Below are positions 1 through 64,000 of a stretch of DNA of 64,000 bases, in pieces; the stretch's first letter is position 1, and the number at the start of each line of letters is the position of its first letter. Below the pieces are notes generated by a model. It did no database searches. It was given only the letters and a program-made list of their open reading frames with translations, and was not told the origin of the DNA. The translations under genes and the position numbers were made by a program. Source of the DNA: an uncultured bacterium (GTDB lineage Bacteria; Bacillota_I; Bacilli_A; RFN20; CAG-826); contig CASGDR010000001.1 of NCBI GenBank assembly GCA_949300345.1, forward strand, positions 328,695-392,694, given 5' to 3'.

Positions 1-822
1 GATGAGGGCGGCCCCGATGATGAAGGCAAAGACCGAGTTGACGAAGACCTCGAAGAAGACCATGGGCCAGTGGCACCTCTTGGTGTAGCTAAGGCAGAAG
101 TTGGAATAGTCCTCGATGCTCTTCTTGAAGCGGGAAAAGGAATGGATGGTCTGGTTGAAGGTCTTGACGACCGGGATGCCCCTGACATACTCGACGGCCT
201 GGTTATTCACCCCTTCTATGGCATCCTGGTAATTCTTCATGTCTTCCTTCATCTTGGGCCCGGTCATGGTGAACATGCAGGCAAAGCCTAGGACCGCGGG
301 GATGAGGGAAATAAGGCCAAGCCTCCAATCGAAGACCACCAGGACCACGATGATGGCGATGGGAGTGACCAAGGCCCCAACCATGTCAGGAAGAAGGTGG
401 GCGAGGTAGGTCTCCCCGGCCCCTGAGGAATCGATGATGATCTTGCGTAGGCGCCCACTCCCGAATCTTTCAATTTCCCCGATGGAGAGTTCCATCACGT
501 GGCTGATTGCTTTCTTGCGGATGTTGCTAGCAATCCTAAAGGCCGAAAGGTGGCTGCATATCAGTCCAGCGATATAGACGAAGAAGGAGCCTAGGGAAAA
601 TCCCAGGGCAATCCAGGCATTATTTACCATGTTGTTATCGCCCGAGTAGTCCGGATATAGCCCAACCGCTTCCTCCAAGATGAAATAGAGGTAGACGAAC
701 ACCATGATGGCCATGGCCGCGCTGAGGGCGGAAAGCAATAATGAGCAATAGGTCAAAAACCTATATTTCCCCGCCTCTTTGAGTAGTCGTGAGAGATTGG
801 ACTCTTTCTTGGCTTTAGACAT
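1..822 (-). CDS. ABC transporter (type I exporter family), N-terminal transmembrane domain; the 3' part runs off the window edge
   Basis: Minus-strand frame from the ATG at 820-822 to the window edge with no stop. Translation is MSKAKKESNLSRLLKEAGKYRF... with several hydrophobic helices typical of an ABC exporter TMD. The ORF track shows only fragments because the ORF is open at the edge. Confidence 0.55.
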   Translation of the reverse strand, partial: MSKAKKESNLSRLLKEAGKYRFLTYCSLLLSALSAAMAIMVFVYLYFILEEAVGLYPDYSGDNNMVNNAWIALGFSLGSFFVYIAGLICSHLSAFRIASNIRKKAISHVMELSIGEIERFGSGRLRKIIIDSSGAGETYLAHLLPDMVGALVTPIAIIVVLVVFDWRLGLISLIPAVLGFACMFTMTGPKMKEDMKNYQDAIEGVNNQAVEYVRGIPVVKTFNQTIHSFSRFKKSIEDYSNFCLSYTKRCHWPMVFFEVFVNSVFAFIIGAALI

Positions 823-950
823 GGAAAATCCTCGTTAGTTATATATAACAACAATAATAGAAAATCCCTGCTTTTATTCAAGCAAAACGGTAAAAGCCAT
901 ATGAAAAGGGGCGGGTTTGCATTGTTCCCGCCCCAAAGTAGGAATCTTTC

Positions 951-3596
951 CTATTCTGTTCTTAGGGCCACAACCGGATCCTTCTTGGCGGCCAAGCGGG
1001 CCGGGATAAGTCCGGAGATAGTGGTCAGTAGCATCGAAACCAGGATCAGGATGATGGCCACCCACCAGGTAAGCGAGGCAATCGTATAGATGCCGGTGAT
1101 CGAGCCGACGATGAGATTGATGATAAGCGAGATGAGATAGGTGAAGGCCACCCCTACCGCGCCAGAGAAGAGCCCAATGATGATGGTTTCGGCATTGAAG
1201 AGGCGCGAGACGTCCTTCTTTCTACCGCCGAGGCTTCTGATGACGCCGATTTCCTTGACCCTTTCGATGACCGAGACATAGGTGATGATGGCAATCATGA
1301 CGGTGGAAACCACTAGGCTCAGGGCTACGAAGGCGATGAGGGCAGCGGTGACGATGGTAATCATCGAATAGATCATCGACATCACCACTTCGAGATCATC
1401 GATATAGACGATGTCGGAACGCACCGACCTTTCCAAGACCTTGACCAGTTCCCCGGTCTCGGGATCATAGATGTTGATGTCCCCGTCCGAATTCCATAGG
1501 TCGAGGTATTCTTTCAAATCTTCCTTCTGGCTGAGCTCAGAAGTATAGAAAGAGATGGAGGTGGGTAGTTCCGCCCCGCCGGAAGCGGCCAGGGAGAGGG
1601 TATAGCCGCTACCGCTGATGCCGAGGATGCTGAAGCTGGCGGAAGAACCCACGAAGCCGATCTGATTCGGATAATCGGTGCCCTGCAGCGAGAAGGAGTA
1701 TTCATAGCTGATGCCAGTGGTGATTCCTTGGGCAGAACCCGAGACGATGGTTTGCTCTTCCAGGCCGCTGATGGTGGTGGTCAGAACCGAGTCCTTGCTA
1801 TCATCGCGCATCCTTTCAGAAAGAGCTTCGGTGTAATAGATGCCCGAAGAGAGGGTGCCATAACTTAGCCCGTCCTTGAGTTTGAGGACCGCGGAAATTC
1901 TCAGGGGGATGCCGGTGGTCCAAGTAGGATCCTCATAGGCGGAATAATCGAAGTTCGGGAACTCCTCGCTCAAGGAAGCGGTCTTGTTGTAGAGGGTGTC
2001 GTTGGGATAATAGGTGAACTCCTTGGACATCAGTTCTTCTAGGGTGAAGCTATCCTTGTCCAAGTCGGGGTTATAGTCCGGGCTGCCCAAAGCCTGATAG
2101 ACCCTGTTGAAGAATTCTTCCTGGGTGAAATAGCCATATTGGGTCAGGGTCAAATCGGAAAGGGCGCCGTTGGAATCAACGACCAAGATGAGGTCATTTT
2201 CCGAAGTTGGGAAACTGCTTTGTCCGATGAGGTCATATTGGTCAAGCAGATAATCGGCATCGCCAGGAAAGACCGACATGCTGGTCACCATGGAAACCAA
2301 AGAGGAAAAGGAAGAAATACCTTCGACCTTGGAAATCATGGCCTCATAGGTCTTCAGCATCGCGGAGAGCGACATGCTCTGGTCGCCGTATTTCTCCAAT
2401 TTGACGTTGGTGAAGATATTGTTGGTGATTTCTTCGCCATAATCGCAATGGATGGCCTCGGTATACTCCTCGGGCATCTGGCCAACAAAGCTCAGATAGT
2501 CCTCGGTAATGTCGTTTTCGATCAAAAAGGAGCCGGATTTGGCAGCATTTTCGATAATGGAAGTGATGACACCGCTGACATTGACGATGCCGTTGTCGGT
2601 ATTGTCTTGGACGATTTCCCCTTGGGTGCTCGAGGACATCATGCTGACGATGGAATTGAGGTCATAGGCCGACTGGGCCACTTTGACCGGGTTGCAGGAG
2701 AGCAAATCGTCCTGCATCCCGTCTATATAGCCGGTGACCCCGCTGGAGACGGCCGAAACGGCCCCGACCCCGATGATGCCGATGGATGCGGCAAAGCAGA
2801 TCATGGCCGTCCTTTTGGCTTTGGAAAGAAGGTTCTTCCAACTAAGCCCGAAGGCACTATGCAAAGGCAGATACGACTTCTTGCGCCCTTCATAGGGAAT
2901 GATGTCGTCGGGTTTTTCTTGATAGGGATTGGAGTCGCCTACAATCTCCCCGTCGAGCAGGTTGATGATCCTATTGGCGTACTTCCCGGCCAGTTCGGGA
3001 TTATGGGTAACCATGATGACAAGACGGTCCTTGGCGACTTCCTTGAGCAAATCCATGATCTGGATCGAGGTCTTGGTGTCTAGGGCCCCGGTCGGCTCGT
3101 CGGCCAAAAGGATTTCCGGATCGTTGACCAAGGCGCGGGCGATGGCCACCCTTTGGCACTGGCCGCCGGAGAGTTGGTTGGGTTTCTTATGCAGTTCGCT
3201 TTCAAGTCCGACCTTGGCGAGGATTTCCTTGCTGCGGGCTATCCTTTCTTCTTTCTTGACGCCGGCGATGCGAAGGGCCAGCTCGACGTTTTCCAAAACG
3301 GTCTGATGGGGAATCAGGTTATAGGATTGGAAGACAAAGCCGATCCTCTCGTTGCGGTAGGTATCCCAGTCGCGGTCCTTGAAGCCCTTGGTGGAAATCC
3401 CATCGATGAAAAGATCGCCGTCGGTGGCCTTGTCTAGTCCGCCGATGATGTTGAGCAGGGTGGTCTTGCCGCATCCTGAAGGGCCAAGTATGGCCACGAA
3501 TTCGGAGTTGCGGAAGGAGACGCTCAGCCCTTTTAGGGCGTGGACGTCGTCCCCGGATGTCTTATATACCTTTTGAAGATTCTCTAATCTAAGCAT
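951..3596 (-). CDS. MacB/FtsX-type ABC transporter, ATPase fused to permease with a large extracytoplasmic domain
   Basis: 881 aa. N-terminus has Walker A GPSGCGKTT, the ABC signature LSGGQCQRVAIARAL and Walker B ILLADEPTGALD. A roughly 500-aa Ser/Thr/Asp-rich extracellular region is followed by C-terminal FtsX-like TM helices. GGGAGG RBS lies 8 nt upstream of the ATG. Confidence 0.85.
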   Translation of the reverse strand: MLRLENLQKVYKTSGDDVHALKGLSVSFRNSEFVAILGPSGCGKTTLLNIIGGLDKATDGDLFIDGISTKGFKDRDWDTYRNERIGFVFQSYNLIPHQTVLENVELALRIAGVKKEERIARSKEILAKVGLESELHKKPNQLSGGQCQRVAIARALVNDPEILLADEPTGALDTKTSIQIMDLLKEVAKDRLVIMVTHNPELAGKYANRIINLLDGEIVGDSNPYQEKPDDIIPYEGRKKSYLPLHSAFGLSWKNLLSKAKRTAMICFAASIGIIGVGAVSAVSSGVTGYIDGMQDDLLSCNPVKVAQSAYDLNSIVSMMSSSTQGEIVQDNTDNGIVNVSGVITSIIENAAKSGSFLIENDITEDYLSFVGQMPEEYTEAIHCDYGEEITNNIFTNVKLEKYGDQSMSLSAMLKTYEAMISKVEGISSFSSLVSMVTSMSVFPGDADYLLDQYDLIGQSSFPTSENDLILVVDSNGALSDLTLTQYGYFTQEEFFNRVYQALGSPDYNPDLDKDSFTLEELMSKEFTYYPNDTLYNKTASLSEEFPNFDYSAYEDPTWTTGIPLRISAVLKLKDGLSYGTLSSGIYYTEALSERMRDDSKDSVLTTTISGLEEQTIVSGSAQGITTGISYEYSFSLQGTDYPNQIGFVGSSASFSILGISGSGYTLSLAASGGAELPTSISFYTSELSQKEDLKEYLDLWNSDGDINIYDPETGELVKVLERSVRSDIVYIDDLEVVMSMIYSMITIVTAALIAFVALSLVVSTVMIAIITYVSVIERVKEIGVIRSLGGRKKDVSRLFNAETIIIGLFSGAVGVAFTYLISLIINLIVGSITGIYTIASLTWWVAIILILVSMLLTTISGLIPARLAAKKDPVVALRTE

Positions 3597-4005
3597 TGCT
3601 AGATCCTCCCTCTTTTAGCAGTCCGATCAGGGAAGCCTTGCCTTCATCGTCGATGACCGCAAAGAACTGTTCGGTGGCTTCTATGGCCTCGGCCCTAAGG
3701 CGTTCGAGCTCCCTTTGGCCACTCAAGGTCAGAAAGAGAAGATAGGACTCCCCTTTCTTCTTTTTCCTGGTGAGGAAGTTCTTCCTTCTAAGGCTGGAGA
3801 AGGCCACGGTGATGCGGGGTTTGGATATCCCAAGGATGTCGGCGGTCTCACCCAAAGTAATGCCTTCGGGGTGTTCCCCAATCAGCCTGAGGATGCTCCC
3901 GGTGCCGGTGGACAGGGCATTGATCTTGCGCAACAGGCTGGAGTATTTGCGGCTTGAAAGCAAGTCCACGAGATTGCCAGCGAAGCCTTGGTCATTAGTT
4001 AACAT
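3589..4005 (-). CDS. MarR-family transcriptional regulator
   Basis: Winged-helix region GITLGETADILGISKPRITVAFSSLRRKNFLTR. The track ORF starts at a TTG at 4095; the first ATG gives 138 aa, a typical MarR size. The stop overlaps the start of the downstream ABC gene, suggesting an operon. Confidence 0.55.
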   Translation of the reverse strand: MLTNDQGFAGNLVDLLSSRKYSSLLRKINALSTGTGSILRLIGEHPEGITLGETADILGISKPRITVAFSSLRRKNFLTRKKKKGESYLLFLTLSGQRELERLRAEAIEATEQFFAVIDDEGKASLIGLLKEGGSSNA

Positions 4006-4275
4006 GGTTAATTTATAATGAGGGCTAAGAGCCCATTCAATACATAATCGAAGGAAAGCGCTTTCAGCGGAAACACCATGCTGGAATACGGGCAAGAAGG
4101 CCTTGATTTATGGTTAGTACACTCCCTTTTCAAGTGGTTTTGAAAGCCCTCTAAGGACCCCCTCTTGGCCTAGTCTTGAAAGGTGGTCTGATTCTATTTG
4201 AAGAACTTCCCAACACCGGGGCAAGGCGGACTAATGCCTTGTAAAGTTGTAAAGGAAGCCCCAAAATTATTTATC

Positions 4276-4821
4276 ATGTACGAAGGCAGCAATCCGACGG
4301 CCCTGAGGTCGATGGACGCTATTTCGAGGGCGTTCTTGGCCGTGCTTAGGGAAAAACCGTATTCCGAGGTTTCGATCAACGAGGTCTCCGCGAGGGCCCA
4401 GCTCACGAGGCAGACTTTCTACAATCTTTATGATGAGAAGGACGATATCGTCAGGCATTTGGTCCGCTACATCTATCGCCATTCCTTCAATGATTTGCCC
4501 CCGAAAGCCGCCGATCCCAAGGAAGCCCTGTTGGTTTTCCTCAAGCGCTTCCAAGTTCACTCCGACGTCATCAAGCTTTTGGCAGAATCGGGAGCCTCGC
4601 ATCTGGTCCAGGAAGAAATATCCCGGTACGTAACCGCCCTGATGGAAGGCTTCCAAGGACTAAAGGAGGACGACCCGGCCCTCCCCTATCTAAGGGTTTT
4701 CCTCTCCAACGGCTTTACCAGCCTATTGATCGAGTGGTCCAAACATCCCAACCTTTCCCCAGAGGACGTGGTCGGCATTTGCCTAAGCGTAGGCCTCAAC
4801 GGCCCCTACATCGGAAAGTAA
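4276..4821 (+). CDS. TetR/AcrR-family transcriptional regulator
   Basis: HTH signature SINEVSARAQLTRQTFYNLYDEKDDI near the N-terminus. The start was moved to the ATG at 4276 (MYEGSN...), with AAAGGAAG upstream. Terminator hairpin follows directly. Confidence 0.6.
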   Translation: MYEGSNPTALRSMDAISRAFLAVLREKPYSEVSINEVSARAQLTRQTFYNLYDEKDDIVRHLVRYIYRHSFNDLPPKAADPKEALLVFLKRFQVHSDVIKLLAESGASHLVQEEISRYVTALMEGFQGLKEDDPALPYLRVFLSNGFTSLLIEWSKHPNLSPEDVVGICLSVGLNGPYIGK

Positions 4822-4822
4822 T

Positions 4823-4845
4823 CCGGCGGAAGCCGGTTTTCTTTT
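4823..4845 (+). terminator. rho-independent terminator after the TetR gene
   Basis: CCGGC-ggaa-GCCGG stem-loop followed by TTTTCTTTT. Confidence 0.4.
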
Positions 4846-4884
4846 GAAAATAAAAATCCCGATTGAACCGGGCTTTTTAAGAAC

Positions 4885-4958
4885 TGGAGCATCTGGCGGG
4901 AATCGAACCCGTATAGCCAGCTTGGGAAGCTGGAGTTCTACCACTGAACTACAGATGC
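4885..4958 (-). tRNA. tRNA-Gly (anticodon CCC)
   Basis: Reverse complement gives GCATCTG TAGTTCAGTGGTAGAAC ... anticodon loop TTCCCAA ... GGGTTCGATTCCCGCCAGATGC-T-CCA. The 7-bp acceptor stem pairs perfectly and CCA is encoded. Confidence 0.8.
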
Positions 4959-4963
4959 ATGGT

Positions 4964-5039
4964 TGGTGGGTGCAAAGGGGCTCGAACCCCTGACCTCCTG
5001 TACGTCAAACAGGTGCTCTCCCAGCTGAGCTATACACCC
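4964..5039 (-). tRNA. tRNA-Val (anticodon GAC)
   Basis: Reverse complement gives GGGTGTATAGCTCAGCTGGGAGAGCACCTGTTTGACGTACAGG ... GGTTCGAGCCCCTTTGCACCC-A-CCA. Cloverleaf with anticodon loop TTGACGT. Confidence 0.8.
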
Positions 5040-5096
5040 AACCTATGTGCTGCGCCGAGGGCGCTTGCCTATTATAGGTATTCCCCAAGGCGGGAT

Positions 5097-7220
5097 TCAA
5101 GATATTTTCTCTTCCTTCTTCGAGCCTCTTACTGCCCACCAATCATAGGCGCCAAGGCCTACTAGCCCCACGATCGCAATGGGGAAGAGATAATGGCTGG
5201 CCTGGGAGGCCATGGTCCCCGGGTAAGTGACATGCAGGACATAATCCCCGGCCGGGATATAGGCAGCCACCAAGCCATCGACGGAGGTGACTTCGCAATC
5301 GATGCTATGGCCATCTTCATAGACCGCATGGAACGAATATCCCGGGTAATAGATTTGGGGAATCTGAAACAAGGCGCCATCTTCGGAAGCCACGCTGATA
5401 TTGAAGGAAGCCTCCGGGGTCTTGACATAGAAGACCTCGACGCTCCCCTCACCTTCTAAGAAGACCGGGGTGATGTAGTCCTCAAGCCCAAAGTCAATCG
5501 GGTCGAGGCTGAACCTGGTAACCACCTGGTTGCCGATCTGACTGGCCAATGAATTGTGATAGCTGGGTGCTTCGCTTCCGTATCCGATATCCAAAAGGAC
5601 CTGGGGCATGTATTCGTCGGAGGTCCCCCAATAGGTATATTCCTTGAAATATTCATGGTCAGGGTTTGACAAGATGTAATTGTTGGGCTCGTAGTTGAAG
5701 ATGCGCTTATCGATCTGTCCTTGCCCGACAACCATCATCATCGATGCGACCATGAAGGTACAGGTGAGGGCAATGCGGTTTTTCCTAAAGGGAACCACCA
5801 AATAAAGAAGGAAGCAGAAGATAAAGAAATAGACCAAGCCCCAGAAACGGTACGGGAACTGGCCCATGTAGAGGATCGAGGGACTGATTTCCCAAATCCA
5901 GGCGGTGAATATGTAAAGGAAGCCCACGATGATGCCAAGGGAATAGAAATACAACTCGGGGTTTTTCAGCCAGTCCTTCTTAAGCCTATCCCTCAAAGGC
6001 AGTTCCTCGGGCTTTTCGGGCACCAGCATCGGGTAAAGGATCCTAAAGTAAAGGAAGCTGGCATAGAAGATGACCATGCCCAGACAGACTTCCAGCCTCG
6101 AATTGGCTAGATACAGGGGGACAAATAGAAACATGGCGATGAACAAGATCCTAGCCAGCAACATCCATTTGTCATTGTTCCCGTATTTGACGAAGGCCCA
6201 GTCGATCAGGTAGGCGAGTAGGCATAGGGTCGGGAACAAAGCCAAACCGAGGGCCCAATAGAAGACGGTGTCGGTGCCATACATCGGGGTGACCGTGAGT
6301 AGCCACTGGAAATTGATGAAGCCGCTGAACTGGGCCGATTGCCCAATCCTCCAGATGACCGATTCCAAAGTGGTCCACATCGCTTCGTCATCGTTGAAGA
6401 CATAGTAGTCAGACATGGTTCCCTCAAGAAGGTTATAGACATAGCCAACCACCATGAAAACCAACAAAACCGCCGCAATACCAAGATGGATTGCTTTGCT
6501 TTTATCTAGAAACAGGCGGATGGTCTTCTTGATATTGAACAAAAGATAGACCAGGCCTGAAAACCCGCAGATCAAGGCGGTAAAGGGATGGCATAGGATA
6601 AGGCCTGAACCCCCTATTACGATGGCGATATATCCCCGGGCCCTGGCCTTTTCCTCGTTGATGATGGTGTATAGACCATAGAAGAGAATAGGCAAAAAGG
6701 CCCAGGCTACGGCCTCGGAGAGGGCAAAGCGGTAATAGAAGCAGAAAAGCCGATAAGGCATGAAAATGTAGGCGATGCCAAAGGCTAGGCCAAGTAGATC
6801 GGACTTGGTCATGGCCCGCCCTAGGTAATAGGCATAGATTCCCGAAACGAAAACGGAGGTCACGGAAACGAACTTGATGCCTTCTACCGGTCCGGCCCCA
6901 GCCCATTGGAACAGAAAACCGAAGCCAGCGCCAATGTATTGGGCAAAGTGGCCATAATAGAGATAAGGGTTATAGGCCAGGTTCCCGAAGATATTATGAC
7001 CGGTAGATTCAAAGAAGCCATTGTTGAAGCCATCGATGAGGTCGGTGACCATAATCAAGTGCTCTTCGACGTCATCGCCCCCGGCAATGCCGGCATAGAA
7101 AATCCAAAAATAGAAGGCCACCATGGTGGCTAAGGCCAACACCAGATAAGGAGCGGCCGACCTCAGGGCCGGTTTGGACATTTCCCAGCGGCGGGACATC
7201 CTTTCCAGGATAGTTTCCAT
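5097..7220 (-). CDS. large polytopic membrane protein, putative GT-C-like glycosyltransferase (YfhO / PTPS-related-like)
   Basis: About 707 aa from the ATG at 7220; the track start at 7250 is a TTG. More than 10 predicted TM helices, a DD/E-containing periplasmic loop near the N-terminus, and a C-terminal soluble domain with a terminal TM anchor. Confidence 0.5.
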   Translation of the reverse strand: METILERMSRRWEMSKPALRSAAPYLVLALATMVAFYFWIFYAGIAGGDDVEEHLIMVTDLIDGFNNGFFESTGHNIFGNLAYNPYLYYGHFAQYIGAGFGFLFQWAGAGPVEGIKFVSVTSVFVSGIYAYYLGRAMTKSDLLGLAFGIAYIFMPYRLFCFYYRFALSEAVAWAFLPILFYGLYTIINEEKARARGYIAIVIGGSGLILCHPFTALICGFSGLVYLLFNIKKTIRLFLDKSKAIHLGIAAVLLVFMVVGYVYNLLEGTMSDYYVFNDDEAMWTTLESVIWRIGQSAQFSGFINFQWLLTVTPMYGTDTVFYWALGLALFPTLCLLAYLIDWAFVKYGNNDKWMLLARILFIAMFLFVPLYLANSRLEVCLGMVIFYASFLYFRILYPMLVPEKPEELPLRDRLKKDWLKNPELYFYSLGIIVGFLYIFTAWIWEISPSILYMGQFPYRFWGLVYFFIFCFLLYLVVPFRKNRIALTCTFMVASMMMVVGQGQIDKRIFNYEPNNYILSNPDHEYFKEYTYWGTSDEYMPQVLLDIGYGSEAPSYHNSLASQIGNQVVTRFSLDPIDFGLEDYITPVFLEGEGSVEVFYVKTPEASFNISVASEDGALFQIPQIYYPGYSFHAVYEDGHSIDCEVTSVDGLVAAYIPAGDYVLHVTYPGTMASQASHYLFPIAIVGLVGLGAYDWWAVRGSKKEEKIS

Positions 7221-7276
7221 CGCGATATTTTTTTCCAAGCACACGGCCAATTCAAGACAAGAGAAGCCTTAATGCC

Positions 7277-7282
7277 TATAAT
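7277..7282 (+). promoter_or_regulatory. candidate -10 box (TATAAT) 6 nt upstream of the ATG at 7289; leaderless-type start
   Basis: gccTATAATctaggcATG; a weak -35-like AAGACA sits 17 nt upstream. Confidence 0.3.
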
Positions 7283-7288
7283 CTAGGC

Positions 7289-7864
7289 ATGGGCAGCCTA
7301 TATATAGACGCTTCGGTCAGGGGAAAAGATTCAAGAACCCGCGCTTTGGCCGAGCAAATCAAAGGCCATCTCGGGGGAAACTGGGAAGAAATAAACCTCC
7401 GGGAACTGACCCTATTGCCTTTGAACGAAGAGAGATTGGCCAAGAAACAGGAACTCCTTTCAAAAAGCAAATACGATGATCCTTCCTTCGCCTTGGCTAG
7501 GCAGATCAAAGAGGCCGAAAGGGTCCTCATCATTGCCCCCTGCTATGACTATCTTTATCCGGCATTGCTCAAGCTATATATCGAAAACATCACCCATATG
7601 GGCATCACCTTCGATTACGATGAGCTGGGTAGGGCCAAGGGACTGACAAACATCCGGGAGGTCTTCTATGTGACCACCGCGGGAGGATATCTCGATGAGG
7701 ACATCGGCTATCTCAACATCAAAGCCGTCTTCAATGGCCTTTTCGGAGTCAAATCCATCCATCGCATAGCTGCCGAGGGGCTCGACCTCGTTGGTTGCGA
7801 TATCCCGGCCAAGCTGAAGCAAGCCCTACAAGAGTTCAAAAATCAAACCGAGGAGAAAAAATGA
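7289..7864 (+). CDS. flavodoxin-like-fold NAD(P)H-dependent FMN oxidoreductase (azoreductase / ACP phosphodiesterase family)
   Basis: N-terminus LYIDASVRGKDSRTRALAEQIKGHL matches the Gly/Ser-rich FMN-binding start of this family; about 190 aa. Confidence 0.55.
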   Translation: MGSLYIDASVRGKDSRTRALAEQIKGHLGGNWEEINLRELTLLPLNEERLAKKQELLSKSKYDDPSFALARQIKEAERVLIIAPCYDYLYPALLKLYIENITHMGITFDYDELGRAKGLTNIREVFYVTTAGGYLDEDIGYLNIKAVFNGLFGVKSIHRIAAEGLDLVGCDIPAKLKQALQEFKNQTEEKK

Positions 7865-8619
7865 AGATCGTAAGTTTCAATGTCAATGGCATCAGGGCCA
7901 TCCTCAAAAAGGACTTCCTAAAGGATTTCCAATACCTCAACGCCGACATTTTCTCGCTCAATGAGACCAAGTGGAGCGAGGAAAATAGCTTTCCCGTCGC
8001 CTTCGAGGGCTACAAGACGTATTTCACCAATTCCAAGGTCAAGAAAGGTTATTCGGGGGTAGCCGTCTTCACTAGGCTCGAACCCCTTTCGGTCCATTAT
8101 GGACTGGAAAACGGGGAATACGATGAAGAGGGGCGGATCATCACCCTGGAGTTTGAAAATTTCTACTATGTCGCCGCCTATGTCCCCAATGCCGGAGAGG
8201 AACTCAAACGCCTCCCCTTCCGCATGGAATACGAAGAAAGGCTCTCTTCATATCTGATCGGATTGGATAAGAAAAAACCGGTCATTTATGCCGGAGACCT
8301 CAATGTCGCCCATAATCCCATCGATCTGAAGAACCCGAAGTCCAACGAGGGCAATGCCGGCTACACCAAGGAAGAAAGGGAAGCCTTTACCAAATTGCTG
8401 GGGCACGGCTTCAGCGATGCCTTCCGTTACCTATATCCGGAAAAGGTTGTCTATTCTTGGTGGAGCTACCGCTTCCGGTCGAGGGAAAAAGGCATCGGTT
8501 GGAGAATCGACTATTTCGTCGTTTCTGACTGCCTCAAACCAAAAATCAAGGACTGCATTATCCATAACGAAGTCTATGGGTCTGACCACTGCCCCGTCTC
8601 GTTGGAGATTGATCTATGA
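7861..8619 (+). CDS. xth: exodeoxyribonuclease III
   Basis: MKIVSFNVNGIRA..., NETK, GDLNVAHNPIDL and the C-terminal SDHCPV: the EEP-family ExoIII signature. The ATG at 7861 overlaps the upstream stop. Confidence 0.85.
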   Translation: MKIVSFNVNGIRAILKKDFLKDFQYLNADIFSLNETKWSEENSFPVAFEGYKTYFTNSKVKKGYSGVAVFTRLEPLSVHYGLENGEYDEEGRIITLEFENFYYVAAYVPNAGEELKRLPFRMEYEERLSSYLIGLDKKKPVIYAGDLNVAHNPIDLKNPKSNEGNAGYTKEEREAFTKLLGHGFSDAFRYLYPEKVVYSWWSYRFRSREKGIGWRIDYFVVSDCLKPKIKDCIIHNEVYGSDHCPVSLEIDL

Positions 8620-10046
8620 TTGAAAGGATTTTCCATCTAAAAGAAAGCGGATCTACGGTGAAATCCGAGATAATCGGCGGCCTAATCACCTTCTTGTCCA
8701 TCATCTATATCCTCCCGGTGAACTCCGCGATCCTCTCTTCCATGGGCATGGACTCTGGAGGCATCTTCTTTGCCACGGCCCTAGTAAGCGGGGTCTGCTG
8801 CCTGCTCATGGGCTTTTTGGCCAACTACCCCATTGCCCTATCGGCGGGCATGGGCATGAATGCCTACCTGGCCTATAACGTCTGCGGGATCATGGGCTTC
8901 GGCTGGATCGAGACGATGATGCTGCTTACCCTCAACGGCGTCCTCTTCATAACCATCACCGCCACCCCCATCAGAAGCAAAATCGTCAATGGCATCCCCA
9001 AGGCCCTAAGCGCTGCCATCTGCATCGGACTGGGCGGCTTCATTGCCTTCGTCGGCCTTCAGAATGCCGGCATCGTGGTCGATGCCTCGACCTTGGTTAC
9101 CCTCGGCGACTTCTCCGATCCCGGAACCCTGCTTACCGTCTGCGGGATCCTTATGACCTTGGCCCTGATGTCCTTCAAGAGGTTTCCCAACATCGCCAAG
9201 ATGGCGGTCCCCATCGGACTGGTCCTCACCGGTATTATCGGAGTCATTTGCTCCGAAATCCTCACCGGCATCGGACGGGGAAATTTTGCATTGGATTCCG
9301 GCTTACCCATCGGTCCTTGGAGGGATGCCTCGGTCTATTGGGGCATCTCGGGCTTTGACAAGGTCGTCTTCTGGGGCAGCTTGGATCCGGCCAATGCCAA
9401 TCTTGATTACGGGGGACTGATCGCCGACATGTTCGCCAATCCCAACACCTACGTGGCCGTCTTTACCTTGATTTTCGTCAATATCTTCGACACCACGGCA
9501 ACCCTGGTCGCAGCCGGGAATACCTGTGGCCTGGTTGCCGAAGACGGGACCATCAAAAACGGCCGCCGGGTCATGATGGTCGACGCCACCGGAGCCCTCT
9601 TGGCCGGACCCATCGGTACCTCTACCGTCACCTCCTTTGCCGAGTCAGCCATCGGGGTATCCCTCGGGGCTAGGACCGGATTGATGGCCGTGGTGGTCGG
9701 CATCTGTTTCCTGCTCTCGGGGTTTGCCTTTCCGATTTTCTCCATCTTCTCCTACGCTTCGGTCTATTCAGTGGCCCTTGTGGCCGTCGGGATCATGATC
9801 ATGGCCAATAACCTGCCGACCCTAGCCAAATCCGACTTTGCCGCCCTCTTCTCGGGAGGCTTGACCTTACTGATGATGGTTTTGACCTATTCCCTCTCCA
9901 ACGGCATGGCCATCGGAATCATCGCCTATGTCTTAATGAAGATATTCGAAGGAAAGGGCAAGGAACTATCCTGGGTCGTATATCTGATGGCGGGCCTATT
10001 CTTCGTCTTCTTCCTCGTCGGGGCATTGACCAACCACCTCTCCTAG
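8616..10046 (+). CDS. pbuG: NCS2-family purine permease (guanine/hypoxanthine permease, PbuG/AzgA-like)
   Basis: 476 aa, 12-13 TM helices. N-terminus MIERIFHLKESGSTVKSEIIGGLITFLSI is typical of AzgA-type permeases. Translationally coupled to xth. Confidence 0.75.
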   Translation: MIERIFHLKESGSTVKSEIIGGLITFLSIIYILPVNSAILSSMGMDSGGIFFATALVSGVCCLLMGFLANYPIALSAGMGMNAYLAYNVCGIMGFGWIETMMLLTLNGVLFITITATPIRSKIVNGIPKALSAAICIGLGGFIAFVGLQNAGIVVDASTLVTLGDFSDPGTLLTVCGILMTLALMSFKRFPNIAKMAVPIGLVLTGIIGVICSEILTGIGRGNFALDSGLPIGPWRDASVYWGISGFDKVVFWGSLDPANANLDYGGLIADMFANPNTYVAVFTLIFVNIFDTTATLVAAGNTCGLVAEDGTIKNGRRVMMVDATGALLAGPIGTSTVTSFAESAIGVSLGARTGLMAVVVGICFLLSGFAFPIFSIFSYASVYSVALVAVGIMIMANNLPTLAKSDFAALFSGGLTLLMMVLTYSLSNGMAIGIIAYVLMKIFEGKGKELSWVVYLMAGLFFVFFLVGALTNHLS

Positions 10047-10111
10047 AATCTTAGGCTCGTTTTAAAGTTCTTTATGGGAATGCGCCTATAATGCCCTAAG
10101 GGAGAAGAACA

Positions 10112-10777
10112 ATGAGATTGCTGCTTGCAGAAGACGAAAAGTCCCTATCCAAGGCCTTGAAGACCATTTTGGAACACCACAACTACACAGTAGATGCCGT
10201 TTACGACGGCCAGGAGGCCCTTGATTATCTTGCCAACGGCGAATACGACGGGATCATCCTCGACATCATGATGCCCAAGGTCGATGGCTTTACCGTCCTC
10301 AAGGAACTCCGCAAGTACGATCACAAGACCCCAGTCTTGGTATTGACTGCCAAGACACAGGTGGAAGATAGGGTCAAGGGACTTGACCTCGGAGCCGACG
10401 ATTATCTTGGCAAACCCTTCTCTTCTTCCGAGCTTTTGGCCCGCGTCAGGGCCATGCTGAGGCGCTATGAACCCCAGGTTGACGACATCTTGACCTTCAA
10501 GGACCTTACCCTTAACCGCCTCACCTATGAAATCAGCTCCAGCATCGGTTCGAGGCGCCTAGTCGGCAAGGAATACCAACTGCTCGAACTATTGATGCTC
10601 AAAAACGGCCAGCCCATCTCCGCCGAACAATTCATGGAGAAGATTTGGGGCTTTGATACCGAAACCGAAATCAATGTCGTCTGGACCTTCCTTTCATATC
10701 TACGCAAGAAGATCGCCGCAGTGGGCTCCAACGTTACCATCAAGGCCGCCCGTACCGTCGGCTATTACCTGGAATAG
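10112..10777 (+). CDS. OmpR-family response regulator
   Basis: Receiver domain (LLAEDE ... DGIILDIMMPKVDGF ... LVLTAK) plus a winged-helix DNA-binding C-terminus. Confidence 0.85.
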   Translation: MRLLLAEDEKSLSKALKTILEHHNYTVDAVYDGQEALDYLANGEYDGIILDIMMPKVDGFTVLKELRKYDHKTPVLVLTAKTQVEDRVKGLDLGADDYLGKPFSSSELLARVRAMLRRYEPQVDDILTFKDLTLNRLTYEISSSIGSRRLVGKEYQLLELLMLKNGQPISAEQFMEKIWGFDTETEINVVWTFLSYLRKKIAAVGSNVTIKAARTVGYYLE

Positions 10778-11977
10778 ATGTTCGGGCGCATACGGCGGAA
10801 CTTTCTCCTCGTAAGCCTGTTTTCGGTCTTTGTCGTTTTGTTCGTGCTGCTAGGTTCGATCAACATCAGCAACTATTTCAACATGGCCTCGGGCTGCGAT
10901 GAAGTCGTCGGCATGATCTTGGATAACGATGGGACCTTCCCCGATGGCAAAAGGCATGATCCTGACAGCCGTCCCGAGCTCCCCTTCCAGACCCGTTACT
11001 TCGATGTCACCTTCACCCCGGAAGGAGCAGTCTATGAAGTGGCCCTCGAGCACATCGCCATCACCCAGGAAACCGCCGTGCAAATATCCCTGGAAGTATA
11101 TGGCAACGGCTATGAACGGGGCTTCGTCGAAAATTACCGCTATGGCCATAAGACCCTCGACGACGGCAACGAACTCTATGTCTTCATGGATTGCTTTGAA
11201 GCCTTGGATGATTTCTATGTCTTCATGCGTTACTCCATCCTCTTTGGCTCGATAGGCTTTGCCCTGGTGGCCATCCTCCTATTCTTTCTTTCCGGACGGG
11301 TGCTATCCCCGGTCAAGGAATCCTTTGAAAAGCAGAAGCGCTTCATCACCGATGCGGGCCATGAGCTGAAGACCCCGCTTTCGATCATCTCCGCCGATAC
11401 GGAAATCATCGAAATGCAATCGGGATCCACCGAATGGACATCTTCCATAAAAGAACAGGCGGCCCGCCTTGCCAACATGACCGAAAAGCTGGTCCTCATG
11501 GCCAAAATGGACGAAGGCAAGCCGCTGGTCATGTCCAGCGTGGACATCTCCGCTTCCTTGGAAGAGGCTACCAAGGCCTTTGCTCCCCTAGCGGAAACCA
11601 AGAAGATGGAAATTGATTATCAAGGAAAGCCCGGACTCAACATTTCCGCCAACCCGGATAGCCTGGAGCAGATATGGGGGCTACTATTGGACAACGCCAT
11701 AAAGTATTCCGATGGGAAAACCATCAAGGTTCGGCTTTTCGAAGAAGGCAAATTCGTAAAGGCGGAATTTTCCAACCACTGCAGCGACATCAGCGAGGAA
11801 AGCCTCCAGCATGTCTTCGAGCGGTTCTATAGGAACGATGCTTCCCGCAACAGCTCTACCGGGGGACATGGCATCGGACTATCCTTGGCCGAGGCCATCA
11901 TGAATGCCCATAAGGGAAAGATCAAAGCCAGCTATGATGAGGGTATGGTTACTTTCTCGCTGTCTTTCCCAAAATAG
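10778..11977 (+). CDS. sensor histidine kinase
   Basis: N-terminal TM helices, H-box HELKTPLSIISADTEII, and HATPase N/G boxes (LLDNAIKYS, GGHGIGLSLA). The start abuts the response-regulator stop. Confidence 0.85.
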   Translation: MFGRIRRNFLLVSLFSVFVVLFVLLGSINISNYFNMASGCDEVVGMILDNDGTFPDGKRHDPDSRPELPFQTRYFDVTFTPEGAVYEVALEHIAITQETAVQISLEVYGNGYERGFVENYRYGHKTLDDGNELYVFMDCFEALDDFYVFMRYSILFGSIGFALVAILLFFLSGRVLSPVKESFEKQKRFITDAGHELKTPLSIISADTEIIEMQSGSTEWTSSIKEQAARLANMTEKLVLMAKMDEGKPLVMSSVDISASLEEATKAFAPLAETKKMEIDYQGKPGLNISANPDSLEQIWGLLLDNAIKYSDGKTIKVRLFEEGKFVKAEFSNHCSDISEESLQHVFERFYRNDASRNSSTGGHGIGLSLAEAIMNAHKGKIKASYDEGMVTFSLSFPK

Positions 11978-12111
11978 GCAGTGGTTAATCCAGTTTTAAG
12001 ACATTCTTGCTAAAGTAATGCCACTCTTGATTCCATGACCTCCATCTGGAATCGGAGCCAATCGATACATGCTTAGCGTGGCATCGGGGGCGCGGACCCC
12101 TAAGACCGCAC

Positions 12112-12147
12112 GGACCTTTTGGCCCCTTTGAAGGTCCGTTTTCATTT
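12112..12147 (+). terminator. rho-independent terminator after the two-component operon
   Basis: GGACCTT-(12 nt)-AAGGTCC stem followed by GTTTTCATTT. Confidence 0.4.
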
Positions 12148-13512
12148 GATGCGGCCAAAGCGTCTCAAAAATGAATATTTCTTTTCGCTATATGGAGGAT
12201 ATTTGACTTTGATTTCCGCCTTGGACTTGGCAAGCACGGGCTTGCTATGGGAGAAGGTCTCGAATGACTTCTTGCCATGGTAGCTGCCCATGCCGGAGCG
12301 GCCCACCCCGCCGAACGGCAGGTTTTCGTTTGTCAGATGCATGATGGTGTCGTTAAAGCAGCCGCCCCCAAAGGGCATGCGTCCTAGGACCTGCTTCCCC
12401 TTCTTCTTGTCACGGCTGAAATAATAAAAGGCCAAGGGCTTTTCGCGTTTGGAAATGATATTTAGAAGACTCTCTAGGTCATCAAAGGCGATGATCGGCA
12501 TGATGGGGCCGAAGATTTCTTCCTGCATGATGGGATCATCGAAACCGACCTCGTCCATGACCGTGGGTTCCAAAAGACGGCCCTCGGATTTGCCGCCTTT
12601 GACGACTTTGTCTGGATCGATGAAGGAAATAACCTTCTGGAAATGCTTTTCGTTTATGAGATAAGGGAAATCCCCATTGATATGGCCGTCCTGGTAATAA
12701 AAGGAATCGATGTAGGCGAAAACCTTTTCCAGGAAAGCATCATGGATAGAGGAATGGACGCAGATATAGTCAGGCGCCACGCATGTTTGCCCGGCATTCA
12801 GGAACTTGCCCCAGACGATGCGCCTTGCCGCTAGGTCGAGGTCGGCATCCTTATCGACGATGCAGGGGGATTTGCCGCCGAGCTCCAAGGAACAAGGGGT
12901 AAGATGGACAGCCGCCTTTTCTAAGACCAGGCGTCCCACCGTTTCCCCTCCGGTAAAGAAAATATAGTCGAAGCGCTGTTCCAAAAGGGCCTGGTTTTCA
13001 TTCCTTCTCCCTAGGACCACGGAGACAAGGCCCGGCTCCCCGAACTCCTCGAACATATCATGGATGGCTTGTGAAACGTTCTTGGCGTAACTAGCCGGCT
13101 TGATGAGGACCGTATTTCCGGCGGCAATGGCTCCGAATACGGGTTCGAGGGCCAGCTGGAGAGGGTAATTCCAAGGGGCCATTATGAGGACGCAGCCATA
13201 GGGTTCCTGATAAATGTAACCCTTGCTTGGGAAATTGACAGCCGATGTCCTTACCTTTCTGACCTTGGCCAACTTCCTAAGGTGCTTCTTCATGTAGCGG
13301 CACTCCTCGAGCACCATGAAGAATTCGGTAGATAGCACATCGAAGGGGCATTTGTTGAAATCGTTTTTGAAGGCCTCTTCGAACCGTAGACGGTATTTGA
13401 GAAGCAACTGCTCGATTTTTTCCAGATTGGCTTTCCTAGCTTCAAGGGACAATGTCTTCCCGGAAGCAAAATATTCCCTTTGCCTAGCCACTATACCTTC
13501 GATATCGTTCAT
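12142..13512 (-). CDS. NAD(P)-dependent aldehyde dehydrogenase (class-3-like)
   Basis: 456 aa. Catalytic ELGGKSP and GQTCVAP (Cys) motifs, and EEIFGPI. AGGAG RBS. Confidence 0.85.
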   Translation of the reverse strand: MNDIEGIVARQREYFASGKTLSLEARKANLEKIEQLLLKYRLRFEEAFKNDFNKCPFDVLSTEFFMVLEECRYMKKHLRKLAKVRKVRTSAVNFPSKGYIYQEPYGCVLIMAPWNYPLQLALEPVFGAIAAGNTVLIKPASYAKNVSQAIHDMFEEFGEPGLVSVVLGRRNENQALLEQRFDYIFFTGGETVGRLVLEKAAVHLTPCSLELGGKSPCIVDKDADLDLAARRIVWGKFLNAGQTCVAPDYICVHSSIHDAFLEKVFAYIDSFYYQDGHINGDFPYLINEKHFQKVISFIDPDKVVKGGKSEGRLLEPTVMDEVGFDDPIMQEEIFGPIMPIIAFDDLESLLNIISKREKPLAFYYFSRDKKKGKQVLGRMPFGGGCFNDTIMHLTNENLPFGGVGRSGMGSYHGKKSFETFSHSKPVLAKSKAEIKVKYPPYSEKKYSFLRRFGRIK

Positions 13513-13645
13513 ATGATTCTCCTAAACGAAGTATATCCGAAATCCAAACTCTCCCCTACCGTTTGCGGAGTTTTCAGACAATCCGATGGGGTTTTGCAAA
13601 GAAGAGGATGAAAAAAGCGCCTAATCAAGGCGCGAAGATTCAGTC

Positions 13646-13723
13646 TGGGGCGAATGAGGGGACTCGAACCCCCGCATGATCGGTTCACAGCCGATTGTGT
13701 TAAACCTCTTCACCACATTCGCC
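13646..13723 (-). tRNA. tRNA-His (anticodon GTG)
   Basis: Reverse complement gives G(-1)GCGAATG ... anticodon loop CTGTGAA ... GGGTTCGAGTCCCCTCATTCGC-C-CCA. The extra 5' G pairing with discriminator C is diagnostic of tRNA-His. Confidence 0.75.
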
Positions 13724-13809
13724 AACCGGCACGAAAGTATAGGACGGAAAAGGCCTGCCAACAAGTGCCAACCTCATGCTAGGCCCTGCTACTTGATAAT
13801 TCGCACTTT

Positions 13810-14517
13810 ATGGATAAAGTAATGCCGATGATCATCCGCGACCGTTTAGTAAGCTTCCTCTACCGTCTGGGCTGCTCCATCACCGGGCTGATCCTGATGA
13901 TCATGGTTTTCGTTACCTCCCCAAGCGGTTCGGCTCCCCTTACCAGCCTCTATGTTCAAACCTGCCTGGTATTGGAAATCGGATTTTTGCTCAAGACCTT
14001 TTTCAACGGGCTGGATTTCTATAAGAAAGGCCGCGTAGGCATACCCGGCGGCATCTGGATGCCATTGGCCCTAGCCCTACTAAGCTATGCGATGTTGGGA
14101 GCGGTTGTCTTTTGCCTGGGCGATAGTCCTTTCAACCTTGCCTATACATATATGCGCCTGATCGCGGTCATAGTCCTTTTGGTCTTGGGCTTGGCCGATT
14201 ATTTCCTCTTTGACGAAAAGGGTACGGTCACCTGGGACTATCCCCTTTATTGGGCCCTATACCCGACCATTTACGGAGGCGTGATGATGGTCACCCCCTT
14301 CATCACCGGATACGAGACCGTGTCCAGCAACTTCTTCTCCCCTAGGTACTTTGCCCTTTCTGAAAACGCATTCCTAGCCGGAAACGACGGTTGGAACGGG
14401 GTGGCGATTGCCTATGTGAGTCTGATAGCAGCCTATATCGTCATGGCCTATATCCTGGTTTACGTGAACTATCTATTGGGCCTAAGGTTCCGCAAGCAGG
14501 CCAAAGACGCCTATTAA
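13810..14517 (+). CDS. hypothetical integral membrane protein
   Basis: 235 aa with about 6 TM helices; no recognisable catalytic motif. Confidence 0.45.
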   Translation: MDKVMPMIIRDRLVSFLYRLGCSITGLILMIMVFVTSPSGSAPLTSLYVQTCLVLEIGFLLKTFFNGLDFYKKGRVGIPGGIWMPLALALLSYAMLGAVVFCLGDSPFNLAYTYMRLIAVIVLLVLGLADYFLFDEKGTVTWDYPLYWALYPTIYGGVMMVTPFITGYETVSSNFFSPRYFALSENAFLAGNDGWNGVAIAYVSLIAAYIVMAYILVYVNYLLGLRFRKQAKDAY

Positions 14518-14873
14518 TTGATCCGCCTGAAGCCTTTGAAGGCGATGACGTCCGGGTCATAGAAAGCAAAGCGCTTGAGACGGTGGAGGCCGTCTTTTTT
14601 GACGATTTCGACCAAATAGAACCGGGGATGGTCGCTTCCGCTATAGGCCCTTAGCAGGCAGAGCTGTCCTTCTATGTATCGTCCGAAGTCCGGGCGCTTG
14701 ATGATTTCCCCTGCCATCTCCATCATCCGGAGGTAATCCTTAGGCCTTTCATGGGCCAAGGAGTCAAGGTCGCTGCCGGATAGGTAAACGAAGGGGTCTT
14801 TGCCGAGGTCGATCTTCATCGCTTTCTCGGTCTTCAGGGATATTCTCCCTATCTTAAGAAAACTATTGTCCAT
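14514..14873 (-). CDS. hypothetical protein
   Basis: Track ORF 14514..14900 starts on TTG; the first ATG is 14873. Lies downstream of, and on the same strand as, the hydrolase gene. No motif recognised. Confidence 0.3.
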   Translation of the reverse strand: MDNSFLKIGRISLKTEKAMKIDLGKDPFVYLSGSDLDSLAHERPKDYLRMMEMAGEIIKRPDFGRYIEGQLCLLRAYSGSDHPRFYLVEIVKKDGLHRLKRFAFYDPDVIAFKGFRRIN

Positions 14874-14935
14874 GTGGAAAGGTATCCCCGCTTTGGGCAA
14901 ATAGTCCGAAATTGATCCGAAGATTTACATAGCCC

Positions 14936-15811
14936 CTAGAGACCGTTCTTATCCAAGAATGCCGATATGGTCTTGTTTACCAAATCCGGTTCAGTGGCGT
15001 AGGAATTATGCTTGCAGACTGAAAAGGTCACGAATTCAGAACCTTGTATTTCTTTATGCATGAACTCGTTCATCGAGGCGCTGGATTCGTCAAATTCCCC
15101 TCTTAGAATAAGGGTCGGTACCTCAATATCCTGCAGTTTGGAAGTGACGTCATAGTCCTTGAGTTCGCCACTGCCTAAGGCCTCTCCCTTTCCCCATAGC
15201 CTTTCATAGATGGACACATTGGTTTTGGGAAATCTCTTTCTTGCATATTTGAAGTTGATAACGCCTTTGACATGCTCTTTTTCGTGCTGCTTCATCAACT
15301 TTGAGATGTCCTTTTCATTGCCGCTTTCAAAGATTTCACGGATTCTGGCCTGTTCATTCTTTGTTTTGCCTTCTAGCAAAAATTCCAAACACCCATCATT
15401 CCACATCTTGGTGCTCGGCAGCGTGGAGAAAAGAATCAGTGACCTTAGACCTTCAGGGTCTTTAGCAAAGATATAAAGAAAGGCAAGCATGCCGCCCCAG
15501 GAATGTCCCAAAAGGGAAAATTCCTTAAGTCCGAAATAGGAGATCAGATTATCCAATTCCTGAATATATGTTTGCGCATGTATGCGGGATTGGACTTCTT
15601 TATCCACTTTGGAATACCCACAGCCTAGTTGGTCATAGAAGATGATGGGACGCTTGGCTTTAGACAAGGCGGAAAGAGGTTCCTTAAGCTTATGGCAATT
15701 GCCACCAGGACCACCGTGAAGACAGATAAGTGGAACGCTGTTTCCGTCAATCTCGCCATAGACATAGGCTTTGGTAAACGCGCCTTCAAAAGGAATGGAT
15801 ACTCGTTTCAT
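14936..15811 (-). CDS. alpha/beta hydrolase, proline iminopeptidase (S33) family
   Basis: LHGGPGG oxyanion motif, GHSWGG nucleophile elbow, 291 aa. Confidence 0.8.
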   Translation of the reverse strand: MKRVSIPFEGAFTKAYVYGEIDGNSVPLICLHGGPGGNCHKLKEPLSALSKAKRPIIFYDQLGCGYSKVDKEVQSRIHAQTYIQELDNLISYFGLKEFSLLGHSWGGMLAFLYIFAKDPEGLRSLILFSTLPSTKMWNDGCLEFLLEGKTKNEQARIREIFESGNEKDISKLMKQHEKEHVKGVINFKYARKRFPKTNVSIYERLWGKGEALGSGELKDYDVTSKLQDIEVPTLILRGEFDESSASMNEFMHKEIQGSEFVTFSVCKHNSYATEPDLVNKTISAFLDKNGL

Positions 15812-15919
15812 AGGCTAACTATACACCAAGAGCAATGACGGAATTACAGAAAGCAAAATGGGCAAAATCTCTATGATAACGAACAAAAACCCTGCAAAAG
15901 CCGTATAATCAAGTAAGAA

Positions 15920-16222
15920 ATGGAACCGATGCAACAGTATGTGGCCCTATATCGGGCACTTAGGTCATTGTCCGAAAAGGATTATGTCCAGGACCTTGAC
16001 CGTTTTCTGGATAGCATGCATCCCCAAATGATCTTTATGGGCCAAGGCGATGATATCTATATGAGTTTTATTGGCCTACAGAAAGAGACTCCTTTTCCCT
16101 ACCCATTAGCGTTGTCTTTTCTAAAAAGAGAAGCTCCGGAAAAAGTCATCTCCATGTTCTTGGATCGGTTTCCTACCACAGAGGATTATGAAGCGTTCAT
16201 TCAATGCAACCCTCAGGATTGA
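15920..16222 (+). CDS. hypothetical small protein
   Basis: 100-aa ORF with normal GC; TATAAT 10 nt upstream of the ATG. No homology recognised. Confidence 0.3.
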   Translation: MEPMQQYVALYRALRSLSEKDYVQDLDRFLDSMHPQMIFMGQGDDIYMSFIGLQKETPFPYPLALSFLKREAPEKVISMFLDRFPTTEDYEAFIQCNPQD

Positions 16223-16693
16223 TATTTGAGTTTTGCAGTTACGCGAATTCACTTAACAGTCTGATTGAATAGATCCGATTCCAATCCCAGACGGATATAA
16301 AAAAGTCTGGCCCACCCCGATAGAGCAAGATGGACTTTTTTCTTCGTGAATGCCTGACACAACAAAAGTGAATCGTATCACGCAAATGTTTTTTCTTTGC
16401 AAGTTGTGAATTGCTACCCGATCTTTGAAATGAAATGTTTCTAGGTCATACCCCTAGCGAACGAACAACACCAACGATGGAATAGCTCTGCCTGGAGAAA
16501 AACCAAATCAAACTTTTTAAGAGAAATGGCATTGCTCACTAATTTAGTAGACTGTTTGCCATTCGTACCATTCGTCAAACTGGACCCATTCAGTGAATTC
16601 AAAGTAGTCAATTACATTTTTCTAAAGCCTCTTTTTTTCGTTGCATCATGTTTCTAGGTTGTGTTTTTCGCTCCATTGTTTGAAAATTAAGCT

Positions 16694-18022
16694 ATGTTCC
16701 AAAGGAAAATTACCGATAGTCTCTTAGCTTGGAGCAAAAGGCACAAACGTTTTCCTATTCTTTTAAAAGGATCGAGAGGTGTTGGAAAGACAGAAACAGT
16801 ATTGGAATTTTGTAAGTCACAGTATCCAAACGTTCTCTATTTCGACATGAATTCCAACGAATCTCTTAGGGATATATTCAATGGTGATATGGACATCGAC
16901 CGTATTGTCGACGCCCTTTCTTATTACGCTAAAGGACAACCTATAATCCCTGGGAAAACCGTCCTTATATTCGATGAAATCAAGGATTGTCCCAATGTTA
17001 GGACCTCATTCAAGTATTTTTCTTTGGATCGCCGTTATGATGTTATAGCTATTTCTTCTTTCTCTGGACTGGGAGCCTATGACAAAAACAACCAAGGTTT
17101 TGTCTCAGACTATCAGAAGGAAATGACAATGCATCCAATGGATTTCGAAGAATTCCTTTGGGCATCTTCAATCAACCCCAGACAAACAGAAAACCTACGT
17201 CTCTGCATGCAAAATGAAGAGCCTGTACCTGAATATCTCCATCAAGAAATGCTACGCCTCTATCGCATGTATATGTTAGTTGGGGGCATGCCGGAGGCCG
17301 TCGAAACCTTTATTCAAACCCGAGATCTTGATAGCGTCCTTGCCTATCAGAATAAGGTTCTAGACCAGCTTAGATCCGGGTTCGGATATAGGCTTTTGAA
17401 AGACGGAAAACCCAAACTTAATCCTTCATTCCAGCTGGCTACTACTTCCGTATTTGATTCAATCGATGCCAATTTATCCAAAACCTACGGTAAGTTTGGC
17501 TTCAAACAATTTGAATTTGACAATAGGACCGTCCATGAGGCCGTTACCTGGCTTTTGGACAGCATGGCCATCAATGTGTCTTACAATCTGCAATCCCTTG
17601 AAATACCTTTGGAAGACCAGAAACTACCCAAACTTTTCAAACTATATTTCCAAGATATCGGTCTATTCTCCTCAACTCTTAATGAGTTGCACAGGCAAGC
17701 TGTCTCAAGGGGAGATACTTACCACTCCGGAGTGTCTATTTTCGACCACGTGGTAAGCGATGCCTTTTCCAAATCCGGGAAGAATCTTTATTACTTCAGA
17801 AGACCTACCGGTTTGGAGATAGATTTCGTTGCTGAATACCAAGGCAAAACAACTCTGATACAGTCAAAACCAAGAAACGGCAATTACAAATCCCTAAGGA
17901 CCATCCTTGAAGACGGTAAGTATCAGGTAGATTCGGCCATAAGAATTGGGGAAAAGAACCTTGCAAGGAACGGAAAGATCCTAGATATACCTTATTACTT
18001 GGTCCCATTCCTTGCCTGCTGA
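16694..18022 (+). CDS. AAA+ ATPase (AAA_14 + DUF4143-type, COG1373-like)
   Basis: Walker A GSRGVGKTE, Walker B VLIFDEI, 442 aa. The gene and its 470-bp upstream region have clearly lower GC than the flanks. Confidence 0.65.
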   Translation: MFQRKITDSLLAWSKRHKRFPILLKGSRGVGKTETVLEFCKSQYPNVLYFDMNSNESLRDIFNGDMDIDRIVDALSYYAKGQPIIPGKTVLIFDEIKDCPNVRTSFKYFSLDRRYDVIAISSFSGLGAYDKNNQGFVSDYQKEMTMHPMDFEEFLWASSINPRQTENLRLCMQNEEPVPEYLHQEMLRLYRMYMLVGGMPEAVETFIQTRDLDSVLAYQNKVLDQLRSGFGYRLLKDGKPKLNPSFQLATTSVFDSIDANLSKTYGKFGFKQFEFDNRTVHEAVTWLLDSMAINVSYNLQSLEIPLEDQKLPKLFKLYFQDIGLFSSTLNELHRQAVSRGDTYHSGVSIFDHVVSDAFSKSGKNLYYFRRPTGLEIDFVAEYQGKTTLIQSKPRNGNYKSLRTILEDGKYQVDSAIRIGEKNLARNGKILDIPYYLVPFLAC

Positions 18023-18086
18023 ACCCAAATTCACCGGTTTTTGGCGAATTCATTCGGTAATAAGAGAAGATTTCAAAATAAGGGGT

Positions 18087-18407
18087 TCAATCCAACAGTT
18101 CTTTTTCCTCAGGGTGCTTTTCAAACCAAACCGAGGAATAGGAGCAGACCGGACGGATTTTGTAGTTCTCTTGCTTGGCAACCTTGACCGCTTCATCCAT
18201 AAGCACAGCAGCTAAGCCCTTGCCTCTTTGGGACTCGTCCACAAAGGTATGTTCCAAGAACATGACTCCTTGATCCAAGGACCAAGAGATGAATCCGACT
18301 TCTGTCCCGTTTTCAATCAGACGGATCGAGTTTCCTTTTCTTACCTTTTCCATATCGGAAATGTAGCTTATGAAAAAAGAAAACTCCAATGTATTGCTCC
18401 AAGCCAT
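18087..18407 (-). CDS. GNAT-family N-acetyltransferase (small, YjdJ-like)
   Basis: 106 aa; motif A region QRGKGLAAVLMDEAV. Confidence 0.55.
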   Translation of the reverse strand: MAWSNTLEFSFFISYISDMEKVRKGNSIRLIENGTEVGFISWSLDQGVMFLEHTFVDESQRGKGLAAVLMDEAVKVAKQENYKIRPVCSYSSVWFEKHPEEKELLD

Positions 18408-18620
18408 TAATTGATTTCATTTATTCGACAACCAACAGTGTTTATAAAACCGGATCAATTACACCAATATAACATGCTTAAGGAGTAGATAGCCCGGTGA
18501 TGATCTTAAGCATAAAAATACCATCCAAACAAAGCGGCAGAGAAAATCTGCCAATACAAAGAAGGCAACCAAAATGAGGAATTTTGCCTAAAAGTAATGC
18601 CTGAATAATCTAACAAGAAA

Positions 18621-18668
18621 TAAAACCCCGAGACGATCGGGGCTTTTTGCATTTTGTGGTGACCCAGT
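18621..18668. repeat. degenerate copy of the tRNA-Glu 3' end plus its terminator (direct repeat of 20288..20335)
   Basis: aaaaccccgagacgatcggggctttttgcattttgtggtgacccag against aaaaccccgacacaatcggggcttttttcgatttggtgacccag: about 80% identity over about 45 nt. Similarity ends exactly inside the tRNA acceptor/T-arm sequence. Confidence 0.45.
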
Positions 18669-19766
18669 CGTGAGCAGTTAGAATACGAAACAATGGCAAT
18701 TCCAATGAGCAAAAAAGGGGTTAAACAACGCTTTTGGTATTGTTTTTGAGATTCTCGCATACTGGAAAGTCAATTTTTCGTACTCAAAGCCGCATTCCGG
18801 GAAAGGACATTGGCACAAGAAGACAAAGTTCATGCCGAATCATTAAATTAATTCCTTCTTTCCCTCTTGGACATAGCTGGATGAACCGCAGTGATGGGAA
18901 ATCAGGGACGAATATGGGCTGGTGCCCGGCTTGTTATAGTCTTTTTGGTTAACCTTTTTCTTAAAGAAAAAGGAATAACCTAGACTCTTTTGTAATGGTA
19001 TCCGTATTTTCTTATGGCCCATAAGGGCCGTAGATAAGATGGAACCTATAATTTCTGCGCCGGCTGGCGCAGCGATCTAAGGCATAGCAACCTCTGGCGA
19101 TTGCCCGCAACCCTTGGCAAAAGTATAAACAATTCAACCCGGCTGCAGTGTCTCCGGGCCGTGGCTTGAGGGAAACCCCACCGGGTCTATCTATGATAGT
19201 CTCCGCAACCAGGGCCGCAGGATGCGTAATAGGACTTGGGGGGACGCCCCTTGCCCCGGTACTTGGGTTCCGTTTTTTATTCGTCATCAAGCCATCTCAG
19301 CGCCCTGTCGATGGCTTTTTTGTTTACCAAGTGATTTGCTGAATAATCTATTTGGCTCAAATCTACATTCTCATGCGGATTTCCGTGCAGCCCGCTCGCC
19401 CTTGGCAAATCGCAATCCTTGTCCTTCTTTGGGGTTTGGGTTTTTAGACAATTTTACGTAATTTTTTCCCAGTCTCTTTTTTGCTTTGCAGACCATCTGT
19501 AATAATCCTTTGGTCTATGGGTAATGACATAACCAGTGGCATCCTTTCTTTTATTGCGCATCATAATCGCTGGATCTCTTGCTTTTTTATGGAATCTAAT
19601 CTTTTTCTTCATATCTTGACCTTACTTTAAATAAATGCGACTATTTGTTTACCGACCGGTGTCGAACCGCCCGAAAGGGGGGATCCGGCGGTGTTTTTTG
19701 TTACTCCCGATAGAAGTGTGGACAGGTGGAAAGCGGCCGTTCCGCACAAGAATAGACAGACCCTTT

Positions 19767-20099
19767 TTATTCCCTTAGATAAAACATCGTCCCTAACGGG
19801 CCGGTCCTGGCTAGTAGCCTATCGGTTCCATAGCGAAGGCACTCCCATGCCTCCCCTCCCTCGAAATCGATGGCCACGAAACCCGAGTCTTCTCTATAGC
19901 TGAAAGACTTGCGCGGCTCCCCGCTGATGCCGAGGGAACCGTCCGTATTCGAAAAGGAAAGGGTTTCCGAAGAGGAAACCCATGTCGTGCCCGCTACGGA
20001 TTCGACCGACCTATTGAAAACGTTGGCCTTTGCCATCAGAAGAAAGGCAGCCGCAACTGCCGAGGAAATTACGATGGCCACCTTGGCGGCAAGGTTCAT
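19767..20099 (-). CDS. hypothetical small secreted protein (doubtful)
   Basis: 110-aa ORF with a signal-peptide-like N-terminus MNLAAKVAIVISSAVAAAFLLMAKA. It sits inside the repeat-bounded, hairpin-rich region. Could be spurious. Confidence 0.25.
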   Translation of the reverse strand: MNLAAKVAIVISSAVAAAFLLMAKANVFNRSVESVAGTTWVSSSETLSFSNTDGSLGISGEPRKSFSYREDSGFVAIDFEGGEAWECLRYGTDRLLARTGPLGTMFYLRE

Positions 20100-20287
20100 G
20101 GGTCGTTTCCTTCCTTTCCGTTGTAGTTATCCCTTTTGTTTTGCTCTTTCAACAGTTCCCTCAAGGAGACGTTAGATACCTATAGTCATTTAATTAAAGG
20201 ACATGGGAAATCGGTCTCGGAGACGATTTCGAAGGCTGTTTTCCCCACAAAAGACACCTAACCTGTCCTCAAAACTGTCCTCAAAAA

Positions 20288-20320
20288 ACGAAAACCCCGA
20301 CACAATCGGGGCTTTTTTCG
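20288..20320 (-). terminator. rho-independent terminator downstream of tRNA-Glu (bidirectional hairpin)
   Basis: GCCCCGA-ttgtg-TCGGGGT stem with T-runs on both strands. Confidence 0.5.
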
Positions 20321-20322
20321 AT

Positions 20323-20398
20323 TTGGTGACCCAGCCGGGAATCGAACCCGGGATTCAACCTTGAGAGGGTTGCGTCTTAGCCGCTTGACCACAGGGCC
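20323..20398 (-). tRNA. tRNA-Glu (anticodon CTC)
   Basis: Reverse complement gives GGCCCTGTGGTCAAGCGGCTAAGACGCAACCCTCTCAAGGTTG ... CCGGGTTCGATTCCCGGCTGGGTC-A-CCA. Anticodon loop CTCTCAA; one acceptor mismatch. Confidence 0.7.
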
Positions 20399-20419
20399 GC
20401 GCAGGCTATTAAAGCACCT

Positions 20420-22066
20420 TTAGAAAGGCTCTTCAAGCCGAATCGTGGTCCGATCCTTGCCTAAGATGGAAATAACCTCAAAGAGGTTGGGCGAATTGCG
20501 GCTCCCGGTGATGGCGACCCTGAGAAGGCTAGCGGCATCAGCCATATTGCCTTTGAAGGAATCGGGGTTGGCCTTATATTCCTTGTTGGCGATGGCAAAG
20601 CCTTCTTTGGCAGCTATTTCCTTCACGGAATTCCACCAGGTGGCTTCGTCCTCATAGGACATACCATCTGATACCTTCTTCAGGAAGGACTTGATGAAAT
20701 CGCGGTCGAACTTCTCATCATAAGGCAGTCCGCCTTCCTTGATCTTTAGGAATTCATCATCATAGAAGAAGCGGGTCGAAGCCTCGATATCCGAATATTT
20801 GGCATAGTCTTTGCGGGGATTCTGCCTTTCTTTTTCAATATCCAAGACCTTGGAGAAATAGATGGGATCTCGGTTGATTTTCTCCAGCAAAGTGGGCGAA
20901 TAGGAACTGGCCCAGGCTTTGACCTTCTCAACTAGGGGCATGCCCTTTTCCTTGGCCAAGACCTCTTTGGAGAAGTAATTGAGCTTATCCAAATCAAACA
21001 ACGCTCCATCCAAGGACATCTTGGAGAAGGAGAACGGGAACTTGTCGAGGTCATAGCCATTTTCGAATGACCATTCCTCGAAGTTGGAGTTGGCAATCGA
21101 CATCAGATATACCAAAACCGCATGTTCTGGATAACCCTGCTCCATGAAGTAACCGACCGAGGCTTCGGGATCCTTTCGTTTGGAAAGCTTCCTCTTGTTG
21201 CCGTGGTCGAGCTTCATGATGACCGGGAGATGGGCGTATCTAGGCGGCTGCCAGCCAAAATCCTTGAATAGCTGCAGATGGATGGGGGTCGAAGGAATCC
21301 ACTCCTCGCCCCTGGACACCACTGTCGTTCCCATCAGATGGTCGTCCATGACGTGGGCAAAATGATAGGTTGGCAAACCGTCCCTTTTAAGGATGACGAT
21401 GTCCATGCCGTTATCCTGGAGTTCGATATGTCCCCTGATGAGGTCATCGAAAGAGGTCTTTTGGTTGGGATCGCCCAAGGATTTGTAGCGGATGACATAA
21501 GGTTCTCCAGACTTGACCCGGGCCTCAACTTCCTCAAGCGGGAGGTTGCGGTCCCTGGCATAGACGCCATAGTAGCCGGGAAGCACCTTGTTCTCTTCCT
21601 GGACTTTCTTGATGGCGGCCAAATCCTCGGGGGTGGCGAAATCGACATAGGCTCTTCCCCTTTCAAGCAAATGCTTGACCCCGATCTTATAAATGTTTTC
21701 CCTCAATGACTGACGGTAGGGCCCATACTCACCTTTATCGCCCTCGGGGTAATAGCCCTCGTCAGGGACGATGCCGAAGGAAAGCAGTTGGGAGACGAGT
21801 TCCCTATCGCTTCCTTCGATGGTTCTTTTGGTATCGGTGTCTTCAAGGCGGAAGATATAGACTCCATCCGTGCTTTTGGCCAGCACATGGGCAATCATCG
21901 CGGTAAAGAGGCTTCCGGTATGCAAAAAGCCGGTCGGAGAGGGGGCAAAGCGGCTAACGACCGCACCCCCTTTGAGCTGCCTTTTCGGGTACTTGGCGAG
22001 CAGTTGCTCAAGGCTGGTAGTGACCTCTGGCAGCAGGAGGTCGGCAATGGTTTTGTAGTCTGGCAT
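20420..22066 (-). CDS. gltX: glutamate--tRNA ligase
   Basis: HIGH motif RFAPSPTGFLHTG, KMSKS motif KLSKRK; 548 aa including a C-terminal anticodon-binding extension. Confidence 0.85.
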   Translation of the reverse strand: MPDYKTIADLLLPEVTTSLEQLLAKYPKRQLKGGAVVSRFAPSPTGFLHTGSLFTAMIAHVLAKSTDGVYIFRLEDTDTKRTIEGSDRELVSQLLSFGIVPDEGYYPEGDKGEYGPYRQSLRENIYKIGVKHLLERGRAYVDFATPEDLAAIKKVQEENKVLPGYYGVYARDRNLPLEEVEARVKSGEPYVIRYKSLGDPNQKTSFDDLIRGHIELQDNGMDIVILKRDGLPTYHFAHVMDDHLMGTTVVSRGEEWIPSTPIHLQLFKDFGWQPPRYAHLPVIMKLDHGNKRKLSKRKDPEASVGYFMEQGYPEHAVLVYLMSIANSNFEEWSFENGYDLDKFPFSFSKMSLDGALFDLDKLNYFSKEVLAKEKGMPLVEKVKAWASSYSPTLLEKINRDPIYFSKVLDIEKERQNPRKDYAKYSDIEASTRFFYDDEFLKIKEGGLPYDEKFDRDFIKSFLKKVSDGMSYEDEATWWNSVKEIAAKEGFAIANKEYKANPDSFKGNMADAASLLRVAITGSRNSPNLFEVISILGKDRTTIRLEEPF

Positions 22067-22162
22067 GGTTTTCCGAGCACTATTCTAACGAAGAGCACTA
22101 CCCAAAACCATCTTGATTGCAAACTTGAGGGTGTTTATAATGGCGAAGCCCTTCGGGGCAAT

Positions 22163-22236
22163 GCAAGTGTAGTTCAATGGTAGAACATTACCTTGCCAAG
22201 GTAAATACGCGGGTCCGATTCCCGTCACTTGCTCCA
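22163..22236 (+). tRNA. tRNA-Gly (anticodon GCC)
   Basis: GCAAGTGTAGTTCAATGGTAGAACATTACCTTGCCAAGGTAAAT ... GGGTCCGATTCCCGTCACTTGC-T-CCA. Perfect acceptor stem, CCA encoded. Confidence 0.8.
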
Positions 22237-22248
22237 CTTGGCACTCTC

Positions 22249-22272
22249 CCCCGACCGCGTCGGGGTTTTTCT
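22249..22272 (+). terminator. rho-independent terminator after tRNA-Gly(GCC)
   Basis: CCCCGAC-cgc-GTCGGGG followed by TTTTTCTT. Confidence 0.5.
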
Positions 22273-22421
22273 TACCTCCCCTTTCTAATCTCGCTCTTTA
22301 ATGCTAGATTTCCCACGTCTTATATATAAAAGGACAAGGCTGACTTCCCCTACTTCAAGCATACGAAGCATCTAGCCAAAGGCATGAATATAGAAGCCAT
22401 TGCCCATCTGGAGGCCCTGAA

Positions 22422-23009
22422 ATGAAAACCGAAATAATGCTAGCGACCAATAACGAAGGAAAACTCCAGGAGTTCCGCGACATCCTTTCCCCCTTAGGCT
22501 ATCTGGTCTATTCGCCCAAGGACCTGAATCTGGATTTCGATCCCATCGAAAACGGGAAGGACTTCAGGGAGAACGCTCTCATCAAGGCCAAGGCGGCATC
22601 TAAAATCGCCGACTTCCCCGTCATCGCGGATGACTCGGGCCTATGCATCCATGACCTAAATGGTTTCCCGGGCCTTACTACGGCAAGGTATCTCAAGGAA
22701 ATGGGATCTTTGGATGGGGTTTTGCGGGATATTGGCTCCAGATTGCCTCCCGATTCGAAAAGAGAAGCCACTTTCGAATGTACCATCTGCCTCATCGAAC
22801 ATAAGGGCAATAAACCCCTATTCTTCGAGGGCCATTGCCCAGGCATCCTGCTAAAGGAAAAGCGCGGTGGCCATGGCTTTGGCTATGACCCCATCTTCCA
22901 TAGCCTGGAACATGACCTAGACTTCGGGACCGCATCCGAAGAGGAAAAGAACAAAGTAAGCCATAGGGGCAAGGCCTTGGCAAAACTAGCCCTTTACCTA
23001 GCCATCTAG
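22422..23009 (+). CDS. rdgB: non-canonical purine NTP pyrophosphatase (RdgB/HAM1 family)
   Basis: ATNNEGKLQEF, ADDSGL, FGYDPIF and SHRGKAL motifs. GGAGG RBS. Confidence 0.85.
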   Translation: MKTEIMLATNNEGKLQEFRDILSPLGYLVYSPKDLNLDFDPIENGKDFRENALIKAKAASKIADFPVIADDSGLCIHDLNGFPGLTTARYLKEMGSLDGVLRDIGSRLPPDSKREATFECTICLIEHKGNKPLFFEGHCPGILLKEKRGGHGFGYDPIFHSLEHDLDFGTASEEEKNKVSHRGKALAKLALYLAI

Positions 23010-23716
23010 AATAGTCCGAGCACTCCTAGGTAGGCGAAGCAAAGAAGTAACTCGGCAATCAGATAAGTGAGCATGATGTAAAAATCCGGTCGTTTGCTTT
23101 TCAGCTTCTTAAACATGAATAGTCCGATGAGGCAGTCGCTTATCAAAAATAGGGTCGCTCCGAATAGGACAATCAGCCCTTCGAGGGAATAACCGAATTC
23201 CATCAAGGCTAGCGATAGGCCGAAATAGCCGCCGAGGATACCGAAATAAAGACCTCCGGCAAAGGAATAGAAAGCCGACTTCTTGGAAGCATAGAAAAGC
23301 CCCATCCCGAAGATGGCCGAGAAAAAGATGAAGGAACCGCCTAGATAGTGGACCACCATCTCTATAGTTACTCCCGCGGCGAAAAGCGAAGCGAAGCAAT
23401 AAAGGATGTGCGAAAGCATGAAAGAGATTCCGCCGAGGAGCAAGTAACCCCTTTTATCCTTGTAGATGATGAAGATATCCCCTAGTAAGGCAAAGGAAAG
23501 CCCTACGATATAGAGGATCGACTCCGTCCTCACAAAGACGATGAAAAAACAGGCTGCGATCAGAGCCAATAGGCAAAAGGGCTTGGCGATGCGCCTGGCT
23601 TTTTCTATAGGAATGAAGGCAAAGGCGAGTTCAAGGATGCTTACGAGTCCATATAGACCCAATAGCCCGTAGAAATATGGACTAAAGGAAGATATGTCAA
23701 TCAGCGTCCCGACCAT
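23006..23716 (-). CDS. YhhN-family membrane protein (lysoplasmalogenase-like)
   Basis: 236 aa, 8 TM helices, LLGDIFIIY and GGxSFMLSH motifs typical of YhhN. Confidence 0.55.
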   Translation of the reverse strand: MVGTLIDISSFSPYFYGLLGLYGLVSILELAFAFIPIEKARRIAKPFCLLALIAACFFIVFVRTESILYIVGLSFALLGDIFIIYKDKRGYLLLGGISFMLSHILYCFASLFAAGVTIEMVVHYLGGSFIFFSAIFGMGLFYASKKSAFYSFAGGLYFGILGGYFGLSLALMEFGYSLEGLIVLFGATLFLISDCLIGLFMFKKLKSKRPDFYIMLTYLIAELLLCFAYLGVLGLF

Positions 23717-24488
23717 GTTTCCTTTCTTCTTTGGCCCTCTTCTTCGCGGCCTTTTTCTCTAGGAAGGCCTTGTGTTCCGCCAGAGCCTTTTCCTTATAGG
23801 CAGCGATGGCTTCCTTCACGCCGATGCGCCTAGGATTGTTGAAAGGAAAAAGGAAGGAAACTTTCTTCTTTAGTTCCTTGCCCTTTTCGGCGAAAGCGAC
23901 CTTCATCTTTTCCCAGTGCGCGATGAAGTCCTTGGAGGTAATGGCCTTCTTGATCTTGCTGGCCAGATTGACGGACATACAGAAGTCGATGAGATGGATG
24001 CCGATGAAGATGCCGATGAATAAGGCGGAGACGGCCCCTCCTGAAGCAAACCAGACGGCGTATTGCATGAACAAGGGATGAAGGAGGGTCACATATATGG
24101 CGCTGGCAAGGAGCCAGAAGAAGGAAAACAAAGGACAGATAAGTCCCTGGAAGTTCCCCCACTGCTTGGAATAGTCCCATAGTTTAATGCGCATCCCCTT
24201 GACGAAGATGAGTCCGGCTATGTATTCGATGAAGGTAAGCAAGACTCCCAATAGCAATATCAAAAGGGTTTGGTCGAGCCACTGATACCCCGTATCGAAA
24301 TGCAAAAATTCGCAAAAGAGATAAAACAAAGCAAAGCCAAAGCCATATAAGGGAATGAAGGGACCGTAAAGAAAGCCCGGCTTGATCCATTTTTTGATGG
24401 AAACGAAACGCCGGAAGAAGACTTCCCCGACAAAGCCGATGATGCCCCCTAGCAAATACAGGGAGGCGATTTGCAAAAATTGGTCCAT
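23697..24488 (-). CDS. membrane protein, putative ABC-transporter type IV (CmpB/DUF1113-like) with a Lys-rich C-terminal tail
   Basis: IGFVGEVFFRRF ... KLWDYS motif, 4 TM helices. The C-terminal roughly 70 aa are a KEKALAEHKAFLEKKAAKKRAKEERK charged tail. Confidence 0.4.
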   Translation of the reverse strand: MDQFLQIASLYLLGGIIGFVGEVFFRRFVSIKKWIKPGFLYGPFIPLYGFGFALFYLFCEFLHFDTGYQWLDQTLLILLLGVLLTFIEYIAGLIFVKGMRIKLWDYSKQWGNFQGLICPLFSFFWLLASAIYVTLLHPLFMQYAVWFASGGAVSALFIGIFIGIHLIDFCMSVNLASKIKKAITSKDFIAHWEKMKVAFAEKGKELKKKVSFLFPFNNPRRIGVKEAIAAYKEKALAEHKAFLEKKAAKKRAKEERKHGRDAD

Positions 24489-24523
24489 ACTTGATATAAG
24501 GATAGCAAATAAGGAGCAAATCT

Positions 24524-25906
24524 ATGCCTAGCAAACGCTTGGGAGCCCGCAATTGGATTGCCATCATCCTCATCGGATTGGTGGGGCAGCTTAGTTGGGC
24601 CATTGAGAACAACTACATCAACCTTTGGGTCTACTCCCAAAGCCAAGATACCCTCTATGTCACCTTGATGACCATCACCAGCGCCCTCGCGGCCACCCTG
24701 ACCACCCTTTTCATGGGTTGTCTCTCCGACCGGTTTGGCAAGCGCAAGGTCTTCATCGCCGGAGGCTATATTGCCTGGGGCGTTTCCGTCTTCCTGTTTG
24801 GCCTTATCAACTACCATAACATGCTCAATCTAGTCGGCCCGGCCATGGCCATCACCATGGTGGGCACCTTCATGGTCCTGGCGGATATCCTGATGACCTT
24901 CTTCGGTTCCACCGCAAACGACGCCTGCTTTTCCTCATATCTCACCGATGTTGGGGATTCTAGCAACCGTTCCAAAATCGAATCCGTCAATGCCGTGCTG
25001 CCACTATTTGGAAACATTATCATCGTTTTGATCGCCGGGCTGATGGGCTGCGTCTCCTACCTTGATGACGTCGCCTTCCCCGAATCGGCCGATGAACTTT
25101 CCGGTCCCTGGTTCTACTTCTTCTTAGTCTTCGGCATCATCATCTTCGTGATGGGCGTCGCTAGCCTCTTCTTATTACCCAAAGACAAAATCGCCCCCAA
25201 CAAGGATGCCTCTTTTTGGACCAGCCTCACCTATGGCTTCCGTCCCAGCGTGGTAAAGGAAAAGAAGGTCCTCTACATCGCCTTAGTGGCCTTCATGGCC
25301 TATAACTGCGCGATCAATTCCTTCATGCCCTACTGGATGATCTATTTCCAGAATCCCTCCACTGCCGGAGGCGTGGGGCTAGAAGGCATGGATTTCTACA
25401 TCGCGGTCGGTTGCATCTTACTCATCGCTTCCATCATTGCCGTCGTCGGGGGCTTCTTCATGGACAAAATCGGAAGGATGAAAGTCCTTCTTCCGGCCCT
25501 GGGGCTTACGGTCTTGGGCTTCTTGCTCATATTCTTCGCCAAGAACATGGCCTTCCTTATCGTCTCGGGCATCATCATGATGAGCGGGTATCTTCTTTCC
25601 ACCGCGGTGCTCGGGGCCGAAATCAGGGATCTTACCCCCAAGGATAGGGTCGGGCTCTTCCAAGGGGTAAGGATGATATTCGTGGTCCTGATTCCCATGA
25701 TCATCGGCCCGGCCATCAGCCAATTGACCTTCTCGGTTTCGGCTGCCTATGTCGACTCCTATGGACAAACTGGTTCCCCGGCCCCCAACGGCTACATGTT
25801 CCTCGTGGCCTTGGGCTTTGCCCTACTGAGCCTTGCTCCCATCATCTGGCTCCTGTTGACCAAGAAAAAAGAGGCCGAAGCCCCTAAGCAAGCCAATCCC
25901 TGCTAA
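24524..25906 (+). CDS. MFS transporter
   Basis: 460 aa, 12 TM helices, GxLSDRFGKRK loop 2-3 motif. AAGGAG RBS. Confidence 0.75.
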   Translation: MPSKRLGARNWIAIILIGLVGQLSWAIENNYINLWVYSQSQDTLYVTLMTITSALAATLTTLFMGCLSDRFGKRKVFIAGGYIAWGVSVFLFGLINYHNMLNLVGPAMAITMVGTFMVLADILMTFFGSTANDACFSSYLTDVGDSSNRSKIESVNAVLPLFGNIIIVLIAGLMGCVSYLDDVAFPESADELSGPWFYFFLVFGIIIFVMGVASLFLLPKDKIAPNKDASFWTSLTYGFRPSVVKEKKVLYIALVAFMAYNCAINSFMPYWMIYFQNPSTAGGVGLEGMDFYIAVGCILLIASIIAVVGGFFMDKIGRMKVLLPALGLTVLGFLLIFFAKNMAFLIVSGIIMMSGYLLSTAVLGAEIRDLTPKDRVGLFQGVRMIFVVLIPMIIGPAISQLTFSVSAAYVDSYGQTGSPAPNGYMFLVALGFALLSLAPIIWLLLTKKKEAEAPKQANPC

Positions 25907-28185
25907 GCCCTATAGGTCACGGGGATAGGTTGCATATCCGAGAAATCGTAATTCCAGTTTTCGCCGAAGGAGAGACATTCTTCTTCGGTTTTGTCGATGG
26001 AAATCCCAAGGATGCCGCATTCGGTAAAAGCGGCCGAGCCGATATAGGAAATGCAGGCGGGAAGCTCGAGGATCTTGCTAGTGACATCGGAAAGGAGCAT
26101 GCCGCAGTTGGAGAAGGCCTCCTTATTGATGGAAACGGATCCCAATGAGTCCAAATCCGGCATCGTAAGCGCGTCGCAGTGACGGAAGGCGTAGCTTTCG
26201 ATTGCTAAGTTGCCGGTGCCGAGGAAAGACACGCTGGAGAGGGAAGTACAGAATTCGAAGGAAGCCTCGGCGATGGTCCTGCTAGCGATCTCTTCATAGG
26301 TGATGGAGGTTAGGCCAACCATGTTCCTAAAGGCATTGAAATGGACATTGGAAATCCAGCTGGAGATGGTAAAGGTGAAGGAATACTCGGCGCCTTTGAG
26401 GCTATTGAAGGCCGAACCTACGCTTGTGACATCCAGGTCGTTGCCCGCCCTATTGGTGGCAAGGCTATGGACATTCTCTTTGAAGTAGTCCGTCCAATCA
26501 GCGCTGACGGGAGCCGCCTCGCTCGGGGCATTGGAAGGGAAGGTAAGGCTTATATCTGAAAGTTCATAGTAATATCCGCTTGAGAGGCTGCCCTTAATAT
26601 CGAAGGAGGATACGATTTGGGTATCATCATAGAAGAAGCCAGCGGCCGTATTCCCGTAATCGGTAAAGGATGGATGGTCCTTTCCAAAGCAGGGATAAAG
26701 GATCAGGGGACGGGTGATGCTGGAAACATCGACCTTTTGATAAATAAGGCTTTCGCTGGAAAGTTCCGTATAGTCCAAGAAGGTGTGGCCGCTCAGGCTG
26801 GGGTCTTTGACATAAAGGGGTTCCCCGTATTCGACTTCATAGACCGTTTCGGTGATGCTTTCTGAGGAATAATCGTCGACGATGGTGACTTCCACCAAGG
26901 ACTTGGACTCAGACAAACTGACGGCAACATCAACGTCCCCTCCGATCTTCCTAAGGTAGGCATCGTCATAAAGGAAATCGATGACATAGCCCTCGCTTAG
27001 CTGATAGCCCACATCCTGGATGGCCAAACTGGAAACGACCGTATCCTCGGACATAAGCTCCGAGGTGACATTTACCACCACGCCATAGGTACCATCTGAT
27101 GTTTCTTGATAGGTAAAGCCAAGGCTCACGGCCGAGCCGAATTCGATGCCGTTTTCCAAAGTCGCACTCCTAAGGTTGCCTTCCCCGTCGGTGATGGAGA
27201 CGGTCAGGTCATATTTCTCGGGAACCGTATCGGAGAAGATGGCTTCCAAGTCGAACTCAAAGGAATTGGCCAAATCCCCCAAGTGGAACCAGCCCAGTTC
27301 GTTTGAATCTTTGACATTGAGGCAAAGCCATAGTGGGTATAGGAAAGTACCGTCTTCTCCCTTAGAGGAAAAATCGACATAAAATCCCCCGGCTATATCG
27401 CCGCTTGCCAAAGTGGGATTGCCTTCTCCTTCGCGGTAAGCGGTGGCCAAGTAGACGCCTTCCACATAGCCGGCCCGGGTATCTTCTATAACACCATAGC
27501 CAAGGAAGTCGCTGGTGTAGCCCGGATCAAGGTAGCCGGTCGGCTTATCGTCGGTCCCCCCGCCTAGATTGGCCCCGGGGTAATCGATGTGCTGGGTGGT
27601 TCCGCTTTGCCCATAGGCTTCTAGGTCCTTCACGGTAATCGGGGTATTGCCGATGATAGTGCGGGTAGTCTCCCCGCTTTCACTAACGGTAGTCCTTCTA
27701 AGGTAATTGGCTCCGTCTTTGAAGGTAACCTTGAATTCATAGAAGGCATCATCGAATACAGGGGTGGCCGAGCAATCGGCCAAGACATTGTTGGGATCGA
27801 CCTTGGTCCCTGAGATATCGATGCTGGAAGAACTCGAAGCGGATTCGTCGGAAATGAGTGTTCCATCGGGATAATTACCGTAATCCCAACCCTCGAATGA
27901 GCGGTAGGCCCCCACCTCGGGAATGATGCCCGAGAGGTCTATTTCATCATAGGTAACCGTGGTTCCGGAACTATCGCTGACGGGTCGGTAATAGGTGGGT
28001 GATCCCGGCACGACATAGTCGATGCCCACCAGTTTGGCCCCATTTGGATTGTTGTCGTAATAGGAGACGACGGCAAAACGGCTAGGGTCGGTGGCCGTCG
28101 AACAGGAAACAAGACCTACACCACCTAGCACAGCTAGACACAAAGCAAAGATTCGGCGGGCATTTGCCATGCCAATATTATCCAT
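25903..28185 (-). CDS. surface lipoprotein with C-terminal BspA-type leucine-rich repeats
   Basis: Lipoprotein signal peptide MANARRIFALCLAVLGGVGLVSC. Long Ser/Thr/Gly/Tyr-rich beta-rich region. The C-terminus has repeats of the type FxxCxxLTSITxxxxxxxIxxxAFxxC (BspA-like LRR). Confidence 0.65.
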   Translation of the reverse strand: MDNIGMANARRIFALCLAVLGGVGLVSCSTATDPSRFAVVSYYDNNPNGAKLVGIDYVVPGSPTYYRPVSDSSGTTVTYDEIDLSGIIPEVGAYRSFEGWDYGNYPDGTLISDESASSSSSIDISGTKVDPNNVLADCSATPVFDDAFYEFKVTFKDGANYLRRTTVSESGETTRTIIGNTPITVKDLEAYGQSGTTQHIDYPGANLGGGTDDKPTGYLDPGYTSDFLGYGVIEDTRAGYVEGVYLATAYREGEGNPTLASGDIAGGFYVDFSSKGEDGTFLYPLWLCLNVKDSNELGWFHLGDLANSFEFDLEAIFSDTVPEKYDLTVSITDGEGNLRSATLENGIEFGSAVSLGFTYQETSDGTYGVVVNVTSELMSEDTVVSSLAIQDVGYQLSEGYVIDFLYDDAYLRKIGGDVDVAVSLSESKSLVEVTIVDDYSSESITETVYEVEYGEPLYVKDPSLSGHTFLDYTELSSESLIYQKVDVSSITRPLILYPCFGKDHPSFTDYGNTAAGFFYDDTQIVSSFDIKGSLSSGYYYELSDISLTFPSNAPSEAAPVSADWTDYFKENVHSLATNRAGNDLDVTSVGSAFNSLKGAEYSFTFTISSWISNVHFNAFRNMVGLTSITYEEIASRTIAEASFEFCTSLSSVSFLGTGNLAIESYAFRHCDALTMPDLDSLGSVSINKEAFSNCGMLLSDVTSKILELPACISYIGSAAFTECGILGISIDKTEEECLSFGENWNYDFSDMQPIPVTYRA

Positions 28186-28287
28186 GCATCCATTTGGGCC
28201 TTCAAACCTTTTCTATCTAAGAAAAGGCACATTGAATGACTACCCTAGATGGGTTATAGTTATCACCGCTTAAGTAAGGAAATCTAC

Positions 28288-28743
28288 ATGAAAACCCGCA
28301 ATGTCAGCAAAATCCTAGGCCTATTGGCCTTCGTCCTCGGAGTCATCTCCGTTCTACTATGGTTCGGTCCGGCCTTTGATTCGGACGGACAACCCGGCAG
28401 CCTCTTCCAATTCGCCTTTGCGATCGAAGACCGCGGCTATGAGGCTAACCCCTATCTCATCATCGCCTTCGCTATCCTGGTGCTTGGCTCCCTCTCTTGC
28501 CTGGGCATCGGCTCATTCAAAGGCAAGGGTGCCATCACTTTGGGAGTCATCTCCGTCCTGCTTCTTCTAGCCGGCGGCGTGCTCACCTTGCTGGTGAAGA
28601 CCTTCTTCATGCTCAATAACCCCAATCCCACTCCGTGGACCGACGGGGGCCTAGGCACCGGCACCATCTGCTCGGCCGTGTTCGCCTTCATCGGGGTCAT
28701 CTTCGCCTTCTTGGGTTCAAGGTCGGCCTCCCATAAGGAATAA
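28288..28743 (+). CDS. hypothetical membrane protein
   Basis: The ATG at 28288 with AAGGAAA upstream gives 151 aa with 4 TM helices. The track ORF starts further upstream at 28249. Confidence 0.45.
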   Translation: MKTRNVSKILGLLAFVLGVISVLLWFGPAFDSDGQPGSLFQFAFAIEDRGYEANPYLIIAFAILVLGSLSCLGIGSFKGKGAITLGVISVLLLLAGGVLTLLVKTFFMLNNPNPTPWTDGGLGTGTICSAVFAFIGVIFAFLGSRSASHKE

Positions 28744-28765
28744 GACAAAAACAAACAAAAGGACA

Positions 28766-28788
28766 GGGACTACGGTCCCTTTTCTTTT
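28766..28788. terminator. hairpin terminator between convergent genes
   Basis: GGGAC-tacg-GTCCC followed by TTTTCTTTT; T-rich on the minus side as well. Abuts the vsr stop codon. Confidence 0.4.
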
Positions 28789-29212
28789 ATCCTGAATATC
28801 CTCTTGAGATATAGGCCTCAAGGACCTTCTTGGCGCAGCCCTCGGCGTCCTTTTCGATTTCCTTGCCCCAGAACCTCAAGACGATATAGCCCTGCCTTTT
28901 TAGTTCTTCGTTTACTTCCTTGTCGCGCTCGATGTTGCGGGCGATCTTCTTGAGCCAGTATTCCTTGTTCCACTTCAGCTTCTTGGAGGCTTCCTCGAAG
29001 TCCTTGCCATGCCAGAATTCCGAATCGCAGAAGACGGCAACCTTGTATTTCTTGCTGCTTAGATCGGGATGGCCATAGACGTATTTGGAATTCAAACGAT
29101 AGGAAAGCCCGAGGGCGCGTACGGCCTTGCGGAGCTTGATTTCGATCTTGGTGTCCTTGCCCTTGATCCTGCTCATGGTGAAGCTGACCGACTGGGGATC
29201 TAGATGGTTCAT
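28787..29212 (-). CDS. vsr: very-short-patch-repair endonuclease
   Basis: SRIKGKDTKIEIKLRKAVRALGLSYRLNSK ... GHPDL ... VAVFCDSEFWHG ... RDKEVNEELKRQGY: the Vsr family pattern. The track ORF starts on TTG at 29287; the ATG chosen is at 29212, with an alternative at 29176. Confidence 0.7.
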   Translation of the reverse strand: MNHLDPQSVSFTMSRIKGKDTKIEIKLRKAVRALGLSYRLNSKYVYGHPDLSSKKYKVAVFCDSEFWHGKDFEEASKKLKWNKEYWLKKIARNIERDKEVNEELKRQGYIVLRFWGKEIEKDAEGCAKKVLEAYISRGYSG

Positions 29213-29240
29213 GCTGACGGGAAGCACTATAATTTGGACC

Positions 29241-29777
29241 ATGAGAATCCGCAAGGGAACACTCGAAGATCTAGAGGCCCTAACCAAGCTCCTGTGCCGG
29301 GTGGAAGCCGATGCCTATTATAATGACGACGACTTCTATTCCCTCTCCTCCCCTTCTAGGGAAGAACTATCTCAGGAACTTGAAGAAGGCCGCAATGTCC
29401 TGCTATATGAAAACAGGCGGATTTTAGCCTATTTCTCCTACACTTATGACATGATGGAAGCCTTCTTTCCTAGTAAAGGAAGACAAATGGATATCGAAGA
29501 TCTGCTGGAGACCATCAATTACGTAAGCGATGGCTATGTCATCGTCAAAAGGCTGGCAGTCGATCCTTCCTATAAGAATAGGGGCTATGGCCTATTGCTG
29601 CTCAATTCCATGAGCGAGCGCTTCCGCGACAAGGTATTGCTCGGGTATGCCTATAATAAATCCAAGGACCTGATCGATATATATGAGGCCAAGGGCTTCA
29701 AAAACCATGGGCCGTATTCCTTCAAGCTGCTTGATAAGCCCGAGGGCGAATACTATCTATTCAGCAAACGCTACTAG
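29241..29777 (+). CDS. GNAT-family N-acetyltransferase
   Basis: The track ORF begins at a TTG at 29127; the first ATG at 29241 (MRIRKGTLEDLE...) gives 178 aa. Motif A is VKRLAVDPSYKNRGYGLLLL. Divergent from vsr. Confidence 0.6.
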   Translation: MRIRKGTLEDLEALTKLLCRVEADAYYNDDDFYSLSSPSREELSQELEEGRNVLLYENRRILAYFSYTYDMMEAFFPSKGRQMDIEDLLETINYVSDGYVIVKRLAVDPSYKNRGYGLLLLNSMSERFRDKVLLGYAYNKSKDLIDIYEAKGFKNHGPYSFKLLDKPEGEYYLFSKRY

Positions 29778-31495
29778 GCGAACTGGGCGCTATAGAGTTC
29801 TTTGTAGAAGCCGCCTTTGTCCATGAGTTCTTCATGGTTGCCCATCTCGATGATTTCCCCGTCCTTCATGACGACGATGAGGTCGCTGGAGACAATGGTG
29901 GAAAGCCGGTGGGCCACGACGATGGAGGTACGCCCTTCCATGAAGTCGTCAAAGCCCTTCTTGAGCAAGGATTCGGTATATAGGTCGACGTTGGAAGTCG
30001 CCTCGTCGAGGATGACGATGTCCGGGGAGGCCACCATGGCCCGGGCCAGACAGATGAGCTGCTTCTCCCCTCCCGAGAGAGCCGAGGTATCGCTAATCGG
30101 GGTATCGTAGCCCTGAGGCAGGCGCCTGATAAAAGCATCGGCCTTGGCCAATTTGGCCGAGGCGATTATCTCCTCGTCGCTGGCCCCTTTCTTCCCGAAA
30201 GCGATGTTCTCTTTGACCGTGCCATGGAAGATCCAGGGATCCTGCAGGACGGCCGAGACCCTGCGGCGGAGGTTCTTCTTGGTAAGATCCAAAGTGGAGG
30301 TCTCATTTATTTCCACCTGCCCGGACTGGGGATCATAGAACCTAAGCAAGAGGTTGATGAGGGTGGTCTTCCCGCAGCCGGTCGGACCCACGAGGGCGAT
30401 CTTGTGCTTGGGATAGATTTCCAGATCGAAGTCCTTGATGACCTTGCGGCTAGATTCATAGCCGAAATCCAGATGGTTGAAATAGACGTTTTCGATGTCA
30501 CCTTCTAGGTCCTTCTTGCCCTCATCGGGATCGGGAGTCAGGCTCACGGTATCCGCGATGCGGCCCAACGAGGCGATGGCGTAGCCCATCTCGCTATAGA
30601 CGTCGGCCACCTCGTTGAAGGGAGCCATGTAGGAATTGGCGTAGGTCAAAAAGGAAGACAATCCGCCGATGGTGAAGGTCACCCCGATGTCGAGCCCGGA
30701 GATGAGCAAGGCCGCCCCCGAAAGGATGACCGCGGCATAGATGAAATTATTGACCAAACGGGTGGAGGGATTGACCAAGGAGGCCATCATCATGGCCTTG
30801 AAGTTGGAGTCCCTTAGCTCCTCGGCGCTTTGGATGAATTCCTCTTTCCTTTCCTCGTGGGCCCCGAGGGTGCGGATGGAGACGGAATTGTTCATCTCTT
30901 CCTTCATGAAGCCGCCGATGCGGGAAGTGCGCTCAGCCTGCCTCTTGAAATATTTGGAATTGTTCTTGGAAATGGCTCTGCTGACGATGACCGATAAGGG
31001 GGTAAGGACCACGACTAAGATGGCCAGTAGGTAATTGACATAAAGCATGAAGGCCAGGGTAAACATGATGGCGATGATCCCGTCATAGATGGCAGCGGCC
31101 CCGGAGAGCAGGCCGTTTTTGACGTTTTCGGTATCCCCGACCAAGCGGTAGACCATCTGCCCTTTCTCTTGGGTATCCAGATAGGATAGGGGCGCCTTGG
31201 ACAACGAACGGAAGATCGACTGACGCATCTCATGGACGATGGCCTCACCGAGATATGAGACATAGAAATCAAAGAGATAGCGGAACAAGGACCCGATAAC
31301 CACAAGGGCGGCCATCACATAGACATAGATGAGGACCCCATCCGTATTTCCCTCTACCATCAGGTCGATGGCCCGTCCGGCCAAGAAGGGTACCGAAAGC
31401 CTCGAACCAGCCGAGACGAAAGCGAATGCCAGGGATAGGAAGACCTGGGCCTTATGTCCCTTTAGGAAGGGCATTAACTTCTTGATGCTTTTCAT
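29774..31495 (-). CDS. ABC transporter ATP-binding/permease protein (heterodimeric multidrug-exporter type, subunit 2)
   Basis: 573 aa, N-terminal 6-TM domain, Walker A GPTGCGKTT, signature LSGGEKQLICLARAM, Walker B ILDEATS. 4-nt ATGA overlap with the upstream paralogue. Confidence 0.85.
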   Translation of the reverse strand: MKSIKKLMPFLKGHKAQVFLSLAFAFVSAGSRLSVPFLAGRAIDLMVEGNTDGVLIYVYVMAALVVIGSLFRYLFDFYVSYLGEAIVHEMRQSIFRSLSKAPLSYLDTQEKGQMVYRLVGDTENVKNGLLSGAAAIYDGIIAIMFTLAFMLYVNYLLAILVVVLTPLSVIVSRAISKNNSKYFKRQAERTSRIGGFMKEEMNNSVSIRTLGAHEERKEEFIQSAEELRDSNFKAMMMASLVNPSTRLVNNFIYAAVILSGAALLISGLDIGVTFTIGGLSSFLTYANSYMAPFNEVADVYSEMGYAIASLGRIADTVSLTPDPDEGKKDLEGDIENVYFNHLDFGYESSRKVIKDFDLEIYPKHKIALVGPTGCGKTTLINLLLRFYDPQSGQVEINETSTLDLTKKNLRRRVSAVLQDPWIFHGTVKENIAFGKKGASDEEIIASAKLAKADAFIRRLPQGYDTPISDTSALSGGEKQLICLARAMVASPDIVILDEATSNVDLYTESLLKKGFDDFMEGRTSIVVAHRLSTIVSSDLIVVMKDGEIIEMGNHEELMDKGGFYKELYSAQFA

Positions 31496-33204
31496 ATTGC
31501 GGCCCTCTGCGTATCGTAAATCTCCTTATAAAGGAGACAGCTCTTCAAGAGTTCGTCGTGCTTGCCCTCGGCCACGATATGGCCGTCATCGAAGACGTAG
31601 ATGCGGTCGCAGCCGATCAGGCTCGAAGTTCTTTGGCTGACCATGATTAGGGCCGTGCCTTCCATCTTTGATAAATTCTCCCTGACCTTTTTCTCAGAGA
31701 GATAGTCGAGGGCGCTAAGGCAATCATCGAGTACCAAGACATCCTTATGTCCGATGAAGGCCCGCGAGAGCTGAAGCCTCTGCTTCTGCCCGCCCGAGAG
31801 GTTGGCCCCGCCTTCGCTGATGGGATGATTGAGCCCATCCTGGTATTTGGACACGAATTCATAGGCCAAGGATTTCTTCATGGCCTGAACTAGTTCGTCG
31901 TCATCCACATCTTTTTTACCAATGATCAGGTTATCCCTGATGGTGCCTTTATATAGGGCCGGTTTTTGCAAAACGATGCCGCTTTTGCGGCGAAGTTCCT
32001 CTTCGGACAGCGAATTTAAGTTCCTTCCCTCAAAGAAGATTTCCCCTTTGGTGGGATGAAGCAGCCTTTCGATCAAGAAGGCCATCGTCGACTTGCCCGA
32101 ACCGGTGCCGCCGATGAAGCCGACCTTCTCCCCGGGCATGATCTTCAGCGAAATGCCATCGAGGCAGAGGTGGTCGAGGTCCCCGTCATAGGCAAAGCCG
32201 ACATCCTTGAATTCGATGAGGGGTGCCCCTTCGATGATGCCTTCGGATTGTTTGGGATAGCTATCCCCTTCTAGGGCAAAGAAGGAATCGACCCTCTTTT
32301 TGGAGGCAAAGGCCTTGTTGAGCGAATTGACCAGCCTCGAGAACATGGTAAGGGAGGCTAGAGTCGCGGTGATATAGCCCATCAAGGAGACGATTTCCCC
32401 GGTGGTCAATACCCCTTCGTGGACATAGAGGTTTCCGAAATAGATGATGAGCACCAAGCCCAGGAACAAAAAGAAGATGCTAAGAGGGTTCAGGAATGCG
32501 TTCAAAGCCCCAAGGGAAACATTCCTCTTGCGGTAGTTCTCGCTTTTGCTATCGAAGGCATTGACCTCTTCCTTTTCCCTATCGTAGGCCCGGATGGGAC
32601 GGAAGCCGGAGAAGGTATCCGAAGCCCTCGAAGCCATCTCGTCGAGACCCCCTTGGATGGAGGCATATTTCCGCGGCGAGAGATAGACCACGGTCAGTTG
32701 GACAATGACGATGAGGACCAAGGCCACCGAGAAGATGATCCCGGCCACCCAATGGATCACAAAGGAAAGCACCATCGAACCGATGATGATGAAGGGGGAG
32801 CGGATGAGTAACCTCATCCCCATGGCCACCCCGGTCTGGATATTGTAGGAATCCGAGGAGAAAAGGTTGAGGATCTTGTCCTTTCCGAATTTCTCAAGCT
32901 GGGCTTCCCCTAGGGTCTGTTCCTTGTCGTACATGGCCCGCTTGAGGTCATAGCCGTAGTCGCTGGAGACCCTCGAGGCCAGATATTGGGTGATCATGGT
33001 GCAGCCAAAGCCGACGATGGCAAAGCCAAATAGGGCCAAGGAAAGCCAGATGACCAGTTTCCAATCGCTACTAGCGATACCCTCGTCGATGATGTAACGG
33101 ACCACGAAGGGGGTAAGAAGCTCAAAGGTACATTCAACGGCCTTGAACAAGGGGGCGATGATGACCTTGGTGCGGTATTTCTTCAAGGGGGTGAAAGCGT
33201 TCAT
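31492..33204 (-). CDS. ABC transporter ATP-binding/permease protein (heterodimeric exporter, subunit 1)
   Basis: TMD plus NBD (GGTGSGKST, LSGGQKQRLQLSRAF, VLDDCLSALD). The track start at 33213 is TTG; the first ATG is 33204. Confidence 0.8.
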   Translation of the reverse strand: MNAFTPLKKYRTKVIIAPLFKAVECTFELLTPFVVRYIIDEGIASSDWKLVIWLSLALFGFAIVGFGCTMITQYLASRVSSDYGYDLKRAMYDKEQTLGEAQLEKFGKDKILNLFSSDSYNIQTGVAMGMRLLIRSPFIIIGSMVLSFVIHWVAGIIFSVALVLIVIVQLTVVYLSPRKYASIQGGLDEMASRASDTFSGFRPIRAYDREKEEVNAFDSKSENYRKRNVSLGALNAFLNPLSIFFLFLGLVLIIYFGNLYVHEGVLTTGEIVSLMGYITATLASLTMFSRLVNSLNKAFASKKRVDSFFALEGDSYPKQSEGIIEGAPLIEFKDVGFAYDGDLDHLCLDGISLKIMPGEKVGFIGGTGSGKSTMAFLIERLLHPTKGEIFFEGRNLNSLSEEELRRKSGIVLQKPALYKGTIRDNLIIGKKDVDDDELVQAMKKSLAYEFVSKYQDGLNHPISEGGANLSGGQKQRLQLSRAFIGHKDVLVLDDCLSALDYLSEKKVRENLSKMEGTALIMVSQRTSSLIGCDRIYVFDDGHIVAEGKHDELLKSCLLYKEIYDTQRAAI

Positions 33205-33205
33205 A

Positions 33206-34633
33206 TCAGGCAAGGGGTTTCTTGGGCCCTTCCTTCTTTATTTCCTCTTTTTCTTCTTCGGTTTCCTCTTCGCTAGGGGCATCGGTTTCATAAAAGAAGA
33301 CGGTCATCGGGTCATAGCGTTCTTCGTTTTTCTCACCGCTTAGGATGATGCAGTCCTTGAAGGTGCCCTTGACGGTATCGAAATGCCCGGCCCTCACGTA
33401 TTTGGCCATCTCCACTCCGGAGAAGGTCCAGCGGATCGGTCCTTCGACAAAGTCGCAGAACAAGGACTGGGTATCGATGATGAGCGGGGCCTGCTTGCTC
33501 CCGCACATGGTAAAGGAAATAGTGGATTCGTCCTCGTTATAGACGGCATCGAGGAAGTGCTTGGGCAGCCCGTCGGGATTGGCCTTCACGAAAGGGGCTT
33601 CGTCGCCATATTGGAAGGAGGCATAGAAGGTGGATTCATCAAAGATGGGGTCGGCGGTTTTGTAGCCTTGGTGGCGGGCCACCTCTTCGAGGCGCTTCTC
33701 AAGTTCGTCCTTTTCGCCGAAGAAGAGGAAGGAATCCGGATCGCTCTCTTTTTGGAAACGGAAGGCCAGATCGGCGATCAAATAGAAATGCAGGGCCCCT
33801 TCATAGTCCCCTTCGCTTTCGTAGGAATTGCCGATCCTGAAGCAGATAGCCCCGATATCGCGGGCATCCGAGCCCCTGCTGGCGTAGAACCAGGGATACT
33901 GTTCGGCGAACAAGGTATAAAGGATCTGCATGCCTAGATAGGTGTCTTGTTTTACCCCCATCCCATGGTAGTAGCAGTCAGAAATGAAGATCCTCGCCAT
34001 GGTGCCGCCTAGGGCCGCGGCCTTGCAGAAGTCCATGAAGGCTTCTTCGCGCATTTTCTTTTCGTGCTTGCTGTCTTCGTCGGCCAAAAGCATCCCGATG
34101 AAGCCACGGTGGGTCAAAGCCCCGGGATCGCCCCAGAGGCATTTTCTGGATAGGTGCTTGTGGGCTTCGTGGAGGTCGGGCTTTAGGAAGTCGGCGCCGC
34201 CGGCATAGAGCAATCCGAGCCTAAAGGCGGCTTCCGGCTCTTCCTGCTCTTCCAGCATCTCCAGGTACCTGATGGCCAGGTCTTCGTTGCCCTTCTTTTT
34301 GGAAATCTTGCCGCCGAAGTAGCGTTCCAGATAGGTGTACATTGCATCGGGATGGGTCTTCATGAAGTCGAGCCCATAGATGGAAAGGTTGGCTTCCCTT
34401 AGTTCTTCATGGCTGAGTAGATATCCGGTCGCATCCCCCAATACCGCGGGCATCCCGCATCTAGGGCATAGGGCGGTCACTTCCGTATCCGAGGTGTTCC
34501 AGTCGGAAACCTCGCGGGCCGAAAAATGGCTGCGGCAGAAAACGCAGCAGGCTTCTTGGGAGGAGACGATGTCCACTTCGTTGTTTTTCAGTTTGGAATT
34601 GATGTCCGATATGGTCTTTTTGTCCAATGGCAT
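33206..34633 (-). CDS. hypothetical protein with an N-terminal Cys4 zinc-ribbon-like motif and Sel1/TPR-like repeats
   Basis: 475 aa. CCVFC ... CPRCG near the N-terminus, repeated LGxxYxxG / AxxWY-type helical repeats, and an acidic C-terminal tail. The stop overlaps the ABC subunit start. Confidence 0.45.
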   Translation of the reverse strand: MPLDKKTISDINSKLKNNEVDIVSSQEACCVFCRSHFSAREVSDWNTSDTEVTALCPRCGMPAVLGDATGYLLSHEELREANLSIYGLDFMKTHPDAMYTYLERYFGGKISKKKGNEDLAIRYLEMLEEQEEPEAAFRLGLLYAGGADFLKPDLHEAHKHLSRKCLWGDPGALTHRGFIGMLLADEDSKHEKKMREEAFMDFCKAAALGGTMARIFISDCYYHGMGVKQDTYLGMQILYTLFAEQYPWFYASRGSDARDIGAICFRIGNSYESEGDYEGALHFYLIADLAFRFQKESDPDSFLFFGEKDELEKRLEEVARHQGYKTADPIFDESTFYASFQYGDEAPFVKANPDGLPKHFLDAVYNEDESTISFTMCGSKQAPLIIDTQSLFCDFVEGPIRWTFSGVEMAKYVRAGHFDTVKGTFKDCIILSGEKNEERYDPMTVFFYETDAPSEEETEEEKEEIKKEGPKKPLA

Positions 34634-34656
34634 GGCGAGATTTTACCAAGAGGTAC

Positions 34657-35274
34657 CTAGAATATAAAGAGCATGGGGCATAGCCCCAACAGGATTTGTC
34701 CGATAAGCAAAAGCCTCCTAGAGGCCAGAGGGTGATAGGCGCTTAATAAATAGGAAAGGACCACGAGGATATAGGGAATGGCGAAGGCGAAGCCATAGTA
34801 GCAATAGACCCCCTCGCTTCCGTGGTCATAAAGGCAGGTGGCGGAAGATAGGATCAAGAACAGGATGTTGATCCAGATCCCGAAGGTCCTTACATAGTTC
34901 CAAGCCTTTGAAGCCACTTCTCCCCATTTGTTTTCCCTAAAGAAGGCAATGACCACCCCATAGGAAGCCACCGCCATGGAAAGGACAAAGAAGAGGGAAT
35001 GGGGTTCGAAGAACTTCAAAGAGGCAAAGGCCAATAGGAAGACGGCGGAGAGATTGAAGAATTGGAAAAAGAAGAATTCGCCCGCTTTCTTCCAAGGCTC
35101 TTTGTCCTTGTATCGCCCTAGGGCCAATAGAAGCATCCCCGCGCCAAGTGAGAAACCGGCTCCGAAGAGCATTCCCCTTTCCAAAGTCGGCTCCATGAGG
35201 GCCAAAGCGGAGAAGACTATAGCGAGCAGTCCGCATAAAGCGGACACGAGGCAACTGAGCAGGCGATAATTCAT
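34657..35274 (-). CDS. hypothetical membrane protein
   Basis: The ATG at 35274 is preceded by AGGGGAAG; about 205 aa with 6 TM helices. Confidence 0.45.
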   Translation of the reverse strand: MNYRLLSCLVSALCGLLAIVFSALALMEPTLERGMLFGAGFSLGAGMLLLALGRYKDKEPWKKAGEFFFFQFFNLSAVFLLAFASLKFFEPHSLFFVLSMAVASYGVVIAFFRENKWGEVASKAWNYVRTFGIWINILFLILSSATCLYDHGSEGVYCYYGFAFAIPYILVVLSYLLSAYHPLASRRLLLIGQILLGLCPMLFIF

Positions 35275-35315
35275 TACCAACTTCCCCTGACTAACTATAT
35301 TATTTTGTTAGCCTC

Positions 35316-36212
35316 ATGAAAAAGATAATCTCCGAATATAGCCTAGTTGACCTCCTGGTTCTTCCCATACTGGGGATTTTGCTCATCATCGTCGGTAGCT
35401 TTATTGACTTCAACGCCTCCCAAGCGCTCTATCAAGGGGAGAACTTTTTCACTACCTTCGTCTCATTGATCGGAAAGCTTCCGATGTACCTGGCCATCGC
35501 CCTATCCGGCATCTATTTCCTATTGGCCCTATGGAAGGACGGCCGTAAGCCCGTCAGGATCGTCTCCTATTGCTGTCTCATCCTCCCGCTAGGGGCGGGC
35601 GCGGTATATGGCTATGATGACCTATCCGATCTAACAGATACCGCCCTTGGCATCATCCTTGGCATAGTCATAGTAGCGGCCATCTCGGCCTTGTTCTTTT
35701 GGCTACTTTGGAAAAAAGACAACCGATTATTCATGCAAAAGGCCATTGTTTTGCTCATTTGTGCGGTTTTTACCTTCCTGATCGTCTATTTCCTGAAGCA
35801 AGGGTCCGGACGCCCCCGCTACTACTTTGTCTTAGAAGAGCTCAATGAAAGCGGAAATAACCTCTTCCTCAATTGGTGGGAATACGGAAGCAACATCAGG
35901 GCCAACTATCCCGATGTGGCCAGCCGCGCCTTCGAATCCTTCCCATCGGGCCACGCCGCCGGAGCGGCCTGCCTGAGCTTGCTTCCCGTTTTCATGGATA
36001 GTTTCAATAGGCCGAAGGGAAAAGCCAAACGGTTCTTCTATGACCTATATCCCATATATGTCTTCCTCTTCGTGGCCATGGTCGTCCTTGGCCGCCTGCT
36101 TGATGGCTCGCACTATCTAAGCGACCTCGGCTTCGGCATTTTGTTTGGCAGCCTTCCCGTCGAAATCATCCTGCTGACGTTGAAACTGCAGAGTCCCAAG
36201 GATGCGGAATAA
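35316..36212 (+). CDS. PAP2-family membrane phosphatase
   Basis: PAP2 motifs KxxxGRPRY ... PSGHAAGA ... GSHYLSDLGFG, with TM helices. Confidence 0.65.
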   Translation: MKKIISEYSLVDLLVLPILGILLIIVGSFIDFNASQALYQGENFFTTFVSLIGKLPMYLAIALSGIYFLLALWKDGRKPVRIVSYCCLILPLGAGAVYGYDDLSDLTDTALGIILGIVIVAAISALFFWLLWKKDNRLFMQKAIVLLICAVFTFLIVYFLKQGSGRPRYYFVLEELNESGNNLFLNWWEYGSNIRANYPDVASRAFESFPSGHAAGAACLSLLPVFMDSFNRPKGKAKRFFYDLYPIYVFLFVAMVVLGRLLDGSHYLSDLGFGILFGSLPVEIILLTLKLQSPKDAE

Positions 36213-37062
36213 GACCTATCTGGCCTATAGGGGCCAGCCACCCCGCAATAGCAAAAGAGAACGCATACCCGAGCTGGATTTCATCAGGGGCTTTGCCATC
36301 TTCATGATGATCCTCGACCATCTCCGCTATGACATGGCAAACCTGCCCAGCACCCTCAGGAGCATAGGCGGCAACTGGATGGAAATATACCCAAAGATTT
36401 CCGATCTCTCGGGCTGGTGCGACGACCTTTACTACACTGAGTGGTATACGATAGCCCACTATAGCTTCGTGATCCTCTTCTTTTTGGTTTCCGGCATCTG
36501 CGTGAATTTCTCGAGGAACCATTGGCAGAGGTCCCTCTTCCTCGCGGCGGTGGCCTATGCCATAACCGCCTTCCTATTTGCCTTCTCAAGGTATCTAGGG
36601 ATGAATACCCTCAACATTTACATGGGCGTCCTCAACGTATTTGCCCTAGCCCATGTCGTCTATAGCCTCAAGTACACCTTTTTGAAGGGATATATCTCGG
36701 ACTTCTGGTTCGCCGGGGTCTTTTTGGTCATCGCCATTGCCTTCTATAACCCCAATCCGGTCAACATCAGCTCCTATGACCCCTTGTATGTCTTGGATCA
36801 CTACTTCGACCTGGTATTCGGCCAGGCCAAGGCCGGACTGGACTATTTCTATCCCATTCCCTTCATCGCCGTTTTGTTCTTCGGGGCTGATCTAGGAAAG
36901 CTCATTTACAAAAAGAAAAAGAGCTACCTACCATTTCTCAAATACGCCGAACCCTTCCCCTTTTTGGGGCGCCGCTCATTGGAAGTTTACATAATCCATC
37001 AACCTGTCCTCATCCTTGTTCTTACAATCATGGTATTATCCATGGGCTATAACCCGTTATGA
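36202..37062 (+). CDS. membrane protein, acyltransferase-3 / DUF1624-like
   Basis: N-terminus ELDFIRGFAIFMMILDH is typical of OafA/DUF1624 acyltransferase-like membrane proteins; 286 aa, multi-TM. Confidence 0.45.
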   Translation: MRNKTYLAYRGQPPRNSKRERIPELDFIRGFAIFMMILDHLRYDMANLPSTLRSIGGNWMEIYPKISDLSGWCDDLYYTEWYTIAHYSFVILFFLVSGICVNFSRNHWQRSLFLAAVAYAITAFLFAFSRYLGMNTLNIYMGVLNVFALAHVVYSLKYTFLKGYISDFWFAGVFLVIAIAFYNPNPVNISSYDPLYVLDHYFDLVFGQAKAGLDYFYPIPFIAVLFFGADLGKLIYKKKKSYLPFLKYAEPFPFLGRRSLEVYIIHQPVLILVLTIMVLSMGYNPL

Positions 37063-38654
37063 AAAGCATCTACGCCCATCTACTAGACACCCTGAGGGAA
37101 CATCCCAACCGCACGGCCGTCCGTTTTGAAAGCAAGACCCTTTCCTACAAGGGCCTCAACCAGAGGATCCAGGAATGTGCCGCCAAACTCGTGAAGCTGG
37201 GAGTCAATAAGGGCGATGTGGTCGCCGTCAACGTCCCCAACTGCCTAGAGGCCGTGGAACTGTTGTTCGCCATCAACTACCTGGGCGCGGTGGCCTATTT
37301 CATCCACCCGCTTACGCCTAGTGGACAGATGGTCGAATTCCTAGAAGAAACAAACTGCCACCTCCTTTTCTGTCTGAGCCTAAAAAGCGAGGAATACACC
37401 CTTGCCCTAGGTCAAAAGGCCAAGGTCATTTCCATCAACCCCTACCGAAGGGTCAATTTCATCAAGGCCTTCGCCCTTGACCACATGTCCAAATGCAAGC
37501 AGACGGAGAAGATCGATTACCATCATCTATCCAAAGCCGAATCGATTCCCGAATATGCCGCCTATGAGGAAAAAGGCGCGGCCATCTATCTGAATACCGG
37601 CGGTACCTCCGGCAACTCCAAGGTCACCGTTTTGTCCAACGAGGCCGTCAGCTATCTTTCCTTGCTTGGCTATAGCATCATGAATGTCGAAGACGGCAAG
37701 GGCATCAAGATCCTGACCGCCATCCCGATGTTCCATGGCTTCGGATTGGCCATGGGGGTGCTTACTCCCCTTCTTTGCGGTGCGCAAAGCGTATTGATGC
37801 TGAAGTTCTCCTCCAAGGAGGCCATCAGATTGCTAAAAGCCAATAACGCCAACGTCATCATCGGGGTCCCGGCCCTATATAACGCCATCCTTAACAACCC
37901 TGCCTTTAAAGGTGAGGCCGCCAGCAACATCATCGTCTCCTTCATCGGCGGGGACTGCGTGCCCGATTCACTCATCAACAAGTGGGACCGCACCATCCGC
38001 ACCCAAGGCGGAGGCAGCCATCTCCATCAGGGATACGGCCTCACCGAGACGGTCACCGTCTGCCACGTCAATACCGATAGAGCCTATAAGATCGGCTCGG
38101 TCGGTAAGCCATTAGAAGGAATCAAACAGCTGATCCTTGATCCCATTACGCACGAAGTGCTCCCCGTTGGAGAGGAAGGCGAAATCGCCATCGCCGGGCC
38201 GACCTTGATGAATGGGTATCTAGGAGGGGGCGACGAAGACCTCTTCGTTATGGTCGACGATGAAAAATACCTCCTTAGCAAGGATCTAGGCTATATCGAC
38301 GAGGACGGCTTCCTTTATTTCCGCAGCCGCCTCAAGCGGGTGGCCAAGGTCAACGGGGTGGGCGTCTGCCCGGGCGATCTGGAAAAGCTGGCCATGTCCA
38401 ATCCCGACATCCATGAAGCCTTCTCCTGGGCGGTCGATGACAAGAGGTTCGGGCAGATCCTGATGCTGGCCGTAGTCCGTTCCAAGACCTCGGACAGGAG
38501 CTATGAGGAAATCGAATTTGCCATCCAGCGCGCCATAAAACAGAAGCTTCCGGTCTACTATAAGCCCCGCCGCATCATCTTCGTCGATGCCCTGCCCCGC
38601 ACAGCGGTCGGCAAAGTCGACGTCACTAAATTCCCGAGCAAAGATACAAGATAG
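37059..38654 (+). CDS. AMP-dependent synthetase/ligase (acyl-CoA synthetase family)
   Basis: AMP-binding core YLNTGGTSGNSKV, GYGLTET hinge, and a C-terminal conserved Lys region PRTAVGKVD. Confidence 0.8.
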   Translation: MKSIYAHLLDTLREHPNRTAVRFESKTLSYKGLNQRIQECAAKLVKLGVNKGDVVAVNVPNCLEAVELLFAINYLGAVAYFIHPLTPSGQMVEFLEETNCHLLFCLSLKSEEYTLALGQKAKVISINPYRRVNFIKAFALDHMSKCKQTEKIDYHHLSKAESIPEYAAYEEKGAAIYLNTGGTSGNSKVTVLSNEAVSYLSLLGYSIMNVEDGKGIKILTAIPMFHGFGLAMGVLTPLLCGAQSVLMLKFSSKEAIRLLKANNANVIIGVPALYNAILNNPAFKGEAASNIIVSFIGGDCVPDSLINKWDRTIRTQGGGSHLHQGYGLTETVTVCHVNTDRAYKIGSVGKPLEGIKQLILDPITHEVLPVGEEGEIAIAGPTLMNGYLGGGDEDLFVMVDDEKYLLSKDLGYIDEDGFLYFRSRLKRVAKVNGVGVCPGDLEKLAMSNPDIHEAFSWAVDDKRFGQILMLAVVRSKTSDRSYEEIEFAIQRAIKQKLPVYYKPRRIIFVDALPRTAVGKVDVTKFPSKDTR

Positions 38655-38680
38655 CCCCAAAGTGGTAAACTTTTGGGGAA

Positions 38681-39157
38681 ATGAAAAAACCCAAGCGTTA
38701 CGAGGTACTGGACCGCCCTTCTTACCATAGCGGGGAAACGGGCGACACATACGGTGGAACACTGTTCATTTCCTTTGTGCTTTGCCTACTTGCCATAGCC
38801 TTCTACTTCTTGGCTTATGTCAGTCCGATTGCCCTACATGAGGCCATCCTCATCAAGGAACAGGGCGGAGTCTCCACCTTTGAGGAATTCAGCCAGCTGG
38901 TCGGAACCGGGATTTTGTCCTTGGTGGGCTGCTATCTTGGCTACTATGTAAGCGCGGCGGCGGGCTATATCCTACTAGGGCTATTGGGGCTAGGGCTCCT
39001 ATTCACCCTAATAGCCACCATACTCTGCTTGGTTTCCTTCAGATCCTATCGGAAAGGAGACATCGTTTTTGCGGGGATATTCCTTTTCCTTGCCCTCTTG
39101 TTCTTGATACTATGCGGGTTCAAGGGATGGCTATACCTCGATAGTTTCGTATTATGA
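38681..39157 (+). CDS. hypothetical membrane protein
   Basis: 158 aa, 4 TM helices. Confidence 0.4.
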   Translation: MKKPKRYEVLDRPSYHSGETGDTYGGTLFISFVLCLLAIAFYFLAYVSPIALHEAILIKEQGGVSTFEEFSQLVGTGILSLVGCYLGYYVSAAAGYILLGLLGLGLLFTLIATILCLVSFRSYRKGDIVFAGIFLFLALLFLILCGFKGWLYLDSFVL

Positions 39158-40590
39158 AAGTCGGCATTTCCAAACAATTCATCGATCTGCTTTCGCAGTC
39201 CAAGGGGCACGCCCTAAGCGACCAAAGGGCCAAAGCCCGGCTCTTGGGCGACGCCTTCAACATCCTCTTCATGATCCCGGGATACGAAAACGGCAGGCGC
39301 CACAATTTCCAAAACGGCTATGAGGTCTATATGGGCCCGGGCTCCAGCCGCATCATCGTCTATGTATCCTCCAAGGAAAGGATCATCGTGAAGGCTGATA
39401 AGCACGATACCCTATACGATGGGGCCAGCTACCTCGTGGCCGAGAAGCCGGAGGCCTATGTCTATGCCGAACTTTCCGAGCTCGCGGCCCAAGGCTTTGC
39501 CCCCAAGCATGAAGATAAGCTCCTCGATGCCTTGCTTTCATTCGGCTTCCCCTATCCCTTCGTCATGCTGCTGGATAGGTTGGATGAAGGAATCAGAAGC
39601 CAAATCGTATTGAAGGAAAAAATCGACGGGGCCCTTGAAGTCCAAGCCAAACTCGAAAAAGCCAGGAAGGAAGCCACCAGGCTATATTCCCAATCGGTGG
39701 CCATGGCCTCGTTCCAGGAAAAGGAAAACGCGGCCCAGAAGGCCCGTGCCAAGCTCTTGGCCCAGCAGAAAGAAGAAGAGAAGAAGATCGAAGTCACCAT
39801 CATCGAGCCCGTCGAAGAGGTTATTGTCCAGACTCCGGCCAAGAAGGAAGAACCCTCCAAGGCCCTGCCCATCCAAAAAACCAAGGAAGAAAAGATCGTG
39901 GTCGACCCGGCCGCTTTGGAAAGGGCGATCCTTCGTTCCTTGGAAGAGAATTACAAAAAGCAAATCGAGAAATATAGCAAGATCAAAAAGGTGCCGCTGC
40001 GCCACGCGATACTTGCACCCAACGAATTCATCATCAAGTACACCGACCTCGGCGACTTGTTCAAGAAACTCGAAAGAAGGGTCCGCCGCTCGGGCTTAAA
40101 GCAATCGCGCGAAGGCTGGCTCATCCTTTTGGCCACCACGGTGCCCGAAGACCTCTATGATATTCTGGATAGCCATTATCCGGGCAAGGTCAAATACACC
40201 GATGATCCCAAGAAGGGAAAACTCGAGACGGCCATCATCATCAAGAAGGCCAAACCCGAGGACATCGAAGAAGCCGATCCGGGAGTCAAGAAGGTCAAGA
40301 CCAAGACCAAGCAATTCGAAGCCACCATCAGGGAATCTCTCGAGCAAGACGACGAGCTTCCCGACTTCCTGAAGTTCTTCCTAGACGAGGACGAGGAGGA
40401 AATCGAAAGTTCCTTCTTCGAAGAGGAAGAGGAAACTGCCCCCATCGAAATAGGGCCCAGCCATCCCAAGCATTGGCACTGCTACGTCTGCGGGAAGAAG
40501 AAGCTCTACCACGATGAGCCGGCCAAGACCATTACCCTCACCAACGGCAAAACGGCCTACCTATGCAAGAAACACAAGAATGCCCTCTAA
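39154..40590 (+). CDS. hypothetical Lys/Glu-rich protein with a C-terminal zinc ribbon; possible RelE/ParE-like N-terminal fold
   Basis: 478 aa. The N-terminal roughly 95 aa are GYEVYMGPGSSRIIVYVSSKERIIVKADKHDTLY. The middle is low-complexity K/E/A-rich coiled-coil-like. The C-terminus is HWHCYVCGKKK ... YLCKKHKNAL (CxxC...CxxH). Confidence 0.45.
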   Translation: MKVGISKQFIDLLSQSKGHALSDQRAKARLLGDAFNILFMIPGYENGRRHNFQNGYEVYMGPGSSRIIVYVSSKERIIVKADKHDTLYDGASYLVAEKPEAYVYAELSELAAQGFAPKHEDKLLDALLSFGFPYPFVMLLDRLDEGIRSQIVLKEKIDGALEVQAKLEKARKEATRLYSQSVAMASFQEKENAAQKARAKLLAQQKEEEKKIEVTIIEPVEEVIVQTPAKKEEPSKALPIQKTKEEKIVVDPAALERAILRSLEENYKKQIEKYSKIKKVPLRHAILAPNEFIIKYTDLGDLFKKLERRVRRSGLKQSREGWLILLATTVPEDLYDILDSHYPGKVKYTDDPKKGKLETAIIIKKAKPEDIEEADPGVKKVKTKTKQFEATIRESLEQDDELPDFLKFFLDEDEEEIESSFFEEEEETAPIEIGPSHPKHWHCYVCGKKKLYHDEPAKTITLTNGKTAYLCKKHKNAL

Positions 40591-41327
40591 TCAAGGAGGG
40601 CTTTTTTGACTGACATGGGATCGATGTTTTCATAGGTTAGGGTATCGACCAGGCCTTTGTATCTTTCCAATTGCTCAAGGTTTTCAATGGTGTAGCAATT
40701 TAGGATTCCGCCCTTTTTGCGGTATTTCTGCACGGATTTTTCTTCAATCAGGGGCAATTCGACATCAAGGGTTTCGAAAAATCCCTTCAGCATCAGGATG
40801 GATTTTACCTTGGTGGTCACCAGCAATCCCCTGACATAGCCCTTCCCAAAGGCCCATAAGGCCCTGGGGTCGAAGGAGATGACCATGACGTTTTCCCTAT
40901 GTGTAATGTTGCTATCAAGATAATGCCTAAGGGCCTTGCCGATCTTCCTAGCCCAGGCTCCCCTGCCTTTGATTTCCTCGGGGACCTTGATTTCCACGAC
41001 CATGGGCACCTCCCCATGGTTTAGGGCAATGACCTCCTCCAAACTGGGAATGGGCGAGCCATCGGGCAAGCGATGCTTACGGATTTCCTCAAAGGTCAGT
41101 TCCTCGATGAACCCCTCTTCCTTGGTCATCCTCCTAAGATCGGAATCATGGATGACTACAAAACGGCCGTCTTTACTTAGATGGACATCGAATTCAAAGG
41201 CCAGGCCTTTGCCTATGGCATTATTAAAGGCCCTGAGGCTATTTTCGGGCGCTAGCGCATCATGCAGTCCCCGGTGGGCCACCCCTTCCATGATGGCCCT
41301 AGGCATATCCTTCCTTTTGGCTTTCAT
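40587..41327 (-). CDS. glycerophosphodiester phosphodiesterase
   Basis: GDPD motifs VAHRG, EFDVHLSKDG and VVIHD. The track start at 41333 is TTG; the ATG chosen is 41327, with 41306 as an alternative. Confidence 0.7.
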   Translation of the reverse strand: MKAKRKDMPRAIMEGVAHRGLHDALAPENSLRAFNNAIGKGLAFEFDVHLSKDGRFVVIHDSDLRRMTKEEGFIEELTFEEIRKHRLPDGSPIPSLEEVIALNHGEVPMVVEIKVPEEIKGRGAWARKIGKALRHYLDSNITHRENVMVISFDPRALWAFGKGYVRGLLVTTKVKSILMLKGFFETLDVELPLIEEKSVQKYRKKGGILNCYTIENLEQLERYKGLVDTLTYENIDPMSVKKALLD

Positions 41328-41387
41328 CTTCAAGATTGTTGTCCTAGAAAAGTTATTTGAAAAGGCCCGGTTTCCCGAGCCTATATA

Positions 41388-42830
41388 TCAGTTGAGGGGT
41401 CCTAGGACCGGGAGCAAGGCTCCCTTGATGGTATTTTCCTTGGACTCGCGCCCGTACTTATCAACGCTGGCGGCATCGCGCAGCTCATGGGTCAAACAGC
41501 AGGGTCCTCCGATACAGCCGTTGAAGCAGGCCATGCCTTCGATGAAGTTGCCCTGGAGTGTATGGTTCTTCATCTGCATCAGGGCCGTGCGGCATCCGTC
41601 AAGTCCGGAGACGTTGACCGGTTTGTAATCAAAGTCCTCGATGCCCCTTTCCTTGAGGGCCTGGGCCACCGCGTCGCGAAGTCCGCCCGAGCGGGCAAAG
41701 ATACGACCGAAGTAGGAGGCATTGTCCAAAGGCTTTTCTTCCAAAGTGGGCAGATCGATCTGATAGGCATCGATCAGGGCCTGGAGTTCTTCGAATGTGA
41801 TGATGCAGTCGACATAGGGAGCGTTCTTGTTGGGCTCGAACTGCTCCATCTTCTTGGCGATGCAGGGACCGCAGAAGATGGTCTTGCAATCCGGATCGTT
41901 CTGCTTGAGCCACTGGGCAATCCTGGCCATCGGCGAGAGATTGTGGCTGATCTTTTCCTTGAGTTCGGGGAAGGAGGTTTCGATGTAGTGGACGAAGGCC
42001 GGGCAGCAGGAAGAGGTGAGTTCCCCTTTCTCGGCGAGCTCCTTGGCTTCGTCATAGGCGGTCATGTCGGCGCCGAGGGCGGCTTCCACGACTTCGTGGG
42101 CCCCGAGCAACTTGATGCCGGTGACGACCTGGCCGAGCTTGGCATAGTGGAATTGGCTGGAAATGGACGGGGCCACGATCATGTAGGCCTTGCATTTGCC
42201 GGCTTTGCAATCCTTGAGGATGTCGATGCAGTTTAGGATATAGGACTTATCGACGATGGCGCCGAAGGGACAGGCATAGGAGCAGGCCCCGCAGCGGGTG
42301 CACTTGCCCTCGTCGATTTCGGCGATGCCGTCGGGCCTAGCGTGGATGGCCTTGATCTTGCAGGAGGCCTCGCAGGGGCGGACCCTCTTGATGATGGCCT
42401 GATAGGGGCAGTTTTTGGCGCACATCCCGCACTGGACGCATTGGCTCTTGTCGATATGGGCATGAAGTTCCGGCCCGAAGCTGATGCACTTCTTGGGGCA
42501 GTTCTGGGCGCAGCGGTGGGCCAAGCATCCGCGGCAGGCATCGGTGACTTCCATCCCGCCGATCGGGCACTGATCGCAGGCCGCGTCGATGATTTCGAGC
42601 ATGTTGGGGTTGTTTTTGTCCCCGCCCATCGCAATTTTGACGCGCTCGGCGGCGATGGCCCTTTCCTTATAGATGCAACAGCGCATCGTGGGCTTGGGAC
42701 CCGGGGCAATGCGCTTGGGGATATCCACGATATCCTCCATCAGGGTGCCCCTATCGTAGGAAATCGCCACTTCCTTGAGAACCCGGTATTTGAGTTCCTG
42801 CACTTTGGTATCGAATTTCGGCTGTACCAT
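41388..42830 (-). CDS. [FeFe]-hydrogenase-family protein (H-cluster domain with N-terminal ferredoxin-like 4Fe-4S clusters, no PAS domain)
   Basis: H-cluster motifs L1 TSSCCPAFV, L2 FCGPCIAKKME, L3 EGMACFNGCIGGPCC. Three N-terminal Cys4 clusters (CDQCPIGG ... CRGC ... C, CVQCGMCAKNCP, CTRCGACSYACP). AGGAGA RBS. Confidence 0.8.
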   Translation of the reverse strand: MVQPKFDTKVQELKYRVLKEVAISYDRGTLMEDIVDIPKRIAPGPKPTMRCCIYKERAIAAERVKIAMGGDKNNPNMLEIIDAACDQCPIGGMEVTDACRGCLAHRCAQNCPKKCISFGPELHAHIDKSQCVQCGMCAKNCPYQAIIKRVRPCEASCKIKAIHARPDGIAEIDEGKCTRCGACSYACPFGAIVDKSYILNCIDILKDCKAGKCKAYMIVAPSISSQFHYAKLGQVVTGIKLLGAHEVVEAALGADMTAYDEAKELAEKGELTSSCCPAFVHYIETSFPELKEKISHNLSPMARIAQWLKQNDPDCKTIFCGPCIAKKMEQFEPNKNAPYVDCIITFEELQALIDAYQIDLPTLEEKPLDNASYFGRIFARSGGLRDAVAQALKERGIEDFDYKPVNVSGLDGCRTALMQMKNHTLQGNFIEGMACFNGCIGGPCCLTHELRDAASVDKYGRESKENTIKGALLPVLGPLN

Positions 42831-42841
42831 GTTTAGTCTCC

Positions 42842-44017
42842 TTAGAAATAGGCAACCTTGACCCTCTTGCCCATGAGTTTGAGCTTCGAGCTGAGCTTCT
42901 CGACGATCTGCATCTTCATATTGAAGCCGATATCATAGCGCGGGTCCTGATGGGCCGCGTTGATCGCACATCCGACATAGAAATCGATGTCGGTGGCTTC
43001 TTCGAAGAGCATCTTGGCGATGCGGCTGGCCCCATCCTGGCGGTAGGCCCACTCGAAGTATTTGTTGTTTTGTCCCAGATAGTCGTCGGCTAGGGACAAG
43101 ACCCGGTTGAGGGTGATGACCCCCTCTGTGGTCAGATCCACCCCTTCGATGGTCGAAGTGGGTGGGATTTCCCGGTCTTCATAGACCAGGCTTGGCAAGA
43201 CCGGCTTGCCCAGGAAATTGGAGGCAATCTTCGCGGTCGTGCCCCCGCAGACTATATGCTTCCCTTTTTTTGAAAAAAAGAGGGAAAGCATTTTGGTGTC
43301 GTCTTCTTTGTGGGTCGGAGGCCCGATGGCGATGCTCACCTGGCTTCTCTTCCTCAGTTTGATGGCGGCCGAGGTGGTGTCGTCGCCGGGATGGCCGTTA
43401 TAGAGGTCATTGCAGCGGCTGACCACCATGGTCGCGAGGATTTTGGCGGTGAAGGAGGGAGCGTATAGCCCTTCCAGGTAATTGACGATTTCCTTGCGTC
43501 CCCAGCCGAAGTTCAGGGTCTCCCCGACCCCGGCATAAATGCAGCCATCCGACATCGCTAGGATCGAATCCCCGGGATATAGACGGGTCTCGGCGGTCAT
43601 GATTTCCTTACCATCGGTTAGGGTTTTGCGGTAAACGAGGGGGAATTCACGGCCTTCGCGAAGTAGGACCGGCAAGGGATTGTCATAGTTATAGACATAG
43701 GCCCTATCCCCGTCCTTGACCAAGATTACGGTAAAGGTGCAATAGGCGATATTGCCCCTATCCTTGGCCACCGGAAGGGAGGCCACGAGGGCATCGACGC
43801 ACTCCTCGATGGAAAGCCCGGAGGAGACCATCGAGCTAAGGATGGTCGAGGTCAAGGTGGACAAGACCGCGGCCTTGACCCCCGAGCCTAGCCCATCGGC
43901 CAATACCAAGACCTGGGTATCCCCTTCGTCGAGGTATTGGACATGGTCCCCGCAGAGCTCCTCGCCCTTTTTGTTCAAAGAGAGGTAGCCCGCTTCAAGG
44001 ACGCAGTCTTCATTCAT
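42842..44017 (-). CDS. PP2C/SpoIIE-family serine phosphatase with an uncharacterised roughly 170-aa C-terminal domain
   Basis: PP2C motifs CGDHVQ ... VLADGLGSGVKA ... MSDG ... GHPGDDTT. The C-terminal region (GKHIVCGGTTAKI ...) is not assignable. The track start at 44023 is GTG; the ATG at 44017 has an AAAGG RBS. Overlaps the upstream hydS stop. Confidence 0.7.
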   Translation of the reverse strand: MNEDCVLEAGYLSLNKKGEELCGDHVQYLDEGDTQVLVLADGLGSGVKAAVLSTLTSTILSSMVSSGLSIEECVDALVASLPVAKDRGNIAYCTFTVILVKDGDRAYVYNYDNPLPVLLREGREFPLVYRKTLTDGKEIMTAETRLYPGDSILAMSDGCIYAGVGETLNFGWGRKEIVNYLEGLYAPSFTAKILATMVVSRCNDLYNGHPGDDTTSAAIKLRKRSQVSIAIGPPTHKEDDTKMLSLFFSKKGKHIVCGGTTAKIASNFLGKPVLPSLVYEDREIPPTSTIEGVDLTTEGVITLNRVLSLADDYLGQNNKYFEWAYRQDGASRIAKMLFEEATDIDFYVGCAINAAHQDPRYDIGFNMKMQIVEKLSSKLKLMGKRVKVAYF

Positions 44018-45692
44018 CGCCACGGCCTTTCTCCAAAGCCGCCTTCAGCTTGTTGAGGGCGACCTTGGTATCGGCGGCCGATTCGCCTAATAATAGGGCG
44101 ATTTCCTGGACCGCCTTCATGTGCTTGGCAACGACTTCGTCGGCGATGGCGACGGTTTCCTTGGTCTTCTCGTCGGTGGCGATGCGGCGCTTCCTGGCTT
44201 CGGTCACGTCGCGGTAGATGCCGATGAGAATGTGGTATTCCTTGTCGTGGGTGATTGTGAGTTCCGTAAAGCGTCCATAGTCGCTTAGGTATTCTCGCTT
44301 GTTGATGATCGGCGTCCCGTTTAGGGCCAATACGAAGGGTTCGGGATTGAGGATTGAAGCCAAATTGGAATGGATGAGGACGGAGGTGTCCTTGATGTTG
44401 AGCAATTCCCCCATCTTGGGGTTGACCAGCTGCAGGGTCAGATCCTCGCTGGCGACGATGATGCCGTTATTGGAGGAGCTGACGATGGAATTGGAGAAGG
44501 AGCGGGCCTTGCCCATCAGATAAGGCAGGCACATTTCCAGATTGGCCTTGCCGGTGATGACGGCCTTGGCCTTCTCGCGGCAGGTCTTATAGCCGCAGCA
44601 GGCGCAGTTGAGCTCGTCGGCCTTTGAGGATTTGCCGATCTCGTGAAGGACGTGCCTTATCTCTTCTTCCGAGGGTTCGGCTTCGATGACCCCGAGGGGG
44701 CGGAATTCCTTCTTGATGGATAAAGCGGTCTCCTCTTTGGCCTCGAAGTCTTCCTTCCCGGCCGAGCGGACGGTATCCAAATAGGCTTTCAAAGAGGGCC
44801 GTTTGGCATCAATGGCCGGGCCGTTGATGCAGCTGCCGGTGCAGCCGCTCATCTCGATGAAGGCCTTGTGGATCTTGCCCTCCTTGATTCCGTCGAGGGC
44901 GTGGCGGACTTCGTCCATCCCCGAAATCGGAAGATAGACATAATCACTATTCGGGCGGTCCATGGTCTTTAGGATTCCCCCGTCGGTGGGGAAAACCCTG
45001 GCCTTGGATTTGGTAAGGGGCTTAGCCTCTTCGGCTTCGACGGCAATGCCGTCTTCCTCGAGCATCTTCTTCAGCTCAAGGAAGGTCAGCACGCAGTCGT
45101 CATAGCCCTTATAGACATCGATCTCGTCTTTCTTGGAGATGCAGGGCCCGATGAAGATTACTGTATGGCCGGGCTTCCTTTCCTTGATGTCCCTAGCGTG
45201 GGCCAGCATCGGGGAAAGGTAGGGTGCGAGGCAGCCGATCAGCTCCGGATAGTATTTCTCCACGGTGAGGTTGACCGAGTGGCAGCAGGTGGAAATGATC
45301 ACGTCCTTCTCGGCTTTGGCTACTTCCTCGTCATAAAGCCTTTTGACGATGGTAGCCCCGATGGCAGTCTCTTCGGCGTCCTCGAAACCGAGCTGGATGA
45401 GAGCCCGCTTCAAAGAAGCAAAAGAGGCCTCCGGGAAGGCCGAAAGGTAGGATGGGGCCACCGAAGCGACGCAGTGGCCTGATTGGATCAGGCTCCTGGC
45501 CGCTCCGATGTCGTTTCTGATCTTCTTGGCGCCTTGGGGGCAAGCCAAATAGCAACGGCCGCAATAGACGCAGCCGTCCTGGATGATGCGCGCGACCGAA
45601 TCGCGAAAGGCGATCGACTTGGTCGGACACACCCGGATGCACTTGTAGCAGCTTCGGCAGTCAAGCGCCTCGCTGACCAAAGGGTAAGCCAC
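44010..45692 (-). CDS. hydS: HydS-type putative sensory [FeFe]-hydrogenase (ferredoxin-like N-terminus, H-domain, extra Cys4 motif and C-terminal PAS domain)
   Basis: N-terminal 2x[4Fe-4S] (CRSCYKCIRVCP, CVYCGRCYLACP). Variant H-cluster motifs L1 STCCHSV, L2 FIGPCISKKDE, L3 EMSGCTGSCINGPA. Additional CACCGYKTC motif. PAS-like C-terminal roughly 110 aa. GTG start with a GAGGA RBS. Confidence 0.75.
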   Translation of the reverse strand: MAYPLVSEALDCRSCYKCIRVCPTKSIAFRDSVARIIQDGCVYCGRCYLACPQGAKKIRNDIGAARSLIQSGHCVASVAPSYLSAFPEASFASLKRALIQLGFEDAEETAIGATIVKRLYDEEVAKAEKDVIISTCCHSVNLTVEKYYPELIGCLAPYLSPMLAHARDIKERKPGHTVIFIGPCISKKDEIDVYKGYDDCVLTFLELKKMLEEDGIAVEAEEAKPLTKSKARVFPTDGGILKTMDRPNSDYVYLPISGMDEVRHALDGIKEGKIHKAFIEMSGCTGSCINGPAIDAKRPSLKAYLDTVRSAGKEDFEAKEETALSIKKEFRPLGVIEAEPSEEEIRHVLHEIGKSSKADELNCACCGYKTCREKAKAVITGKANLEMCLPYLMGKARSFSNSIVSSSNNGIIVASEDLTLQLVNPKMGELLNIKDTSVLIHSNLASILNPEPFVLALNGTPIINKREYLSDYGRFTELTITHDKEYHILIGIYRDVTEARKRRIATDEKTKETVAIADEVVAKHMKAVQEIALLLGESAADTKVALNKLKAALEKGRGDE

Positions 45693-45722
45693 TTTTCCTC
45701 ATCTCCTTGAAAATGGGAACCG

Positions 45723-45971
45723 CTATAGGAGCGGGAGGACTTCTTTTTCGAAGACCTCCCGGCAATTGGCGGTGGTAACCCCGGTCACGATCTTGTCCTC
45801 GACCTTGATGGAGACGCCGGCAAAGCCGCACTTGCCGAGGCAGAATGCCGCGGACAGCTTCACGGTGTCTCCCAAGCCGCGGTCGGCTACCTCCTTCTGA
45901 AAGGCTCCGATGACATCATAGGAGTCCTTCAGGTGGCAGCTCGAACCGACACAGATGGCGACGGTTACCAT
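45723..45971 (-). CDS. thioredoxin-like [2Fe-2S] ferredoxin (NuoE/HndA-like small Fe-S protein)
   Basis: 82 aa with the Cys pattern CVGSSC ... (31 aa) ... CLGKC. Its start overlaps the adhE stop. Confidence 0.55.
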   Translation of the reverse strand: MVTVAICVGSSCHLKDSYDVIGAFQKEVADRGLGDTVKLSAAFCLGKCGFAGVSIKVEDKIVTGVTTANCREVFEKEVLPLL

Positions 45972-45972
45972 G

Positions 45973-48594
45973 TTAGTTTCCCTTATAGGCGTTGCGCATG
46001 ATTTGGATCATATCGGGGATCAGGGGCACCTTGGGGTTGGCCGGGGTGCACTGGTCCTCGTAGGCCGCATATGCGAGTTCTTCGAGGTGGGATTCCCACT
46101 GCTTCTCATCGGGGACGAGGGAGCAGAAGTTCATGTCGATGCCGATTTCCTTGCCTAAGGCAAGCACGGCATCGGCGAGGGCCTTGACGCCTTCTTCCGG
46201 AGTGGAATGGGGCAAGCCCAGGGTCTTGGCGATGGCCTGGTATTTGCGGTCGCATTCGTACTCTTCGTACTTGGGCCAGATAGAGAGCTTGCTGGGCACG
46301 GTGCCGTTATAGCGGATGACGTGCGGGAGCAAGATGGCGCAGGTGCGGCCGTGGACGGTGTGGAATTCGGCACCGATCTTGTGGGCCATGGAGTGGGCGA
46401 TGCCAAGGAAGGCGTTGGCAAAGGCCATGCCGGCGATGGAGGCAGCATTGTGCATCTTTTCGCGGGCCTTGGGATCGCTCTTGCCGTTTTTGACGCAGCG
46501 GGGCAGATATTCGAAGACCAGACGGATGGCTTCCAGGGCTAGGCCGTCGGTGTAATCGCTGGCCATGACCGAGGTGTAGGCCTCGATGGCGTGGGTGAGC
46601 ACGTCCATGCCGGTTTCGGCGGTCGACTTGGCAGGCAGGAAGGTAGTGAACTCCGGATCGACGATGGCGATGGTCGGAGTAAGGCTATAGTCGGTCAGCG
46701 GGTACTTCTTGAAGTTGGCCTTGTCGGAAATGACGGCGAAGGGGGTAACTTCGGACCCGGTGCCGGAAGTGGTCGGGATGCAGATGAGCTTGGTCTTCTG
46801 ACCGAGTTCGGGATATTTGAAGGCGCGCTTGCGGATATCCATGAACTTCTGCTTGAGGTCGTCGAAGTTGACTTCGGGGTGTTCATAGAACAGCCACATG
46901 ACCTTGGCCGCGTCCATCGGGGAGCCGCCGCCGAGGGCAATGATTGTATCGGGCTGGAACTGCTGCATCAGGGCCACGCCGCGCTTGACGGTCGTGATGT
47001 CCGGATCGGGTTCGACTTCGCTGAAGAGCTGGTAGGTCACCTTGTTGCGGCGCTGGTTGAGCTCGTCGATGATCTTGTTGAGGAAGCCGAGCTCGACCAT
47101 GGAGCGGTCGGTGACGATGAAGACCTTGCCGACCTCTTTGGCCGAGCGCAGGTACTGGATGGAATTGCGTTCGAAATAGATCTTGCGCGGTACTTTGAAC
47201 CACTGCATGGTGTTTCTCCTTTTGCCGACTTGCTTGATGTTCAGTAGATTGATGGCCGAAACGTTTCCGGCGACCGAGTTATGCCCGTATGAGCCGCAGC
47301 CCAAGGTGAGCGAAGGCAGGAAGGAGTTATAGACGTTGCCGATGCCGCCGAAGGTGGTCGGCTGGTTCCAAAGCACGCGGATGGCCTTGACGGTATCGCC
47401 GAACTTATCGGCCATTTCCTGGTCATGGCAGTGGATGCCGGCGGAGTGTCCGAGGCCGCCGAATTCGAGCATGGCTTCCGAGAGCCTGGTGCCCTCTTCG
47501 ATGCCCTTGACCTTATAGATGGCAAGGACCGGCGAGAGCTTTTCGCGGGACATCGGTTCCTTGGGTCCGACTTCCTTGCATTCCACGACGAGAATGGAGG
47601 TATTGGCCGGGACTTCGAAGCCGGAGTTGCGGGCGATTTCCACGCTGGACATGCCGGCGACGGCGGCGTTGAGCCTCGCGTTTTCGACGCCTTCTTCGCC
47701 CTTGGAAACCCCGAACATGTACTTCTCGAGCTTGCGGGCTTCCTCCGCGGTAGCGATGTGGGCATGGAATTTCTTGAGGTAGCTAACCACGTCCTTGTAA
47801 ATCGGCTCGTCGACGAAGATGGCCGATTCGGAAGCGCAGATCATGCCGTTGTCGAAGTTCTTGGAAATGAGGACGTCGTTGACGGCCCTTTCCACTTCGG
47901 CGGAACGGTCGATGTAGCACGGGACGTTGCCGGCCCCGACGCCGAGGGCGGGTTTGCCGCAGCTATAGGCGGCATTGACCATGGCGTTGCCGCCGGTCGC
48001 CAGGATGGTGGCGATGCCCGGGTGCTTCATCAAGGCGCTGGTGGCATCCATGCTGGGGTGCTCGACCCATTGGATGCAGTTTTCCGGAGCCCCGGCAGCC
48101 ACGGCGGCGTCACGCATGACGATGGCGGCAGCCTTGGAGCATTCCTGGGCCTTGGGATGGAAGGCAAAGACGATCGGGTTGCGGGTCTTGATGCAGATGA
48201 GCGACTTGAAGATGACCGTCGAGGTCGGGTTGGTGACCGGGGTGATGCCGCAGACCACGCCGACGGGTTCGGCGATGCGGGTGATGCCGGTGACCGGATT
48301 GGAATCGATGATGCCGACGGTCTTCAGATGCCTCATGTTGTTTACCACGTATTCGCAGGCAAACAGGTTCTTGGTGGCCTTGTCTTCGAAGCAGCCCCTC
48401 TTGGTCTCTTCGATGGCCTTGCGGGCCAAAATGCCGTGGTGATCGAGGCCGGCTACCGACATCTTGGCGACTATGTAGTCAATTTTTTCCTGGTCGAAGC
48501 TGGCAAATTCGTCAAGGGCCTTCAAACCCTTTTTGACCAGGGCGTCCACTTCGGCCTGAGCAGCCTCGGCCGGGGTGAGTTTTTTCTCTTCCAT
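45973..48594 (-). CDS. adhE: bifunctional acetaldehyde-CoA / alcohol dehydrogenase
   Basis: 873 aa. N-terminal ALDH domain followed by a C-terminal iron-containing ADH domain (GGGSPMDAAK ... iron-ligand histidines). AGGAGG RBS lying inside the 3' end of rex. Confidence 0.9.
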   Translation of the reverse strand: MEEKKLTPAEAAQAEVDALVKKGLKALDEFASFDQEKIDYIVAKMSVAGLDHHGILARKAIEETKRGCFEDKATKNLFACEYVVNNMRHLKTVGIIDSNPVTGITRIAEPVGVVCGITPVTNPTSTVIFKSLICIKTRNPIVFAFHPKAQECSKAAAIVMRDAAVAAGAPENCIQWVEHPSMDATSALMKHPGIATILATGGNAMVNAAYSCGKPALGVGAGNVPCYIDRSAEVERAVNDVLISKNFDNGMICASESAIFVDEPIYKDVVSYLKKFHAHIATAEEARKLEKYMFGVSKGEEGVENARLNAAVAGMSSVEIARNSGFEVPANTSILVVECKEVGPKEPMSREKLSPVLAIYKVKGIEEGTRLSEAMLEFGGLGHSAGIHCHDQEMADKFGDTVKAIRVLWNQPTTFGGIGNVYNSFLPSLTLGCGSYGHNSVAGNVSAINLLNIKQVGKRRNTMQWFKVPRKIYFERNSIQYLRSAKEVGKVFIVTDRSMVELGFLNKIIDELNQRRNKVTYQLFSEVEPDPDITTVKRGVALMQQFQPDTIIALGGGSPMDAAKVMWLFYEHPEVNFDDLKQKFMDIRKRAFKYPELGQKTKLICIPTTSGTGSEVTPFAVISDKANFKKYPLTDYSLTPTIAIVDPEFTTFLPAKSTAETGMDVLTHAIEAYTSVMASDYTDGLALEAIRLVFEYLPRCVKNGKSDPKAREKMHNAASIAGMAFANAFLGIAHSMAHKIGAEFHTVHGRTCAILLPHVIRYNGTVPSKLSIWPKYEEYECDRKYQAIAKTLGLPHSTPEEGVKALADAVLALGKEIGIDMNFCSLVPDEKQWESHLEELAYAAYEDQCTPANPKVPLIPDMIQIMRNAYKGN

Positions 48595-48595
48595 C

Positions 48596-49234
48596 TTAAT
48601 CCTCCTTCAGGATATCCCTGATGCGGTGAGAGAGGACCGCAAGGGAACTAGCGAGATTGACGTCTTCGACGAAGACGCCCGCCGGAGCCGCTATGTGGGT
48701 CGGAGCAAAGTTCCAGATTCCGACCGCACCCCCGGCGATGGCCTTGTCCGCTACGCTTTGGGCGTGGGATGCAGGCACGCAGATGATGGCGATATGGGCA
48801 TTGAGGCGGGGCATCATTTCCTCTAGGCGCGACACATCCATGATGGCCTTGCCATTGATTTCGATTCCGATCTTATCGCTGGAGGAATCGAAAGCGGCGA
48901 TGATGTCCAACCCCATGTCGGCAAAACCCGGATAGTCTAAAAGGGCCTGGCCCATGCGGCCGACCCCGATGAGGACTGCGGTCGTCGAATCGCGGTAGCC
49001 CAGAAACGTCTCGATGTCGTCAATGAGTCCCTGCACTTCGCGTCCCCTGCCGGGTACACCGGAGTTGTTGGTGACTGCAGCCAAATCCTTTTTGACCTGC
49101 TCCTCATTATAACCTAGTCTAGAGGCTATCAGTCTACTGGAAGCAAAAGCGCGGCCCTCGTTGCGGAGTTCCTTGAGGATCTTCAGGTAAATCGGGTAAC
49201 GCGTCAGTTGGTTCTGGGAGAATGACTTTGTCAT
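48596..49234 (-). CDS. rex: redox-sensing transcriptional repressor Rex
   Basis: Winged-helix N-terminus (RYPIYLKILKEL) and a Rossmann NADH-binding domain (VLIGVGRMGQALLDY ... GIWNFAP). The track start at 49264 is TTG; the first ATG is 49234. The stop lies 1 nt before the adhE ATG. Confidence 0.8.
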   Translation of the reverse strand: MTKSFSQNQLTRYPIYLKILKELRNEGRAFASSRLIASRLGYNEEQVKKDLAAVTNNSGVPGRGREVQGLIDDIETFLGYRDSTTAVLIGVGRMGQALLDYPGFADMGLDIIAAFDSSSDKIGIEINGKAIMDVSRLEEMMPRLNAHIAIICVPASHAQSVADKAIAGGAVGIWNFAPTHIAAPAGVFVEDVNLASSLAVLSHRIRDILKED

Positions 49235-49267
49235 AGCAACTCGGTAATTTTTTACCGAAAACAAATA

Positions 49268-49282
49268 TATACCACAGGTATA
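49268..49282. promoter_or_regulatory. perfect palindrome TATACC-aca-GGTATA immediately upstream of rex; candidate operator
   Basis: 6-bp inverted arms with a 3-nt spacer, located 35-50 nt upstream of the rex ATG. It is not the canonical Rex box TTGTGAAnnnnnnTTCACAA. Confidence 0.25.
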
Positions 49283-49316
49283 GGCTATGCAACAAAAATC
49301 GGTAAATAAATCCCGA

Positions 49317-50348
49317 TTATTTTACCGGTGTAATGAAGAAGCGCCCGTAGACCTGCACCAATTCGGTCACCTGGATGAAGGAAGACGGGTCTTCGGTCTG
49401 GATGACCGAGATGGCATCCTTTAGCTCATAGGAAGAGACGACCATGGTAATAATGTACTTGTCGGCGTGGGAATAGGCACCCTGGGCCCGGACTATGGTC
49501 GCGGCATGGGGAAATACCTCTATTAGATAAGAGGCAAGGTCTTCCCTGGCCGTCACTATTTCGATCTTGGTCTTCTTGTTGCGGATGTTGATGGTATCCA
49601 CCACTATTTGGCTGACCATTATATAAAGGACGGTGAAGAACAAAGAAGCAAAGGCCACGATGACCTCATTGTAGGCCCAGCCGGCCTTGGTCGCGGTAAG
49701 AAGGAAGAAGGCCAAGGCCACGGTGCCGTTTAGCATCATCGCGTATTTCCCGGTCAGGGTGGATTTCTTCAAAGCGATGTAATAGGCGATGACGTCGATT
49801 CCGCCGGGGGAGAGGTCGAACTTGAAGGCGATCGCGGTCGATAGTCCGGTCAGGACGCCGGCGAATAGGGCCCGGGCCAGCATGCCTCCGTTCTGGTTGA
49901 TGAAGTCCACGAAGGATGAGAGCCACTCGATGGGAAGCGAGCCCAAAAGGGAAGTCAAAATGGATACCGAGGCGACATTGATGAGGGTAAAGATGGTGAA
50001 CCTCTTGGAAATGCCGACCCAGGAAAGGATCAGGATGGGGATATTGAGGACAAAGTAGAGAATCGAATAGGCGACGGCGTGGTTGATTTCCACCATCGGG
50101 AAAAGCAACTCCAAGGCCAGGGTCAATGTTTGGCTGACGCCGGACATGCCACCGGAAACGATGGGATCGAGGGTCGCGCCATCGACGGGGGCCGAGGGAG
50201 CAAGGAAGCAGACATAGCCAAAGGCAAAGCAGAATGCCGAAAGGGTCGACATCAGTATTGCCACCGTATTTTCGTAGATTCCCTTGGCTACTGGGTGTCC
50301 GGCTAGGAACACCTGCACCTTGTCATTTACATGCCTTTTCTTGCCCAT
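49317..50348 (-). CDS. YitT-family membrane protein (DUF161 + DUF2179)
   Basis: 343 aa, about 5 TM helices, then the C-terminal soluble DUF2179-like region EIVTAREDL ... VTELVQVYG. Confidence 0.65.
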   Translation of the reverse strand: MGKKRHVNDKVQVFLAGHPVAKGIYENTVAILMSTLSAFCFAFGYVCFLAPSAPVDGATLDPIVSGGMSGVSQTLTLALELLFPMVEINHAVAYSILYFVLNIPILILSWVGISKRFTIFTLINVASVSILTSLLGSLPIEWLSSFVDFINQNGGMLARALFAGVLTGLSTAIAFKFDLSPGGIDVIAYYIALKKSTLTGKYAMMLNGTVALAFFLLTATKAGWAYNEVIVAFASLFFTVLYIMVSQIVVDTINIRNKKTKIEIVTAREDLASYLIEVFPHAATIVRAQGAYSHADKYIITMVVSSYELKDAISVIQTEDPSSFIQVTELVQVYGRFFITPVK

Positions 50349-50883
50349 GCGGACTGATTATAAGGATTCGCTTCCGTGAGCGTTAGAGAATTCGTGAACG
50401 AATATAGAGATATTGCCAATGTGGCAAAGATAGGGTTAAGGAAGGCGCGATGATGGAGAGTGAAAACCCCTACATAGACCAAAGTCGTTGCCCTTCGTTC
50501 TCTCCGCGGCAAGATGGACCAAGGACGGATTGGAAGGAAGGCACCGCCAACGTTGATTAGAAGACTAAAACCAAGAAGAAAGCCAATTCAAAATCAAGCC
50601 GAATAACAGCAATTCCAAGTTGGTTTTGCGGGGTTAAAGCTCAATCCGTGAGGTTTTTGCCACATATGTTGAAAGCCCGCCAATGGCCAAAGCTGAGCAA
50701 AATCGTCCAACTTTTTGTTGGAAAGCAAGGATGCCGTTTATAGAATATTGCCGGTCTTAAGGCACTCGGGCAGATGTCCTTCCCTTAAGGGAAAAGGGGC
50801 CAAATGGCTTCTTGTCACCCTTATAGGGTAGTGATATTATTAGCCCGCTGTTCACAACAGACACGCATTTCGGAGCAAACCAA

Positions 50884-51774
50884 ATGATAATCATCAAATC
50901 GATAGGCGCATTCTTCGCAAGGATATGGAGATGGATCAAGGAAACGGCCTGGGTCCAGCCCCTTTTGATCGTTGGGGCGGTCTTCGCCGTCATCTTCTCG
51001 ATCCCCTCTTTGACCTCATGGATTAACTCCATGGCTTCTTCCGGGGACGGTTCCTTCTATTCTGATGCCCGCAGGGCCAAGACCCTCGAAGGCGAAACCC
51101 GCTGGGCCGCCGAAGATAGCGACGACCCCTACTTCTCCGTCGCGGATTCGATGACCGACCTCCTGGCCGCCGCCATCAACGAAACCGATAACGAAGCAGC
51201 GGTTGCCGCCGTCAAGGAAGAGTTCGGCACCAAGTTCTTCCTCCTCTATGTGGGTGAAAACTGCGAAGCCTGCCTCAATGACGAAGGCGGATTCGAAACC
51301 CTTTACGACAATTGGAAGACCAACTTCATCCCCACCGATGGCCGCGACCTGAACATCTACACCATCGACTCCGATGAAATCAGCAACAACGACGAAGACT
51401 ACGAAAAGACCCCCTACGATACCGCCTTCAAGCGCTATCTCGATAACTGGGCCGATGACTTCTTCGAGCCGCTAGGCAGCTACCTCTATGAAACCACCCC
51501 CTACAGGGTCAACGCCTCGATCGAGGATTCCGAATACACCTGGTTCAGCAATGCCGAAGTCCAGGGCGATTCCATCTTCTCGACCCCGGTCACCATCCTA
51601 TTCGACTTCTCCGATGAGGCCATCGCCGAAGAACGCGTGGCCGAAGCCGTGTTCACCAGCCTGACCGGCGACGGGAACTACGAGAAGGCCGACTTCCTAC
51701 TGAAGATGTGGAACCATCTCGACAGCGATATCCAGAATATCTTCTCGAACGATTACCGCACCTCTTCCAACTAA
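50884..51774 (+). CDS. hypothetical membrane-anchored acidic protein
   Basis: 296 aa. N-terminal TM/signal anchor, then a strongly acidic Asp/Glu/Tyr-rich extracytoplasmic domain containing CEAC. GGAG RBS. No family recognised. Confidence 0.4.
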   Translation: MIIIKSIGAFFARIWRWIKETAWVQPLLIVGAVFAVIFSIPSLTSWINSMASSGDGSFYSDARRAKTLEGETRWAAEDSDDPYFSVADSMTDLLAAAINETDNEAAVAAVKEEFGTKFFLLYVGENCEACLNDEGGFETLYDNWKTNFIPTDGRDLNIYTIDSDEISNNDEDYEKTPYDTAFKRYLDNWADDFFEPLGSYLYETTPYRVNASIEDSEYTWFSNAEVQGDSIFSTPVTILFDFSDEAIAEERVAEAVFTSLTGDGNYEKADFLLKMWNHLDSDIQNIFSNDYRTSSN

Positions 51775-51801
51775 TTGCCCGCCTCGGGTTATAATCAAAG
51801 C

Positions 51802-52338
51802 ATGAAGAAGGGACCAGCATTCCGGATCGAAGGAAACAAAGCCGTGCATTTGGTCTACGGCAAGGATTCTTCGGTTGAAGGAATCGAAACGGTGCCTTCT
51901 TTTTCTATCTGTGATGGCAACTCTCTAGCGATTGCCACCACTACCGATCCGGTGATCATGCTGGTTACCCCCGATAAGCTCTCAATCGGCAGATACACCG
52001 ATGAAGAACTGCTGAACAAGAAAGCCTATGAGGATTTCAAAAGCTTAGTAAAAGATCCCGAGCAGTGCGAGGTCCACATCTATGCCGGGACCGTATTTGC
52101 TTCCCGCCCCATCAAGGAGGGAGAACTCGATGCCTTGAGGTCGATTGGGTTGCTCGAGGCCAGCAAGATTTCCCAAGGGAAGACCTACCTTGACCTACCG
52201 GTATTGAGCCTACTTCAGATGCGCCTGCTTGGCATCGATATGAAAAACATCTATCTGGACCGGATAGACCCCAGAAATGAAAACTCCCTCTTCGTCGAGG
52301 GAGGGACCAACATAGTCCAGATTCTCAGGAAGGCCTAA
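51802..52338 (+). CDS. hypothetical protein
   Basis: The track ORF starts on TTG at 51775; the first ATG at 51802 is preceded by TTATAAT 6 nt upstream (leaderless-type). 178 aa with no motif. Its stop overlaps the convergent coaD stop. Confidence 0.35.
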   Translation: MKKGPAFRIEGNKAVHLVYGKDSSVEGIETVPSFSICDGNSLAIATTTDPVIMLVTPDKLSIGRYTDEELLNKKAYEDFKSLVKDPEQCEVHIYAGTVFASRPIKEGELDALRSIGLLEASKISQGKTYLDLPVLSLLQMRLLGIDMKNIYLDRIDPRNENSLFVEGGTNIVQILRKA

Positions 52339-52811
52339 AGGCCTTTTTTCTTTAGGTAAGGTAGGACCGCCTTAGGGACCAGCGCCGAGACATCGACTCC
52401 GGAATGGGCCATGGATACCACCGAGGAGGAAGAGATGAAGCTTTCCTCTTTCCTAGCCATGAAGAAGACCATGTCAATGGAAGGGTCGATGAATTCGTTG
52501 GCGGCCGCGAGGGAGAATTCGTATTCGAAGTCGGTCACGGCCCTAAGCCCGCGGACGATGTGGTTGGCCCCGTGCTTCACGCAGTATTCAACGGTCAGCC
52601 CATCGGTATAATCCACTTCCACCCCAGCCATTCCGGCGGTGGATTCCTTCATCATCTCCAGCCTTTCCTGAACGGAGAAGTTGGAAGTCTTCTCGGGATT
52701 GACCGCGAGCAGCAAGATGACCTCATCGAAGGCCTTGAGGGCCCGCTTGAGGATTTCCAGGTGCCCGTTGGTAAGGGGGTCGAAGGACCCGGGGTAGACG
52801 GCTTTCTTCAT
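52335..52811 (-). CDS. coaD: phosphopantetheine adenylyltransferase
   Basis: YPGSFDPLTNGHLEI (H/TxGH motif) and ISSSxV; 158 aa. Confidence 0.85.
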   Translation of the reverse strand: MKKAVYPGSFDPLTNGHLEILKRALKAFDEVILLLAVNPEKTSNFSVQERLEMMKESTAGMAGVEVDYTDGLTVEYCVKHGANHIVRGLRAVTDFEYEFSLAAANEFIDPSIDMVFFMARKEESFISSSSVVSMAHSGVDVSALVPKAVLPYLKKKGL

Positions 52812-53341
52812 ATGACTAGCACAAGTATATAGGTTCTTCCGTAGCGGTAGGTCTTCGAAAATGAGAAATCTCCTTCCACCTTAGGCGGTTCCTCTTCGTA
52901 TTCGAGCATCAGCTTGCTTCCCGGATGGACCAGCCCGTTTTGAAGTATGAGGGATACCGCTTTGGCATAGAATCCTTTTTCCTTATAGGGAGGGTCGATA
53001 TAGACCAAGTCGAAAACCTTCCCCTTTTTCGATAGTTCGATGATGGCCTTTTCATAATCGAGGTTAAGGAGTTCCACATCGAAGCCCCCCGCGTTCCTTT
53101 TGATGACGGCAAAGGCCCCTTTGTCCTTTTCGTTAATGGCCACGTAAGAGGCACCCCTGCTATAGGCTTCCAGGGCGATGGCTCCGGAGCCGGCGAACAA
53201 GTCGAGGACCTTCGCCTCCATGATGGAGGGCCCATAGATATCGAAAACGGCTTCCCGTACCCGGTTTTTGGTGGGCACGGTCACCCCATCGGGCACTTCG
53301 AGCTTCTTGCCCCGGTATTTGCCGCCGAAGATATTGATCAT
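52808..53341 (-). CDS. rsmD: 16S rRNA (guanine966-N2)-methyltransferase
   Basis: VLDLFAGSGAIALEAYSRGA SAM-binding motif and DPPY motif. Conserved ylbH-coaD synteny. Confidence 0.8.
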   Translation of the reverse strand: MINIFGGKYRGKKLEVPDGVTVPTKNRVREAVFDIYGPSIMEAKVLDLFAGSGAIALEAYSRGASYVAINEKDKGAFAVIKRNAGGFDVELLNLDYEKAIIELSKKGKVFDLVYIDPPYKEKGFYAKAVSLILQNGLVHPGSKLMLEYEEEPPKVEGDFSFSKTYRYGRTYILVLVI

Positions 53342-53664
53342 CGGCTATAAAGCCCTCCGAAGACCAAGTCGGATATCTCCCGGCTTAAGTCATTCCACTG
53401 ATTCAAGGCCTTGAGGTATTCGGCCGCGCTAGGCTGGGTATAAAGTTTCTCTTTTATAGAAGATAGTTCCTTTAGCAAGGCCGCGGTTGTCTTTTGCTCA
53501 AGCCCGGGTTCATTGAGCCTATCCTGGATTTGCTTGAACTGCTTGGACAAATCAAGGCAATCCGGATCACGTTCCATTTTCTTCTCCAGTTCCAAAAGCC
53601 TCAGATAGCGGGCGTCTTGCTTCATGGCCTTGGCTAGGCTAATGCATTCCTCGATGAGCGGCAT
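53338..53664 (-). CDS. YlbF/YmcA-like (DUF964) regulatory protein
   Basis: 108-aa helical protein positioned as in the Bacillus ylbF-ylbH-coaD region; weak sequence-pattern match. Confidence 0.4.
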   Translation of the reverse strand: MPLIEECISLAKAMKQDARYLRLLELEKKMERDPDCLDLSKQFKQIQDRLNEPGLEQKTTAALLKELSSIKEKLYTQPSAAEYLKALNQWNDLSREISDLVFGGLYSR

Positions 53665-53712
53665 GGCATCATATTCTAAGATAAAGGCAGGACAAGGTGT
53701 TAGAATCCTAGC

Positions 53713-54258
53713 ATGCTCAAGATCGTCAAGGACAACGTACCCTCGCTTAGGGCCAAATCCAAGGAAGTGGACCTGCCATTGGATGAAAAGACCCTAGCCA
53801 CCATCAAGGAAATGATGGAATACCTCAAGCTCACGCAAGACGATGAATTCCGCAGTTCCCACCCCTCGATTAGGGAAGGCATCGGCCTAGCCGCCCCCCA
53901 GATCGGCAAGAACCTGAGGATGTTGGTCATCTATTATCCCAAAGGGGAAGGACAGTTCGTCGAACACGCCTTGGTGAATCCCAAGATCGTTTCCAGATCG
54001 CTCAAGAAATGCTACCTCGAATCCGGGGAAGGCTGCCTATCGGTGGAAGAATCACACGAAGGCTATGCATACCGGGCCTACCGCATCCAGGTCAAAGCCT
54101 ATGACGCCCTAAAAGGCGAAGACGTCATCATCAAGGCCCAGGGATTCGACGCGATCGTCCTCCAGCATGAGATCGACCATCTCGACGGCATCCTCTTCTA
54201 TGACCGCATCGACAAGAAGAATCCTTTCAAAAAGGAAGTGGGCGCCGTTTCCATCTAG
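53713..54258 (+). CDS. def: peptide deformylase
   Basis: GLAAPQIG, EGCLS and QHEIDHLDG motifs. Confidence 0.85.
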   Translation: MLKIVKDNVPSLRAKSKEVDLPLDEKTLATIKEMMEYLKLTQDDEFRSSHPSIREGIGLAAPQIGKNLRMLVIYYPKGEGQFVEHALVNPKIVSRSLKKCYLESGEGCLSVEESHEGYAYRAYRIQVKAYDALKGEDVIIKAQGFDAIVLQHEIDHLDGILFYDRIDKKNPFKKEVGAVSI

Positions 54259-54356
54259 GTAAGCGCTTTTACATGCCCTCGTGGTCTTTTTTTGCTACTA
54301 TATCTGTGCAAATCTATTTCCATAGATAAAGCTCAGGAAAGGAAAAAGGCTTCCTT

Positions 54357-56024
54357 ATGAATTCACCAGTAAACATCTTCGCCTTGGGCGGACTCGGGGA
54401 AGTAGGCAAGAACACCTACGCCTTCGAGACCGACAAATCGCTGATTTTGGTCGATGCCGGCGTCCGTTTCCCCGAAGCCAACCTCCCTGGCGTCGATTAC
54501 GTAATACCTGATTACACCTATCTGAAGAACAACCGGGCCAAGTTCAAGGCCCTATTCATCACCCACGGCCACGAAGACCATATCGGGGGCATCCCCTTTT
54601 TGGCCCGTTCGGTCTCCATCCCCGTCATCTATGCCCCGAAACTAGCCTGTGCCCTCATCAAGCACAAGCTCGAGGACGCGAGGATCAAAGAACCCATCAA
54701 AATCGTGGAAATCGATTCGGATTCCGTTATCAAGATCGCCGATGATTTCACCGTCTCCTTCTTCAGGGTCACCCACTCGATCCCCGATGCCTATGGGGTA
54801 TGCATCGACACCAAGCAGGGACGCATCATCGAAACCGGCGACTTCAAGATCGACCTCACTCCGGTCGGTCCCCAGTTTGAAATCGGCAAACTCTCCGCCC
54901 TTGGCCAACAGGGCGTCGATCTGCTGATGTCGGATTCCACCAACGCGGAACTCGAAGGCTACACCCCTTCGGAAACCGCGGTCCGGCGCGGGGTTGAGGA
55001 AATCTTCGAAAAGGCCCATAGCCGCGTCATCGTTTCCACCTTCTCCAGCAACATCAACCGCATCCAGCAGGTGGTCGAAGTGGCCATCGAACACGGAAGG
55101 AAGGTCTGTATCCTCGGGCGCAGCATGGTCAATGTCGTCTCCATCGCCAGGCAATACGGCTACATCAAGATCCCCGATGCCTCCTTGATCGATGACGAGG
55201 ACGTCAAGAACCACAAGCCCTCGGAAATCTGCATCCTCTGCACCGGTAGCCAAGGCGAGTCCATGGCCGCCCTATCGCGCATCGCTAGGGGCGAACACAA
55301 GGTCAAAATCATGCCGGGGGACACCATCATCTTCTCTTCCAACCCCATTCCCGGAAACGGGGCCTTGGTCGATCGCCTCGTCAACGATCTGGTAAAGCAG
55401 GGTGCCGACGTCAAACAAAACTCCTTGGCCTTCTCGCTTCACTCCTCGGGCCACCCCTCGAGGCAGGAGCTAAGGCTGATGCTAAGGCTGGTCAACCCCA
55501 AGTACTTCATGCCCTGCCATGGCGAATACCGGATGCTGCGCCTACATGGCGAGCTGGCGGAAGCCCTTGGCATCCCCCACGAAAACATCTTCGTAAACGA
55601 CAATGGGGACGTTTTGACTCTGGATAACCATGTGATTACTCGTTCGGGCCATATCCCCGCAGAACACGTATATATTGACGGAAATGACCTCGACGGGCTC
55701 TCATCCGCGGTCATCCGCGATAGGGAAATTCTCAAAAACGACGGCATGGTGGCCGTGCTGATGACCATCGATACCAAGAAGTCCTCGGTCATCGTCCCGC
55801 CCATCGTCTACGCCCGCGGTTTCTCGGCCTCCATCGATACCCATGTGGTCCGCCACGCCCAGATGACCGCTGAGGAAGCCTTGAAGAACGTGATGCCCAA
55901 CCACCCCTCCTTCAACGAAATCAAGAACGTCATCAAGACGGCGGTGGGCAAATACATCTACCGCAAAACTGCCCGTTCCCCGATGATCATCCCGGTCATC
56001 ATGAACATCGAAGGACAATGCTGA
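54357..56024 (+). CDS. rnj: ribonuclease J
   Basis: Beta-lactamase motif HGHEDHIGG, beta-CASP and a C-terminal domain; 555 aa. The N-terminus NIFALGGLGEVGKNTY is typical of RNase J. Confidence 0.9.
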   Translation: MNSPVNIFALGGLGEVGKNTYAFETDKSLILVDAGVRFPEANLPGVDYVIPDYTYLKNNRAKFKALFITHGHEDHIGGIPFLARSVSIPVIYAPKLACALIKHKLEDARIKEPIKIVEIDSDSVIKIADDFTVSFFRVTHSIPDAYGVCIDTKQGRIIETGDFKIDLTPVGPQFEIGKLSALGQQGVDLLMSDSTNAELEGYTPSETAVRRGVEEIFEKAHSRVIVSTFSSNINRIQQVVEVAIEHGRKVCILGRSMVNVVSIARQYGYIKIPDASLIDDEDVKNHKPSEICILCTGSQGESMAALSRIARGEHKVKIMPGDTIIFSSNPIPGNGALVDRLVNDLVKQGADVKQNSLAFSLHSSGHPSRQELRLMLRLVNPKYFMPCHGEYRMLRLHGELAEALGIPHENIFVNDNGDVLTLDNHVITRSGHIPAEHVYIDGNDLDGLSSAVIRDREILKNDGMVAVLMTIDTKKSSVIVPPIVYARGFSASIDTHVVRHAQMTAEEALKNVMPNHPSFNEIKNVIKTAVGKYIYRKTARSPMIIPVIMNIEGQC

Positions 56025-56563
56025 TTTTGGCTTCCGCATCCCCTAGGAGAAAGGAATTGCTATCCAAACTGGTTCCTTCTTTCAAGGTCGAAGCCGCCAA
56101 CATCGACGAGAAGGTCCTCGACGGGCTGCCCGCCCACGAGCTTCCTTTAGAAGAAAGCAGGCTAAAAGCCTATGACGTCTATTCGAGGCACCCGGAAGAC
56201 GAAATCCTCTCGGCCGATACGGTCGTGATACTCGAGGGCGAAATCCTGGGCAAGCCCAAGGACGAGGAAGAGGCCTTTAGGATGCTGATGAAGCAGTCCG
56301 GCAAAACCCAGACGGTCCTAACCGGCTATACCTATATAGGCAAGGGCAAGGAAATTTCCCGCTCCATCGCCAGCAAGGTCACCTTTAGGAAGCTAAGCGA
56401 GGAAGAGGCCTGGGATTATATAAGAAAAGCCCGGCCGCTAGATAAGGCCGGGGCTTATGGGATCCAAGACGAAGGAACCCCGGTCGAGAGCCTAGAAGGC
56501 AGTTTCGACAACGTGATGGGACTTCCTACGGAAGACCTCAGGAAACACGTATTCAGGAATTGA
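56018..56563 (+). CDS. maf: Maf-family nucleoside-triphosphate pyrophosphatase
   Basis: LILASASPRRKELL N-terminus, Maf fold, about 181 aa. Overlaps the rnj stop. Confidence 0.8.
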   Translation: MLILASASPRRKELLSKLVPSFKVEAANIDEKVLDGLPAHELPLEESRLKAYDVYSRHPEDEILSADTVVILEGEILGKPKDEEEAFRMLMKQSGKTQTVLTGYTYIGKGKEISRSIASKVTFRKLSEEEAWDYIRKARPLDKAGAYGIQDEGTPVESLEGSFDNVMGLPTEDLRKHVFRN

Positions 56564-56969
56564 AGATGCGGCCCTCCCATTCCAGGGCCGCTTTTTCGAT
56601 GACCACGGTGAGTTTGTTGCCAGAGAGAATATAGGGAGGGAAACCGGCCTGGTCGAGGCCTTCCTTTTGAATTTTGGATACATCATCGAGGACGATGATG
56701 AGCCTAGAGCCCTTGGCTTCATGGCTAAGGACGTTGTCGCTGCCCCCTAGGGCCCTAAGGATGTCGGATTCGCTCACCCCGACCTTGATGGGTTCCCTTT
56801 TCTTCTGTTTGGGGACCTTGACCTTTTTGGCTTTCTTGACGGTTGCGTCTTTCCTTCTTCTTAGATATACGAATAGCCCTAGGGCCAAGACGGCCAGGAT
56901 TATGGCCCCCGCCACCGAAAGAGGAATGATCAGATCGCCGGTGTTTACGCCTTCAAGTATCTTTGCCAT
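56553..56969 (-). CDS. membrane-anchored protein with a PTS-EIIB(Glc)-like domain that lacks the phosphorylatable Cys
   Basis: N-terminal TM helix, Lys-rich linker, then LRALGGSDNVLSHEAKGSRLIIVLDD. This resembles the EIIB motif (GG..N ... CATRLR), but with AKGSRL in place of CxTRLR. Confidence 0.4.
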   Translation of the reverse strand: MAKILEGVNTGDLIIPLSVAGAIILAVLALGLFVYLRRRKDATVKKAKKVKVPKQKKREPIKVGVSESDILRALGGSDNVLSHEAKGSRLIIVLDDVSKIQKEGLDQAGFPPYILSGNKLTVVIEKAALEWEGRIFNS

Positions 56970-57023
56970 GGTGGAAATACTCCGTTTCGTTTAGGTTATA
57001 ATACAAGAGTTGAGGACGAAAAT

Positions 57024-57596
57024 ATGTCAAATGCCATCGAAATCGAAGCCAAAGCCCTGATCGACAAGGACAGCTACCATAAGGTCATGGGCCTTTTCAA
57101 GGGCGCGGTCCCCTATTCCCAGACCAACTATTACATCGATAACGAAGAATCGGAACTGAAGAAGGAAGGCATTGCCCTACGCATCAGGCGCAGGGACGGG
57201 AAGCTGCAGATGACCCTGAAGACTCCCCTTAGCCAAGGCCTTCTGGAGAAGAACGAGGATCTGGCTGAATGGGAGTTCGTGGATTTCGAGACCAAGGGCG
57301 ATTTCCCCGAAAATGACCTCAAGCGCTTCCTTACCATGCTAGACATCGATGCCGAAAGCCTGCGCATCATCACCAGCCTGACCACCAAGCGCGTGGACAT
57401 TAAATACAAAGGCGGGCTCCTATCCATCGACGAGAATTACTATTCGGGGCGCTATGACTACGAAATCGAGCTCGAATACAACAACATGAAGGATGCCGAA
57501 AGGCTCCTCAAGGAACTTCTTGACGATAACAAGATCCCCTACACCCTCACCAACAAAACGAAAACGGCCCGGGCCCTGGAAGCCGTCGGCCGTTAG
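57024..57596 (+). CDS. CYTH-domain protein (CyaB-type triphosphate tunnel metalloenzyme)
   Basis: The N-terminal EIEAK motif and alternating Glu/Lys/Arg beta-strands (IALRIRRRDGKLQMTLK ... EIELEY) are characteristic of CYTH. Confidence 0.7.
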   Translation: MSNAIEIEAKALIDKDSYHKVMGLFKGAVPYSQTNYYIDNEESELKKEGIALRIRRRDGKLQMTLKTPLSQGLLEKNEDLAEWEFVDFETKGDFPENDLKRFLTMLDIDAESLRIITSLTTKRVDIKYKGGLLSIDENYYSGRYDYEIELEYNNMKDAERLLKELLDDNKIPYTLTNKTKTARALEAVGR

Positions 57597-58063
57597 TCAT
57601 TCGGTTTTTCTTCTTTGTTGATTTTGATTTTTCCTTCCTGGTCGAGGCTTTTCAGGCATCTTCCATAGGAGGGGCAGTTTTCCGGCGAGCACACCGACTC
57701 GGCCAATAAACGGGCCCGGGGAATGAAGGTTGATATCTCTTCTTCGTTGTACCCCGTCTGGATGCGGTGGTCATCCATGATGATGGGGCGCTTTAGCACC
57801 GAGGGATTGGCCTTGATGAAGCCGATCAGTTCGGAAATGGTCATCGAATCGAAATCGATGTCATTGTCGAGGACGATCTTGCTGCGGTTGGAGATGATGT
57901 CGTCGGTCCCGTTTTCGCTTTTGGCGATGATTTCGAGGATGTCCTTCTCGGAAAGCTTTTTGGAAAAGATGTCCTTGGATTCATAAGGAATATTCTGGTC
58001 ATCGAACCACTTTTTGACCTTCCGGCAGGAAGCACACGAATTGGAGACGTAGATTTTGATCAT
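57593..58063 (-). CDS. spx: Spx/ArsC-family global redox regulator with a Cys-rich C-terminal extension
   Basis: YVSNSCASCRKVKKW (CxxC), GTDDIISNRSK, LKRPIIMDDHRIQTGYNEEEISTFIPR: close to Bacillus Spx. An extra roughly 25-aa tail contains CSPENCPSYGRC. Confidence 0.75.
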   Translation of the reverse strand: MIKIYVSNSCASCRKVKKWFDDQNIPYESKDIFSKKLSEKDILEIIAKSENGTDDIISNRSKIVLDNDIDFDSMTISELIGFIKANPSVLKRPIIMDDHRIQTGYNEEEISTFIPRARLLAESVCSPENCPSYGRCLKSLDQEGKIKINKEEKPND

Positions 58064-58296
58064 GGTTTGCTTGGGGCTTTATCTTCTTCCATCGAAAGGG
58101 ATATTTCAACAAAGTCCAAAGGCTTTTAAAGCGGCGGATTCTCGTTTTCGGCATAGTCATCCCTTTTTTGCGGGGATATCGCAAAATAGGCTTGTTTATG
58201 AAGCTTCCCCTTTAGGGAAATACTTATCCAACGTTTTACAATAGACACACCAATTCGAATCGTCTATTTGGCAAATCCGTGGTTTACTTAGGGGCT

Positions 58297-60444
58297 ATGA
58301 GAAAAAACGCAATCGTTCTCGGCGCCCTGATCGCCGTCCCCACCCTAGTACTGGGTTCCATCTTGCTTGGGAACTTTTTACCGACAATAGGTCTGACCGC
58401 ACCGACCAAGAGCTGCGCCGGTATCGTGTTTGGCACGGAAGCCTCCGGCAGCCTCTCTGAAACTAATTTCTCAACCGATACCTTTGATGGAGTAAACAGC
58501 TATTGCACATCCGTATCGGTAGCAAACCTTGAAGGTGAGAGTGCATATTGGAATACCGGATATGCAATGAGGCTAGGTTCATCTAAGAAAACCGGTTCGA
58601 TTACCATTACTTTTTCCCAGAACTACTTAATCAAGGAAGTCAGGGTCTTAGCCTCTCTTTATGGTTCTGATACCGGCAGCAAAATCAAGGTTACCAGCAG
58701 CGCCAATACGACCGGGTCCTCCCAAACCATTACCAATTCGGAAACGCCGAACTACAACTACAATCCCAGCGAACCAAACGGGCAATCCTCAACCGGAAAT
58801 TACCTCTATGAGGACATGGATAACGGAAGCGGCACTTATTCCAATTGGCTCAAACTGGAAACAACCGGAAAAAGCAAGAAAAGGGTCTATATCTATAAAT
58901 TGGTTATAACCCTTAACGCTTCTGACTCCTCCACTTCTTCCAGCTGGTCGTCCCAGTCTTCAAGTTCGTCCAGTTCATCCAGTTCCTCATCCACTACCCC
59001 AAGCGGAACCGGATATTCGAAACAGGAAATCAAATATAGCCTCTCTACCAATCCCGAATGGGGAATATTCGGCTCCTCCGGAATGTCATTCGCCCCGGTC
59101 AATAACCCCGATATGCTAGTCCTTCCGGTCATTTTCTCCAGTACCGGCAAGTCTTACAGCGAGGCTGGCCTGCAAATGATAGAAGATGCCTATACGTCTG
59201 CCACATTGCAGGAGGATGCGTTCTATTCGGTCAAGGAATTTTATCGGACTTCCAGCTATGGGGCTTTGGACATCGATGTCCACATTGCCGAACCGTTTAC
59301 CACTAACTATACCCCTTCGACCTTTGAATCCCAGTGGAAATCTTCTCCGCTAAATGAATCAACATCCGAAGATGACCCGATCATCAACATCATCGATGAA
59401 TATCTGGACACCATAGATACAAACACTTTGGAATCCTACGACTCTAACAATGACGGTTATATCGACTCGGTCCACGTCATTTATCTGACAAAGGACAATC
59501 CTGACACCGACATCTGGTGGCACTACACCTATGCCGATTACTATGGCGCCGCTAAATATAGAAGCGTCAAACCCGGTCTATATTTCTTCTCGAACTTTGA
59601 GTCGGGGATGAACAATGGTATCTATGGTACTTACCCTGACACCCATACCGTAATCCATGAAACCGGCCACATCCTCGGATTGGATGATTACTATAGCTAC
59701 GATAGCGGCGACAGTGCTTGCCCGGCCGGATGCGTCGACATGATGGATTTCAACATCGGTGACCACGGAGCCTATTCCAAAATGTTATTGGGTTGGACCG
59801 ATCCCTATGTCGTCGATGGCACGAGCAACAGCTTCGAAATTACCCTAAAGCCTTTCGAATCTTCCGGCGATTGCATCGTAATTGCCAATCCCACCGAAGA
59901 CCCCTTCAACTCTACCGCTTGGGACGAATATATCGTTCTTAGCTACTACACCCCGACCGGAATCAACTCCATCGACGCGGATGGATATGCCGAATGGGGA
60001 AATGCCGGTTATGGCTACAACAAAGGAGGCACCTATGCTACCTCCGGGCTACAAGCCTTCCATGTAGACTCAAGGGCGGCCTATTACCAGAACAATAGAT
60101 ACTACTATTACGAAACGGAGAGCGATTTTGCCAACTACGGCTCATCATTTGAAATGATCTTTGCCTCAAACACTCCTTCGTATAGCTATGAAATAACATC
60201 TACTGGCGATTATAAGAGCAGCAACAACCGCCTCCTGAAGGCCATCAATGCCGATGGAGTCTCGCGCTTCGACAATGGCGGCACCAGAACCTTCGGCAAT
60301 CCCAACGTCCTATTCGGAATAGGCGATTCCTATTCTTCTTCCGACGGACCCACCAAGTTCAATGACGGCACCAAGATCAACTACGACTTCACCGTCACCG
60401 CCATGGACGCTAACGGAATCACCATTCGGTTCACTGCCAATTAA
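58297..60444 (+). CDS. secreted M6-like (immune-inhibitor-A-type) zinc metallopeptidase, paralogue 1, with an N-terminal accessory domain
   Basis: Signal peptide, a roughly 200-aa N-terminal domain, the Ser-rich linker SSTSSSWSSQSSSSSSSSSSSS, then a protease domain with VIHETGHILGLDDYYSYD (HExxHxxGxxD) and CPAGC. The track start at 58279 is GTG; the ATG is 58297. Confidence 0.6.
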   Translation: MRKNAIVLGALIAVPTLVLGSILLGNFLPTIGLTAPTKSCAGIVFGTEASGSLSETNFSTDTFDGVNSYCTSVSVANLEGESAYWNTGYAMRLGSSKKTGSITITFSQNYLIKEVRVLASLYGSDTGSKIKVTSSANTTGSSQTITNSETPNYNYNPSEPNGQSSTGNYLYEDMDNGSGTYSNWLKLETTGKSKKRVYIYKLVITLNASDSSTSSSWSSQSSSSSSSSSSSSTTPSGTGYSKQEIKYSLSTNPEWGIFGSSGMSFAPVNNPDMLVLPVIFSSTGKSYSEAGLQMIEDAYTSATLQEDAFYSVKEFYRTSSYGALDIDVHIAEPFTTNYTPSTFESQWKSSPLNESTSEDDPIINIIDEYLDTIDTNTLESYDSNNDGYIDSVHVIYLTKDNPDTDIWWHYTYADYYGAAKYRSVKPGLYFFSNFESGMNNGIYGTYPDTHTVIHETGHILGLDDYYSYDSGDSACPAGCVDMMDFNIGDHGAYSKMLLGWTDPYVVDGTSNSFEITLKPFESSGDCIVIANPTEDPFNSTAWDEYIVLSYYTPTGINSIDADGYAEWGNAGYGYNKGGTYATSGLQAFHVDSRAAYYQNNRYYYYETESDFANYGSSFEMIFASNTPSYSYEITSTGDYKSSNNRLLKAINADGVSRFDNGGTRTFGNPNVLFGIGDSYSSSDGPTKFNDGTKINYDFTVTAMDANGITIRFTAN
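58921..58996 (+). repeat. Ser-codon (TCN/AGY) microsatellite-like tract encoding the linker of paralogue 1
   Basis: tcctccacttcttccagctggtcgtcccagtcttcaagttcgtccagttcatccagttcctcatcc. Confidence 0.6.
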
Positions 60445-60512
60445 ACCGAAATTTTACCTTCGGACAACAATCTTTGCTAGCAATCTTTTCCCTTTTGGAT
60501 AAACTATGGCGC

Positions 60513-62129
60513 ATGAAAAAATCAGTTTTGTTTGTCTTAGGGGGCATCGGGCTGGTTGCTCTAACCTCCTGCACTATCTTCGCTTTCCCCGGTTCTTCTA
60601 CCGGTGAATCGACCATTTCCTCAGACTCCTCGAGCCATGGCTCAGACAGCTCGTCCGATTCTTCATCTAGCTCCTCGTCTTCCAGTTCTTCATCTAGTTC
60701 TTCGTCTAGCTCATCATCTACTTCTTCTTCGAGTACCACTCCGAGTGAAAAGGGTTACTACAAGGCGGAAGGTACCGACTTCACCCTGGCGACCCATCGT
60801 GAAATGGGGGTCTTCGGTTCGGGTTCGACCTGCCCTTCGGTGGGCTCTCCGGCCGTCATGGTCATTCCCCTATACTTCACCAACACGGGGGATTTCTCAG
60901 AGGAAGAGCTCGCCAACATCGAACTGGCCTATAAGGGCGAAAACCTCGAAGACAATGCCTTCTATTCCTTGGAAAAGTACTATCGCCTCTCCTCCGGCGG
61001 GGCTTTGGACATGAACTGCCAGATCCTAGATCCGGTCCGCATCAATATGACCGATTCTGCCTGGGCCCGCCAAAGCTCGCCCATCGACGACCTGATACAG
61101 GACTGCATCTCCAATCTTGATAACCCCGAGGACTTTGACTATGACGGGGACAAGAGAATCGATGCCATCCACATCATCTACAAGACCACCCAAACCCTGG
61201 ATTGGGGAGGCTTCTGGTGGCATTACACGACCTACACCAACGTCAGGGGTAGCAACGGCTACCAAGGCGGTACCTACTTCTTCTCCAACTACGAAGACGG
61301 GATGATGAACCGAGCCTATGGGAACTACCCCGATAGCCACACCATCATCCATGAAACCGGTCATGCCCTAGGCCTAAATGACTACTACTCCTATGACAAC
61401 AATGACAATGATTGCCCGGCCGGATGCGTCGACATGATGGATTATAACTATGGCGACCACTGTGCCTATTCCAAGATGCTCCTAGGCTGGAACACCACGC
61501 CCTATGTCATCGATGGCACCAGCGACGATTTCCAGATTACCCTCAAGCCTTACTCCACCTCCGGCGAGTTCATCTTGTTAAAAGGCGAGGGTGATGACTG
61601 GAATGGTACCCCGTGGGACGAATACATCACCCTTAGCTACTACACCGTCGAAGGCGGGGTCAATGACCGTGATGCCGAGGGCTATTCCCAACGTGGGCAC
61701 GCCTATCGGGTCGACGGCCTTCAGGCTTTCCACGTAGACTCAAGGGTCTACAGCGTATATTCGGTCACTTCTAGCTATTTGGTATCCACCGGTAGCTATG
61801 CCACCGAGATCGAAGAATCCATGATGGGCTATTACTGGGGCACCGCCGCCAGCAACACCCCCTCCCAATCCATCGAATTCGAATCCCAGACCGAAGTCTC
61901 GGATGCCAGCTACTATTCCGACAACCGCCTCTTGAGTGCCATCTCCGCTGACGGAAGGACCAACTTCGCCTATAACCCCGGGCGCGACTCCATCCTCTTC
62001 GGAATCGGCGATACATATTCTTCCTCTACCGGCCCTTCTAGTTTCAACGAAGGATATGACCTCGGCTATGACTTCGAGGTCACTTCCATGAACGAAGAGG
62101 GCATCACCATCCATTTCACGGCGATTTGA
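60513..62129 (+). CDS. M6-like zinc metallopeptidase lipoprotein, paralogue 2
   Basis: Lipoprotein signal MKKSVLFVLGGIGLVALTSC, a 45-residue poly-Ser linker, IIHETGHALGLNDYYSYD, CPAGC. The track start at 60474 is TTG. Confidence 0.65.
   Translation: MKKSVLFVLGGIGLVALTSCTIFAFPGSSTGESTISSDSSSHGSDSSSDSSSSSSSSSSSSSSSSSSSSTSSSSTTPSEKGYYKAEGTDFTLATHREMGVFGSGSTCPSVGSPAVMVIPLYFTNTGDFSEEELANIELAYKGENLEDNAFYSLEKYYRLSSGGALDMNCQILDPVRINMTDSAWARQSSPIDDLIQDCISNLDNPEDFDYDGDKRIDAIHIIYKTTQTLDWGGFWWHYTTYTNVRGSNGYQGGTYFFSNYEDGMMNRAYGNYPDSHTIIHETGHALGLNDYYSYDNNDNDCPAGCVDMMDYNYGDHCAYSKMLLGWNTTPYVIDGTSDDFQITLKPYSTSGEFILLKGEGDDWNGTPWDEYITLSYYTVEGGVNDRDAEGYSQRGHAYRVDGLQAFHVDSRVYSVYSVTSSYLVSTGSYATEIEESMMGYYWGTAASNTPSQSIEFESQTEVSDASYYSDNRLLSAISADGRTNFAYNPGRDSILFGIGDTYSSSTGPSSFNEGYDLGYDFEVTSMNEEGITIHFTAI
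60620..60745 (+). repeat. long Ser-codon repeat tract (poly-Ser linker of paralogue 2)
   Basis: About 125 nt of tcn/agc repeats (tcttcatctagctcctcgtcttccagttcttcatctagttcttcgtctagctcatcatct ...). Confidence 0.6.
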
Positions 62130-62185
62130 TGGGGAAATTACCCATGGGACTAGCCAATTTACCTTGATAAAGGTAAGTTATCGCT

Positions 62186-63733
62186 ATGTTCAAACACCGT
62201 TTCTTATTCCTCCTAGGCCTGGTCATGGTATCGGGCCCTTCTTCATGCGGGAATCTATATTCATCCTCTAGCTCAGCCTCATCCAGGGGACCGACCCCGG
62301 GATATTACAAGGAAGAACTCAAATACTCCTTGGCCGATAACCCCAAATGGGGCATCTTCGGGGCCATCAACGACATGGGACATGTGCCGGTGGGTACTCC
62401 CGACGTGCTCATCCTTCCGGTGGTCTTTAGTGACATCGACAAGGAATTCGACCAAACCAAGATGGATTCCATCCATGAGGCCTATACCGGCGAAAAACTC
62501 GAAGACAATGCCTTCTATTCGCTCAAGGAATTCTATTCGGTTTCCAGCTATGGCAAGCTCGACATCGACGTCCACTTCGCCGATCCTTTCCGCACCAGCA
62601 TGACCACCTCGGAATTCGAGACCCTGTTCAAGCTCTCCCCGCCGGCGGGAGTGACCCTGGAAACTGATCCCATCATCACCATCATCGACGAATACCTCGA
62701 CACCATAAGCGAGGCCGAGCTTGCCGAACTCGACAATGACAATAACGGCTACATCGATTCGGTCCACCTCATCTATCTGACCAAGGACAATGCCGACACC
62801 AACATCTGGTGGCACTTCACCTACGGGGACTTCTATAAGGCAAGCAAACAAAGAAGCAAAAGGCCCGGCATCTATTTCTTTTCCAACTACGAAACCGGGA
62901 TGCATAACGGACGCTATGAGGGCTATCCCGATTCCCATACCATCATCCATGAATACGGACATACCCTAGGCCTAGCCGACTACTATTCCTATGACGACAC
63001 CATGGCCATGTATGCCGGAGCGGTCGACATGATGGACCTCAACATCGGCGACCACACTGCCTATTCGAAGATGATGGGCTGGATCGATCCCTATGTAGTC
63101 GACGGCACCAAGGAAAACTTTGAGATCACCATCAAGCCCTTCGAGGAATCTGGGGACTGCATCGTGATGGGAAATCCAAGCAAAGACCCCTTCAACGACA
63201 CGGTTTTCGACGAATACATAATCCTCAGCTACTATACTCCGACCGGCATCAACGGAAGGGATGCGGGCGGCTATGCCGAATGGACGGGACACGGCTTCAA
63301 CAAGCTCGGCGGTACCTATCAGAATAGCGGCCTGCAGGCCTTCCACGTCGATTCGAGGACCGTCTATTACAATTTCACTGGCTACGAATTCTTCGAAACC
63401 TACCAGGACATCCTCGACCACGGCGACTACTATGCGGGGATGGCCGCTTCCAATACCCCTTCAAGGAGCTTCAGGCTCGAAGACGGGCAACCCGTCATCG
63501 GGGAAGGCGAATTGCTCTACACCGCCATCTGCGCGGATGGGGTGCAGCGTTTTGGACCCGGCATGGGCTCCGTCGACAAATTCAACGATCCCGACATCCT
63601 CTTCGAAGTGGGCGACAAATATTCGGAATCTACCGGACCCAAGAACCTCAATGACGGCAACCCCGTGTCCTATGATTTCGAGGTCGTTTCCATGGATGAG
63701 GAGGGAATCACCCTCTCCTTCAGTGCCGTCTAA
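62186..63733 (+). CDS. M6-like zinc metallopeptidase lipoprotein, paralogue 3 (Cys pair lost)
   Basis: MFKHRFLFLLGLVMVSGPSSC signal, a short Ser linker, IIHEYGHTLGLADYYSYD. The CPAGC of paralogues 1 and 2 is replaced by AMYAG. Confidence 0.6.
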   Translation: MFKHRFLFLLGLVMVSGPSSCGNLYSSSSSASSRGPTPGYYKEELKYSLADNPKWGIFGAINDMGHVPVGTPDVLILPVVFSDIDKEFDQTKMDSIHEAYTGEKLEDNAFYSLKEFYSVSSYGKLDIDVHFADPFRTSMTTSEFETLFKLSPPAGVTLETDPIITIIDEYLDTISEAELAELDNDNNGYIDSVHLIYLTKDNADTNIWWHFTYGDFYKASKQRSKRPGIYFFSNYETGMHNGRYEGYPDSHTIIHEYGHTLGLADYYSYDDTMAMYAGAVDMMDLNIGDHTAYSKMMGWIDPYVVDGTKENFEITIKPFEESGDCIVMGNPSKDPFNDTVFDEYIILSYYTPTGINGRDAGGYAEWTGHGFNKLGGTYQNSGLQAFHVDSRTVYYNFTGYEFFETYQDILDHGDYYAGMAASNTPSRSFRLEDGQPVIGEGELLYTAICADGVQRFGPGMGSVDKFNDPDILFEVGDKYSESTGPKNLNDGNPVSYDFEVVSMDEEGITLSFSAV

Positions 63734-63751
63734 GAGAAATATTGCTGGAAT

Positions 63752-63767
63752 ATGGTCTATATAGACC
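63752..63767. promoter_or_regulatory. perfect 16-bp palindrome TGGTCTATATAGACCA 16 nt upstream of paralogue 4; candidate operator
   Basis: Exact inverted repeat centred on TATATA, between the paralogue 3 stop and the paralogue 4 start. Confidence 0.3.
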
Positions 63768-63782
63768 ATTATCATAATCACC

Positions 63783-64000
63783 ATGAAGAAGAAATTTCTT
63801 TTGCCTACGATACTGCTATCGACTCTCGTACTAACCTCCTGCGCCGGCTATCCCTCCGATAGTTCCGCCACGGAATCTTCTTCCTCCTCTTCCTCCTCAT
63901 CCTCATCCTCAAACGAAGAGAAGACCGGTTATAGGAAGCTCGAACTCACCGATACCCTAGCCGATAATACGGAATACGGGGTATTCGAGAAATCTAGCCA
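63783..64000 (+). CDS. M6-like lipoprotein, paralogue 4 (N-terminal part; continues beyond the window)
   Basis: MKKKFLLPTILLSTLVLTSC lipoprotein signal, SSSSSSSSSSSSSNEE linker, then GYRKLELTDTLADNTEYGVFEKS. This parallels the GYYKEELKYSLADNPKWGIFG block that opens the other paralogues. Confidence 0.5.
   Translation, partial: MKKKFLLPTILLSTLVLTSCAGYPSDSSATESSSSSSSSSSSSNEEKTGYRKLELTDTLADNTEYGVFEKSS
63876..63912 (+). repeat. Ser-codon repeat (linker of paralogue 4)
   Basis: tcttcttcctcctcttcctcctcatcctcatcctca. Confidence 0.55.

What the first reader, a model, noticed from the sequence alone, without database searches (positions are those of the whole stretch)
58297..64000. Tandem array of four or more paralogous surface metallopeptidases with Ser-microsatellite linkers and individual upstream palindromes
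Four consecutive same-strand genes share the architecture signal or lipoprotein peptide, poly-Ser linker, then the conserved block GYYK.E.KYSLA.NP.WGIFG and a protease domain with HE(T/Y)GHxLGLxDYYSYD (HExxHxxGxxD, the M6/InhA pattern). Paralogue 1 has an extra N-terminal domain. Paralogue 3 has lost the CPAGC Cys pair. Paralogue 4 diverges right after the linker. The linkers are encoded by TCN/AGY repeat tracts of 37-125 nt, prone to slippage and recombination. Each gene is preceded by a different palindrome: TTGCTAGCAA before paralogue 2, TTACCTT-gata-AAGGTAA before paralogue 3, and the perfect 16-mer TGGTCTATATAGACCA before paralogue 4. This looks like a diversifying family of surface-exposed proteases, possibly host-interaction or antigenic-variation related.
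Basis: seen in the sequence. Interest (0 to 1): 0.65.

Follow-up and report, generated by a model that had tools for sequence, protein, structure and literature searches.

The report
Four tandem surface zinc-protease genes
An uncultured gut bacterium carries four old, diverged copies in a row of a membrane-tethered zinc protease distantly related to the Bacillus "immune inhibitor A" enzymes; it is an ordinary gene-family expansion and shows no sign of being a switching or antigen-varying system.

Summary
The described genes are real. There are exactly four same-strand paralogues: P1 58297-60444, P2 60513-62129, P3 62186-63733, and P4 from 63783, which runs off the window and is 515 aa in a 99%-identical strain. 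Each has an N-terminal signal or lipobox, a Ser-rich spacer, a conserved GY.K.E block, and an intact HExxHxxGxxD zinc site.

The diversification reading is not supported.
- The Ser tracts use scrambled codons, with no codon repeated more than twice.
- Their lengths are identical in every strain examined, and copy number is four in every assembly that spans the array.
- The paralogues are only 43-59% identical.
- pN/pS is about 0.2.

Of the three palindromes, the 10-mer is at chance level. The 18-nt perfect palindrome and the IG3 hairpin are non-random, and their function is unknown.

P1's extra N-terminal domain is an unannotated module. It is also fused to secreted nucleases in other proteins found in public genomes and metagenomes. 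This fits a surface scavenging role.

The parts
58297..60444 (+). P1, 715 aa. It has a hydrophobic N-terminus without a lipobox, an accessory all-beta N-domain (about aa 35-208), a Ser-rich spacer, and an M6-like protease with HETGHILGLDD at nt 59656-59688.
   Evidence: (gene called as 715 aa); family HMM score 581
58399..58920 (+). P1 accessory N-terminal module (motifs CAxIxFGT ... RLGS ... KRxxLxKIVFTL). It has no Pfam or PDB sequence match. The same module heads Endonuclease I, barnase-type RNase and metallo-beta-lactamase-fold proteins, and other ~700-aa M6-like proteases.
58921..59004 (+). P1 Ser-rich spacer (SDSSTSSSWSSQSSSSSSSSSSSSTTPS), encoded by mixed Ser codons
   Evidence: no length change between strains
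60474..60483 (.). 10-nt palindrome TTGCTAGCAA in the P1-P2 spacer; chance-level
   Evidence: second copy at window 524
60513..62129 (+). P2, 538 aa. It has a lipobox (LTSC), a Ser-rich spacer of about 51 aa (nt 60594-60746), and an M6-like protease with HETGHALGLND at nt 61350-61382.
   Evidence: TIGR03296 E 8e-19
62147..62192 (+). P2-P3 intergenic stem-loop. Its core is the inverted repeat AATTTACCTT/AAGGTAAGTT (62156-62179). The right arm holds an SD-like AAGG and a -10-like TAAGTT, and the outer stem covers the P3 ATG.
   Evidence: The RNA fold is -23.3 kcal/mol, z -4.4, matched by 0 of 200 shuffles. Strain differences fall in the loops. TAAGTT lies 6 nt before the ATG.
62186..63733 (+). 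P3, 515 aa. The lipobox is altered in this strain (PSSC; LSSC in other strains). It has a short Ser spacer (nt 62261-62284) and an M6-like protease with HEYGHTLGLAD at nt 62948-62980.
   Evidence: (AF2 pLDDT 89)
63752..63769 (.). Perfect 18-nt palindrome ATGGTCTATATAGACCAT in the P3-P4 spacer, directly upstream of a -10-like TATCAT that sits 7 nt before the P4 ATG
   Evidence: (0.25 expected per 64 kb). It is identical in all strains.
63783..64000 (+). P4, truncated by the end of the window (515 aa in L001). It has a lipobox (LTSC), a Ser spacer (nt 63855-63911), and the block GYRKLELTDTLADNTEYGVFEK.

Best explanation
This is a lineage-specific, old tandem expansion of four genes. They encode cell-surface zinc metalloendopeptidases of a divergent branch of family M6 (immune inhibitor A-like), in an uncultured gut member of the Bacilli (the RFN20/RF39/"Mollicutes"-type MAG neighbourhood).

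Each protein is exported by an N-terminal signal. P2, P4 and, in other strains, P3 would be lipid-anchored at a lipobox Cys. P1 has a hydrophobic signal or anchor followed by an accessory beta-domain. A flexible Ser-rich spacer then holds the enzyme away from the membrane. The catalytic domain binds zinc through the two His and the Asp of HExxHxxGxxD, with the Glu as general base and a downstream invariant Met (DMMD) as the likely Met-turn.

Shown here: paralogy, motif integrity, fold, family distribution and strain stability.

Inferred: export and lipidation, catalysis, and the biological role. I take the role to be extracellular breakdown of host, dietary or microbial proteins for peptide and amino-acid scavenging by a reduced-genome organism, with the four diverged copies giving different substrate ranges. 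The Ser tracts are spacers and not switches. The intergenic hairpins are transcript-level punctuation or control elements of unknown role.
For: - Four paralogues share all family-invariant residues.
- TIGR03296 M6 domain matches at E 4e-18 to 6e-19.
- 10 of 63 family members hit Pfam Peptidase_M6.
- The AF2 model of P3 has pLDDT 89 and pTM 0.89.
- Among 120 homologues, 100 have a lipobox, 118 have HExxHxxGxxD and 40 have a Ser-rich spacer, so the architecture is a family trait.
- Relatives are in gut Bacilli/Mollicutes/Erysipelotrichaceae-labelled MAGs.
- Of the related loci, 65 hold one copy within +-10 kb and 18 hold 2-4 tandem copies, three of those 18 being this species' own contigs.
- P1-P4 form one clade.
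- The P1 N-module is shared with secreted Endonuclease I, RNase and MBL proteins, each with its own poly-Ser spacer. This points to a common surface-display design for degradative enzymes.
- pN/pS is 0.18-0.23, indicating purifying selection.
Against: - No activity, localisation or expression data exist.
- The Pfam M6 model does not match P1-P3, and the TIGR03296 score is below its curated cutoff.
- The profile search of PDB sequences does not find InhA2. It finds only a marginal M7 snapalysin hit around the zinc motif.
- P3 shows signs of relaxed constraint: Leu to Pro at lipobox position -3 in this strain, a 1-aa deletion in KM(M)MGW, and a frameshift in strain L003.
- The nutritional role is an inference from lifestyle and domain sharing. 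No peptide transporter lies next to the array.
- The organism itself could not be named, because the best GTDB-representative hit is only 40% identical.
Confidence: 0.72

Rival explanations
1. One reading: a diversifying, antigenic- or phase-variation locus. Slippage or recombination in the Ser-coding repeats and between paralogues would generate surface variability.
For: - Surface-exposed paralogues in tandem with low-complexity linkers.
- pN/pS is about three times higher than in the flanking housekeeping genes (0.18-0.23 against 0.06-0.07).
- P3 carries strain-specific lesions.
Against: - The Ser tracts use interleaved synonymous codons, with no codon repeated more than twice and perfect tandem stretches of 20 nt or less.
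- No Ser-tract indel and no copy-number change was found among the strain variants examined.
- Trinucleotide changes would stay in frame and alter only spacer length.
- The paralogues are 43-59% identical, and only one ~235-nt stretch of DNA similarity (76%) remains, so there is no substrate or trace of recent gene conversion.
- pN/pS is well below 1.
Confidence: 0.06
2. The enzyme is the same but the role differs: host-interaction or defence factors like Bacillus InhA or Vibrio PrtV. They would cleave host antimicrobial peptides, mucus or extracellular-matrix proteins, or immunoglobulins to allow persistence in the gut, and not primarily feed the cell.
For: - InhA2 is the closest structure.
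- Known M6 enzymes degrade insect antibacterial peptides and host proteins (PMC2613228).
- The low-confidence P1 N-domain model resembles CBM32-type glycan-binding sandwiches found on mucin-degrading enzymes.
Against: - Identity to InhA2 is only 12-17%, and the protein is too short for a MAM domain.
- The N-domain is also fused to nucleases, which suggests a general display or scavenging module and not a host-protein-specific one.
- The CBM32 resemblance rests on a pLDDT-52 model.
- The O-glycoprotease hits score no better than generic adamalysin-type folds.
Confidence: 0.2
3. Some or all copies are non-catalytic remnants (adhesins or decaying duplicates), and the array is on its way to pseudogenisation.
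For: - P3 has an unusual HEYGH where the family has Thr or Ser.
- P3 has Pro at lipobox position -3 in this strain.
- P3 has a 1-aa deletion relative to another strain.
- P3 has a frameshift in L003.
Against: - All 23 family-invariant positions, including H, E, H, G and D of the zinc site, are intact in P1-P3, and the zinc motif is intact in P4.
- The reading frames are open in three of four strain variants.
- pN/pS is about 0.2.
Confidence: 0.04

Closest known systems
Immune inhibitor A peptidases InhA1/InhA2 of the Bacillus cereus group (MEROPS family M6; structure 4YU5/4YU6)
   Same: - Both have the HExxHxxGxxD zinc motif.
- Both are extracellular.
   Different: - Identity is only 12-17%.
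- There is no Pfam PF05547 match, and TIGR03296 scores below its cutoff.
- The mature protein is about 480 residues against about 750, so there is no room for the MAM insert (my knowledge of the InhA2 architecture; not tested here).
- It is tethered by a lipobox plus a poly-Ser spacer and not freely secreted.
- Whether an N-terminal latency pro-peptide exists is unknown.
PrtV of Vibrio cholerae (M6)
   Same: It is an M6-type zinc protease domain of the kind TIGR03296 is described as modelling (per its NCBIfam description), and it is secreted (PMC2613228).
   Different: PrtV is a 102-kDa multi-domain Gram-negative exoprotein that is processed at both ends. It has no lipobox or Ser spacer. It was not compared directly here.
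Snapalysin (family M7, Streptomyces small neutral protease; 1C7K, 4HX3)
   Same: It shares the HExxHxxGxxD motif with Asp as third ligand. It is the only PDB sequence found by the family profile (E 0.012, motif region only). 4 of 63 family members touch Pfam M7 weakly.
Simple-sequence contingency loci (phase-variable surface genes of Mycoplasma, Neisseria, Haemophilus)
   Same: They are surface-protein genes that contain low-complexity tracts.
   Different: Those loci rely on long perfect homopolymer or short-unit repeats whose length varies between and within strains (my knowledge). Here the tracts are codon-scrambled, in frame and invariant between strains.

Membership tests
MEROPS M6 / immune inhibitor A family | Zinc-binding motif HEXXHXXGXXD | tested here: met
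   Present in P1, P2, P3 and P4. H, E, H, G and D are invariant in 63 aligned family members, and 118 of 120 homologues have the motif.
MEROPS M6 / immune inhibitor A family | Match to the Pfam Peptidase_M6 model (PF05547) at its gathering score | tested here: not met
   P1-P3 have no PF05547 hit even at E 0.1. 10 of 63 aligned relatives hit it (best 3.5e-9), which links the family to M6 only transitively.
MEROPS M6 / immune inhibitor A family | Match to NCBIfam TIGR03296 (M6 family metalloprotease domain) at its curated cutoff | tested here: inconclusive
   The E-values are significant (4e-18 to 6e-19) and cover most of the 286-position model. The scores are 66-69 bits against a cutoff of 110.8.
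MEROPS M6 / immune inhibitor A family | Fold of the catalytic domain and adjoining domain as in InhA2 | tested here: met
MEROPS M6 / immune inhibitor A family | Conserved Met downstream of the zinc site (Met-turn) | tested here: inconclusive
   An invariant Met (M282 of P3, in DMMD) lies 17 residues after the Asp ligand.
MEROPS M6 / immune inhibitor A family | InhA-type accessory architecture (N-terminal latency pro-peptide, MAM insert) | not tested
   Protein length (515-538 aa) argues against a MAM domain. The conserved GY.K.E block after the spacer might or might not be a pro-segment.
MEROPS M6 / immune inhibitor A family | Zinc-dependent endopeptidase activity | not testable with these tools
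   This needs biochemistry.
Bacterial lipoproteins (Lgt/Lsp substrates) | Lipobox [LVI][ASTVI][GAS]C after a positively charged n-region and a hydrophobic h-region | tested here: inconclusive
   Met in P2 (LTSC) and P4 (LTSC). P3 reads PSSC in this strain but LSSC in two other strains. P1 (TKSC) does not fit. 100 of 120 homologues have a lipobox-like motif.
Simple-sequence-repeat contingency (phase or antigenic variation) loci | Long perfect tandem repeat tract | tested here: not met
   The longest perfect tandem stretch is 20 nt or less, and no codon is repeated more than twice. TRF finds only imperfect arrays (69-94% matches), none longer than 69 nt.
Simple-sequence-repeat contingency (phase or antigenic variation) loci | Tract-length or copy-number polymorphism between strains | tested here: not met
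   There are no indels in any Ser tract, and the three strains whose contigs span the array (window=L084, L001, L003) all have four genes. The further P3 and P4 variants P0147-P0149 have unchanged tract lengths. Power is limited because the strains are about 99% identical and these are consensus assemblies.
CBM32 / galactose-binding-like domains (for the P1 N-module) | Beta-sandwich jelly-roll fold with sequence or profile match | tested here: inconclusive

The most novel reading that the evidence does not exclude
The ~165-aa N-terminal module of P1 is a new, unannotated surface-display or ligand-binding domain. Uncultured gut Bacilli would fuse it, always through a poly-Ser spacer, to different degradative enzymes: M6-like proteases, Endonuclease I, barnase-type RNases and MBL-fold hydrolases. 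Together these would form a modular extracellular scavenging toolkit.

In addition, P3 and P4 may be individually controlled leaderless genes whose promoters are overlapped by the IG3 inverted repeat and the 18-nt palindrome acting as operators.
Probability: 0.3. Interest if true: 0.5.

Novelty: new member of a known kind. Interest (0 to 1): 0.28.

Why it matters
These proteins belong to a large, essentially unstudied branch of M6-like metalloproteases. The branch is common in uncultured, reduced-genome gut Bacilli and escapes Pfam annotation. Recognising them as tethered InhA-like proteases gives a testable idea of how such organisms obtain peptides or act on host proteins. A display module shared with secreted nucleases strengthens that idea. 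The locus is not evidence for a new variation mechanism.

Tried and rejected
- phmmer of P2 against PDB sequences found nothing. The family profile against PDB gave only marginal snapalysin and EF-hand noise.
- A word-indexed homologue search with the P1 N-domain found nothing. With the N-domain profile it found one protein. Only the exhaustive representative search worked.
- The afdb50 fold library was unavailable.
- The palindrome TGGTCTA-N-TAGACCA was sought as a recurring operator. There is no intergenic second copy in the window, only two mismatched hits inside coding sequence. It was absent from the related-species loci L004-L082. The 18 exact JGI metagenome matches lie on unrelated contigs with no family member nearby, about what chance gives. 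The idea that it is a GntR/HutC-type operator therefore stays an untested recollection.
- Rfam found no RNA family in 57900-64000.
- The consensus scans gave no more promoters or terminators than shuffled sequence.
- An alternative genetic code (AGG=Met or CGG=Trp, known in RFN20; PMC8629427) was considered and rejected. AGG aligns with the near-invariant Arg of HVDSR in P1-P3, and ATG usage is normal.
- Naming the organism failed.
- Two look-ups of other window proteins failed on exact-sequence matching.


Full report
**What is there.** ORF listing and translation show three complete + strand genes and the start of a fourth. They are P1 58297-60444 (715 aa from the ATG that gene callers also use), P2 60513-62129 (538 aa), P3 62186-63733 (515 aa), and P4 from 63783, which runs off the window.

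Near-identical contigs from public assemblies carry the same locus. They show that P4 is a full 515-aa paralogue and that the array ends there; the next gene is a class Ib aminoacyl-tRNA synthetase. L084 is identical to the window over P1-P3. L001/L002 and L003 are about 99% identical to it.

Upstream lie ordinary housekeeping genes: coaD, rsmD, ylbF, def, the RNase J gene, maf, a CYTH protein and a divergently transcribed Spx/ArsC-family gene.

**Shared architecture.**
- Each protein has a hydrophobic N-terminus. P2 and P4 have the lipobox LTSC. P3 has PSSC here but LSSC in two other strains. P1 has no lipobox.
- A Ser-rich tract follows.
- Next comes a block GY.K.E...L(A/S)...G.F.
- A large conserved region carries HExxHxxGxxD: P1 HETGHILGLDD, P2 HETGHALGLND, P3 HEYGHTLGLAD and P4 HECGHSLGLPD.

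P4 keeps the block in diverged form, so it does not diverge right after the linker. P1 has about 200 extra N-terminal residues. The CPAGC Cys pair of P1 and P2 is rare in the wider family (2 of 68 scorable homologues), so its absence from P3 need not be a loss.

**What the proteins are.** Pfam gives no Peptidase_M6 hit, only sub-threshold reprolysin noise. NCBIfam's M6 domain model TIGR03296 matches all three complete proteins at E 4e-18 to 6e-19 over most of the model, but at 66-69 bits against a cutoff of 110.8. PDB sequence searches fail, apart from a marginal hit of the zinc-motif region to M7 snapalysin.

Ten of 63 aligned relatives do hit Pfam Peptidase_M6, and JGI names many of them "M6 family metalloprotease-like protein". 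I therefore file these as a divergent branch of M6. This rests on the motif, the fold and a significant but sub-cutoff profile match. The Pfam membership test fails for these particular proteins.

Known M6 enzymes (InhA, PrtV) are secreted broad-specificity proteases that degrade antibacterial peptides and host proteins (PMC2613228).

**The family.** The search found 402 homologues, nearly all from unnamed MAGs. Of the best 120, 100 have a lipobox-like motif, 118 have HExxHxxGxxD, and 40 have a window of at least 50% Ser after the Cys. The architecture of lipoprotein signal, Ser spacer and protease is therefore a family trait.

Species-representative genomes holding relatives are labelled Bacilli, Mollicutes, Erysipelotrichaceae, Acholeplasmatales, Candidatus Enteromonas, Alloenteromonas, Onthovivens, Caccosoma and Clostridium sp. 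CAG:288. The best is only 40% identical, so the window's own species was not found among the representatives.

Within +-10 kb, 65 loci hold one copy and 18 hold 2-4 tandem copies; three of those 18 are this species' own contigs. Local duplication therefore recurs in this lineage. In a neighbour-joining tree P1-P4 form one clade, but they are only 43-59% identical. Only one ~235-nt DNA stretch is still similar between P1 and P3, at 76% identity. This is an old expansion with no trace of recent gene conversion.

**Testing the diversification idea.** Four lines of evidence count against it.
- *Codon make-up.* The two long tracts (P1, P2) interleave all six Ser codons; P3 and P4 use four each. No codon occurs more than twice in succession, and the longest perfect tandem stretch of period 3-12 is 20 nt or less. 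TRF reports only weak arrays.
- *Indels across the 12 kb shared by the strains.* The only indels are single bases at 62135 (in an intergenic loop) and at 63371 (a frameshift in P3 of L003). None lies in a Ser tract.
- *Further protein variants.* They differ by substitutions (S41L in the P4 tract) or by one residue in KM(M)MGW, and never in spacer length.
- *Copy number and selection.* Copy number is four in every contig that spans the array. pN/pS is 0.18-0.23 for the protease genes against 0.06-0.07 for the flanking housekeeping genes. The proteases are more relaxed but clearly under purifying selection.

One caveat applies: the strains are close and consensus assemblies hide read-level variation.

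**The palindromes.** TTGCTAGCAA is unremarkable. The window holds 69 perfect 10-mer palindromes (51 expected), including a second copy of this very sequence.

The P2-P3 spacer folds into a strong hairpin (-23.3 kcal/mol, z -4.4, matched by 0 of 200 shuffles). All strain differences in that spacer fall in loops. The right arm includes an SD-like AAGG and a -10-like TAAGTT six nt before the ATG.

The P3-P4 spacer holds a perfect 18-nt palindrome (0.25 expected per 64 kb). As RNA it is not unusually stable (z -0.9). It abuts a -10-like TATCAT seven nt before the ATG.

Across 40 genes of the window, TAnn[AT]T hexamers pile up 6-9 nt before the start codon (9 genes). Many genes also lack a Shine-Dalgarno match. 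This hints at frequent leaderless mRNAs. If so, P3 and P4 have their own promoters, and the inverted repeats sit where operators would.

Against a specific-operator reading, the 18-mer has no other meaningful copy in the window, in related loci or in metagenomes. In other species' tandem arrays, 4 of 11 spacers also hold significant but unrelated hairpins, some of them terminator-like. I leave these as inter-gene stem-loops. They could be 3'-end or terminator elements of the upstream gene, or control elements of the downstream one. The question is undecided.

**The extra domain of P1.** The word-indexed search found nothing. The exhaustive search found 25 remote relatives. In these the domain sits at residues ~35-200, after a hydrophobic N-terminus and before a poly-Ser spacer. 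What follows the spacer is Endonuclease I (PF04231), a barnase-type ribonuclease (PF00545) or a metallo-beta-lactamase-fold domain.

A profile of the domain also detects it at the N-terminus of other ~700-aa members of the protease family, including P0031, P0036, P0042, P0044, L023 and L082. It has no Pfam or PDB sequence match.

The domain sharing suggests a common display module for extracellular degradative enzymes. That fits a scavenging lifestyle.

**Mechanism proposed.** Export and lipid or signal anchoring are inferred from the sequence. The Ser spacer acts as a flexible stalk (inferred). Zinc hydrolysis proceeds by the His-Glu-His-Asp site (motif and fold shown, activity inferred). The four diverged copies broaden substrate range (inferred). 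P3 may be decaying in some strains.

**Other checks.** The genetic code is standard. AGG aligns with the near-invariant Arg of HVDSR, which excludes the AGG-to-Met code known in part of RFN20 (PMC8629427).

**Verdict.** This is a real, correctly read locus and an ordinary expansion of a poorly annotated M6-like surface protease family. It is not a variation system. Interest is modest. The shared N-terminal module and the possible leaderless, hairpin-flanked promoters are the only parts that go beyond routine annotation.

Noticed in passing
window 62237-62239 (P3 codon 18): The Leu at lipobox position -3 is Pro in this strain (PSSC), whereas two other strains have LSSC. This could impair lipidation of P3, or it could be a strain-specific or assembly variant. 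L084 shares it.
   Followed up: partly
L003:11180-11190 (equivalent to window 63371): Strain L003 has a one-base deletion plus a substitution in P3, giving a 499-aa product. Another strain's P3 (P0149) has KMMMGW where the window has KMMGW. P3 looks less constrained than its neighbours.
   Followed up: partly
window, upstream of 9 of 40 genes (e.g. 7289, 33206, 39154, 49317, 53338, 53713, 62186, 63783): TAnn[AT]T (-10-like) hexamers are concentrated 6-9 nt before ATG start codons, and many genes lack a Shine-Dalgarno match. This suggests leaderless mRNAs are common in this organism.
   Followed up: partly
P0122-P0143 (proteins from the representative library): Secreted Endonuclease I, barnase-type RNase and MBL-fold proteins share P1's unannotated N-terminal module followed by poly-Ser spacers. 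This is a recurrent design for extracellular hydrolases.
   Followed up: partly
window 58152-58200: An imperfect 21-nt inverted repeat (76% complementary), with a TTTTGCG/CGCAAAA core, lies in the 233-nt divergent promoter region between the Spx/ArsC-family gene and P1.
   Followed up: no
window 14000-20000: GC content drops to 0.41-0.47 against about 0.52 elsewhere. The dip surrounds an AAA_14/DUF4143 ATPase gene (16694-18022) and is flanked by tRNA-His (13646-13722) and tRNA-Glu (20324-20398). It may be a horizontally acquired island.
   Followed up: no
L083 against L001 (sample ERZ16268197): In that assembly the left part of the window (gene 8616-10046) lies on scaffold_17 and the right part (52185-64000) on scaffold_153. 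Either the assembly breaks or the strains differ in arrangement somewhere between about 20 kb and 52 kb.
   Followed up: no
L088, L098, L100, L101 (JGI metagenome contigs): The same 18-nt palindrome sits in a conserved context (ggtATGGTCTATATAGACCATcaggcccg.gtctgacacagtccat) in several unrelated environmental contigs. It is probably a real operator or repeat of another system.
   Followed up: no
L012:9603-9664, L046:11390-11482, L049:8908-9092, L031:2069-2211: Other species' tandem arrays of this protease family also carry significant but unrelated hairpins (arms 8-12 nt) between the paralogues. Some are flanked by A/T runs like bidirectional terminators.
   Followed up: partly
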